Assembly (NCBI RefSeq): GCF_964204865.1
Contig: NC_135252.1
Span: forward strand, 7,812,001-7,876,000
Direction of reading: 5' to 3'
Length of the DNA: 64,000 bases
Origin: Styela clava
Taxonomy: Eukaryota
The notes under the pieces were generated by a model. That model had not been told where the DNA came from, made no database searches, and was given only the letters and a program-made list of their open reading frames with translations. Made by a program: the position numbers and the translations under genes. Shown piece after piece: positions 1-64,000 of the stretch (position 1 is its first letter; each line of letters opens with the position of its first letter).

Positions 1-563
1 CAACAATGTGATAAATCCTTGAACTTGCAGCAATCGATTTTATCATCGCAATTGACATTGGTAAGCATCAATTACAATTTATGCAATGTGCGACTACAAT
101 ACCAGGATATCACCACATACTTATTTGTTAAATAATAATCTTCAAATCAAGATAATCAAAGTGTGCTTTTATGCGTAAATAATAACAGATTGTTCATACT
201 ATTTTGATCGTTGTAAAATATTAAAATGTTGCGTCTCAGATTAGTATAACTTTTCACATAGAGATAATTAAAATGCAAATTGGGTAAGGTCTGCCAACAA
301 TGCGTCTGCAAAAAAGTTGTTCATCATTATATTAAGAGTCTAAGTGAACGAAATAACGATTCAGAACCCTCAACAGAGGTCTTTTTTTCAATATTATATA
401 AAAAAAAAATGGGGTTCTACCGAGAATCATAATTATAAAAATGTATACAATGAACTTGGCAAAGCTAAAAGTTTAAATCCACGGCAAAACGTCTCATGAT
501 TTTGTTACAACTACTGCAACACTGTCTGATAGACAAATAAAAAATATTATTTTCAGGTGAAAC

Positions 564-2404
564 ATGGCGGGATCTGGGAACAAAGGAGTTATCACGGCGT
601 GAGTGTTATGTTTAATCACCTTTTGCCATGAATTTACTTGTTTTGTTTATAAATGACTAGAATGAGTATGTTCCAATTTCAGACGGACTCGATTATTTCT
701 GGAATCGAATATTCCAGCCTTACAGCTATTAAAATTTTTACTAAACGAATATTTTAAAGGCGAAACCATGAACTACTAAATATGTCATATAGTCAAAATA
801 TATTGCTATGTATGTGCATTTCGCTGTTTTTTCTCTTCGCCGTCGGCGCTAGCTTTATTTTTTTTAAGGCATAGTCTCAATCTCAATACGAGATATGAAC
901 ATCAGTCTCCCACAAAGCGCAATTGACGGGGCGATAGAGACCTTTACCTAATATTTCCTTACAATCCAAAGTACCGTTGCATGGAAGATTAGATAAACAT
1001 AAATGCTCATCTTTAATGGTATTTAAATTATAATCTTAATAAACACTCAAATGGTTGCTATTTCGAAGTCGACCCAAAAGCCCGAAGCGACATAACCCGA
1101 TGGTTAAATTATTACCATAAAACAGCGAACAAACGTTTGAATATAATACGCAACAACATTTAATATTTGGTTTCTGAGCGGCAAGACGCGTAATTTTTCT
1201 TCTGAGATGTAATTTCGTTTATTCCATTATTCGAGTTGATGGCTACGGATAAACAAATCTCAAACTAATTACCGATTTCGATATTTTTTCAGAGAAAATT
1301 GCCAAGAAGAATGGTTCAATTACCATTCATGTTTCACAGATATCGAGAAATGCTCTCTATTGCGCAAAATTATTTGGTTACGACAGCAAAAGTTGAATTG
1401 AACACAAGCTACACTGCAATAAGAGCAAATTTATTTTCTCTTTGTTCGGCAATGCATCTTAAGCGTCACATTCAAAACAGAAAAGTCGAATTTGACGAGG
1501 GAAATAACAATGTGAGTGCACTCTATTTTAGCAGTGAAGTTATTAGGTCATTATATTGATTGTTTTGGCTAATTTTGTGCTTGCATTCAGCATAAAATTT
1601 CTAGAAGTCAACAACGAGACATATCTATTTCACAAAGTGTATTTTAATGAAATATGTCACGGACCTATATTTTATTGAGCAACTCAAATAATTTTGTCAA
1701 ATAACTCAATAATATTTTGAAAAGTGATAATGATAAAAAATAATCACGAATCTAATACCAAACTATTTCAGACCAATGCTTTTCTATTCGATATCCTTGA
1801 TGACGAATCTTTCAGAATCTGGAAAAAGAGAATGGGACGTTTATATAACCGTCACTCTCGCAAGGTAAAATCTTTAGAATAAATGTAGGAAAGTAAACGT
1901 TAATATCTCCAACGTTTTCTACTTCAAATTTTATTTGTATAACGAACATCTATTGGATGCAAAATTTCCCTCGGAAGTACATAAGTAGTTCATAGTTCTA
2001 TGTTAAATTCAATTTAGAAAGTTCACGTTTTGTTGAGATATATGAATATACCCGATCAACGAATATCGAATACGTACCCCCTACGTTTGTTTGAATACTA
2101 AAATTTAAGTTAATGACAAAACATCGTTTTCAACCTTGACCTGAATTCGCATATCCAATTGCTATTTCTACTTATTGCTTCAAGGCATTTTATTTTTTAA
2201 AGACAGTTTTAATACAAAAATTCAAAAACATATAATTCCCTGCTTATTTTATTTTTTTTATTTACACAGCAACATCACCATTGGTTTCTTGCGGAGATGC
2301 TGTTTCACATAAAAGCTTTGATTGAAAAATATCAATTCCTGCATCGCGTGAATTCATGTTCTGTGACCTCACTCAGTATGTCAGACGAGACTTTCATGTT
2401 TTAA
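564..2404 (+). CDS. Four-exon orphan gene, 144 aa (exons 564-598, 1340-1511, 1772-1864, 2270-2404); MAGSGNKGVITAYREMLSIAQNYL...HRVNSCSVTSLSMSDETFMF
   Basis: Canonical acceptors (tttcacag, tatttcag, ttacacag) and donors (GTGAGT, GTGAGT, GTAAAA). Intron phases 2,0,0 join into one uninterrupted frame from ATG 564 to TAA 2402-2404. No family recognised; it could be the 3' part of a longer gene. Confidence 0.6.
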
Positions 2405-3486
2405 TGTGTTAAAATTTACCTACACCAATTCTATTGCTAACCTCCGTACAGATGTATTCAGAACAACATTAGACAATTTTATTGCGTAATATGCTAGGTA
2501 TATTTCAGAGTAATCAAAACTTAGCCATTGGCAAATAGACACGGTCGTCTTGTCGGCATACCGCCTTTACGTGATCAGCATGCATTCTTGTCTGGGATTT
2601 AATTCCAGATATAATTTGAAACCTTTGACCTACCTTTTTGTTATTTTTTCACAAGATGTTTTGATACTAAAATTATAGTGTGGCGAAATGTTTCAAATGA
2701 AATTTTACTCCAAATACAACTTGATATTCTCATTCAAAAGTTTTGATTAATGGCTCATGTGTATACGTATTTCTTCCTATATACCAAGTCAAATGTTACG
2801 CGTCGGGATGTATCGCCAACCGTATACGCGGAGTTGTGGGGCGAAAACTGTGTTTTGAGAACGTCGCATCTTTGTACCATCTAAATATCCGAATTAAAGA
2901 TTGCTGCTTAATAGGTACATTGTTTGGATTGTGTACCCGAAGAGGGAACGCGGTTCTAGTCATTTTTTGAACGGATTATCTTCCAAATTAGTCTCAACAA
3001 CAAACTGTCAATTAGAGTTTAGACCCTACTGCGCTTTTACATAAGACAGGAGGAATTGCGTAACATTTAAAAATATTCGAACCCGTGCGGCCATGATGTT
3101 TTACGAAAGTATTCAACATATGCATCGGGTTTCTTAAGAATTCTTTTGCTCGTTGTAACATATGCAGCAGAAGCCGGTAATGGATGAAAAAGGAACGTAG
3201 ATGTGAGGTGGCCGAGAATAAACACTTTTTAGGGATTTCCGTGTGAAATTGGATAAAAACAGACTTTGAAGTTATGAGTGCATCTTCGTTTTTGAATGAA
3301 AATTTGCTTACTTGCTACCAAACTCAAATCTGTGCCACCCGTTTAAAAAAACACAACACGGCAACATTGTTTTCTATTGAAATGAAAATATTTATCAGTA
3401 TTTAGTGATACCATATCGTTTGTTTGAAGTAATTAACATATCTGTTAATAAGTTCTAATTTCTCTTCTAGATTAGAACAATCCTTA

Positions 3487-3628
3487 GATTAGAACAAGGT
3501 TCTGCAATCACTTTTAATCGCAACCCAAACAAACGATGATTTCGCGTGGGAGTTAATAAGGGAAGATCAGAACAAGGTTCTGCAATCACTTTTGATTTCA
3601 ACCCAAACAAACGATGGTTTTGCGTGGA
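3487..3628. repeat. Tandem direct duplication, ~78-bp period
   Basis: AGAACAAGGTTCTGCAATCACTTTT...CAACCCAAACAAACGATG...GCGTGG occurs twice. Confidence 0.8.
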
Positions 3629-5465
3629 AGAAACACAAAGATTATAATCTAGATTATAATCTTTCACGCGTTACCATCGTAACCAACTCATACGTCATTC
3701 AATTCTTATCTATCACGTTTAAAACCCAGTCTAACCGAGTTTCCTGAGGCCATTTTGTATGGTCTCTTTCGACATTTTTATTATAGTCAACTGTTAGGCC
3801 CTAAAACGGCAATCATTAGTTTTTAGAAGCGTTAGTTCTTTTGATTGATTAAGTTCTTTTGATTGATTGACATTTTGACACGCATACAAACACATGACCT
3901 TGTTCATTTTTATTCCAGCTTTATCTTATCATCCATGCTTCACCACAATTTTTAATATATTGCACTTCAAAATCGTGACAGATTGCCAGTGTGCTTTCTA
4001 TAAACGTTCGTTGTCATATTACGAAATTTTACAAATAACAACAAAGACTAAATACACAAAGATTGTCATATAGATAATTGCAGATCATATTAGTAGATAT
4101 TGTCGCTAACGTATTTTTTTGCCAATATTCCTATGAGAAAATTTCAAATAAAACTAAACGTAGTTTTAAAAGTAATTTTCCGCACAATATTTATATCACG
4201 CTCAAATATGATTTCGAATAAAATTATTCAATCAAGAAACATAAAAAATAAATATAAAATTCAAATAAAGTCATACAAAAAAACAAAGATGTATAATATT
4301 ACTCATTTGATTGAGCTATGTCATCCATTTCATGATTTATCACTAATCCCCAATATTTCAGCGGAATAGAACATTATTTAGCTAGTCGTAGAAAACACGT
4401 ATAAATATAACCTTTTTTTACTGAAAACGTTCTGGTCAGTCTGGTAATCATGAAAAACTGGTACAAAATAGAATTTCGAAACAATATTTATAGTATTACA
4501 TCTATGGAGTTTTAATTGCATGTAGTGGATAAATAAATATTACACATGAAATGGACTTCAGTTTTAGGACTATCATTGAAAGAATGGTGTTGGGCACTAG
4601 GTATCTAAATATACAGTTCCGAATGAAGTTGGGTTACGGTTATTCCGAATCTTGAGTGTTGAGTCCAAGTCCTACAAAAGTCGTAAAACTCTAGCCTGAC
4701 TTTGTTCGATGTACTGCCAATTTGTAAGCCAAATCCTAGTACACGAATATAGCTCAAACTAGTAATCTAGAATGAAGTTTAAAATGTTATTATTCAGTTA
4801 TAAAAACAGAAATACAAAGATGCGATCTGCAATATTCATAACTCATTTGATTATTCTAAATAATATGTAGTATTTATTTCATATAGAGAAAAAATGGGAA
4901 ATCACGAATTTTAACACACATAGTCTAGGGCCATCTAATACTTCACCATTTAGCACTGTGATAAACTGTAGCAAGTTTACACACGCCCCCGGATATGTGC
5001 GCCCGGTATTCCATTTGACACCCGTGGGTAATTCATTATTATAAATAATTTCCTTACTCTGAAATATTTGTCTTTCCTATTTATTGATTTTGTAGTCCAC
5101 GATTTTGTATTTCTATGTATTTTGTGTATAATATATATGTAGTTTGTTGAGTATTGTGATAATACTATACAGCCGAAGCGCTGCACGATGGCCCAGATCT
5201 GAAACCATCGGCCATTAGCGAGTCACAAAATATTTGTATTCTAATAAACTATCATTCATCAGTAGGGAAAATGTAAAAAACATTAGCCAAGAATTTAAAG
5301 AGAACATGGCATTGCGTCAGAACGGTCCGACATCTATCGACAAAGTCGGTGCCCACTGCTTACCTGATTTGCAATTTTGATTTAAAGCTTTTGAATGCTC
5401 ATATGACGTATTTTTGTGTAAATTACATATTATGCTACTTGTACAGCGGTTCTGTCGGTAGTCGT

Positions 5466-5904
5466 TGGACACTTCTTTCATATATTTGAGCATTTCTCTC
5501 TTGTATTCTTCATAAGTGATATCTGAACAAGATAGAAATGCTCAAAATTATGGACACGAAAACGAAGTAGTGCGGATATGTAATCTTTCACAGTAGACTA
5601 CCGGTACTGTAGCCTTCCCTGGCCACCAGATGGAAGCGAGCGCGAACTCGGGGTCGCCACACGGTGCGCAATTTTCGTTTTGATGACGTCATCACACACA
5701 AAAAACGAATGCCATAGGGCCTACAGAAATTTTTGTAATAAATAAAATTTGTATCCTTTTAGCGACAACAAGACTCTTAATTATTTAATTTCAAAGCAAT
5801 TGGTCCAATAATTATGCAGAAAAGCGATTTTTTTATAACAACAAAAAAGAAAACAACAACAACATATATAATACCAAAACGATCTATAGGCCAACTTCGT
5901 GTCT
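5466..5904. mobile_element. Non-autonomous interspersed repeat; inverted family member at ~51293-51650
   Basis: Shares TATGGACACGAAAA, CAGTAG(A/T)CTACCGGTAC, GATGACGTCAT and (AAC)n-ATAATACCAAAACGATC...GTGTC blocks with the reverse complement of 51293-51650. Confidence 0.55.
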
Positions 5905-6319
5905 GAAAGCTCAAGTGTTACTTTAACGTAGGATAGTAGGATGTGTACTGGACTACATGTCTTTTCTCCCTATCTACTTCGGATCCGATGCTTTATTAAC
6001 AAGATAGTATTGAAGTGATAAATAGGAATAACATAAACTTGTAACATAAATAGCAGCCTATTTGTGAGCATTCGTTAGATGTAAATCTAACCTCTTCAGA
6101 CAAAACAAGATAGAACTACTTGTTTGTTTAACATATTTTAACATCTTTTACCATAAATACACCTCGTGTTAAGTTTTTAATATCTTAATTTCCAATACAA
6201 AAACCGATTCAAATAAAACTCAATTAGACGTTTCATGTGATTCCTTTCTATTACGCTTAAGTCGAATGAGGGTGTTATATATATGTGATTACCAAACGTT
6301 ATTTTATTACAATAACGTA

Positions 6320-6583
6320 TACGAGGTAAGGCTAAAAAGAAACGGGACTGACGTCACAGATTGCGCAACACTTTTGCAGTGTGGCGTAATATGTGTTCTT
6401 TGTTTAACAGCTGTTTTGACACAATATCGCAATTATTTTTGCTCTTCAGGATCCATAAGTGAATGTGATAAATTTCTTGTTGAAAAAAAAATGCTGTGCG
6501 AGGTCTGATGGAGTTTTTTGGCGATAGGGGGTTCAATTAAAGAATGACGACTGAGCAAAGAATTAACATGAAATTTTTCGTAT
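6320..6583 (+). mobile_element. 5' fragment of a mariner-type element inserted in the tandem array
   Basis: Starts TA-CGAGG...AAAAAGAAACGGGA (mariner-like TIR). ATG 6544 reads MTTEQRINMKFFV*, resembling the EQR-x-N/x-I-K-F start of mariner transposases. Absent from the other array units. Confidence 0.55.
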
Positions 6584-7310
6584 AAACGTTATAACAAATA
6601 AACGTTTCTGTATAATAAAGATATTCTTTTATAATCATATGGGTTCATTTTAGTTAACACTGTTACATTTGTATTGGGGAAGGCAGACTGAATCAGAGAA
6701 ATGTCCTTGGTTATATGATTTCTTTCGGAAAGTGAGACAGTGGACTATTTAAGGTAAATTACTGTCGAATTCACTTATCCGCCATAACCTAAATCCTAAC
6801 CTGGTACACAACGTGACTTGGTGCGCATACTTCAGGAGGTCCAGATATTCTTTTATATTCAGTAACTGGTAAGTGATTGTTTTGCGGTATAATCTTGCAT
6901 CGAACAACAACTGCCCTAATAATAATTGGGTCCATTCTAGTTAACATGGGCAGACAGAATCAGAGAAATTTCTTTTTTTCATGAATTTTTTCTAAAAATA
7001 AGACAGTGGATTATTTAGGGTAAATTACTCTTGAATTTACGTATCCGCCATTTTTATGCGTACAGACTTTATCGATATATTGCATAGATCCGTTTTCCAC
7101 TGCATTTTGATTTATTTCACGATAGATACCTATTATAGTGTATATCATTTTATTAATATTGTCTATCGAATATTAGGTATTTCTTAATCTTGTGTCTATA
7201 TACGTGCTGAAAAGCAGTTTGATAGCGTTAGTGTTATTTTTAAAACTCAAGTGTTACTTTTATGACTTGAACAAACAAGGATATCACGCTTCTACTTTAT
7301 TGCTATGCTG

Positions 7311-7699
7311 GAAAAACAAGCAATATGTCATGTGTTGCATGTTTTAATTAAATCGGTTTTTGTATTGGAATTTAAGATATTACAATCTTGACAAGAGATG
7401 TATTTATGATGAAAGATGTTAAAATTTGTTGAACAAACAAGTAGGACACATCATAAGATTGCATGAGAAAAGCTGTTTACTAAAAAACAAATATATATTT
7501 GTTTTTTAGTATATATATTTGTTTTTTAGTAAACAGCTTCTCTCATGCAATCTTATGATGTGTCCTACTTGTTTGTTCAACAAATTTCACCATCTTTCAT
7601 CATAAATACATCTCTTGTTAAGATTGTAATATCTCTAATTCCAATACGAAAACCGATTTAAATAAAACATGCAACACATGACATATTGCTTGTTTTTTC
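7311..7699. repeat. Near-perfect ~390-bp palindrome (fold-back inverted duplication) inside an array unit
   Basis: 7311-7490 is the reverse complement of ~7520-7699. The centre contains the perfect palindrome TACTAAAAAACAAATATATATTTGTTTTTTAGTA. Confidence 0.9.
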
Positions 7700-10600
7700 G
7701 AATATATCACTTCTGATCTTTATTGCATTAACCACAATAATAAACGTTCTAAATGGCATATCGTGATGTTGCAGACCGGTATTCATTTTAGGAAACTTAA
7801 TCATCAAAATACAAAACCAGCACCACAACGAGGAAATACATAACCGTTATTAGGTTGACGTTATTGGATCTGATCGAGTGCTATTTCGTGTTTTTGCTTG
7901 AAATTCATTTTGAATATTTAATTATGATCGTATTAAAGCAACATTCCAAGCATAATGTTTGTGTAATTTCTTGTGTTTAGTACATATCATATTCGAAAAT
8001 GGACTTCATATCACGAATGCGTATAAAATATTTTACTCAGAACAATTTGAAAATTCAACATAAACAATCTCGCAATTGGTCGCTGATTGCCAGAAGATAT
8101 ATATATTCTTTTATAATCAGTAACTGGTAAGTGATTGTTTTGCGGTATAATCGTGCATCGAACAACCAAAAACTGCTCTTAAATTAGGTCCATTCTATAG
8201 TTAACACTGTTACATTTGCAATGTGGAATGGCAAACTGAATCAGAGAAATGTCCTTTTTTATATGATTTTTTCCTGGAAATTAGACAGTGGATTATTTAG
8301 GACAAATAAGTTTTGAATTTCCTTATCCGCCATTTTGATTTGTATACATACTTTATCGATGTATTTATTGTCTGGATCCGTTTTACTCTGCATTGTGTTC
8401 TATTTTACTAAATACGTGCTGGAAAGGAGCTTGATAGCGTTAGTGTTATTTCAAAAACCCAAGTGTTACTTTTATGATTTAAACAAACAAGATATCACGC
8501 TTCTACTTTATTCCTATGCTGGATATTTTTTTTGTTCAATAAACAGCTTCTCTTATGCATTCTTATGATGTGTCGAAATTGTTGTTCAACAAATTTTAAC
8601 ATCTTTTATCACAAATACATCTCGTGTTAAGTTTGTAATATCTTAATTTCCAATATAAAAACTGATTTATTCGAAATTTCTAAAAACATATAACACATGA
8701 CATATTGCTTGTTTTTTAATAAATTGCTTTTGATCTTTCTTGCAGTCACCACAATTGACGATAACTAACCGTTCTAAATGGCATATCGTGATGTTCCAGA
8801 TCGGTATTTATTTTAGAAAAATTCATCATCAAAATACCAAATCACCACAACGTTATTAAGTGGAAATAGAGTTCATTTTCGTGTTTTCGCTTAGAGTTCA
8901 TTTTGAATATTCAATTCAGAAAATAACCTATTTAGATACGCTTAAAATTGAAAAGAAATATTTCCGGCAAAAGTGATAGCGTTCAATGTTAAACATTACA
9001 AAAAGTAAAGGTTTTTGCTGATGACTTTTTGTGAGACTCGTAATCCCTCAATACTAGTTCAAAATAGAGTCTTAAAGCAACATTCTACGCGGCATAATGT
9101 TTGTGTAATTTATTGTGTTTAGAGCAAGTACATATCATATTTGAAAATGGAGTTCATATCACGAATGTGTATAAAAAATATTTTACTCAAAACTATTTGA
9201 AATATCAATCAAAACAATTTCGCAATTGGTCGCTAATTTCCAGAAGATATATTATGAAGAACTTGTAAGCGCTCATATCTGATTTAGATTGACACTGTAG
9301 CTGAACCAGTTGTAAGTCAACGTCGTTAGGAAAACGCTAGGAAATTTCACATCGTTAATGGCGATTTTTTTCCTTTGACGTTTATTATGCTCAAGTCGAA
9401 TGAAGGTGTCATATATAATATGTTACAACCGTTACTACAAAAAAACGTTTCCTGTATAATAAAGATATTCTTTTATAATCAGTAACTGGTAAGTGATTGT
9501 TTTGCGGTATAACCTTGCATCAAACAAACAACTGCTCTTAAATAATAATTGGGTCCATTCTAGTTAACACTGTTACATTTGCAATGTAGAATGGCAAACA
9601 GAATCGAGAAATGTCTTTTTTATATATATGATTTTATTTTCTGAAAATTAGACAGTGGATTATTCAGGGTAAATTACTCTTGAATTTACTTATCCACCAT
9701 TTTTATGCGTACAGACTTTATCGATATATGGCCCAGATCCGTTTTCGACTGCATTTTGATTTATTTTACGATAGATACCTATTATAGTGTATATCATTTT
9801 TTAATATTGTCTATCGAATATTAGGTATTTCTTAATCTTGTGTCTATATACGTGCTGAAAAGCAGCTTGATAGTGTTAGTGTTATTTTTAAAACTCAAGT
9901 GTTACTTTTATGACTTGAACAAACGAGGATATCGTGCTTCTACTTTATTTCTATGCTGGATATTTTTTTTTTCAATAAACAGCTTTCTCATGCATTCTCA
10001 TGATGTGTTCTACTTTTTTGTTCAACAAATTTTAACATCTTTCATCATAAATACGTCTTCTGTTAAGATTGTAATATTATAAATTCCAATACAAAAACCG
10101 ATTTAATTAAAACATACAACACATGACATATTGCTTGTTTTTTCAAATATATCACTTCTGATCTTTATTGCATTAACCACAATATTTACCTGTTCTAAAT
10201 GGCATATGGCATGGCATGTGATGTTGCAGACCGGTATTCATTTTAGGAAACTTAATCATCGAAATACAACACCACCACCACAACAAGGAAATACATAACC
10301 GTTATTAGGTTGACGTTATTGGAGCCGATCGAGTGCTATTTCGTGTTTTTATTTGAATATTCAATTTAGAAGATAACCCATTTAGATACGGTTAAAAGTG
10401 AGAGAAAATATTTTAGGTAAAATGTGATAGCGTTCAATGTTTGACATTGCAAAAAGTAAAGGCTTTTGCTGATGACTTTTTGTGAGACTCGTAATCCCGC
10501 GATACTAGTTCAAAACAGAGTCTTTTTCAAGTACATTGCACGCATAATGTTTGTGTAATTTCTTGTGTTTAGAGCAAGTACATATCATATTCAAAAATGA

Positions 10601-12348
10601 AGTTTATATCACGAACGCGTATAAAAATATCTCACTCAAAACAATTTGAAACATTCACCCAACACAATCTCGCAATTGGTCGCTACTGCCAGAAGATATA
10701 TTATGAAGAACTTGCAAGCGTTCATTTCTGATGTCGATTGACACCATAGCTAAACAAGTTGTAAGTCAACATCGTTAGGAAAACGCTGGGAAATTTCACA
10801 TCTTTTCTTGCGATTTTTTTCCTTTTACATTTAATGTGATTTCTGTTTATGTTACGCTGAAGTCGAATGGAGCTGTTATATATATGTTACAAACGTTATT
10901 ACAAATAAACATTGTTACATTTGCATTGGAGAATGGAAGACAGAATCAGAGAAATGTCCTTTTTCATATGATTTTTTTTCTGAAAAGTAGACTGTGGATA
11001 ATTTGAGACAAATAAGTTTTGAATTTCCTTATCCGCCATTTTGATGCGTGCAGACTTTATCGTTGTATTGTTTAGATCCGTATTCCTCTGCATTGTGTTC
11101 TATTTTACTATATACGTGCTGGGAAGCAGCTTGATAGCGTTAGTGTTATTTTAAACTCAAATTTTACTTTTATGACATAAACAAACAAGATATCACGCTT
11201 CTACTCTATCCTATGCTGGATATTTTTTTCAATTAACAGCTTCTCTTATACATTCTTATGATGTGTCGAAATTGTTGTTCAACAAATTTTAACATCTTTT
11301 ATCATAAATTCATTTCGTGTTAAGTTTGTATAATCTTAATTTCCAATACAAAAACTGATTTAATTGAAATTTCTCAAAACATACAAGTCGAATGGAGCTG
11401 TTATATATATATATGAATGTTACAAACTAATAAAGATATCCCTGCATAATAAAGATATTCTTTTCTTACCGGTAACTGATAGTTTTTTTTATATTCTTTT
11501 ATAATCAGTAACTGGTAAGTGATTGTTTTGCGGCATAATCTTGCATCGAACAACAACTGCTCTTAAATAATAATTGGGTTCATTTCGGTTAACACTGTTA
11601 CATTTGCATTGAAGAATGGTAGACAGAATCAGCGAAATATCCTTTTTTATATGATTTTTTCCTAAAAATGAGACAGTGGATTATTTAGGTTTTAATTTAA
11701 TTTTGAATTCACTTTTCCGCCATTTTTATGCGTACTGACTTTATCGATATATTGCCTAGATCCGCTTTCCGCTGCCTTTATGTTCTATTTTACGATATCT
11801 TGACGCGCTTATCACAGACATACTTATTATAGTGTACATTATTTTTTAATATTGTCCATCGAATATTACGTATTTCTTAATCTTTTCTCCATATAGGTGC
11901 CTAAAAGCGGCTTGAAAGCGCCAAGTGCTGATCGAAAGTTAGACACTTAGACAAAATTGATCATATTTTGCGATGTGCTGTAGCCACGTCGTCGAAAATT
12001 GCCTTCATCGAAATCGTCATCGATTTTTAATATTAGTTAATGAATGCGCCCTGAATTCGCAATTTAAAATGATGTTGATATTATGACACAAAAATAAATT
12101 TTATAGAAGCGTGCATGACGTCACTGCGAGGAGGAACCTCACAAATGAAATAGCCTAGCGCTCCTCATCATCTAAATCCGTCCATGCTTCAACTACATAA
12201 ACATACTACTACTTCATAACATTTTACGCTTATTTTAGGTGGACTCGTTATGATTTTTTTTAGGTGGACTCATAGACAGAATCTACACTACACTGTCTTT
12301 CCTGACGACATGATCTTATGACCAAATTTATTTCTATCTTCAACCCAA

Positions 12349-12349
<1 letters not shown>

Positions 12350-12382
<33 letters not shown>
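12350..12382. repeat. (TA)n microsatellite
   Basis: TATATATATATATATATACATATATATATATAT. Confidence 0.85.
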
Positions 12383-14295
12383 TTATATTTGTCTACAACT
12401 CTAAGTTGCCTTTAAAACGCTTCATTTAGTTATTTTATGCTTCAATCTTACAATTTCTAAATGCAAATTTCAAAGCACCGCAGGGTATTCAACTCAAATT
12501 AGAAGAGTGCGATTCTTGTTGATATTTATTTAACATTTATGAGATCTGATTCTACAATCAGTCACAAACTGACTGATTGTAGAAGACACACATCTCACGA
12601 CTTTCACAAACACGCCAAAACCCACGCCGAATAATGCAAATGGAAAAATACGCATCGTCGCCGTCGTTTTGCGTGACGGGACTCTGCGTCAAAGTACCAG
12701 TTGTAATGTTTAATGTTTTTTAATGTTTAAATATTGTTTATTCGAGTTTTTTCTAAATGAGCCATTCTGTTAGTTGCAAGCTGTGATTTCCCGCGGACAG
12801 AAACGCCATTAAATCCAGACTGGAGTCCGTCATCAATACAAAAGTCACAATCTATCTACCCATAATTTTCAGGGAAAGACAGTCTTTATGGAACGGTAAT
12901 TAATTGGGAGCACCAATTTTTGAGATCTCCCCATGCCCATCTGTCTAGCTTGACTTTTCTTCGATGAAATTATAAATATTCTAACTCTTACACGCCTAGA
13001 GTACTAGACGATTTGAGCAGCCATAATTTTAGTCAAACGGTAAAACTTTGACACGCGTCCAGCGTGCGCGAAGGCGCAGCATTTGGAAATGCGAATCAAT
13101 AACCTAGTACAAGTTGCGTATGCTCAGACAGCCTTAAGAAGAGCAGATATGCATTGTTAGTGGCTGTTACCAATGTCGCCGGAGAACCGATTGGATGAAA
13201 GTGTCGTCAATTACTGAAAAATAACCGTGAATGAATCTCGTATTTCACGGAATCATTCATCAGAACGCATCGTATTCGAGGGTTTTGCAGGCGGAATAAA
13301 GCACAGAGACATTAGAAATAAATTCAGTTTTCAACAGAATTGAAAGCAGATTATGATACTTACAGTACGTACCACTGTTATCTAAAATTCGATGGGTGAA
13401 TACAGGCAATTTTTGCCATATTCTTTAGTTTTGTTGAGTTGTTAACAGACACAAGCAAACATTGATTATGAGAACTATGTAGAGTGTCGGGGAATTTTTA
13501 CACCAAGCTCCGACTCCTAGTTAGCAAAAATGTAGACTCCAACTCAGAACAAAATTTTGGCGAATGAGAATGCTCAGTTAACATAACTCAGTTTCCCGTT
13601 TAACATACTTTGCACTAATGTGTTTTCGTGTTCTAAGGTACATATATATTATATATACACCCGCGAAAGTGTATTCGCCGCACTGATTAATTAGTAGAAT
13701 AATAAAGGCACTTTGTTATATTTTTTTAGTTTTGCGCAAGACAGAAAACGGCGATAATTTATATAAACATTTGACAGTGCAACTATATCAACGAAAAGGT
13801 CATGTTTCACGTCACAAAGATTGAATCTTTTCTAATGCACTATTATTGTCACTTTTGAAGTCTTATTTTGTTGAATTCTAATTTGAATGTAGTGACTTTT
13901 TGGAACGACTGAGGACTCTCGCGAACAACAAGCATTTGTCTTGTTCTTGCCTAGTAAACAATGGCTAACCGGTACTACAACTAGATGAAAACCAGCGGTC
14001 CGTGCTATTTTGTTCACTTTTGTTATGTATAGTTACGAGACCCGATCAAAGTTTGAATTGGAATCCGAATATCATTTCGCATCCGGGTTTTTATTATATA
14101 GACAAAAACAATAATTCATTATAATACCAATTATAATCCAAACAAATAAAAAATCACTCTTAATAAAAAGTTCATTTTGCAATTTAAATGGGTTAATCAT
14201 GGGACGATAATCATTTTTATAATTCAGAAAATATTTCCAAATTAGCAACACAATACAATAGAAATCATTCGACTATAGCAAGATTTCCGCCTTTT

Positions 14296-14588
14296 TTACT
14301 TATCGATTTTAATCTGTAAGTATGTTGATAGGCATTTGTCTGTCTGTCTGTTAGATGCACGCGATATCTCACGAAAGCGAGATTGAATCTGCTCCAGATT
14401 TTGCATGTCCGTTTATCATATCTCGGACCAGAAGCCTATTGATTTTGGGCGAATTATGTCGTATAATTAGCGAGTTATTAATTAATTAGTGATGGGGCAC
14501 AAGGTGTCACTATGGAGTAAGAGCGCTGTTTAGGGGATCCCCTAACTTTCGATCGATAAGTCTTCGGTCTCTGACCGATATTCTCGTT
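14296..14588 (+). mobile_element. Helentron-associated non-autonomous element (HINE/DINE-1-like), copy 1
   Basis: 5' subTIR ACTTATCGAT with an adjacent inverted repeat, (CTGT)n microsatellite, 3' subTIR ATCGATAAGT, 3' stem-loop TCGGTC-TCT-GACCGA, T-rich ends; highly similar to the copy at 15892. Confidence 0.7.
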
Positions 14589-14722
14589 TAAATATTGATC
14601 CTTTCACTTTGGAAAATTTATTGGTTTTGATGAGTCTCTCTCGACAGTCGACAGACAGTGTATTTAATTTAATAAATCAAGACATAAAATGCTTATTATC
14701 AACTAGTTACAAAGTTAAATAT

Positions 14723-15542
14723 GGTCACGCTAATAACCGAATTGCGTAAGTCATTTTCGGCGATTTTGAGTTTTTTATAAAATAGGTATTTATGTAATGC
14801 TGCACACTTGTCTGTTAACTCAGATTTTATTTTAGGAATTCCGAAACCCATAAAAATGAAGGTTTAGTATGACATGCAAATTTGTGCAATGGTTTCGTCA
14901 TAATGAATTATCATTGGTACCGCAGGACTATTGTGACGTCACAAAGGCAAATAACCTCGGCGAAGTATTTTCGAGTTTTTGCATCTCGGATTCTAGCTTA
15001 CTGCGTATTAATTTGAATTTATACTACAGTATAAGAAGACGTGCATTTGTGATATTCACTGTCCGAGTCCAATTTACCTTGGTTGGCTTTTATATTGGGT
15101 GCATTGCTGTTTTTCTCTTCATATTTAATCTTAGTCTTATTTCGGTGGATGTGCAGAACGTGTTATATTGATGAAATATATATTTTTAAACATAAAAAAT
15201 AATGTAATTGAAACGGATTAGCTATTTTGGGGATTAGACATTGTAGATACCGAGAATTACATTAGTTTTTGGAATGTTTAGTTTTCAGGACTGGTGCATA
15301 TAGTAAAGTTGCAAAATTGCGTATGTCCCCAAGTCATAGACACATTTCTGCCTAAGTCACAGTGCGCCATTATGACGACACTTAACTGCATCATACAAAT
15401 TAACTTAAATCCGGCTACGATCGAAAAATTGAACTATTGCAAATTATTGACTCTCATTGGCATAACAATATCATTAGGAAGTTATTTACGCTTTTTCAAA
15501 ACTGCTAAATATGACTTACGCAATTCGGTTATTAGCGTGACG
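14723..15542. mobile_element. MITE with ~32-bp TIRs and ATAT flanks (superfamily unassigned)
   Basis: GGTCACGCTAATAACCGAATTGCGTAAGTCAT...ATGACTTACGCAATTCGGTTATTAGCGTGACG; ATAT at 14719-14722 and 15543-15546. Confidence 0.85.
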
Positions 15543-15891
15543 ATATGTAGAAAAAATGGCATACGAAATATTCTAACAATATAGTTCTATGGAGTAAGGA
15601 TTTGAGTTCAAAGTCACAGGATCAACGAATTTTTTGTTCATATGAAGTTTGTTTGTTTTCGGAGACTCAATTAAAATGATTTAATTGCTCAAATGGCTTA
15701 CTGGGTCATCCGACATGTAATTGAATTCGATAATCTTGAAGAATTTGTGATCTATTTTTATGATCTTTTATTAATACGGAGTATATGGTGGTCGACAAGA
15801 ACACTAGATAAAACAAGCACGAACCCCAAGAGCCATTTAATATAGCATAGACACTGACATTGTTTATATTCTTGCCTATTCCACGTAGTTG

Positions 15892-16163
15892 TTACTTATC
15901 GATTTTAATCGGTAAGTATGTTGATAAGTATTTGTCTGTCTGTTAGATGCACGCGATATCTCACAAAAGCGAGATTGGATCTGCTGCAGATTTTGCATGT
16001 GCATTCATCATCTCTACCAGAAGCCTATTGATTTTGGGCGAATTATGTCGTATAATTAACGAGTTATCATTTTGTCAAGGTGTCACTATGGAGTAAAAGC
16101 GCTGTTTTGGGATCCCCTGACTTTTGATCGATAAGTCTTCGGTCTCTGACCGATATTCTCGTT
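15892..16163 (+). mobile_element. Helentron-associated non-autonomous element (HINE/DINE-1-like), copy 2
   Basis: ACTTATCGAT-TTTA-ATCGGTAAGT 5' hairpin, (CTGT)n, 3' ATCGATAAGT and TCGGTC-TCT-GACCGA stem-loop. Confidence 0.7.
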
Positions 16164-17440
16164 ATTGTAGTAACATATATACACGACAAACAAACTTAAA
16201 CTATATAGTCATATCGTCTTCCTCTGCCGTGCTGATTTGCCTTCAATCAATCGTTGCATATTACAAAGGTCGCAAAACATTGCATGTTTTCCCTATAATT
16301 CAGTACATACGAACTGAAAAAAAGACAAAACGCCACTGTGATGACCAGTAGGATGACATTATTACTTAAGTATAGTGCGATATAGTATTGTTTTGGTGTT
16401 TTATTTTGGATTTCACTTCGGAATTAGCTATATTGTCAATGCTGTTCAAGTATATATATATATCTAGGGAAGTGTTTATTGCCTTTTAAAATGCTTGTAT
16501 TAAGTTGTTTTCTACCTATTGCATAAATGATCCGCTGGTTAGCTATACTTTACCGGATTTTTCGCGATTTTGGTTGTTGTTCTTGATTTTAAGGTTTGTC
16601 TTCAGATTTCAGGTCTTTTACTGAATATATATATAAATTGTTTTTCCTACACTGTGATACCTGGTATCTGGTATTCTTATTGTATCCTTTCTGTTCTGTT
16701 CATTTTAATGAATGCAGTGTTTAGTTGTATTAAGATTGTTAGTTGATAAATAAGATTAAAATAGCATTAATTGAAGTGAATATTGAGAAGAAGATTTGAC
16801 ATCAGACCCTATTATAAGATATTTCGAACTGGGAAAATTCATACATAGACTGACGGTACACTACAAATTTTTGGCGAAAGTACGCCGAAATATATTCTAG
16901 AGATAAAATGACATGCAAAGTTTGAAATAACAGCACATGGGGAGACAGGAAGACTTTAGTGGTCGAATTAATACACTGGAGGCTAAATCGACTACAATGG
17001 ATGAACTTGGTATTGATGTAAAACAGTGCCATGACAGTGCGATGGGTCTTCATCAAATTGTGAGAAATTGGCGAGAGGAGCTGCAAGTGACATTACATGG
17101 TTTTCAGGAAAACGTGATTTAGACATTATCTAAAAGCAAAAGCGCCCAAGTCAGTTGGGCAACCCTAAAATGCGGGAAACGAGAACTGCACTGAAATGCG
17201 GGTATTACGGGAAACTTCACTAAAAAGCGGGAACGACGGGAAATTGCTCTACGGAACGGGAAATATACAATATATAGTATGTGGGGCAAATTGCACTAAA
17301 AAACGAAAGCAAAGGGGAACATGCACTTGGGTGTGGATGTACGGTAAATTGCACTAAAAATCGGGAACTACTGGAAATTTGGCTAAAAACATAGAACGAC
17401 GGGAAATCGCTCTACGAAAAGGGAAATATACATTGTAGAG

Positions 17441-18832
17441 CAGGGGTCGGCAACCCCTGGCACGCGTGCCAATTGTGGCACGCGAGAGGATTTCTCATGG
17501 CACGCCAAGCGATTTGAGCCATATTCAGATATTTATTTTCGTAGTGCGACAAACATTCTACAATTGAACAAAAAATACCAAATCGGACAAATTCATTGAA
17601 AAAACATGCAATATTTAACTGCAATCGATGAGAGGCCGAAATCTATACCCAAAATCGGTGTAGATAAGCGTGTGCAGTCGATCATCCCCCTCCTTTTACA
17701 TTTTTGGAAAACTGGAAAAGTCGCAAATACCGCGTGCGATTTTCTTTGTGCTAAAATACCTGATTGTTTTTATCAGCGTGACGTGTTATTTAGGTCCTAA
17801 ACACTTTTAGTTGGTGTTTATTCTCCCTTAATCACAACAATTATATATTTCACGACAACGATAATAATTACTTTATTTTTGCTCAGAATTGAAATTCGCT
17901 GAGAGTTATTTTACAATCGATCGAAAATAAAAAAAAATTAGCCATTAGGCATGTTTATCTCATATTTTTACATCAAAAGATTGAGTGGTATTTCAGACTA
18001 ATAATGTTTATATTTTGACGCAAGAAGACGTAACCGCGAGTTACGTTGGACACAAACTTATATCAATATAGAAGAAAGATTTAGATTCTCGTAGCTGTCA
18101 TGAAATGAATATTTTACTGGAGATAAAAGTTGGTATACGCTGAAAAACTCGGTCTTTTTAACGAGCGCGTGATCGCGGCGACTGTTTTATAAGGAAATGA
18201 AAATTTTGAAACACCTCCTTTCGAAAATCCTGAATGCGCGCCTGGCTGATTTTCATCATTTCACCGTGAGCTACATGTAGCCTTAACAAAAACGATGAAA
18301 TAAAGGCGCTTCGTGGTATGTGCACCAAGATGGCAGACACCGGAACGTAGAATGTGTACCAGGTTTGGGTTAGGGCATAAATTTATTCCAATTTTCCTTA
18401 TTTCAGTTCTATTACGAGTTTGGGGACTAGCCAAATGACTCCCGTAGTATTTGTACCTGGAATTACGGCCTAACCCTTAACATGGTCCGCCATCATGGTG
18501 CACATACTACGGGAGTACCAAAATAAATTGTATCTTCGTTCGTATTTTCGCGTTCACATTGTTTCTGGCTACAAAACTAATCGCGAGTGGCCTTTATACC
18601 TATTGCTTTAAGTCGTCCAAAGACAGGTCGGATGTAGAAATGCCATATGCCGAAATCTCTCGTAAGCTAGTTTCCATGCACGTTATCCAATAAAATTAAT
18701 TTGTTTCTCATCCGCTTACTATTCAAATCAGGTAGTTGGCTATGCCAACCATACACATAGAAATGTTTGGCAAGCGAAGGTGCTCATTATTCATAAACTG
18801 GCACGCCGAGGTCAAAAGGTTGCCGACCCCTG
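17441..18832. mobile_element. Non-autonomous hAT (Buster/Charlie-type) element
   Basis: Perfect 15-bp TIR CAGGGGTCGGCAACC / GGTTGCCGACCCCTG; perfect 8-bp TSD TTGTAGAG (17433-17440, 18833-18840) with central TA. Confidence 0.93.
18305..18519. mobile_element. Small MITE (Harbinger-like) nested in the hAT element; related fragment at ~6785-6843
   Basis: Imperfect TIR GGCGCTTCGTGGTATGTGCACCAAGATGGCAGAC / GTCCGCCATCATGGTGCACATACTACGGGAGTACC, flanked by AAA on both sides. Confidence 0.7.
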
Positions 18833-19888
18833 TTGTAGAGTATGTGTGGGGGAAATTGCACTAAAAAGCGGGAATGACGGGAACTACGAGAAATTATACC
18901 AATACAAACGGGAAATTTCACTAAAAAGCGGGATCGACGGGAAACTTCAATAAAAAGCGGGAAATTTCAACTAAAATACGGGAACTATGGAAAATTTCAA
19001 TAATAAACTGAAACCATGGGAAATTTAGCTCAAATGCGGGAACTATATATAGAATATTTTACTAAAAGCGGGATATACGGAAAATTTGACTAATGGACGG
19101 GAACTACAGAAAATTGCCTTAAATAAGCGGGAATAATTTGCAGAAAATATTTAGTTAGGTATTTTTATACAGAGAGTTTGAATAAAATTCGAAAGATTTG
19201 AGAAATGGTGGGAAGAGCTGAAATCGGAAAGGCGGGGAGAGTGAGAAAATCGCTGAAAAACAGGAAGTATGTATTCAGGGGATTTATTACAGAAAATTGC
19301 AATAAAATGTGGAAGTATCGAGAAATTGCAGGAAGAGTAGGAAAATCGCGATTTCCCGTCGTTCCGGCCATTGTCGTAGTTGGCGCTTTTTTAGTGCAAT
19401 TTTCCATACTTTCAAACCCATGTGTCTATTTTGCGTTGCTCTCGCATTCTAGTGCAATTTCCCCCACACATACTCTATAATGTATATTTCCCGTTCCGTA
19501 GAACGATTTCTAGTGCAAACCCCCCACATATACTCTATAATGTATATATCCCGTCCCGTAGAGCGATTTCCCGTCGTTCCAACTTTTTAGTGGAATTTCC
19601 CGTAGTTCCCGCTTTTTAGTGCAATTTACCAAACATACACACCCAAGTACATGTTCCCTTTTGCTCTCGCTTTCTAGTGCAATTTACCCCACAGACTCTA
19701 TATTGTATATGTCCCGTTCCGGAGAGCGATTTCCTTTCGTTCCCGATTTTTTTAGTGAAATTTCTCGTAGTTCCCATCATTCTCGTAGTTCCCGCTTTTT
19801 AATGCAATTTTCCGTATATACACACCCAAGAGTATGTTTCCCGTTGCTATCTCTTTCTAATGCAATTTCCTCCACACATACGCTATAG

Positions 19889-21306
19889 TTGGGGTGGGCA
19901 ACGTTTCTAGTCGGCGGGCCAGATGTGGGAAAATGAGGTCCTCGGTGGGCCGGATTATTACATGGATAGTATTCAATATCTTAATCACATATTTATTCGC
20001 TAATGCAAGAAAAAAAATTATAAATCGCGTTTAAAGTAAAGTTTAAACTTTGAAAAAAATAGAGACCAAAAAACACATAATGAATTTATCATAATGTACT
20101 AAAATTGTACTTCAATAGCTTCTAAATTCAGTGAGACATTTGTGGTCAATCAAAGTTGTCAACAAGTTGTTTAAACTCAGGCTTGTTTAGAGTTTGATGT
20201 AGAAATTTTAAGTAAAGAATGCAGGTTAACATCAGTTAGATTGGAACGTAGCTTGGTCTTGTTCATGTTCAAGGTCGAAAATGTTTGTTCACAAATGTAT
20301 GTGGACCCAAACAGAACGAGTAGTTTCATGGCCAGTTCTAGCTGCACAGTATCCGGCGCTCTTTCAACGTGATGACAGAATATCAAATTCAGCAGCAAGT
20401 TTTTGAAAGTCCGCAAAACAACGACCAAATTCATTATCCAGTGCGTATATCATATTAGTGTACTTTTCAGTTGACATCATTGGTTGTGCCGCAGTTGCAA
20501 GTGTTGCAAAGTGTGTTGTGATATTCTGTGTGAGATGGCGAGAAAACAGTTTTAGCTTCACTCTAAATTGTCTAAATGCCCTCACTGTTGTGTACATTTC
20601 GTGAGTAAAAGTGCCCCTCCCTCGAAGTTTGGTGTTCAGTTCATTCATATGTTCAAAAATGTGCGGGGAGAGTAGAACGACCGGCAACTTTCAGGAATGA
20701 TGCGTCGGCCCACATTACAGAGTGAGTTGGATACAGTCAGCGGGCCGGTCAGAAAAATTCTCGTCAAAAATGTACTACAAACCTGGGTGCGTATTATACA
20801 ATATTATATAAGTTTACAAGATACTTTAATGTCAAATAACATCACATCATGATTGGCAGATGTTTCACTGGCAAATGCATAAAACATATTACCAGATATG
20901 TATAGTTAACAAAAGGCAAGCAGACAGAATGTCTGAAACGTCCGAAAAAAACACCTACAAGGCAAGAGAGGACGAAATTTTGATATGCGTATTATGCATG
21001 GAGTTTAAAAAATTCTCGTTAAAAATGTACTAAAAACCTGGGTGTGTATTATACACGGAGAAATACGGTATTCTTTTGCTAGCTTGAGGTGTATCAACAA
21101 TTGGGTCAAATTGAAAACAAAAATAATTTTAAATTTTCTAAAACTACTCCCAGTAAATTGTCGTTTTCTGTGTGAATAATGAATTTCACTATGAAAGGTT
21201 TGAAAAATGTATTACATTTATATAGAAAAAACTTCAAAATATTACAATTATTGTTAAGCGTTCGGGGGCCGCATGCGGCCCGCGGGCCGCGAGTTTGACA
21301 CCCCTG
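19889..21306 (-). mobile_element. Internally deleted hAT (Buster/SPIN-like) element
   Basis: The minus-strand 5' end is CAGGGGTGTCAAACTCGCGGCCCGCGGGCCGC; the other end reads TTGGGGTGGGCAAC...GGCGGGCCAG on the plus strand. It carries transposase remnants. The flanking 8-mers (CGCTATAG vs CCTTAAAC) differ. Confidence 0.75.
20128..20690 (-). pseudogene. Frameshifted C-terminal fragment of a hAT transposase (GTF2IRD2/SPIN-like)
   Basis: HMNELNTKLRG..., then in another frame LFGSTYICEQTFSTLNMNKTKLRSNLTD (hAT C-terminal domain with the catalytic Glu), ending QMSH* at 20128-20130. Confidence 0.85.
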
Positions 21307-21376
21307 CCTTAAACAACCTAAATTGCACAGATTTTTGTTTTTGTATCGACTGCAAAACCCACAGTACACTTATAGA

Positions 21377-21873
21377 TAGGCTTACCATACGTCCCGCTTT
21401 AGGCGGGACAGTCCCGCTTTTCAGCGTTTTGTCCCGCCGTCTCGATAAGTCAGCCAAAAGTCCCGCTTTTTCAGCATAATACACAAACATGTTCTCGTTA
21501 CTGTTGTTTCTGTGTAGCGCAGCGCTAGCCTACTTACTGAAGGTGAATGGTTCGTTTCCCGCTGATTCCCATTGATGGCAGACGTATCGCATGTAAAACC
21601 AATACTGATTAGTCTAAATTCGAATTATTTGTACCGGTATCGTTGACGTCAATTCCTTCCTATTTTTCGAACTAAACCCGATATTTGGACAGAGAATATG
21701 CGCATGAAATTTCGATAACAATATGATCAATAAAGACAGCCGAGATAGCTTTAAATGTAGGAATGTAGGCCTATGTAGTAAAATCGGAAAATGTGAAGTT
21801 ACAAAATCACAGCTAGGGAGTTGTTGTCTTTCAAGGCGTCCCGATTTGAAGTCACAAAAATATGGTAACCCTA
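21377..21873. mobile_element. hAT MITE (Blackjack-like termini)
   Basis: TIR TAGGCTTACCATA / TATGGTAACCCTA, GTCCCG subterminal repeats, perfect 8-bp TSD CTTATAGA (21369-21376, 21874-21881). Confidence 0.9.
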
Positions 21874-22196
21874 CTTATAGAGGAAAAGTCGATTTTCGAG
21901 AATGTGGATTTCAGAGGCAATTCAGAAAGAAAGTGAATTAGATATTGAAGTTAATTTATTAAATATTATTTATTGGTTTTTTTCAGACATCTGTCAGTGT
22001 CGTAGTCCTATTTCTAGAAATAATATTGCCTTTGTTTCAAATACACAACCACATAAACTAAAAAAAGACTAATTGTAATATTTTTGTTCACTATGTTCTT
22101 TGTTGTAAACTGCTTGTCTGAGGAAGTCTGATTTCGGTCAGACAAGACGTTACAGAAATACATTTGTGTTAGTGTGCAGCAGGGCTCTTGAATTGC

Positions 22197-23100
22197 ATAG
22201 TTCTTGTGCTGTGTTGTTGTAAACCTATGGTTATTGATTTTCTGGGAACCCCTTATTTTCAGTTTCGCATCAGGATTGTGGAACAAACTGCAATGCGTTC
22301 AGTATGTTCATTTTAATACAAAACTAAAGAATTTATTCAGTTACCAGATGTGCGCTATGAAACTCTGGACGAAACTTTTCTGGGTGTTTTTTCGAGGCCT
22401 CGTCTCACGGCCTATATCCATGGTAAGGATCTACAAGTGTTTAATAACTTACTTATACTTTTTAACAACGCCTTAGCATAACTTAACTAATAGTAACTAA
22501 AAAGGCGATGGAAAGGCTACCCAACTCAACGCAAGATGGAGCAGTACTAACTGAGATTCATCCGCTCGATAACAGCTGATCAAATTTAATTGTTACGTCA
22601 TGCAGAAGTCTGCGTTCATTGGCCAAAGTTGCCAGAAAAGTAGAGAAAATAGGACAGATCGTAGCACATATTTCTTGTAGTGAAAGCGTCTTTTTGGTAA
22701 AACGTGCAACTTTTGGAAATGGGAACAAGGTATTATTTGTTACTGAATTTCTAAGGAACATTGTAGAATTATTTCTAAGTAGTTCCCTTATGTGCGATAC
22801 GAAACTCTTTTTTTAGGCGTTTTTCAGGGCCTCGTCTCACGGCCTAATAGTTCTTATGATGTGTTGTTGTAAACCTATGGTTATAGATTTTCCGGAGAAT
22901 CCTCAATTTTGCATCAGGATTTTAACCGATTTACTTGTGTTTTTGTGTTCACGGTGTTAATTTGTAGCTTCATCGAATAAAAATGGATGCGTTTGATGGC
23001 TTCTATAAAATGAACGCAATTCTTCATGTTGTGTCGTTGTATACCAATGATTATTGATTTTCGGGTAATCTCCCGATATCCAATTTTTGCATCAAGACTT
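22197..23100. repeat. Degenerate tandem repeats; part (22690-22808) also occurs inverted at ~29002-29120
   Basis: TGTGTTGTTGTAAACCTATGGTTAT...GCATCAGGATT at ~22210, ~22860 and (diverged) ~23030; GGCCTCGTCTCACGGCCT at 22396 and 22828. Confidence 0.7.
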
Positions 23101-23145
23101 TTGTAGCATATTTTACAGAAAATGTGCAACTATCGTTAGTGGGAA

Positions 23146-25776
23146 CAATGAGCATATATACAATGAGTGGAAACTTCCAAATATTTGCTCATTAATCCAA
23201 TGTGCCCTGCATTTTTTACGTCGTCCAGATAAATAGTTCGTTGCATATGGAGAAAGCATATCGCTCGCAGCAAAAATCCTTTGCTTCGGCCGCGCCGGGT
23301 GCGAAATTGGCCGTATTGAGGCTTTTAATTTTTCGATTCGTGTTCGGTTTTGGGTTTCGAAGTATGGTACTTTGAAAGCATACTAACTATAAGCATATGC
23401 TTATTGGGAATGCATATCTATTAGGCAGAAAACGTAGCTATAGCACAGAATATGAAGTCAAGTGCGGTTATTTCTAATTATAGCATGGAATTTAGGTACA
23501 TATTTATCCAGGGGAAAGCAATGGCGATAAGAAGGCCTAAATGTATGGCGAACCACGGCTTCTCACAATCATAGTTTATAAGGTGCTTCATACGAATCCC
23601 CAGGCTCCCCTATTTTAAATTACTTTGTCAGTCTGGGATATCTTGACATAAAAAACGAAAACAAAAATTCGAAGAATAGCAGGGAATCGCCATTTCTCTT
23701 CACCTATGTTAAATATGTTATATCAATGAATACAATTCCCCACGTCCCCCTTTACATGGGTCGCATTCCGTTTGATAAACTTTTTTATGCGAAACTTCTT
23801 CCACAAAAAAGCAGCACCGTCGTTATACGGTCGCGCATTATGGTTTCGTCAAAACTATATTATTCTGTGTATTATCACTGCAGCGCAATTAACACCGCCA
23901 GACTTTTTTATCTTTACGACATGTCATCTTTTTTAGTTGGCGCTAATAATGATAAATAAGAATGCGTGATTGTTATTCAGTAACACGCATGTAACCGTCG
24001 TTTAGTTAGGGCGTTCAAAATGAAAGAAGAGTTATAAGCTAATTTAAGGACATTCTCTTTTATTTTAATACAAATACAGGGCGCATTAAAAGCAAAATAG
24101 AATTTATTAACATAAATTTACAACGAGTTACGTAAAATTTACCGACGGCTATCGCCAACAGGCAGAAACGATGAATGTGAGAATTTTTTGTTTTTGCGCC
24201 ATCATATATTTCAATTTCTAATTTTGCGTAAATCGCGTCAACATCGTTTTTGTAAATTTAGAAACGTTGAATCAGATAAGCAAGGCATGTGAATAAGGTA
24301 TTCTATGCAAATTTCCCGAGATATTGTGGAGAAATAATATTTTGACCACGTAGAAATGCTATTATTGCTGATTTATTCACGTGTTAAGTATCAGTGTTTG
24401 AAACCAAAGCTGAGTTACGTGAATACTCAACAATTTGCGGAGTTTTTTAATTATTATTTAATACGAAAGTAATACGGAAACGATAAAAAATTAAAACATA
24501 AAAATGTCAACTATCAGCTTCACAAATATCGCATCCCGGGGTCAGTAAGGATAATATTGTTCGCTCAAAATTGGGGCCGTAACTGTGATACAAATCCTAC
24601 ACAGAAGATAAAAATCAGAATAAAATTAATTTTTGTTGTGAATGCATTCCTTAATAGTTGTCTTTAACATATTCGCCGATATTCGTTAAAATATTCGAAT
24701 AATTTTATATAAGAAAAATACGATTTTGCCCACCAGTAATCACGACGCATGTAAATAATCATTGAATGGCAATAAAAAATCAACTTTATTAGCATTAAAT
24801 TCCAAGTAAAAGTTCCACATTTCATGCATTCGATCGGCGCTACACGCGAGCGTGTTTTTGTATATATTCACCAAAACCGTCAGAGGCGAGTTACACATAA
24901 CTGTGGAATTTCGCTGTGAACGACGCATTGTTTTTAATTTATTACCCGCCTTACGCCGTCATAAATTGAACTTTTGGTGCACTGTTTTAAAACCACCGTA
25001 ATCCCCCCTCCCCCGTTGGAAAAATCCTGGCTGCGCCCCTTGTCCAAGTTCTATATCTCACTATTAATTACAAATATATAATTGCATCCAAATCAACAGT
25101 ATCTATATATATGACTATATGAAGGATCGTTAAAAGTAAATAATATGTAGGCAAAAATCATAATTGATAACAAAATGTACTCTAAATAATATAATGAAAA
25201 ATTTTTTTTTGGGTAAATTCACAAGACATGAAAACGGCAAACTTTAAATTTCAATGGCAAGATATCCCAGAGTAATTTATAGTTAAAATCAGTATTTTTA
25301 ATAAATAAACGAATAAGTCACAAAGTCCTGGCAGCCTGGGAGTTTATATGGAGCACAGAGCTATTTGGAGAGGCCGTGGTTCGCCATATATATTCAGGCT
25401 TTCCTCTCTCCCTGGATAAATATGTAAGTCTCATGTTATATCAATGAATAAATACAGCAATAACCGCACCCCACTTGGCGACTGATTCATATTCTGTTCT
25501 GTAGCTACGTTTTCTGCCTATATGCATTCCCAATATGCATATGCTCCTAGTTAGTATGCTTTCAACGTACCATACTTCGAAACCCAAAACCGAACACGAA
25601 CCGAAAAATTCAAAGCCTCAATACGGCCAATTTCGCACCCGGCGCGGCCGAAGCAAAGTATTTTTGCAGCGAGCGATATGCTTTCTCCATATGCAACGAA
25701 CCATTTAGCTGGACGACGTAAACATTGCAGGGCACAATGGATAAATGAGCAAATATTTGGAAGTTTCCACTCATTG
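23146..25776. mobile_element. Long-TIR (foldback) DNA element with 7-bp TSD, tentatively P-superfamily/Galileo-like
   Basis: 23161-~23650 and ~25255-25776 are inverted copies (outer ~240 bp very similar). Termini CAATGAG...CTCATTG; direct repeat GTGGGAA at 23139-23145 and 25777-25783. No transposase recognised. Confidence 0.75.
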
Positions 25777-25863
25777 GTGGGAACAAGCTGTAATGCTGTA
25801 TGTTCATTTTCACACAAAACTAAAGAATTTATTTAGTTTCACTGTTATAACTTGTGTGTTCTT

Positions 25864-26547
25864 TAGGACTGGGAATGGTCAACCGGGTAATCGATTTTAG
25901 ATCGTTAACGGTTACGATTTATTTTAACCGTTAACTGACATCTCAGGTACAAATCATCTTAATAATGTACAATTTCTTCAAAAAAGATTACGTCATCGCA
26001 AAATCCTGTGGCGTTTAATTCTAAAGAATATCACTAACTGTATTAGTAAGGATCCAATATATGTGACTAATATTTGAAGTACCAAGATTGCTGATTATGA
26101 AAATTTGGCAATAATTAATTATGAATCAGTTTTCGGTCGAAATATATTGTTCACGAATTTATTTCAAATTCGTATATTCAACGTCAACCAACAAGTGAGT
26201 AGTTGATGCTGTTTTTCTTTATATATCTCAAAGTAGAATTTGCACATCGAACACTCATAATTTGTCACATAAATGATATTTAATAACGGAATCGGGTTTT
26301 ACTAAAATACTTTCATATGTTCTAACCACGCTGCATATCTCTTGCAGCAGAGCGATCATGAAACTCTATCTCGATTCATGAATAATTTTGAGCGATACCG
26401 GGATAATATCACGCGAAATTGCTTTGTAACCATTGTGGCGATACAAGCTAATATTATAAATTATTACGTGAAACGTCATGCCGCGGGGACCCGGTTAATT
26501 TTACCCGGTTAACGGTTAATGTGTTTTCCTTGAAATTCCCAGCCCCA
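25864..26547. mobile_element. hAT (Ac-type) MITE
   Basis: TIR TAGGACTGGGAAT / ATTCCCAGCCCCA, AACCGG/CGGTTAA subterminal repeats, degenerate 8-bp TSD GTGTTCTT / GTGTTATC. Confidence 0.7.
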
Positions 26548-26848
26548 GTGTTATCATTTACATTTTGTCCTGGTGATTTTCGTCTTGGAATAACTGTGCT
26601 TTAATATATTTCCCACTCTTTAACTGGTCAATGACAGCACAGCATGGTGGTATTGCATTGTGGATAAAACCACTGAAGCATGCTTCCTGGGTATGCTGGT
26701 CTCCGGAGGTCATTCAGTATATTGGTGTAGCAGGGACAACATCTGTCTTATGTCTTTCTTACTTTATATTATGTTATTTGTGGTGACAACTGAACTGTTT
26801 ATATTGAGTATTGCTTGTGTTCAATAAAACATTTATTTACACGTAATT

Positions 26849-28970
26849 ATGGAGCATGGATACAAGAATCCTCCATTTTTTGAAGAAAGCAAACTGTAAA
26901 GTCAATAGAAAAATGAAGTGTCAATATGGACATTGGTTACAAGTCTTCCAAAGCCTAAACAGGCTATTGCTGTTGCTTTATCGCTGACTGGAAAAGCAAA
27001 AAAAAGCAGTGAAGATTGCTGCAGAAGAGTTGAACAAAAATAACGGTTTGTCAACTCTGCTAGAGAAATTGGATGCAGTTTTTGAAAGAGATAAAGTCGA
27101 TCAGACATATGATGCGTACCACGCATTCGAATCTTTCAAATAAAAACCGAGTGAGAATGTCAAGGATTACATTTCGAGATTCGAAAGGATGTATACAAAG
27201 TCTAAGAAATTTGACATGACCTTACCAGATTCTGTATTGACGTATAAACTTTTGGAAGGTGCTGAATTGCGTCAACATGATAAACGACTTGTTTTGGCAG
27301 CAACCAGTAAACTGGAGTACGAAAGCATGAAATCCTCTTTGAAAAGAATTTTTGGGGAAAACCTGATGTTTAAGTCAACTTCTGTTGAAGTTAAAGATGA
27401 ACCACTCTTTATCTCTGGCAAAGATTTGCATAAAAGAAAGGGTCTTCGAAAAATGAATCAATTGCGGAAATATGGAGCAGCGGAAGCAATTGAAATTCTG
27501 TTGTGCATTTTGAAAATCCAATCAACATCATACTACAAGGTGCCCTCACAAGGAAGATTTACTTCAGAAGTGGAGGCTGTTGATGAAGATGAGCTTGTCA
27601 ATATCACACTATTATCAAATGGTCGAAATAGTCTGGTAGATGAAACAAGGGCATGTGCAGTAATTGATTCGGGTTGTACATCAACAGTTTGTGGAGAAGA
27701 TTGGCTAGCGGACTACGTCGAATTGCTGCACAAAATTAAGCAAAAGGTGAGCTCCGTTACTTTGAAGTTTGGTGATGGCAGTAAAGTGCGATCTCTTTAT
27801 GCTATATGCTTACCAATACAGGGAGTCCTCGGGTTACGACGGTCGCGACTTACGCTGTTTCGGGGTTACAACGCTGTTATAACCCTTCATAACGCACTCC
27901 ATAAAAGATAATACTGTTATGTAATATCTAAGCCCTTAAACTGGATCGTTGTGATCAAGAAAATCATTTCTTTGGGCTCATTGGTTTTCGTCATTTACAT
28001 CGTAAATGACGTGGACAATACAGTACGATATGTATAGAGTAATTTATATACTGTACAGTATAATGTTCCGACTTACACTGAAATTCGGGTTACACCGCGT
28101 CTCAGGAACGGAACGCCGTCGTAAGTCGAGGACTCCCTGTACAGATATCGGGAAAATCATGCTCCATAAATTGCGCCAATCATTGCGCCAGTCATTCCCA
28201 AATCACTTCCCCCACTTCTGAGTAAAAAAGCGTTAAAGAGAGCAAAAACAATCATAAATTTTGAAAATGACAAAATTACGATGTTTGGTCGAAGTGTTGA
28301 AATAAGAACAACCGATAGTAAACACTACTGTATTAAAATATTACCAAGTCAGATTGGGAATGAAATAGAATTCTTTTCTTGAAAAATGGTTACAATAAGA
28401 ATGAGGCGAAAATACATTTAATAAAGCATATGCAAAACTCAAGAATCTTCTAGAAAAGCCGGGTCACTCTGAATTCTATATACGATTTAATGAAACTGTT
28501 GCGGTGAATTTGCACCAGTTGGACTTCAATTTATGGTACATGCACAGTAATGATTTGTTCACCCGATTGAGTGCTGGGTCCATCATATCAAGAAAAAGTT
28601 CCAAAGGTATTGTCAATCACTTTATTGATCATTGGATAAGTGTATATGGTACTCCAAGAAAAATCTTAACCAATGAATATAATAACTCTGAGTTTCGTGA
28701 CATGGCCGAAAATTTTGGGATAGAGGTCAAAAAGACAGCGGCAGAAAGTCCGTGGAGTAATGGCATTCTGGAGAGGCATAATGGGGTGCTTACTGAAATA
28801 ATGTTAAAAGTACGAAAAGAACAATCACTTGATTGGAATACCGCTTTAAAATGGTCAATCTTTGCCAAAAATTATTGCAAAACTGCCATGATTTTAGTCC
28901 TTATCAGTTGGTGTTCGATCGTAACCCAAATTTGCCATTAGTCCTAACCGATAAACTTCCAGCGTTAGAA
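26849..28970 (+). mobile_element. Degenerate Ty1/copia LTR retrotransposon (GalEa-like): gag, protease and integrase remnants
   Basis: Gag MEHGYKNPPFF...KNEVSIWTLVTSLPKPKQAIAVALSLTGKA...LLEKLDAVF; protease AVIDSGCTSTVCGEDWL; integrase WISVYGTPRKILT...TAAESPWSNGILERHNGVL. There are multiple stops and frameshifts; RT and LTRs were not identified. Confidence 0.85.
27819..28139. mobile_element. Tigger/pogo-type MITE inserted in the copia protease region
   Basis: TIR CAGGGAGTCCTCGGGTTACGACG / CGTCGTAAGTCGAGGACTCCCTG with TA TSD; retroelement homology (LPI|QISG...LLSKKALKRAKTIINFENDK) resumes after it. Confidence 0.9.
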
Positions 28971-29601
28971 TGGGCCGCGGGACGATGACGTTTATCTCTC
29001 AGTTTCGTAGCGCACATAAGGGAACTACCTGAAAATGATTTTAAAATGCTCATTAGAAATTTAGTAACAGATAATACTTCGTTTCGATTGCCAAAAGTTG
29101 CACGTTTTACGAAAAAGACCGTAAATATATACTACTACTAGATGTCCAACTCCGCTCGCCGTATAATAAACAAACAAAGGCGATGTTGCACCTCCAAGTG
29201 GCGGGCGTCACGGTCGGTGGGTTCAGACAAGGTGCTTAACGACGACGACTCTCCTGCATCAGAGCTCGCAAACTCCCCTGTTCGTTGATGACTGATCGAA
29301 ATATTTACTGAAGGGCGCGGAGAATTTGATAAAAATGTACAAATAATTGTGAAAATGAAGACACAATCTGTCTTGCACATCCCCAGGATGATGTGACAAC
29401 TTTCTTGTCGAAAGAAAACAAGGCATCAAAAATGCGATGTATTGCAAAAAATGTCAGTCAGATGTAGGAAAAGTGGTGACGAAAATGAATACTTTGCACC
29501 TTATATATAAAAAAAAAACTTAGCAGCATAGCGTTTTGGTCTAACTTTATCTCAAGTATTGTACCTTTTACAGAAGTTTTATTCTCCACTTGACCTATAA
29601 T

Positions 29602-29950
29602 CAGGGCTGCCATAACGTCCTTATTTCTAAGATTTGTCCTTATTTTTAACAAACGTCCTTATTTTGACATGTGTCCTTATGAATGAATATACCTGTAAAT
29701 TAAACTTTAAATTTAGTTTAGATCTGGAATGAGTAAACGTAAAAACATTTGCCGGGATGATTATGAGAAAGAATTCCGCGGCGTCAAACCAAACGAAAGG
29801 CCAGTGATTTGCGCAATGCAGCTTTCGTGAATGTGACATTAACCTGGAATCCATAGATAAAGCAGCAATTTCTGCTCACAATGCAACCCAGAAGTCAGAA
29901 GCACAAGGACTCTGCTCAAGAAATTGAATCAAACCAAGAGTCAATGATTA
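29602..29950 (+). mobile_element. 5' end of a hAT (Blackjack-like) element with a frameshifted BED-finger N-terminus
   Basis: Terminus CAGGGCTGCCATAACGTCC with GTCCTTAT repeats. ATG 29729 gives MSKRKNICRDDYEKEF, continuing by frameshift as QCSFRECDINLESIDKAAISAHNATQK/HK. Confidence 0.55.
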
Positions 29951-30479
29951 TACAAAGGTCGCACTGCATTAATACATTCTGTTTATTACATTTCATTCAT
30001 TGTTATTTTATTACTATGTTTCCCTATCCTTATTTTGGGGTTCATATCGATGGCAGCACTGCCTATAATTATAATACTAAATCTCAAAAGCGTAATAACC
30101 ACCAATCTCACAGTCGAAGAAATCGACTTTCATCGTTTTCATCGTAGTAAACACAGTCAATTATGCGCGCGATGTACCTTTTTTTCCCATTTTGAAACTA
30201 CCGACGGAGCCGCACGTAATCAATTGTGCGCGCGATCCGCGATGTACCTTTTTTCATTCTGAAACTACCGACGGAGCCGAATGCAATAAAATAAATTTCG
30301 ATTGTTCGTATTTGCCCATACATTGTGATTTTTTAATCGGCGATATCTTGCTTAAACATAATTTCAAGTGCGAAAGAACAAATCAAGTTTGACAAATCCC
30401 AAGATCGCAAAAATACGACTCCAATTTATTTATAGTTGGCAGTTTATCACATATATATTTTATGTTATTTTAAAATAGT

Positions 30480-30642
30480 ATTCTTTAAATCAGCCTTAAA
30501 TAATGTCATCAAGCTGTTATTGCTTCTTTGAACAGTTACAAAATTGGTCAGTATTTTGAAAAGTAATCGAATATCTCGCGGAGCCCCTGGGTTTCTCTCG
30601 CGGAGCCCTGGGGCTCCGTACGGAGCACTTTGAGAACCTATG
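30480..30642 (-). mobile_element. One end of a Charlie/Buster-type hAT element inserted into the Buster transposase
   Basis: Minus strand CATAGGTTCTCAAAGTGCTCCGTACGGAGCCCCAGGGCTCCGCG begins exactly where transposase homology stops; it is preceded by TTGTAGAG. The other end was not found, so the left coordinate is approximate. Confidence 0.6.
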
Positions 30643-31952
30643 CTCTACAACACAGTTTTTCAAATCTTCTTGTAAGTTTTCCGAATCTTCATTGACACTT
30701 GATAATCTCTCAAACATCGCAAATTTCCTTTCAGATACTTTTCGGCGCCAGTTTTTCAACTTTAGGACAAATGCTCTCATATGATCATTGAGCTGAATGA
30801 TGTTTGCACCCTTCCCTTGTAACTTCAGATTTAAAATGTTCAGTTTTTTTAAAATATCGGCCAAATAGGCAAGATTATTCATCCACAATTGATCATTGAA
30901 GTAGGAAAGAAATTCATTTTTTTCATCGCAAAGAACAACTTCAATTCTTCCTTCATCTCAAAAATGCGGTTTAGAACGTTTCCTCTGGACAACCACCGCA
31001 CAGCTGTATGGAAGAATCCATCTCTTTAAACTGGCGTGAGTTGAGGGTTCCGGATTTGATGTAATTTACGATTTTTACTACCGAATCTAGTACATTTCGC
31101 GGAGGGGTTGGCAAAGTTTTACTTGCAAGCGCGTATCTATGAATGACACAGTGTGTACCTTTGGCTTCAGGAGCAAGTTCTTTGACTTTCTTTTGAAACC
31201 CCGAACGTGGCCCTAGCATGGCAGGAGCTCCGTCAGTACAAACTCCACAAACACGTTTCCATTCTAGATTTGCGGATTCGAAAAATATTTTTAATTTCTC
31301 CATAATATCTGAGCTTGTAGTTGTACTGGCAAGCTCATGACAAAAGAGGAATTCTTCTTTGATGTCCCCTGAATAAATATATCTTGCAAAAACCAACAGT
31401 TGGGCGCATGAACTAACGTCTGTTGATTCATTAACCTGAAAGGAAAACATCGGAGAGGCTTTAATTCCATTTACCACTAAATCTTTGACATCTTGGGACA
31501 TATCTGAGATGCGCCTCTTAATAGTTGTGTTGAAAAAGGAAAGTTGTTTTACTTTTGCCACGCTGTCTTCTCCGAGAATTAATTCCACAGTTTTCAACAA
31601 GCACGGATTAACAGAGTTTCTCAATTGTGTGAGGCTTTTTTTGTTTTGCAATTTGCAGAGAGACTTCATAGGATGCTTGCACTAAGGCCTGTTTTTCTTG
31701 ATAGAAGCTCCCTGAAACATCAAGTCTTTGACGTTCCATAGCGGCTTCATGTCGTCGAAAAAATTCTAAATTCTTCGTGGTGTATTTGGAATGCTTAGTC
31801 TCCAAATGACGTTTCAATTTGGACGGTTTCCTGGATTCAGCACTGAGAACGACATTGCACAATACACACTGCGGCTTCTCAATACCAACGATGACCAAGG
31901 ATGTAAAACTATACTTCAAATAGTCTTCCTCGTATTGTCGCTTCTTCGCCAT
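30643..31952 (-). pseudogene. Frameshifted Buster-type hAT transposase (ZBED5/ZBED8/SCAND3-like)
   Basis: BED finger KPQCVLC...KLKRHLETKH; FSFQVNESTD (first catalytic D replaced by N); CTDGAPAM; HCVIHRYALASK; LAYLADILKKLNILNLKLQG. Split across three frames and truncated at the C-terminus. Confidence 0.92.
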
Positions 31953-32367
31953 GGTAAATAAAATACGGAATTATAAATTACTGCAGGATGTATGATAATC
32001 TTCAGGATAAAACAACATAGACTACAAGCCTACCCCACAGAAAACCCCTTGGTGCAGCATTTCTTCGAAGCCCGCGTGTTTACCGTATCTCGGCGCGCGG
32101 AAATGCAGACAGTTTTTGTGACGTCACAATGAATAACATGCCATAACCATCTCGTGCCGCTTGCTTGATTTTCAAGCAAGAAGCGACATTCTGGGGTCTC
32201 ACCACAGCTAGTGAAAATCTCTCGAAGGCAAACGCGAGTCTATTCCAGACTTCTTTGCGTTCTATTACCAATATGTAACCTAAAGCATTGTAGTATTTTT
32301 TACTGTTTTGCAAGACCTTCGCGACCCCCCTAGAAACCCGTCGCGACCCCCAGGTTGGGAACCACTG
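30643..32367 (-). mobile_element. 3'-truncated Buster hAT transposon
   Basis: Minus-strand 5' TIR CAGTGGTTCCCAACCTGGGGGTCGCGA at 32367; flank TGCTAGAC has the central TA; contains the transposase pseudogene. Confidence 0.85.
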
Positions 32368-34871
32368 TGCTAGACCAAGATGTCCGTTTCTTTTGAGTGC
32401 GATGTCATACTTAAATTTTATGATGGATTGAAAATTAAGGTCTGGTAACTGGTTTCCAAGTTTTTTTTATCGGCATAATGTTTTTTATAACTTCATTTAA
32501 ACCCATGCCTTTGCATCATTTTTGGTATTACTATTAGGCGATGAACTATTTACCGTAAGGAGACGTTAGGTGCCTGTCGCTAGGTAACGTAAGCGAGTCG
32601 TTCGTTTTTGTTTGGGAGATTCTCTTTGTTGCTTTCTCCCAACACGTCGAAATCCTACAGGTGAGAGCAAAAAACTACTGACGACATTGGTTCGATGCCG
32701 TCTGGTACGAAATGGTTTTCAAATCAGGATTTGCTTATAGGCCAAGTGTATTAGTAAACTTCTTTGAGCAATTAGTACGGGTGAAGACGTGTTTTGCGAT
32801 ATGTTCTACCTATATATTTACGGTTCTACATGTTGTATATACTCTCGTACCACCATTTCTTGATATAAGTAGACAGATGTACCGTAACCGTTCGTTGGCA
32901 ATATCTTCTTACATTTACGTTATTTTAGACGCTGTATAAGATCGACTTCATGCTGAACTTATTTGGTACAATCAATGCATTGTAGCTCGCTAGATTAAAT
33001 ATGAATTAGTAGCGATATATTTGCAAAAAGTTCGACGCTGGCATGTGGCAACAGCGTAAAAATAGTTTATGGTGAAGATGATGACGTAATCGATTGTAGT
33101 CTGTCGCAATGTTAGGATTCGATACTATGCCCCATGTTGCCAGTACTTGGGACGCATACGGGTCGCTTTGAAACCTTCACCGTTCGTATGTACGCAAGTA
33201 CCGGTACCCTATTGCGTGTTAGTGGAGAATCCGTCTCGCAAATGAAGTCAATTATCTTCGTCGAGCACTTTTCAAAATTGGCCGCGATTTGCGTTCCCTA
33301 TTCACGGCGCATGAGTAATGTTACGGTCGGTGTCGACCAAATATAGTCGTTCGGTAGAACGAAGTCTTTTCCCAGTGATCGTTTTCATTGTTGAATATTA
33401 TAGAACTATCGAAACGTTAGATATGGGTTTTATAGAGTGGTAATTTATATGCAGATAGTAAAACTTCATGCAATATTACACGACAGTTACTTTCTAGTTA
33501 ATTTGCCACAGGAGGCCACAAAATAAATCGTATTACTATAACAATATATCTTCCGCCTGGGGAATAATACTTCGAGAAGACCTAAAATTTCGATTTGACA
33601 GAGATTTCGTGACTTCGAGTTGCATTGTATTGATTCAATGACATGTGTTCATGTTATACCAGGTACACATGATCAATATAACATTACCGTACATTGTGAT
33701 TGGTGTTCAATCGTTCCAAAGTCATAAATAGCAATAGATATGTTATCAATAACTAATAAACATTGTCAAAAAATGTCAATCCTGTTTGCATCACAAATGT
33801 TTGTCACGACCTTTGTCGACCGGCCTATCATTTTTTTTCGATTTTGTAGGCAAGGTAGCCTATATCAAAAAATGCCCATCTCATAAGGTAATATATATCA
33901 ATGAACGAATTTTATCATCAACACCTGGGTCTGGAAGGGCAAACACTTCAGTGTATTTTACTACACTCTTATGTGAACTCATTTCTACCGTCACACCTGG
34001 CTCGCCACAATTACGTTGAGTCGAAGTGAAACAAGTCTCCCGGACAACGGAGCTAACTCAAGAGTAATAATGGCGGTCCACTTTTAATTGAGAATTTTTT
34101 TAGATTAAAGCAACATATTGTATATATAATAATCAAGGGGTTCGTTGTATTTTTCGTTCGAACTTTTAATCCATTCACGGAGTTGTTATATACGTCATTA
34201 CTGCGTTGGCTGTGACACCATTTGCAGCATTTGTCATTCGTCGGCGTGCTGTGAACACCGCCAGGTCAATGTTACAGAGTTATTACGCAGATTCCTTTTC
34301 GGATCAACGGGTAGATTATGTACTTCGGCGATTGGCTATTACAGCGCACGTAGCGCTTTCAATCATTGTATCATCATTAGAAATTCTATTATTAATCAAA
34401 TGTTTTCTCTCTGGTGACGAAGAACTTTCCGTTGGGAAGCACGGTCGTCGATCGCATGGTTTGGTGTCCTTTTTAATTAATAGTGATTCTCAGCATTTCT
34501 GTTTGCATTGGTCTATTTGGTTTGTTACCCAAGTGCGAAGTCTGTACCACGAAGTTTGCCCTATCTTATCAGAACTTCAACTATTATAGTTTCTTAGTAA
34601 CATGTTGGCCAATGACATGCTTAATATGTAAATGATGACAAAATAGATGCTTGAATAAAATATCTCTAATGTCTGGATTCATCTAACAGAGACAGTAGTA
34701 GCAGTAACATTGCTTAATATGGTAGTGGAAACTGTTTGTGGATATTTAATGAAGGACATATGTTATTAACCACGTTGAAAACGTATTGGGATGTACCTGT
34801 GATAATTTTAGGATTGAATCACTAGTCACTACCAGTTATAACAGGAATTATTATAAAGAAAAACGATATCA

Positions 34872-34923
34872 ATGAAATTAGAAATGATAGCAGACGAGGA
34901 ACAACCGTTATGGAATGGATATC
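34872..34923 (+). CDS. CHN1/CHN2: Chimaerin coding exon 1 ([17 protein letters not shown])
   Basis: Acceptor at 34844, in-frame upstream TAA, donor GTAAGT; corresponds to the PPVWKSY motif of chimaerins. Confidence 0.85.
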
Positions 34924-37900
34924 GTAAGTTTGAAGTATTTTGTATTTTTGCAGCAATTGCATTAACATTTTCTCTAGCATATTCGGAAATGTGAATGCTA
35001 AACTTATCTCATTTCATTGTTTACTTATATTTTGGCATATTGATGTTCAGATAAGGGCTGTGCATTATAAATATTTCCTTTGAGTTCTCGCCCGCAATGT
35101 TAATTTTTTATGTGAAATATTTTCTCAAAACCTAATTAGGACAACTGAACACTATTTTGTGCCATTTTTATTGAATTACCCCGTTTTAGTTCATGCCACC
35201 TAGAATATTATATGAACTGTGATCACCTGTTATCTGTGATGGAGAGCAAAAAATTACTGTTGTCTTCATCTAATTCGAAATTTTATTGAAAATATCCTTA
35301 ATTGCATACTATTTTTGGACCTCAAATTCAATTATCTGTATGAAACTATAATTAATATTGACATGCGCTATACGTTACCAATGGGATTCATATTGGAAAG
35401 GTTGATACCATCGTACACTTTTCAAGCACTGCACACAAAAACGACAATCACCAATTGTGATATTGATCGTGATCAGTGAATGTAGTAGGTTATGGCTTTA
35501 TTTGAGAATAAGTACTATTCAGTTTATTCTATTCAAGAATCAAATATATCACGGGTGAAATATTAAATTTCGATGCCTGTTTTATTGTATAATTTATAAA
35601 CTATCCATTTGTCAAAAATGACCATTAGATCGCACTTAGTATTTATCGACGATTTGTACGCATCTCTGAATAAAAATAATTACCTGTACCTTTGGTTTGA
35701 ATATCTTGAAGAATGAACAAATTTCTTTTTTCCACCTAATTGTTCGTTCTTCATTGCTAATTGCTAGGTATGAGCGAAGAAAGCAACGTATTCATACTAT
35801 AGCATTATATAATATTATAATTATAAACACAATATTAAATGATATGAAACAATTTATCCAGCTCACTGTAATTGTATACAATTTTTATCCCCGCTAATTA
35901 TGTCCACGACCGGCCGTATAATCTGTAATATCCGTCTCAATAACTCTTGTATAGACATGGTGGTACCTTTAATTGATGGAGCAGCATATAATTGACAATT
36001 AATTACATTAATATTTGATTTAGACTCTTGTGACATCGATTAACTGTAAACAACATTTTTGCATGAAAGCATAATTTTTATTGTCATAATATCACCTTTG
36101 GGGCCATATCTTCGAATACAGTTTCCTATAATGACAATATCCTAGTTATTATCAACTTCAGTTTGATTGTATTTTTATTTTTAATGTTTCGAATCATATG
36201 TATAAATGTTTAAAATAGTTTAAAGCCACTTTCAATAGTTTTACTGGTACCTTTTCTCGTCCAGATTTTCTGACAATCTGATTTTGGTTGACACACCAGC
36301 TTATTTTCCTACTTAGAAATCAGTGACACTGATCTAAATGGATTTTAACAAAAAATCACCGGAACATTTATCTTTAAATAATTTTCATCTTATTTTACAG
36401 TATATCAATTGCAGGGAGAAGCACCTCGACCCAAAGCAGTATTGTGTAACAAACCTGAGGTATGAATTGTATATTGCTCTTTTTGAGATAGATAGAAAAA
36501 TCTGTATTATCTGATCTGATTTAACATAATATTGAAGTAATCATAGCATTTTGGGTATTATAGTCTCTATTACACTGTATTTGGAAATGAAGGTCACCCC
36601 TTTCTCATGTTGGTCGGTTACAGTACTTGAACAGTGACAGAAACGCACAGGAAGGACTTATTTTACGGTTGACCGCGATACACTGAGGATAATTTTCAAC
36701 TCATTTTAAACAATGTGGTATTACATCACCTTAAACGTTGTATTCATAAGCCATCTTAATCAAAATTGTTTTTGTCGAGAGTGTATAAACCACGAATGGT
36801 TCGCCTTTCGAAGCTTGTGCTATTTCGATATCGAGACGTCTCGATTGTATTACAACGAACTTTTGTTCGCGGGTTTAAGCAATACTGAATATTACTTGTG
36901 GATATTGAATATTTACATTCAAAGTTTTGGTAGGGAGAAACAGACTACGCTCTTTTGAATCCACGGAGTACCTGAATCTTGAACGAAAACAAATCATTAA
37001 CTCAATACACACAACGGTCGTGGAAGCAACATTTAATAAGATCCCATTCCCTTTTAGCATCTAACGAAATTGTGAAGGGAAATTGTTTTGCCAAACGTGA
37101 TTCACAATGATATTGTGCTCCGTTCTGGATACATACTTGTAAAGTATGAAAGTTTTTTGCGTTAACTTCATTTCAAACTGTCAGTCGACTGAAATCTGAT
37201 GTTTCGTTGGAAGATGTGATGCAATTTTTTCCCCTGGAAAAATTATTTCAAGCATATAATCAAAATCAGAAAGGATTTTGCATGTACTCCCTTCATAAAC
37301 GATCATGTGAAATGGATGGTATCTCTCGATTAACCATTATTTGGTAAAATCTTATGGTGACTATCATATACCTACAGTATTTTCGCTATTCCAACATAAT
37401 GACCAGCAAAACCAAAGCAATCTTTCTTGTTCGTCTTTGCGGGAGAGAAAACGCGGTCGTTCTTGGATAGTCACCCTCAGTAGTTTTATTGACTTAGTAC
37501 TGATTATCTATTTTCCCGGCTCTTGTGGTGTAAATTATGGCAATGAGGTACTTTAACCGATCAAACTTTTAGATAATTGACACGAAAAGACAATTTGAAC
37601 AACTTATTTTGGAATTAGGGACGAAGTCTGACGTATATGTGGTTTGAGGTTACGGCCATGTCGAATATATTGCGAATTAGGATAAGGGATCATTATGCTT
37701 ATGAAATGTGTGTGAGTGTTAAGCAAGAAGCCTTTCATTATCACCTGTTTAATCACAAATATATTCAGGCATGCCTTAGGAATAAATTGCTCTTTGAGAA
37801 TCGTCGTTCGCGAGGCATGTGCCTTTAGTGAAGTTTGAGTGAAGTCATTTTGACTTTGAAGTTACATTTGCCTATAAACAACGTTGAAGTATTCTTTATT

Positions 37901-40900
37901 TTTTTAGTATTATATATATTTTTATCTTTGTTTTTCACCGAGGCCGACCGATCATATGTACAACAATAGATCTAGGTTCTTTGGCGTGTTGGCTGTTATT
38001 TCTAGCATATTGTGGTTCCGTTACGCAGTGTCAAGCTGAATAGCTAGCTACTGATGGAAAGGAATGCAAAATATTAAGTTCCGTGTCACACTATCAAGGT
38101 TTATTGTTCTTCTCTAAAATAAATAAAAATCATATATTCATGGCGCGTGGGATTGATTTTGTGAAAAATATGATGGCACATAGAATTATTCGATGATTCC
38201 TGTAAAAAATATATAATTTCTTTCTCAAAATAAATAAAAGTAAATATCTTGAAATATAAGCCTAATAACAATCGCAGATTAGTTAGATTTTCATTTTCTA
38301 CTTGGGAACCATGGTCGTGCCCGTGCCCCATTCATTCATAGTGCATGAGATTACCTATCATCGAATGTAAATTGTTATTAACAAGTTTTACTCATGGTTT
38401 GGACAAAGGAAAGTAATTGCAAGTACATCGCGCACCTGCTTGTCATGTTGCTCAGCAAAAATTTGTTCTTTGCAATGTGTAATCATTGTAAGATTACATG
38501 CAAATTAAACGTTGTTTTTCACGCCAATAATAATAATTATGATTCAAAACCCATTTTGAGACGCATTGTCATTTTCTATCTTTATCTTTTTTTTCAGACA
38601 AGATTTATGAGATTTTCCATTTCAAACATTCTTAAATATTATAACAGAATTCCTATTTCACACTATACTATATACTGATGTGCATAATGATCTAAATTTG
38701 GCGTTTTATTGCCCCTGGTCATAATGACAACCTGTTACGGTCTTGTGCCTTACATTGCTAGGCAAAGTACATTCCAATCCCCATGCCTAATTTCCGTAAC
38801 ACGATATGTCGTGTGCTTTGTTTTGTGTATCACAAATATCACAGAATGCGTCAAATATAGCGTATAGGAACGCGTGGTATTTACTGTCTATTGATATGAA
38901 AATCTTTGTTTTAATTTTGTTCAGCATGAAATAAATTAGTTCCTTGCATTTCTTGATTACCTTCAGCAGTCGTTCGGAATCAAATCCTTTCAGCTATGTG
39001 ACTTTATGACCCTATATTTTACCTTATAATTTATATTTTGGTTCTTTGTGCTCAGTTGTTTCGATAATTGTTCAATGTGGAATTAAATACCAGACATAGT
39101 TTGACATACGCGCGGAACTTTTTTTTCACGAAATTGTTATATATATAATTACTTAATTTAATAAAATAAATTTTCTAAATATATTTATAGGTGTTTTTGA
39201 ATAAGTTTTCTTAATGTTTATTTACCCTATTGTTGTCGTTTATTAAAGACCTTTGTCTTGTATTTGGAAGACCATCCATTAGTTATGTCTTATAAGTTTC
39301 ATCGTGTTTCTATATATATCAGTTGGTTGCAAACCGATCCTTCATATAATTTCAAGTTATGACGATAATAACAAGTCACGTCAGGTCAAGAATTATAATG
39401 ATGATTTGTTTGCTTACTTCATTTTTGATTGGATTATCCAATACGTAATTTGTCATGAATCAGTATTAGTTTTTGTACTCGTGATCAACGCTAAAACGGA
39501 TAAGTCGTTGGACATATTTCAGTTTTGTTGTTGGTAAATAATATTGGATATATTCTAGGTCAAGCAGACTTTCACTTCAAAATTAAAGTTGAAAATTCTA
39601 GAGGATAACTTTTTCTCTTATACATTGATTATCTTGTCATTATATTGTCATTGATAGTTCAATTTATTGGATTTTGCGTTGGTCCCCAATACCTGACAAA
39701 GATACTCACTTCCAAGCAACGCTTGTATTTTGAACCTAAACCAATATAAAAATAATGTTAATATATCCTGAATAATCTCTGTTAAAAATCATTACCTAAA
39801 AATTGAGAGAAATAATTTGGTTTATTTACCTCTCTGCATTTTACAATATTCTTATTAATCTTTTGGCGCGATGCTGTAAACGTGATTTCTTTCGGAAGCT
39901 TATTGCTGTTGTTTGTTTTTGGTTCGAAGGTGATAAAATTGCACCTGTATTTTCGTGCTTCACTCACACATACTACGTCATATCGATAGGATTGTTCTAT
40001 TTCGTATACATGTGTTATGAAATCAACATCTGTTACTCACTTGTAATGTTAATTAAGAGTGGATCAATTCATTGACGATTGCTCTGGTGCTTTTGTGGGA
40101 TACAGACTTAGTGTCAACGCATATGCCGCATTCATTCCATAACATAATAAATAAAGCACATTGTGTAACACCATTTATATTTTCGAGTGTGATCATGGAA
40201 AAATCATAAAAATCGATCGATGACATTCAAAATAACTACGTGCTAAGCTGGTTGGGATATGCCAAAGTTGGTCATTCGATATATCCATCTTAGTCCGAAT
40301 CTTTGTAATCTATACGAGGATATCACTAAATTTATAGTCTATATTCTTACAGGTGTATATTCAATCTATAGTCTACTACTTCAAAATATCTACTGTCTAA
40401 TTTTATCGCTTTGTAAACAAATCTGAGAAAATACAAGAGAGATTTGAGAGAGTGAAACTAGACCCTCTGATTTACTAATACCCCGTCGAATTGACTTGCT
40501 CTTGCATGTCTTATTTTCACATTGTCCAAATTGAGAGCGATTATGGTACCACAGTTAACTTGGAAGTTGACACATGTTATTGAAATCCCTTGTAAGCAGC
40601 GGAATCGATTCGTGTTGTACATGGAGATGTTATCTCTATTTCACCTTTTTGAATGTTTTGGTAACATCGACTTAACGGACATCATCGTATGATATTAAAG
40701 CGTCTTTTGCAGGTGCAAACGCTTCGTAATTTTTGGCATTAGTCATAAATATACACCACATTAGATTAGTTTTGACATAAAGCCGACCATAATACGAAGT
40801 ATAACCACGTTGGTCCGAAAATTACAAGCTGTATTTGTGCGATATTTGACGCATACGTGCTGCTCCATTTTTGCAAATACGTGTTACTGTACGAGATATT

Positions 40901-43900
40901 GCCCAGTAATCTAGTAGTATGATTTTTATATGCAAGTTTAACTCATACACGTTTTAACTACCGGAGACAACATAAACTTTGAAATACTCGAAAAGTTTGG
41001 ATAAGGGATGGGTATATGGATCTAGATGCTATTTAAATACAACCTCCGTGGATGGATATTGGTCTGTCATATGGGGGAGCAGGTTCAGTCGACCGTGTCC
41101 ATTTTTCTGCACAAGGCTAACATGGCGCATCACATCACATTAGTAGAGTAAATATGAACCGATGTACATCTTCCGATATGCGTGCCTGTCATAACGACGA
41201 GATTTCTATCCAATCCGTGGAAACCAAAAGTTTACCATCCTCTTCTCCTCGCCAAGTTGCTGAGATGAGATTTACTTATAGCCACCCCATACTTGGTAAC
41301 TCGGTTTGTTTGTTGTGCCGTGTTTGTGCAGAAAAATTGATTTTCTACGGTAAAATGGGAGCGTTTTGTTGATAAAGTGGTCGCAAAGTCATAAATAGAA
41401 CTTTCAACATATTACGAAAGCTTATTTCGGCATAGAAATTGATTCTTAGTAGTGCGTTTTTATCACACTTTAGAGGCTGTAGTGTGTTATGCGTTAATCA
41501 AGTTCAATTCGTTTGAGTGTACTGTTCTCAGTGCAGTCTAATCGTACTTTTTGTGTTTTTGCGTTCTTTCCATGAATTATTTATAATTGTTGTAGTTTGA
41601 CGCCCAAATTTACGCTCCATAAATTTGGGTCCACATTAAAAGAGTACTCGTTATCACAATATCTGTCACCCAGCTCTCGCTGTTTATCGTTTTATCGGTG
41701 TAAATAATTGGCGATTAAACACGACTTCGTGTTTAATAACGTTAGCCCTCGACAGGTAATTTCAATCTTCGTTGGAGATTTTATTCATAAGTGGATCTGC
41801 ATATTGACCCACCGTGCTAAGCAAACGAATACATGCCTGGACTTGTTCGCTCGTTAACGCATTGCCCAATGAAAGTAGACGTAACCCTACCTAGACATAA
41901 TGTCGGCAAGGAATTTAAATCCCAGTTTCCTATTGTGTAGGTTGGAATGCGAGACGATATCAAGCTGATTCGTGGTTTATTTCAACTGTGCGAAAACGCG
42001 GATGAATTTTGAAGACACTGATTTTATAATACACATATCTAATGTATATAGTACAGTACTTAGTATTTGGAAATGACATGGAAATCACAAATATGAAAAT
42101 TTGGCGTTAAATTATACTGAGCAATGTGTACGATACATTGGAATAAAGGTGTTACAAAAGATTAATCTGATCATCATTTCAATTCCCGTGTGAAACACAG
42201 GTATCATGTTCTGGTATTGTTAACGATGATTACCAGTAAAGATTACGTCACATTTGCACGACGATTGTTACATAATTTTGTAACGTTCAGTCAACCATCA
42301 TTTCACAGTATTCAATGTAAGCCGCGTTTTCAGTCATATTTAAGCAAATGCGCGCTTGATATATACTTTTAGTTTAATTAAGTATTTAATTTAAATAATT
42401 TCCAGCAGTGTATCAATATGCTGACTTATTTATCATTGGTAGATTTGTATTGTTCCACAGTTATCTTTAAGATACCGATAGTCGATCCATCGTAGGGAAA
42501 CGCTCCCCATTCTCATATCGTTTGGTGTGTATTCTCCTGAATCATTTCAAGTTAAAATGTGGTATACAATTAATAAACTATTGAAAAACTCCGGCCTAAC
42601 TTTTCCCAATTCGGGCATGACGAGATCCGTTTAGCTGCGTCCGGTCTGTCGTCATGCTTCATATATAGATGCTCTTTGCTGGCTAAACTGAAAATAAGTT
42701 CAAAATGTAATTGAAGATAAGTTGAAAAGTAATATTACGACCTTTCCGGCGTTTTGTCTCCATAGTCGTGTAATTTGCCAGATACTCTTCCAAAGTATGC
42801 CGCTTTACCTTTTAGAGTTGTAAATGTGCTACATTCTTGAATCGTAGCAATAACGGTTCCCCGAGCCGTATCGCTCTCTCCTTTCAACGCTGTCCGCTCG
42901 CAGAAGGTCTGATTTTCGGTTTTATATTTATTGGGATTTGTTGCTGTTGTGGAGCGATAGTTGAATGTCGATTTGCGGATTCTGCTATCTGTATAACAGC
43001 TAATTTTACAAATATGCTCTCAACTTATGAATTAACCGTCAACCACGATTACCTCTTCCACAAACGTGTCCTTCATTTCCAAAAGCGGTTCAAATAATTA
43101 TATACACACCGTCGTTGATGGTGGTGATTTACATTCTCTTTCAAAAACTCCCACGGTTTGAAAAAGGTATTCGCCGTACGGTATAGGTATAAACATTCAA
43201 GTCGAAACTTATTTTTAGTCTTCGAGGGAAGAAAAGTATCGAATTCGACTACCTGAAAGTTGCCGGTGAAAATAGAACCATAGCATAGAATCCACATTTT
43301 CGATAACGTGTGCATTGGTCCTCTTTAGCAAAGCCCTATGTCTGGATAAACTTGGACAATAATGACTATTTGTAGAATAAAATATCCCTCAACAGATGTA
43401 TACAAATAAGGGTCGTTGATAATTTGCAACGTGTTCTATTAGTTCACTGACTCACGTAAAGTACAACATATGTAAACATGGGGTTGGTAAACATTATAAT
43501 TTGTAATTCTGTGAGACGTGCACTAATTTACTGTTAATAATAAAAGTCAATAATCGTGGAATCGGGAGCTCCGTACGTTAAATAAGCAACCCAGCATACC
43601 CAGAAAAGACAAGAAATAAACCACTCGAAGCGAAATGTAATTGCCATCGATATTCCTGTCCAGATAAAGCCAGACAATAAAATTAAACATTCCGTCCATA
43701 TGTCGGTCTCAAATTATATTCCCTTGGGTGCACTTCTAGCCGCTCGTATCTGATCGAAAATTCTAACTCGGTTATATGTTTACTCACTCCTTTGGCCTTA
43801 GAGTGGATTGGAAAAAAGTAAATTGCTGCATTACTAAAGCAGTCCAACAGTAGGTTAGGCATAGTTCTACCAAAACATCTAATACTGTGGTCTCCGTCAT

Positions 43901-46900
43901 TTGCCACGTCCCAAGCGTTTACGACAGTTTTGATTGTTGCTGACAATTCATATTCATAATAATAATTCAGGATATTCAGCCCAGCACGACACATTATTTA
44001 TACATTAATAAAGAGTTCAACGGTCTGATTCAATGCAACAACAATTCAATACGCAAAACAACTTGAAATGTACTGAATTTTGAATTCATTAAAACAGCTT
44101 TGACAGTTCTAGATATATTTTACTCTCAACCACATGCGATACCAACTGACCAACCAACATCACCAGCATTATTTGTGATATTTCTTCATTATTTATATTT
44201 TGACTTGTACTAGAATTCCGGCTCGTTTCCAAACTTCATTTGTTAACATTGCGGTATATTTTTATTATTGGTCACACCTGATGATTCATTCAGTAATCGA
44301 CTTGACATAAGCCGGTAAATATTTTCAGCTTTGTCATAAACCTACCCATCACGTGGAAAAGCGTCAAATCCTAATTCTTTCGCGAGTTCTCAAGCCGAAT
44401 CCAACAAAAGCGTACTCGTGTGCGGTATCCTTTAGTCATTGTTGTGCGGTATTAACAGTTCGAACATGGTTCTCAAGTTCTTTTGTGTTTCGCTGCACTT
44501 CAATTCCTTAAGATAAGCTATTCGGTCGATGGTGTTATGTGACTTTTGTTTGTAATAGGACTTGGGGGTGCTTGGAGTAATTTGTCTAAATGTCAAATTA
44601 AGTATCAAAGCGCGGATAAATGTCGATACCAAAGTACAGTAAAGTTTATGAAAAATGCCACGACCAAGAATATTATTCACCTGTGAAGATCGCAAAACAT
44701 GTCATTAAACATATAAGGTTTGACGTAGTAAAAGATAAAGGTAACCATCAACCAGCGTGGTATCTCACACCTGGCTATGAAGTTGATTAGTAATAAATTG
44801 CCAAGTTGTATTTGGGTGGTCAAATCAACGTTTAAAATAGACAATCATAAGACCCACTATCAACGGGCTTGGGCTAACAGTGCTCATGAATGAAAATTGA
44901 GCTATTGTAAAACTCGTCATTTATCAAACCAAAAGGTGTTAATTTGGTTTTTGGATTTCTGCATTAAATGGAAACTTTCTATTTTTTTTTCAGGCAAAGA
45001 TGGGACGTCCACCTTACTTCGGAGACGAATGTCATGGACTCATTTCCAGAGAAGATGGGGATATTTTGTGTCAGGAAGAGGGCAACTTCCTTATCCGCGA
45101 ATCTCAAAACGAGCGAGGACGGTATACTTTAGTTTTAAGGTAATGTTTTTAAATATTTTTTCTCAACTATTGTAGCAGTAGTTGGCTTTCATGAATAAAG
45201 TTGTCTTTTGTCCATTAGCTAGTTGATTTTAAGTATAATTGACGTCTCAATGCGATAATGACGTCCAATGATATACCGGTAGTTGAAATTTCCTGTAGCA
45301 TTAACCAGTTTTACATCCAACTCATAAAACCAATGAAATATGCTGTATTCAGTTCGTAAAAATATTTGTCTGAATTTTGTTGGAACCAAATTCTAAGCGT
45401 TGACTCTACCCTAACCAAACATTTAGCAGCACGGCGTGGAACAGTTAGAAATTTTTACTAGTCAAAACCATTCCCAATTTCATTATTTAACCATTATGCC
45501 AACATGAGACAAATGATGAAAATTGCCTGTTTATTTACGTTATTATCATTTCTATTTTAAAATCTTCATGAGTTGTATTATGTTACGTTGTCGGATGTTA
45601 TGGTTGTCAGTTTAGGAAGATAAAGCACTTAAAGTTCTTTCGCGTGCGTGCTGATTAATTGTTTTTGAACTAGTTATCTAACAAGAGGGGATGCGGTACT
45701 AGATTTTGGCTTAATCTTTTGTGTGCCGACTAATTGAAAGGAATGCAAATAAAAGCTTGCTTTAAGGGCCATTTGCTAAGTTTGTCAAATAATGGACACC
45801 TGACGCGCCCTTCTAGACTCGAAAATTGAAATACATTTATGGTACTTGTCCGCAAATGCAGACAAGTACTACGGAGATATTTTTTTAGCAGTTTTTCACA
45901 TGTTATAACAACGTAATTATCAGAGAAGAAAATCGTTAACCGAATTTGAAATACTCGTAATTTACTGTGTATTTACTTCGTCTCACATCTGTTGCGCCGT
46001 CATTTATTGGTAAAATCGTAAATTGGACGGTATTTCAAGCGATGTCGCAATATTAAAAGTATTATGGGCGCAATGTTTACATTTTCCGTATCGCTTTATT
46101 CTTTTATCGCACAAAATTTTACCTCAGGTTTTATGGCAGACAGCAAATATTTGAAGAACGGTCAAATTGAATATCACATTATCAGCTCCATCATATATGC
46201 CGTCTTTAGGCTTATCTGAAACGATAATATAATCCACGAAAAGTGAACAGACGAATTATTATATGGTTTTTCAATGCAGATACATATATAAGTAAATTAG
46301 TTTTTGAAATAATTTAGCCGCAAATTTATCTGCCGTCTGAAAGACATGATTATCGACCATAAGTTTTAACATGACTTTTTTATGCGGGAAGATTCATCGC
46401 AACGAGCGAAACGATCCATGCGGTTCGAATTCACTTATTTTTTAAGTATAAGACTTAAAAAAACAGATTACGACACTCTATGATGATGTTGTTATACGCA
46501 ATGTGGTTTTTCTTCAATTGATTTACTTGTGCACTTGAATGCGTACGGATCTTATAGCTCTGAATAATGATGCTGTCATCCAACATCTATGTCGTGGTTG
46601 CACTGTTTTCAACTGGAACAGGTTCACGAAATACAACGAAATTGCCTCATGCTTAAATTATTATTGGATTACGACATTACAATACGAAAACAATTACTTC
46701 TTTAGTCAAAAATGCGGAAGAAGATGATTATTCATCAAGTTCCCGCCGTGCTTTCATGCATACTTCCTCATTCCTATTTCATTTTCTTTATATTTGAAGA
46801 TTTCAGTATTTGATTTTGTTGTTTTTCAACTTACTTACTTTGACCACTATCAGATTTCATTACAAAGTACACCATATCCTGATGATCTAATAAAAGCAAT

Positions 46901-49900
46901 CACGTTTTAGGGTAAACTGTGGTTTGATTAGTAAACCCTTCAGGTTATTCTGCTGAAAAATTTACTGAACTAATTCCGGTATGACGAATACTCAACCGCT
47001 TCACACATTCCGCAATGAATCATTATAGCAATACCGATTCACTTCAAATTCCTAGATGCTTGAGATTATCACAAATAAGTCTTGTTTAAGGACAAACGGT
47101 TGACGACCACTGATGTGGGTGTCATGGTTGCCACGGAACATTGTTGCAGGGGAGTTGCGCTGGTATGCATATGCAGTATATACTATATACATGTGAATGT
47201 ATTGGAATTAGTAACAAAACGTATTTTTTTTTTTTAAACTTGGATCTGGAATCGTCAATTACTAATGCGAAATATCATTTTGGTGGTCTACTGGTCGGCA
47301 TCAGTCAAATTTCTATAGTCCCCTACAGGCGAACTATTTATATTCCTTTTCTTATGATAAAATTAACCAATTACACACAAACCACATCCTCAGGTGTGGG
47401 AAAGTACGATTAAACTTTTAAACCCTTTGCTGTTTATTCGGGCAAAGAAATATGATATCGTAGTCGAGTTACCATATTTTCCCCTAAACTGCATATTGCG
47501 GCTAGGAAATGAGATTATTGTGCAAAGGTTGGGTAAAATACATGAAGCCAACAATATATATTTTGTAAGCTATTGTGTAATCTATTGCACATACCACAGA
47601 CGATCGACTCGTAAGTACCGGAGCTGAAGTCCGATATTCGCTCCTAAATAGGGATTATATGATTTTATCTGTTTTTCACGTAATTGCTAATTTTCTAATA
47701 TAAACATAGTTCATTCAAAGTTGTATTAGTTTACAGACAACTTGACCCGCGTCTGACAGTATAATTTCAATACACATGCTGAGATCGTGATTGTGGGTAT
47801 ATTTTCGAAATTATAGAAGGATTGGGTCACTTATTATAATCCAATCGAGCCGAAACGGAACTACTTATACAATCCGCGTTATAATTGCTGTTTTGAGTAT
47901 GGGATGAATATATCTACCACGTGTTTTATCTCTGATCCATGCTGTGCTATATATAAATATTTGAATTTATCTGTAATGAAGTTTATGTACCGTCGTCGTT
48001 TTCAGTGTGATATTATGATTTCATTGTCAAGATAAAAATCAAGTATAAGCAAATGCGATATATAGCGCGTCGATGACCGCTTGCAGTTGTTCTATCAATA
48101 TCCTTTCCACGTTTAGTTAAGGAATCCGGAAATTGATTTATTTGCTTGATAAAAGATGAAAAAATGAATGTGTATATTTTTTTATCCGCCTGTTTTAATA
48201 AGTAACAATTCATTTCTTACCCACTCAAGATATAGGATCGATTATCTTGGGCTAAGTTTTCTTCGTATTGCCCTGTATGCCAATAGTTGCAGAGTATTAT
48301 CGCTATTCTGGTACTTAAAAACGTCGCGATGTGTGACCATTTCATTTTTGCCCTATGTCAAAGTAATCCATCTAGAAATGCCCTCCGCGTACCTTTCGAG
48401 GTATAAGCAGACGTTTGGGTTTTGAATTTCAGTCATTGTGAGAATAGCGTATCTGTCCTAATCTCTTACGAATCGAGTTCTAAATATATCCAGAGAGCTT
48501 ATGAAATAGCTAAGCCTTGAAAATTGCAAGACTACGATTTCTATCCGATGCGACGATTTCTCCGAATGCCCCATTTACAGTGTGTATATTCAAATCACCG
48601 TGGTCTTGTGGAGTTGCGACCGATTTGTCGATGTAGAAGCACAGCGCTTCGTATTGCGTATTCCTTTACATTTGATATGAATTATGAAGTCGCCAATAAC
48701 ATTTCCAGCGAAAATGTTTTATTTATTTAGATTGCTTTTGCTGTCAGCTAAATTGAATATTTTAAAATTGAACTTTTAAGTCGTGGTTGATTTATGGTTA
48801 TTGATAAATTGTGTATTCGTCGTTGGGGGCAATAACCCCAATAAAGGAAAGCGTGCCAGAAATTTGATTTACGGATGACAGACGGTGCCTAAATAAACTA
48901 AATTAACAAAAGGCGTCGATGGCCTTCGAGTACGTGACCCATTGTCTCCGATGATGAACGACCATTTAGTTTGGCCGCCTATATCTGCACCGGTAACATG
49001 TGTATCCAATTGTAAATCCGCTCTGCAAATACTTGAGCCACCTGCCAACTATTTCAAGACTTGACTTGGGTGGCTCTTCAACGTTTCCGCTTTTGATGAA
49101 ACCGATTTCCCCGTTAATTGGCGGCAACACAAAAATCTATTTTGTAAGAAGGTTGACATTCATTTCTACTTCAGTGAGCGACAGTATTTTGTGAGGAAAT
49201 TAAGGGGATACTTGATGTAACGCCTGGATAAATTCATGGAATGGAATTGTCGTCTGTGGAATTTAAGTTATCTACAAATTTTTCATATGCTTTCACAGAA
49301 GTAATGAATTTATACAAGATTGACAATATGCGAACAAAATTGGTCATAACGTACTCAATTCTCCAGGGGTTACTCAGGTTTTCAGAATCGCTTGTGTCGA
49401 TACTCGATATCCATGTCAATAATACGTTTATTCGTGTGTTGGTGTACAGTTACAGTTGCACCTTGGCTTGTGTTTGGACGCAACCCCAAGTTCAATAGTA
49501 TTTTGTCGTGTGCATGTCACATTTTGCATTGTTTTCCGTCATGCTGTGCTGTTTACCACACTAGTAGTAAGTAACATAAGTCTTATAAATAGGAATGGTT
49601 TAAATTCAAGTGACATGACCCCCTTCCCCGTGGTTAACCGCGAATGCTTGGTCGGCTGTAGTTTTTGCACTTCGTTTCCTGTTGACATAATGCCAACACA
49701 TCTCGTCCACGAAACGAAATACAAATTTTTGTACGTGGTGCATTGCAAAACTAAATGAGGGCTGTATTTGAATTAGGGTTATCACAAACGACGCTAAGTG
49801 ATTGCAAAGAGCATATTTATCCCCATTACCATAATACCCTTTTATATTTTCAATTATATTCAGCAGCTTGAATTATGCCTTTAGTCAAGGTTTGACCGAG

Positions 49901-52900
49901 CTATCAGATTCAGCTGCACTGTAAATTTACTGTTGGGTAGGTGGGCTGGTTACAGGTGACGTAGATCGCCGAAATAACATTGGAATGACTAAAACTTTGT
50001 CCCGTCGCCTTACTAATAACACAAAAAATACTAATTTTCAGTCGTTAATCGATAAACGTTATTAGGGTTCCTCCACGTCATAATTTAAAAATACGTCGAA
50101 TTTCCACTTTTACTGTCACACGGCAATTTCCGACTTAAATATATCTTTATGACCACCCTCCATTATCATCCACTTGGAAATCAATCTTTTTAACAATCTC
50201 TCATCCCGATACTTTGTTTGCTTTAGTAGATCTTTTAAAATCGATGACTAAATGGACGAATACATCGACCAGTCGTCCGATTATTTAATCAATTCCACTA
50301 TTGCGGGCCGATCTTGGCCGATGTTAAGTTTTATGTCTTCTATTCAAAGGTTGAGAAAAGGTCGACGTATTTCTCAAGAATTTCACGCTTTTATTATCCC
50401 AAATGCAGTGTTTTGTTATTCGTGGCAGGCCTATTGTGGATTATCACAGTGCGAAAAGTTTTCTTTATTTTACCGTGGCACAATTTTAATGCCTTGTTTT
50501 CAGGGAAGCACAGAAGCCAACCGACGATGGTCATGGTGAATTATTTAGCACAATCAAATCTTATGAGAAAGTTTTATATAAAATTAAATAGAAAACATAA
50601 TGTGTGCTATTGAAATTTGCCAAACTGAATTTAAACATAATATTTGTTTCATAAGAGCGATGCTCCCAAATTTGTTGTATGATTATGAATACGCGAAATA
50701 GAGGCGCCCAATATTTCTCCATATTTTTCATAACATATAATAAATGTGAAGTCTAATTGAATGTTCTACTTATACTTCTAAGGTAGTATTTCTAACACTG
50801 AAATTGTCCGATTTGCATTCAGTCCAATTGGCAATTTGTGTTTCATGGTGTATTATAAATTTAATTTCTGTATTATATTTCATCCTACAAGAGCGGTTAG
50901 CGTCTAAGCTTTCGTTACATTTATGATTATGTTTATAAAACACTGGATGCTGTGAAGTCGGGCATTCGATACTTCTCATAAGTTCTTGTGTCAACATCCT
51001 GTCTGTCTGGTAAAAATATACAAACCGTCGAAGTCTTCGGTATAGCTATTTATCAAACGCGGGCGTGTTCAGATGTTATAATTAAACCGTACGCACACTT
51101 GCTGAATTACAGGTTCGTTTCCGCTACATTTTGTCTTTCTTGATTATTAGTGATCCTAGTACTTCGATTGTACGTTTCCTATTCTATAATCTGTTTATCT
51201 TCTCAGATAGTTGTGTGAATTGCCTAAACGAGTTTTTCCATATAAGTTAAGATAACAGATATAATGAAAAATCCAAATTAACTTACAATAATCGGACACT
51301 AAGTAAGTGTACATATGGATCGTTTTGGTATTATGTTGTTGTTGATCATGTTATTAGTATTTTCTTCTTCTTGTTGTTGTCATTAACTACTGGCCAGATG
51401 AAATTTTCTATGGTTAAACATTGTATTTTCGCTAGGTGGCTATTACTTATTCATTTCAAAAATTTCGGTTGCCTTTACCGGGTTCGTTTTTGTATGCAAT
51501 GACGTCATCAAATTAAAAAATTGCGCTTCTTATGGCGGTTCCTCTTTCGCGTAAGTTGTTGTTGGTGGTTAGGTACCGGTAGACTACTGTACCCTATTGA
51601 ATATTTATTTCGTGTCCATATATTTGCGCACCGCTCTCGTGTTTTATTGTTTTAGCATTTCAGATAATTAATTTGAACCTGACAAAATGAGTACATTAGA
51701 TGACAGAAATGCGCCATCACTAATTACTTCGGAAAGTCAAGTGCATTTCAAAATTCAAACTATCGATAACGTAAACGTAATGAGGCGATACTTCAAATAG
51801 CGTCAAATAATCGTCCGGAGCGTGACTTGGAAATTGTTGAAACGCCAACATCTGACACACAAAAAAACTTAGTGTACCATAAACAAAGCGCCACACGCTT
51901 TATGACACTACCTGTTCTAGATAGTATCTGGATTGCAGTATGTCACAGATAAATTTAGAATTTGCTTAACTATATATTGTTGAATTTATAATACCCCACT
52001 ACAAGAACTTTAGGTATCATACAGAAATTATGCTGGATTATGTCCTAGATTACAAAAAATATATGTAATTGCTTCGAAAAACGTATCATTTTGGTTCAAA
52101 TGGCAACATATTTGAGCGGATTTTTGTGGAAAATTTGACCATAAAGAGTTTGACCTTTTATACATAATGCTCTTTTGTTGCTTGTACACCATCAAATTAT
52201 ACGTTCCCCAAATTCTAGATCAATGCCCAGGATATTTTGGATAAGCCTGTGTCGGCCACACACATTATATATATATATTACTATCTGTTAATAATATAAC
52301 AGCAGATAGCAGCATTTAAAATATTTCGAAATACCTATGCTACTCTGCTTCATAGTTTTTGCATATAACGTTAAAAAATTTGCACCCGTTATTTTGAATT
52401 TTCAAGTAAGTTTAATTACAATTCAGCCAACTAAAATTAGCAAAAGATGAATTACAACTACAAGAGCGTATTTTATTGCTCATGTTTTGGTAGGTAACAT
52501 TTGATTAGTAATAAAATGCCATTGAGTTTTCTGCAACTTTATTACAACATTTGTTGTGTTCAGCTCGGCCTTTGAAGGATTATAGACTTGTTGTTACACC
52601 GTGCGGCTGCGAGTGCAGTATTTTTACAGCTCGTCGCTGTTTTGGGGTTGTTTACTTAACATGCGGTAGTTTTAGCGACCATGCAACAACACCAGGTCTG
52701 TTCATTTGATTTCATGCGTGCAGGTTGTAGTTATAGCTCATATATTACATCCCGATGCATCATGAAAGGTATTGAATATGCAATTTCATTTGATGTCATA
52801 AAACTCAAAATGAAGTTGTGTTTCGCCTGTTTGGCGCAGGCGAGTGTGACGTGACAGACGTGCTTGGTAATTTCAATTTCAAGATAGCTGAAGCTGAATT

Positions 52901-55900
52901 CATACATTGTATTACAAGTATAGTTCTATTTTAAAGCATACTATATAGGTACATGTCACAAGGGCGTGCTTGTACTAATAAAAATCACTATTCTCTTTGA
53001 GATTACAGGTTCTGCATGTTCACTGTGCATAGTCTTAATTTGACTGTTACCTATTATACTACAAGGACATTTATTTAACTGTAGATTCAGATATTTGAAC
53101 ATTCGAATTATTTGCACTTTCATTAAAATAAAGCCCATATACAGACTGTGTTTTGATTCGCTTTAGCTGCTTATTTACTCATTTTTATCGGATCCCAAAA
53201 TGCTCCATTGCGAACTTCGCCCAAATGAAACCCCAAAGAAGGTGAGCTTGCTGGAGTTGTTTTTATTCGATCAAAACGCTCTGCAATGATAGACGTTCCC
53301 CAGCATTGAAAGACAAATGCTTTGTTTATTTGGACGTCGCCGATTGTGGAATAGACCTTGATATATTTAACCACAGTCGCCACAGATTCTTTTGTTCTAT
53401 AGAATACGGTATGTTTCGGGTCGCATGGCACGACGAAAGCCATGTCAAGTGTAAAACTTCAAAGAGAGATTAAATATAACCGTATCGGCTGCCGGTCACG
53501 CCTTCCGATCCTTAATTTTCAACAACAACAAGAGCAATGGTCAAGTGTACTGTCGAAACACAACAAATCCATACTTATATTTATTATAAGTAATTTGGTT
53601 AATCGTACGCAAATCATGCGGTGTCGAGAAGCGTTATTTCCTTCGGCACATTGTAGTGATCAAAATACAAGTAGATTCGATTTTCATTTTTTACAGTAAA
53701 ATATGATAATAACTTCGTTGGTATGCTACTACAGGAAGCGAACTTCTAGATCCGATTTTTAATAGTCAGTAACCCATAACGAAATAACGTGCAACCGGCA
53801 CTTTCCTCGATGAAGGGTTTAATGTGGCATATTAGTCTGCAACGGATGACCTATTTCGGCGAATTCTCGATGAGGCGGGCAATTTGCGATTTCATTTTCA
53901 TTCAATTTTGGTGGTCTATAAATTTTACGCTATTATAATAATATAAGCTACGAACCATAATGGATATTGAAGAAACAGCTCCAATTTTTTTAATAGAATG
54001 CGTGTGACTCCTGGGAATATCTCGCCAAAACACGCGAATGCTTTCTAATGTATCAAAAAGAAAATTCCCATTCTCAATGTCGCTGCTTATCCTGTCAAAG
54101 TTTGTCAGAATTCAAACTTTGTTGCGCATTGAATAATGTCCAATGTGACTTGTCAGCGACTGTCTATGTATGGGCCATAAAATATGGTCACGGTCAACTA
54201 TAATATACACATATTGACTTTATAAATGTCTGTTATCGAAAACGGCCTCTGATAAATGTATATCTTTTATCTTGCTATCAACTTACCAGGTTACGTCGCC
54301 TGGGATCGTCTATTGAGAGTGCGTCAAGAACGACTCGTGGGCTCATTCTTGACACCGTTGTACACGAATTTACGTTAACTTCGTTTTCCCCGGGGTCCGT
54401 CTATCCCATTTTAGTATAGTCAACGATGATAAAAAAGAAAGATCTCGCTCATCTTATTTTAAACTCCTATTATAAGCATATGATTCTATTGGAGACTCAA
54501 ATGACAAATTATTATACAATATTTCAGAAGCAAATTTGAGCCACTAAAATTATTCCATGTTGAAATATTAAAATACGTCTAGGCTGCCCGATCCAGAGTT
54601 CCGGTTTGGGGTTTATCCGTGATATTCCGACAAGGTTCTTTCTGTATTTCCATATCCACCAAACCACTCACATAATATCTTTACTGTCCTTATGTATATC
54701 GCGATGTTCTTGGTAAGGGAAAGAGGGATGCCAGTGTTGTGACAGCCAACGTGTACCACGACCAAGTTTCGATATAAATCACCCCATTTATGACGAACAG
54801 ATACGTCAAGATTTTTTAATCTGGGATTTTCGTATCACGACGCATATTTGATTCATGATAATTTTGGCTATTTTCGAAAATAATGACATTCATATTTTTT
54901 ACCGGAGGCGTAATTCTTTTAACATAATTTATAAATTATATATTGGGTGGGCGTTAACACTGACATACCGTTACCGTTTACGTTTATAATCTAGTTTATC
55001 AGCGTCATTTCGCACTAAAACATAGTGTGAACTTATTGAAATCTATTTTACGTAATGGAATTTTTCGCCGTCTTCATCGATTGAAAAATTTGAACAGGGT
55101 GGACAATTAAAAGGATATAAAAACCGAAATAACTCATTGGCATACCTTTTATAGTTGAAGCTAACCATAGGTTAGCACCTTTATACACCTTTATATCAAA
55201 CTGAGACTATATCAGAAATCTTCTTTTTTTGAACATTGGTCATGTGGATCTCACTACCTTAAAGCTGTTTTCCTGATCTTATTGACTTGAACTCAAGTCT
55301 CGCGTCAACCGGTATTTACCGGATCGTAATACACCACCATAATCGGTTCTAAACATTTTCAGTTTGTCGTTTTCGCTTAGAAATGGGTCTATTTAATTCT
55401 GAGTAAGTGCGTGTGACCTTGCTTTGAGAAAATTATCTTAAAAAATAAGAAATCTTTTAAATCCCATTTATAGATTGGACATAATTGTCCTATTTTTAGA
55501 AATATTTATGTTATTTTTAAATGGCTGGTAGACCTTTCTTCGCTTTTGTGTAACTGCCTCTTATTTACATCCTGACAGTGGCTTTCGGTCAAGCATGATA
55601 TTAATATGACGAGGAAAAAAAGAACTGACCTCGAATTAATTTAGTAATAGATTACTGTCAATGGGCATCGGCGGGTTTTCACACTCACCCGTGAATCCTT
55701 TAGGACTTCACGGTTCGCCCGAAGTCACGCACTATTTATTTAGATTACCAAAGTACCGTACGATAGCTCACACAGACATAACATCGAATCTTATTATGTC
55801 ATTTCCAGGATTCTAGGGGCTGTGAAGAACTTCAAGCTATATTGGGAAGACGGACAGCATTTTGTTGGTGACAAAAGATTTGATAAGTGAGTCAGATTTT

Positions 55901-58900
55901 ATTTTCGCATATTTTGAACAAAGGTTCATTGTGTATTAGTCTGTTAGTCATGTAAATACAATTAATATGAAATTATTGGTGTTCGACTGACTCGGCAGAT
56001 GTTTACGAAATACTTGAATGGTCGATTATAAGCCATAGAAGTATCATGCCTCTTCATATTTGATAAAACCACTCAATGTCGATAAATGCCAACCTTGTGC
56101 TAGTGAGATAATTTGAATTTTGACGAACCTTATGCATTTTCAACATTTCGAAGTATTACGCGTATTTTTAGTTCATTGCGTAAGGCTTTTTGCGCCTTAG
56201 GAATGTTTGTCGTTTTTGTGCGATTATTTATATTTTCTGACACATTATTTTGTCTGGTAGATAAGAGAGTTAAATTTGTTCTAATTGAAGCGGAGAAAGT
56301 TGATACTGTGGTCGTGAAATCATGGATTGGGGGTTCATTTTGTGAAGGTGGTGTAAATATTTCCAAATTTATCGATTGTGAAGTTTAAGAGGATTACTTG
56401 ATTTGGAAGTTTCATGGAGCACCAGACAATGTATTATTATAAACTAAGTAGTTTTTTTAAAAGCTATCGATTTGGTTTCGTTATAACGCCCATGAAACTC
56501 ATTTCCTAAGTGCAGTAAAAATATTATCAAGTTCTCAAATCATCTAATAAAAGATATAAAACAGTAACCATGTTATTCAAAACCAATCAAATTTATATAT
56601 CCAAGTGAAAATTTACTCAACGAAACTTTATGATCCCCCTGATGTGTACTTTTGACATCTGTTATATGGAACTGTCGATTTTTCAGTATTTACGACCTTG
56701 TTGAGGATGGTCTTATCACAATGTACGTTGAAGAAAAAGCTCACGATTATATTCAGAATATGGCGAAAGATAGATCGGTGTATTCCAGCTTGAGCAGGTA
56801 TTGATTTGATTCTCTCCATTCAGTCATATAAAAGTCGTTAAATATACCATATTTTTTGATTGAAAATAAGCCTCAGAGACAATTAGACTCATGTTCTGTA
56901 TTTGATTTCTTAAGTCGCGCTATCTAATACGTTTTATTCCTTGAAATATATGAAATTTTTTCGCTTTGTACATTCAAATGCTATCCTCTCACAGAGCCAG
57001 ACAGCTACTGACACAGCACCTACCAAACTATGGGCAACTTGTTCCACCGGTTACAAACGATAGAAGAATGAGTCCTCGTCGTGTTCCTTCAATTCGGAAT
57101 TCGCCGCGGCACGCTCACAATGGAAGGAACACGGAATCAGCCGCATTACCTTACACACACTACCAAAACCAAGCCGCGATTGACCAATATAGTCAAGCGA
57201 GTACAGCGGCACTAGAAAACCAAATGACTGCCGCTCGTATTATCACAGAAGAATCACCGTACTTTCAAGACTCATCGTACTCTAATCCAACTCACGGTAT
57301 GTTTTCGTAGAATTCTAATTTTAGACGAAATTTTTAACTAACGAGATTAACTTGACCATCCTCTATTTTGCAGTTGGTAGCAGTAGCAACAGTATGATTC
57401 ACAATTTGATGTGCAGTCGAGCTCAGACGTTCAATTCAGAGTCGTTTCAAAACGGTGGACTTCGAGTTGAATCAAACGGAGGAACGAAAAAGTCTCTCAC
57501 CCCTACTTCGTCCGACGAACGAAAACGTCCTAGAGCTAAAAAGGTCGCCACAGAAGAAACTGTTCAACAGCATCATTACGAAGCCTATAATCAATTAGGG
57601 CAAGGATCTCCAATGCATGTGAGGCAGCCTTCTCCTATGGCGACTTACGATCACAGTCGAACACCGAGCAATAGCAGTGGATCAAACACGGACAGTGAAG
57701 GGCGCAAACGATATCCTAGCAAACCAAACGTTCCGATGCATCTGCAGAATAGGCCATTTCACCAATCGGTACCAAACGCTTCTCCGCAACGATCACCAAT
57801 GATTCGGAACAATTCAGACACTCAGCTAACGCCGTCTTCCAGCTCCTATCAATGTTCTATGCCAGCTCAACACACACATACGAATGTAGCTCACGTGAGG
57901 CAACTTGGAGGAAGCCAAGGCGGCAGATGTATCGCTAATATGTCAAATGTTCCAGCGCATGTTAATTTATCAGCAAACGGTAGACTAAATAGCGCAGGTC
58001 AGTCGCAATTTTTCATGATTATCATGCAGTTACAGTAATGTAGGGTTGTAATGAAGATTTATTTCTTATTAATATACCTCACTGACAGTCAGGAATAGTC
58101 GGTTAAGTGAATATGCGCTCCTAATCGTCCATTTCTATGGTCTGTTAGTATAGAAATCGGGTTGGATTTCAGAGCCGATACACATGCTTCTTAAATGAGG
58201 CCTCACACTTGATGCGAAACTGGGAAATTCAAGTGTGTGAACTTCACATAAGAAGTCTTACTTGTTTAACAATCTTATGCAATTTTACTTTGAAAAAGGC
58301 GCAAATTTAGTTTTAGTATTAAATATGAATTTGCACTTTGTAATTCTGTTCAGGGTCGGAAGATAAAATCGTACTGGACGCAAACGACAATCAGATGTAT
58401 TTAGGCACTGCCACGCCACAATCAAGATCACAACTGAATCACAGCCCAAGTCGTGCTAGAAGCAGTCCCCGGCATCAGGGGTTCGATTCGTCTTCCGGAA
58501 GTGATGCGATTCCGGCCAAAACGTTTCATCAATTGAAAATGTTCCAAAAAAGATTAGAAGAAGGTGGTCTCTTACATTTCATGACATTACTGATACTATT
58601 AGTAGGACATGCATTTTATTTTAGCATACCTTGCCTTGCCCAACCTGGTCACAAACTAAAGTGTGTTGTATTGCCCCTACAATTTTGTCGTGTCTTATTA
58701 TTCGCTTTGTCCTTTGAGTATGAGAAAACGAGGTCTGAGTGTTAGTTTTTATAATAGTTATTGAAATTCTGTTTTATCCAGACTTTTACTACATGTGTTT
58801 TGAAAACATTGTCAGATATGAAAACTACTGTATTTATCAAACAAGAAAGGAGGGTTAAGAATGAGTCAATCAACTAACAAACTGCCTAATGCAAGAATAG

Positions 58901-61900
58901 TTAACTAAAAACAAAAATAGAAACGGGATTATAAACTGAGTTTCGATAGAATTTTTCAAACGATTGAATAATGAATTCTTAGTACAAATAAGAAGAAATC
59001 TGGGTCTCCAAGCTATATTCTGAAAACCATACCTATTACCACCCTAAGAAACCCCAAATAGTGCAGTAGTAATCGTAGATGCATAGCTTTTTTACTTACA
59101 TACCAATCAAAACTCTATTTTCTTACCTTTTCGACAATTTCATCTGTGTATAACTAAAAAGTAATTGGCTTAGATTTACTGTTTATAAAATTTATTGCGA
59201 GACCGCGCAAAACGACAAGCGACCGTTAGTGAACTTGACGTAACACGGACCGAGTAATTGGATTATCTTTCCGGTTTGACACTAACGCTGAGATGATATA
59301 AAGTCAACATCGACTCTTGTTTACATAAACCATTTTACAATTTATCGCTGATTTTAAATTGGTACTTTAAAATTGAACTAGTGTGAGATATGGCCATTAC
59401 AGACCGCATGTTATTCACATTCCATGTAAAGTTCTGGCGTGATTTCAATGCAAAAACGGATAATGGTTTTGCAACTGAAGCGCGCGACCAATCGATTTCT
59501 TAAATGTTATCGCCCTCCGACCCGAAACGATATCTGGTTTAGTGACAGAAATCGAAGATTCTTGTTTAAAATTGTTTTATTTTTTAAACAGTTTGGTTTC
59601 TCTGGCAAACCACTTGTTGTATATTCTAATGCTGTATTTCATGGTCTATTTCATGCCTATTATGTAAAGGCGATAAGTGTAATTCCATCCATTGATTTTT
59701 CTTTATCTTATTGAGCAAGGACGTAGATTTAATTTTCTGTTTGTTCAATTCGATGGCGTGTATTTTATTCCCAAAACTCAACATTATCTATGGAAGACCC
59801 TTTCCACTCTATTTGTTTTATTCCTCATATTTAACTTTTACAGCCTCTGACGACGATATAAGAAAAGAAGCGCAAGACGAGGTCAGCACTTTGCGAGGAC
59901 ATCACAAGACGCCAGTAAGGTTGACGAGAAGTCACACCACTGCTGGCATGATGCCTATTGTCAGGCCACATAGTGGCGGAAAGGCGCCACCAAAACAAAC
60001 CCCAAGAGATATTCACTGTCGTCAACGGTCTGAACCGGTCGAATTGTTTCAGAATCATCAAAATTCTCCAAGGAGATCGGCAAGGTGAATACTTGTAACT
60101 TGACACAAGAATGTTTGAAACTGTCCCAAACTTAACGGAAATGATGTTGTAGTATGTGTCAGTTATGGCATTGCGTAAATAATATTTGAAGAGGTTGAAA
60201 CTAAGCCTTAGCGTTTTTTGCCTAGCAAAATTACACCTTGGTTTTTCAAATTATTGCACCCACTAAACGGCAATGTTGAAAATCTCATAAATCTCATAAC
60301 ATAAAATTGCAGTGAATCATTTCTGAAATTCCTTAATGCTATATGCAAATAATTATTAAAACGACGCCTTTAAACTAACAAGTTTCAAAGTTTTTTTTAT
60401 AGCACTGAGCCACTGAAGTATGTTATTTTTCTCGTTTAAACTTGTACCTAAACGTTTTGTCACAATTAGACTGAATATTTAAAAAAAACTATTTTATTTT
60501 TGTTCCAGCGTTTTGAACAGCGGAGTTCAAGATAGTGCTACTTATCGGCAACAGCAAGCATCTAGAAACATCCGGGAACAATATTTAACGACAGAGCAAA
60601 ATTTAATTTCTGAACTACGGTAAGCATGATTGTATTCAAAAATTCACCAATTTTAACGACCTATCGCGTTAACTTTTGTATAAAAGGTTATTGCATTGCT
60701 CACGTTCAACGTTTATCACTATTAATGAATTCTTTATTGCATACATTCTACCAATTCAGCGAGTAAACTGATCGAACATTAAACGCTCTGCTTCTGTTTG
60801 CATTTCGGCGACAGATTTACACCGATCTGTTTGTCATTTGTCGCCACTAATTACCTTCATGATGGCAGTTTTGATCTCGTCAATTATGTTGTCTGACATC
60901 GGACAAACAGCAATCCCGGATAGCTATCCTATCTCAGCTGGAAATGGATTGTAAAGAATTTACATTCACCTGCACTACCAAATACAAGGGCTATTCCAAG
61001 TGACTCTACAGAACAATTCCAGAAATTTTGCATGTTGTTAGATGCAATATGTTTTACATTGCTAGCTACATGTTTTGTATTATTGTCCAATCAGTTGCTT
61101 TATGGGGCTTCAACGAAACTGCACAAAAGTTTTAAACACAAGACTTAATTAGTGAATATAAAATATGTAATAAAATATAGCGTGACTCTACCGGACAGCA
61201 AATCCACCACGCATTAACGTTTCATTGTGTTGTGTTGTAAATTGTTGCGCTGGTACCGCGAGAGCCCTTAATATTTTCTGGTGCAGTAACTGGAAGACCC
61301 TCTTATGTGCCACCCAAGTTACCCAATGTAACACTGTAGATCTATGACGATAATGTGCACATTGTACGTGACTCTATTGGACGTGACACTATTGGACATT
61401 TTTCCACTTCGGAACAGCGGCTCATCATCTCATAGAATCCTAACAATAAATAGGTAATGACATGTCCTATACCACTGCAAACACCTAATCTTTATTAACT
61501 TGAGACCAGTGCATCTTTTTGAAATGAAATAACTGTACCAAACAACCAAACACTTTTTGTTACGAGTCATCACAAAAAATGTCAATTGTATCAAAATTTC
61601 TACATTTCAGGCCATTTTGTGTAAACCATCAAAAACCTGGGTGAAATTTAAACTTTTTCCATGAAATGAATGCAGTCCAATCAAATTCTTTGATATAGAA
61701 ACTACAAAATTATTCCTTTCATGCACTTTTTAAAAAATTGATGAAATTCGACATTTACTTGGAATGGCCCACAAACGTACGTGCTTGTACTGAACGCGTA
61801 GGCTCGGTTGCATCAAGTCTCTACTAGAAAATTGCACTTGATCGTGTGTAGCTGCCTTGCAAATCACCCTGTCAATGCGGCAGCCCAATAGCCATCGATT

Positions 61901-62678
61901 CAACTCGTCCATATTGCTAACTTGCACAGACAGTCATTGCACTTCTCGATTCCTTTCTGTGTTACGCTTCGAACAAAATTATCTTAAACGTGAGATAATT
62001 TGCTTTAGTGTAATATTTTGGCAATCGGTTTTAGGAAACATCTTGGCGTATCATATGACCGTTTAATGAGCTAAAATTGAACTTTTATGCATATAATTGC
62101 GCAGTATTCGTTCCCTCCGAGACCGCCCGTATTGCGATCTAAGCGCGGTTTGTGACAAGACAATTTGAAGGATGGTGATTAATAATACTTGGTAAACTTT
62201 ATTATGTGAAAAAATTAACTTTTAGTAAAATGTATTTTAGCGCCGCAAGTGGTGGATCATGTGATTCAAGTTTGAGTAGCATATCGATGGGAAGTTCACA
62301 ACAGCAGCAACAGCAGACGTTTTATAAGGTATTTACGTTACAAATTTATCAATTTGGTTGCTCAAAAAAAACTCTGTTCTTATTTAATGTAATTAAATCA
62401 CAAAATTCGTTCACCCGCGGGAATTTTTCGCATAAAATCCTTTTTATGTACTTAATTTTCTCCGGGCCAAGCATGAGCATCCATATCTTTGTTTTTGTTA
62501 TACCTGTTATGTTAAAGTTCCTTCGCTATTTTCTATGAGTAAAATGAATTGGATATTTACTTTATTTTCCCGCAGTCTCCTGATTCAATAAGCCGTTTGT
62601 CGTCTGAAGAATGGACAGGAGAGGATAGAGAGAGTTCTCCATCGCCACACAGCACAAGTCAGCGAAGCTGTAGTTCAG
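34872..62678 (+). CDS. CHN1/CHN2: Chimaerin (SH2-C1-RhoGAP family), 5' partial: 12 coding exons, ~708 aa in the window; gene continues past 64000
   Basis: Exons 34872-34923, 36401-36459, 44994-45139, 55809-55886, 56687-56797, 56995-57296, 57374-57997, 58354-58563, 59844-60084, 60509-60619, 62241-62328, 62576-62678, all GT-AG and phase-consistent. The spliced peptide [18 protein letters not shown]...[16 protein letters not shown]...FLIRESQ...YTLVLR...[39 protein letters not shown] matches the chimaerin N-terminus and SH2 signature. Confidence 0.92.
36401..36459 (+). CDS. CHN1/CHN2: Chimaerin coding exon 2 ([20 protein letters not shown])
   Basis: ttttacag / GTATGA; corresponds to the chimaerin LYQLQQEAP motif. 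Confidence 0.92.
44994..45139 (+). CDS. CHN1/CHN2: Chimaerin coding exon 3, SH2 N-terminal half
   Basis: [48 protein letters not shown]; long T-tract acceptor, donor GTAATG. Confidence 0.95.
51293..51650. mobile_element. Intronic copy of the interspersed repeat at 5466-5904 (opposite orientation)
   Basis: GGACAC...GGATCGTTTTGGTATTATGTTGTTGTTG, ATGACGTCATC, GTACCGGTAGACTACTG, TTTTCGTGTCCATA. Confidence 0.55.
55809..55886 (+). CDS. CHN1/CHN2: Chimaerin coding exon 4, SH2
   Basis: [25 protein letters not shown]; tttccag / GTGAGT. Confidence 0.93.
56687..56797 (+). CDS. CHN1/CHN2: Chimaerin coding exon 5, SH2 C-terminal helix
   Basis: [36 protein letters not shown]; ttttcag / GTATTG. Confidence 0.93.
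56995..57296 (+). CDS. CHN1/CHN2: Chimaerin coding exon 6, low-complexity linker
   Basis: Open frame, phase 2 to 1, ctcacag / GTATGT. Confidence 0.85.
57374..57997 (+). CDS. CHN1/CHN2: Chimaerin coding exon 7, S/P/Q/N-rich linker
   Basis: 624-nt open exon, phase 1 to 1, ttttgcag / GTCAGT. Confidence 0.85.
58354..58563 (+). CDS. CHN1/CHN2: Chimaerin coding exon 8
   Basis: [17 protein letters not shown]...QKRLEE; acceptor gttcag; the donor GTGGTC is weak, so the 3' boundary is uncertain. Confidence 0.75.
59844..60084 (+). CDS. CHN1/CHN2: Chimaerin coding exon 9
   Basis: [10 protein letters not shown]...SPRRSA; ttttacag / GTGAAT, phase 1 to 2. Confidence 0.85.
60509..60619 (+). CDS. CHN1/CHN2: Chimaerin coding exon 10
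   Basis: [36 protein letters not shown]; ttccag / GTAAGC, phase 2 to 2. Confidence 0.85.
62241..62328 (+). CDS. CHN1/CHN2: Chimaerin coding exon 11
   Basis: [29 protein letters not shown]; attttag / GTATTT, phase 2 to 0. Confidence 0.8.
62576..62678 (+). CDS. CHN1/CHN2: Chimaerin coding exon 12
   Basis: [34 protein letters not shown]; tcccgcag / GTACTA, phase 0 to 1. Confidence 0.8.
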
Positions 62679-64000
62679 GTACTAAAAAATGTATTTGTCA
62701 TTCTAATTTTTCATGGATGGTGTTCAAACCAATCGTACGAATTTCTAATTTTGTCAACCAAAAAGTAATTTCAGTTCTGTACCTAAAATTTAGGAATTAG
62801 GTAAGATCGAAAGTTGGATTGTGTGCTTTTTATAACTTTTCTTTTTGGTATGTGAAGGTATATTTAATCCTTGCTCATAAAAATTGGTTTTTACTCACGT
62901 ACAAAAATACCACAAAAAATTTGAATTTTTCAAATTTTTGGATATCTATTCTATCATCATTGTTATCGGTGACGCTATCTTGTATTTACCAATTGTACCT
63001 GTCCTCTATGTGCACTGATGTGTTTTTCTTATTCTCATATTACTAAACTCTTAAAATAAAGCTACAAAAAAAATTCTGACTTTTGGACTTTTTGCATTCC
63101 ATTATCATATAACTGAAACGTATCTACATAATTCATATTCTTGTATTTCCTATTGGATGATTCGTTTGTAGTTACAACAAAATTTTTGTAACTTTGACGT
63201 AATTTTCCAAAGCAAAGTGTTAGCATTGTTTTGACACAAGGTCATAGTCATAAGCGAAGGGTGACATATAATCTCTCAATACAAAACAACATGTCATAGG
63301 TAAAATTGTTGCAAAATAATCAAATTTGAACTTGGAATACGTTAAAATTCCACTTGAAGTTATGGCGGGTTTAAAAAAAAACTAGTGGAAATAGTGACGT
63401 TGTCTATTCACATTGGCAATGGCCATCGTAATCGACAGCTCTGCTCCGATAAAAAAGTTCAACTCGACTATCTAAAAAAATTGTGGGTATTCTCATCGAT
63501 ATGACATCATGGGTTGTGAGTGCGCTGTTTTCCTTAATGATTCACATTTGCAATAATTAGATTTACTACTGGTCGAATCATCGCTGGAAATTTTTTAATG
63601 CGGTAACCAATATTCTATATAAAACTTTCCCTTCAATAACAAAACATGTTATCAATATGACTGACGCAAAATCAATGCAAAACACATCGCTAGTTTGAAG
63701 ATCTAAGCAAAATACCACCACATGTTTCTCTTCTAATCGGCTTGACCAAAGTTTTCACATAAGAGTGCTAGAAACAATCATAGTTGGACTGAAATTAAAG
63801 TAAAGTCGATCCCCCGTTCTCCCAACAAGGCTCCGAACAAGCAACAAACTACTATTATATAGTGGTTATTACTTTTTGTATGGAACTTCACGGATAGTTT
63901 ATCCTAGGTTGGGCTTCTGTTATCATATACCTCGCAAAACTATAGTTTATACTTATTTTAAATCTGCCCATCCCTATAGTAAATATAAATACATACAAAA

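Follow-up and report, generated by a model that had tools for sequence, protein, structure and literature searches.

Weak antisense RNAs that arise within long introns and are spliced form a known class, and PMC4115187 describes enhancers that yield spliced lncRNAs (elncRNAs and intragenic enhancer transcripts). LncRNAs have already been catalogued in Ciona savignyi, as cited in PMC13071498. Two other arrangements come close to the locus studied here: nested intronic protein-coding genes, found on the opposite strand of long host introns, and unprocessed (duplicated or unitary) pseudogenes, in which exon-like pieces carry stops and frame breaks. Unprocessed pseudogene loci can be transcribed.

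Here, the window is a 64,000 nt stretch of the Styela clava genome (NC_135252.1, 7,812,001 to 7,876,000), in which a preliminary description had proposed a hidden antisense gene of twelve segments, apparently decaying and nested in a chimaerin-like gene. We consider it probable that this chain was picked by eye and behaves like shuffled sequence, and that the locus instead produces a short, likely non-coding, spliced minus-strand transcript at about 43370-42107. With the lncRNAs of PMC4115187 this RNA shares a length above 200 nt, splicing, an intronic position, probably the strand opposite to the host, alternative and incomplete splicing and a poor reading frame; it differs in that it overlaps no host exon. 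The proposed chain resembles nested coding genes in its opposite strand and long host introns, but has no open frame, coding signal, family, homologue or spliced support. Like unprocessed pseudogenes it consists of exon-like pieces with stops and frame breaks; unlike them, it has no recognisable parent gene or orthologue in its own genome or in public collections, and its signal loss and stop count fit no single age. A literature search returned nothing on the present locus.

The host protein, which we take to be a chimaerin-like SH2-C1-RhoGAP (XP_039266547, labelled Styela clava; 99% identity over the 206-aa query), contains the Pfam domains PF00017, PF00130 and PF00620. Its gene maps as 21 exons, and 7 of 1175 aa are mismatched. 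Between the SH2 and C1 domains the Styela gene has a long stretch of low complexity, which vertebrate chimaerins, judging by their size, lack. Exon 3 is spliced on both sides in all five RNA runs. The parts of the host that hold the proposed chain, and the upstream part of the chain, are as follows.

36460..44993, plus strand: host intron 2, 8534 nt, GC 0.35; exon 2 joins exon 3 in RNA contigs.
44994..45139, plus strand: host exon 3, start of SH2, mapped from P0002 and by Pfam SH2.
45140..55808, plus strand: host intron 3, 10669 nt, GC 0.36, with a GT..AG joint in 4 of 4 runs.
43788..54820, minus strand: the ten segments furthest upstream (54820-54672 to 43939-43788), each open from AG to GT.

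The letters agreed with much of what had been described. The twelve segments sit in introns 2 and 3 and straddle exon 3, all twelve have AG before and GT after, their translations match the reported peptides, and the TGA at 46124-46126 and the TAA at 44432-44434 are both present. That the segments chain in phase was true of seven of the eleven junctions (48352 to 43133) and untrue of the other four (54672/54400, 54287/53396, 53179/48352 and 43133/42988). The in-phase run also requires that 48352-48221 be read in the frame carrying a third stop (48242-48244), so that three stops lie inside the run. The continuous frame of a nested coding gene is accordingly broken by these three stops and at four of eleven junctions. 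An internal peptide similarity, taken as a hint of repeated beta-rich domains, scored 30 and was equalled or exceeded by the best pair in 144 of 300 shuffles.

Segments and host exons were compared with a splice and coding model self-trained on 54 exons of the same genome. All 19 held-out host exons had positive coding scores, as did 28 of 30 fibrinogen-domain exons, compared with 3 of 12 segments. The segment median was -0.05 per codon against +0.08 for host exons (p 0.0002) and fell inside the interquartile range (-0.18 to -0.03) of open frames taken at random from introns. Segment acceptors were weak (median -1.9 against +2.5, p 0.004), with a T share before the AG of 0.39 against 0.54 in the comparison set, while segment and host donors did not differ (medians 1.8 and 2.3, p 0.15). 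The segments have neither the coding-type sequence nor the genome-typical acceptors of a nested gene.

Chains of this kind need a null that includes splice and coding scores, because at 36% GC seven short open segments will by default line up in compatible phase. The shuffled-intron test named in the preliminary description was run, and its long chain proved no better than chance: a phase-compatible chain of seven exons with no more than two stops, measuring at least about 650-700 nt, arose in 60 of 60 block shuffles. The splice-score sum of the described exons was matched in 29 of these 60 and their splice-plus-coding sum in 49, and the best seven-exon splice sum (17.4) was exceeded in five. 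Over the whole region the best chain scored 14.6 against 8.4 in shuffles, a borderline result reached by 25 of 300. No excess was found in the upstream 11.6 kb (43400-55000), where the best chain of 8.7 was equalled in 111 of 300 shuffles; a modest excess (12 of 300 as good) was confined to 42100-43400, where the RNA joints fall. Selection by eye likely produced the long minus-strand chain, which scores like shuffled intron; this bears out the description's own warning that such segments may agree in phase by chance, and the ten upstream segments are read as chance intron sequence.

Searches of the own genome, and of public protein collections with the stretches given below, revealed no homologue or paralogue. 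No intact paralogue of the kind sought by a tBLASTn-type search came up in the own genome, where this DNA is single-copy, nor within 100 kb on either side. Weak own-genome matches (L002, L004, L005, L039, L041-L044) involved one segment each, and L041-L043 look like copies of one repeat. Stretches 53180-53395 and 44435-44584 had no match at E 10 among longer proteins, a weak test in which the host control found only P0002. In Pfam, nothing came near the cut-off for ten open stretches or for the three minus frames of 42100-48400 (X at stops), and the best matches among PDB sequences had E 0.37 and 0.54. When 43686-43997 was compared by HMMER with 1.84 billion proteins, the one match was a bacterial SprB-repeat protein, rejected as a sum of weak repeats whose best single piece had E 1.1. 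One segment also matched fibrinogen exon L004 off frame, which had suggested a relic; a fibrinogen-domain relic was rejected after a shuffle test (15 of 300) and since PF00147 and a genome-copy profile gave at best E 0.57 (protein) and 3.8 (DNA), compared with 5e-17 for the control locus L004.

A multi-exon gene left out of the annotation and its repeated beta-rich domains, as first proposed, are not supported, given weak acceptors, a missing coding signal, chance-level chains and no homologue in these searches. The suggestion of an antisense lncRNA held up within some 1.3 kb at the 3′ end alone (43370-42107), and there with an exon structure different from the one drawn. The evidence comes from contigs of five of eight putative RNA runs (X1, X2, X3, X5 and X6; X4, X11 and X12 were left out), whose RNA nature is a guess supported by host splice joints; the contigs are unstranded and show presence only. 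The features of the transcript are listed here.

43448..43454, no strand given: TGAGTCA site, 75-100 nt upstream of the probable 5′ ends, noticed post hoc.
43253..43373, minus strand: probable exon 1 of the antisense transcript, its 5′ end taken from where contigs stop; donor score +2.1.
42688..43252, minus strand: intron A, 565 nt, GT..AG, seen as a CT..AC-ended joint in X2, X3 and X5.
42688..42808, minus strand: intron B, 121 nt, sharing the acceptor of intron A, with its donor after 42809.
42107..42687, minus strand: last exon; strong, T-rich acceptor (score +4.1), 3′ end estimated from contigs.

Contigs over 42107-43373 occur in four of the five runs, which also contain spliced host mRNA, and unspliced cover of the region was seen too. 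Contigs end near the start at 43348 (X1), 43367 (X3) and 43373 (X5), the last exon is represented by 42109-42689 (X1), 42107-42687 (X5) and 42500-42687 (X3), and the nearest AATAAA is at 41981. Joint A (43253 to 42687) is present in three of five runs from two studies, with a shorter side of 24-30 letters and six ambiguous letters. Joint B (42809 to 42687) was found in X1 alone of the five, with a side of 28 letters, depth 3.13 and donor score +1.4. Both joints, at depths of 2.9-8.9, have shorter sides of 24-30 letters, below the 31-letter bridging mark. The strand opposite to the host is read from the CT..AC intron ends at these two joints in unstranded data, which points to an antisense RNA, and 43370-42107 likely gives rise to a short RNA of about 0.7-1.3 kb, exceeding 200 nt within a host intron as intronic antisense lncRNAs do. 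The donor described after 42809 is used in one of five runs; the described acceptor at 43252 acts as a donor instead, its supposed exon being spliced out in three of five. Intron A takes out both 43252-43133 and 42988-42809. None of the eleven segment junctions is among the joints listed in the five runs, whose contigs show presence only; 51200-55000 entered into one of the two contig comparisons, in which four joints went unlisted, one of them the joint of X1. Most upstream segments have no contig cover, to which we give no weight. Low-depth unspliced contigs that cross some segment sites (X6 44579-44816, X2 48158-48406) may stem from host pre-mRNA or from DNA.

In the three RNA forms the sole ORF of at least 15 aa with a positive coding score has 16 aa, and the longest ORFs (48 and 80 aa) score -4.9 and -17.5. 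Judged on sequence, by these scores and by the lack of a Pfam match, the RNA probably has no protein-coding capacity, and it carries no convincing reading frame. Folding of the last exon gave z -1.44, with 8 of 100 shuffles as good, and the single match of an Rfam scan was far below the cut-off.

The TGAGTCA, presumably an AP-1-type site, occurs nowhere else in host introns 2 and 3, which together span 19.3 kb; a 664 kb sample contained 61 such sites. A weak start site adjoining it, about 1.6 kb upstream of exon 3 in chimaerin intron 2, would likely be an intronic enhancer or cryptic promoter, a link drawn from this one post hoc motif. Polymerase would run from there against the host direction, and the spliceosome would join either donor (after 43253 or 42809) to the single strong acceptor at 42687. 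We infer that the RNA is a by-product without a regulatory role, as we do its start, end and enhancer origin. As it stands the locus is of little importance: the antisense RNA is likely ordinary, and the yield is one small transcript, probably absent from the annotation, plus a candidate regulatory site, both within a chimaerin intron of an ascidian.

An old nested coding gene, decayed by at least 20% and surviving as some splice sites and a 3′ end in the antisense RNA, is unlikely; it would mean that the described exon limits and frames are in part mistaken. It would account for the good segment donors, the one proposed donor in use, the borderline whole-region score and the single-copy DNA, and 42988-42742, 42687 onward and 42535 onward share a genomic frame in which 196 codons contain 4 stops. 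After 22% simulated decay, 11 of 20 real-gene copies scored at or below 14.6, and the self-trained model has little power for old relics. Such decay of a real gene, however, predicts about 15 stops per 450 codons against three in 503, and nine equally stop-poor windows exist in the six frames of the host introns; the negative homologue and paralogue searches and the upstream 11.6 kb likewise speak against it.

It is improbable that there is no antisense transcript and that the joints arose as deletion alleles in the genome, or in host pre-mRNA as artefacts of assembly or template switching. The short joint sides and six-letter microhomology at joint A would suit this, as would real indel alleles nearby (a 42-nt gap in X5, a 12-nt insert in X3 and an 8-nt insert in X7) and an unexplained go-back joint 43373/43118 in X5. 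Against it, one right end is met by two different left ends, in both cases at well-scoring sites and with the canonical ends of a minus-strand intron; two studies share joint A, and four of five runs cover 42107-43370. DNA run X7, possibly the assembly source, spans 41800-51200 as one piece with neither joint.

We hold equally little expectation for an ascidian-specific nested gene that decayed beyond recognition but kept its last exons as an AP-1-driven antisense RNA, one that may encode a 48-residue peptide and tunes the transcription of chimaerin or the use of its exon 3; if true, a dead nested gene would have turned regulator of its host. That the RNA encodes a small protein, from the 48-codon frame or a longer one via unseen joints in a young or tissue-restricted gene, is very improbable. 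In favour of this frame, made by joint A (43281-43253 plus 42687-42570), are its passage across the joint seen most often, a start context with a purine at -3 and G at +4, and a stop codon within the last exon. Against it, its ATG is the fourth from the probable 5′ end, its coding score is the negative one given above, it belongs to no family or paralogue set, and joint B introduces a stop into the long open frame immediately past the splice.

A young pseudogene or null allele of a twelve-exon gene, suggested by seven in-phase junctions, just three stops and the absence of the ten X7 variants from the segments (P 0.27 by chance), is hardly credible and was rejected as largely refuted by decay simulation, in which a real gene with about three stops should score about 50 against the observed 14.6, and host exons at 2.5 stops per 450 codons (substitutions only) averaged 50, with a minimum of 29.8 and 0 of 20 at or below 14.6, a residual exon signal out of proportion to the disablements. 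The stops at 46124-46126 and 44432-44434, for which polymorphism had been suggested, and the third stop are the same in X7, one individual and possibly the source of the assembly; both segment SNPs in RNA contigs change the residue, and 43252-43133 is removed by splicing.

Two minor observations concern sequence beside these features. One low-depth contig lies at 43517-43743, and a repeat, inferred to be MITE-like, lies outside the proposed chain.

51305..51650, no strand given: dispersed short repeat in host intron 3, with at least 41 other genome matches.

The chimaerin-like host gene of the twelve minus-strand open segments (54820-54672 to 42988-42809) that the preliminary description had read as an apparently decaying nested antisense gene was mapped as 21 exons at 34872-74519, with 7 mismatches in 1175 aa, in the 377 Mb genome of Styela clava. 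A 206-aa piece of this plus-strand gene was 99% identical to XP_039266547 (labelled Styela clava), a protein that harbours SH2, C1 and RhoGAP domains and was the only match in that search. About 750 low-complexity residues separate SH2 from C1 (56995-62678 and beyond, exons 6-15). Introns 2 and 3 are the longest two of the gene (GC 0.35-0.36). At DNA level, the only exceptions to single copy in 42000-55800 are a 60-nt match at 48080-48139 and, near 51305-51650, a dispersed repeat.

Features of the host gene and of the window
36460-44993, plus strand: host intron 2, containing part of the proposed antisense structure
44994-45139, plus strand: host exon 3, with the proposed structure on both sides
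45140-55808, plus strand: host intron 3, containing part of the proposed structure
51305-51650: dispersed short repeat with at least 41 further matches in the genome, at 68-81% identity
27144-28941, plus strand: broken ORFs resembling a retrotransposon gag-pol relic
30517-31970 and 20177-20690, minus strand: broken ORFs resembling hAT-type transposase pieces

The segments were accurately described as sequence. All twelve are preceded by AG and followed by GT, the translations agreed, the stops TGA 46124-46126 and TAA 44432-44434 are present, and the segments flank exon 3 in introns 2 and 3. The claimed chaining in phase held for 7 of the 11 junctions (48352 to 43133) but not for the other four, and the in-phase run carries three stops (48242-48244, 46124-46126 and 44432-44434). 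A single contig of the DNA run X7 over 41800-51200 differed by 9 substitutions and 1 insertion, none inside the segments; the stops and frames in this range are therefore not assembly errors as far as X7 shows, although X7 may be the source of the window DNA itself.

A small antisense RNA is likely real, and ordinary. Contigs from five runs were examined, and their RNA status is supported by spliced host mRNA in all five. Two joints show CT..AC ends, which read as GT..AG on the minus strand. One links 43253 to 42687 and occurs in three runs (X2, X3 and X5, belonging to two studies); the other links 42809 to 42687 and occurs in one (X1). The model scored the common acceptor 42687 at +4.1 and the donors at +2.1 (43253) and +1.4 (42809); the shorter sides of the joints were 24-30 letters, slightly below the 31-letter mark used for bridging. 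The transcript ends are weakly hinted at by where contigs stop: at 43348-43373 in 3 runs and, on the opposite side, at 42107-42109 in 2 runs from two studies. The suggested antisense lncRNA thus stands in part, with two minus-strand-type joints, but these differ from those proposed and lie only at the 43373-42107 end. Of the proposed sites, donor 42809 is used, but 43252, proposed as an acceptor, functions as a donor; in X1, the contig using 42809 passes unspliced through the proposed acceptor 42988. None of the 11 proposed junctions was among the joints listed for the five runs, whose contigs show presence only. One X5 contig (record 18, depth 13.2) runs through 43253-43373 and then back to 43118-43147; its junction 43373/43118 has neither canonical splice ends nor a clear repeat. 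Candidate explanations are an allele with a 256-nt tandem duplication, a circular molecule or an artefact.

The three RNA forms are about 0.7, 1.1 and 1.3 kb long. Their longest ORFs were of 48 aa (score -4.9) and 80 aa (-17.5), and only one ORF, of 16 aa, scored positively. The RNA had no match in Rfam, and folding gave nothing unusual. The only AP-1-type site in introns 2 and 3, at 43448, precedes the inferred start by 75-100 nt; at 61 such sites per 664 kb this proximity is an approximately 1-2% coincidence, noticed post hoc among four motifs. The weak, spliced antisense RNA probably originates from an intronic enhancer or cryptic promoter; transcripts of this class are described in PMC4115187.

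The proposed gene of 12 exons probably does not exist. All 60 shuffles of 43051-47750 contained a phase-compatible 7-exon chain of comparable length and no more than 2 stops, so that the proposed 7-exon chain does not exceed chance; its splice sum was equalled or passed in 29 of these shuffles and its splice plus coding sum in 49. The internal peptide similarity, taken as a hint of repeated beta-rich domains, was equalled in 144 of 300 shuffles. A chain search tolerant of stops and frame breaks scored 14.6 for 42101-55000 (25 of 300 shuffles as high), 8.7 for 43401-55000 (111 of 300) and 6.9 for 42101-43400 (12 of 300).

Splice-site matrices, together with a coding model of three-base periodicity, were trained on 664 kb of the genome minus the host (54 exons), and the host gene, left out of the final training rounds, served as held-out control. 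Coding scores were positive in all 19 held-out internal host exons and in 28 of 30 fibrinogen-domain exons, against 3 of the 12 segments. The median per codon was -0.05 in the segments versus +0.08 in the host (p 0.0002); random open intron frames gave -0.11 (quartiles -0.18 and -0.03). Segment acceptors were weak (median -1.9 versus +2.5, p 0.004; T share 0.39 versus 0.54). The donors were on par with host donors (1.8 versus 2.3, p 0.15), which favours the proposed gene, yet is also the expected outcome of picking by eye. The best-scoring candidate exon on the minus strand under the model was the 60-nt match, 80% like a tandem array elsewhere in the genome (L008-L012 on sequence C1).

A very old relic with different exon limits is possible; when decay of host DNA was simulated by substitutions only, 11 of 20 copies at 22% change (about 15 stops) came down to 14.6. 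A young decaying gene is contradicted by the same score, since host copies brought by simulated substitution to 2.5 stops per 450 codons averaged 50, with none of the 20 down to 14.6, and intact host stretches scored 68 and 54. The few stops together with the poor signals fit selection of open frames and not decay.

No relative was found in the Styela clava genome (queries: six segments plus a read-through stretch), within 100 kb on either side, among public proteins with three segments as queries, or in Pfam and PDB; this absence is weak evidence because the query pieces were short and the only genome covered was that of Styela clava. The only HMMER match was a repeat-sum artefact, and a fibrinogen-domain lead failed on testing. 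The fibrinogen C-terminal domain has at least 167 matches genome-wide (L086-L115 among them), many of them tandem-clustered. The literature search returned nothing on this locus.

The ends of the 51305-51650 repeat, which we infer to be MITE-like, are present in many RNA contigs. The translations of 23113-23382 (minus strand) and 25555-25836 (plus strand) are near-identical, and the pair, about 2.2 kb apart, is possibly the inverted ends of a single element. Relative to the window, X5 has a 42-nt gap (42308-42349), X7 an 8-nt insert (44887) and X3 a 12-nt insert (47523).
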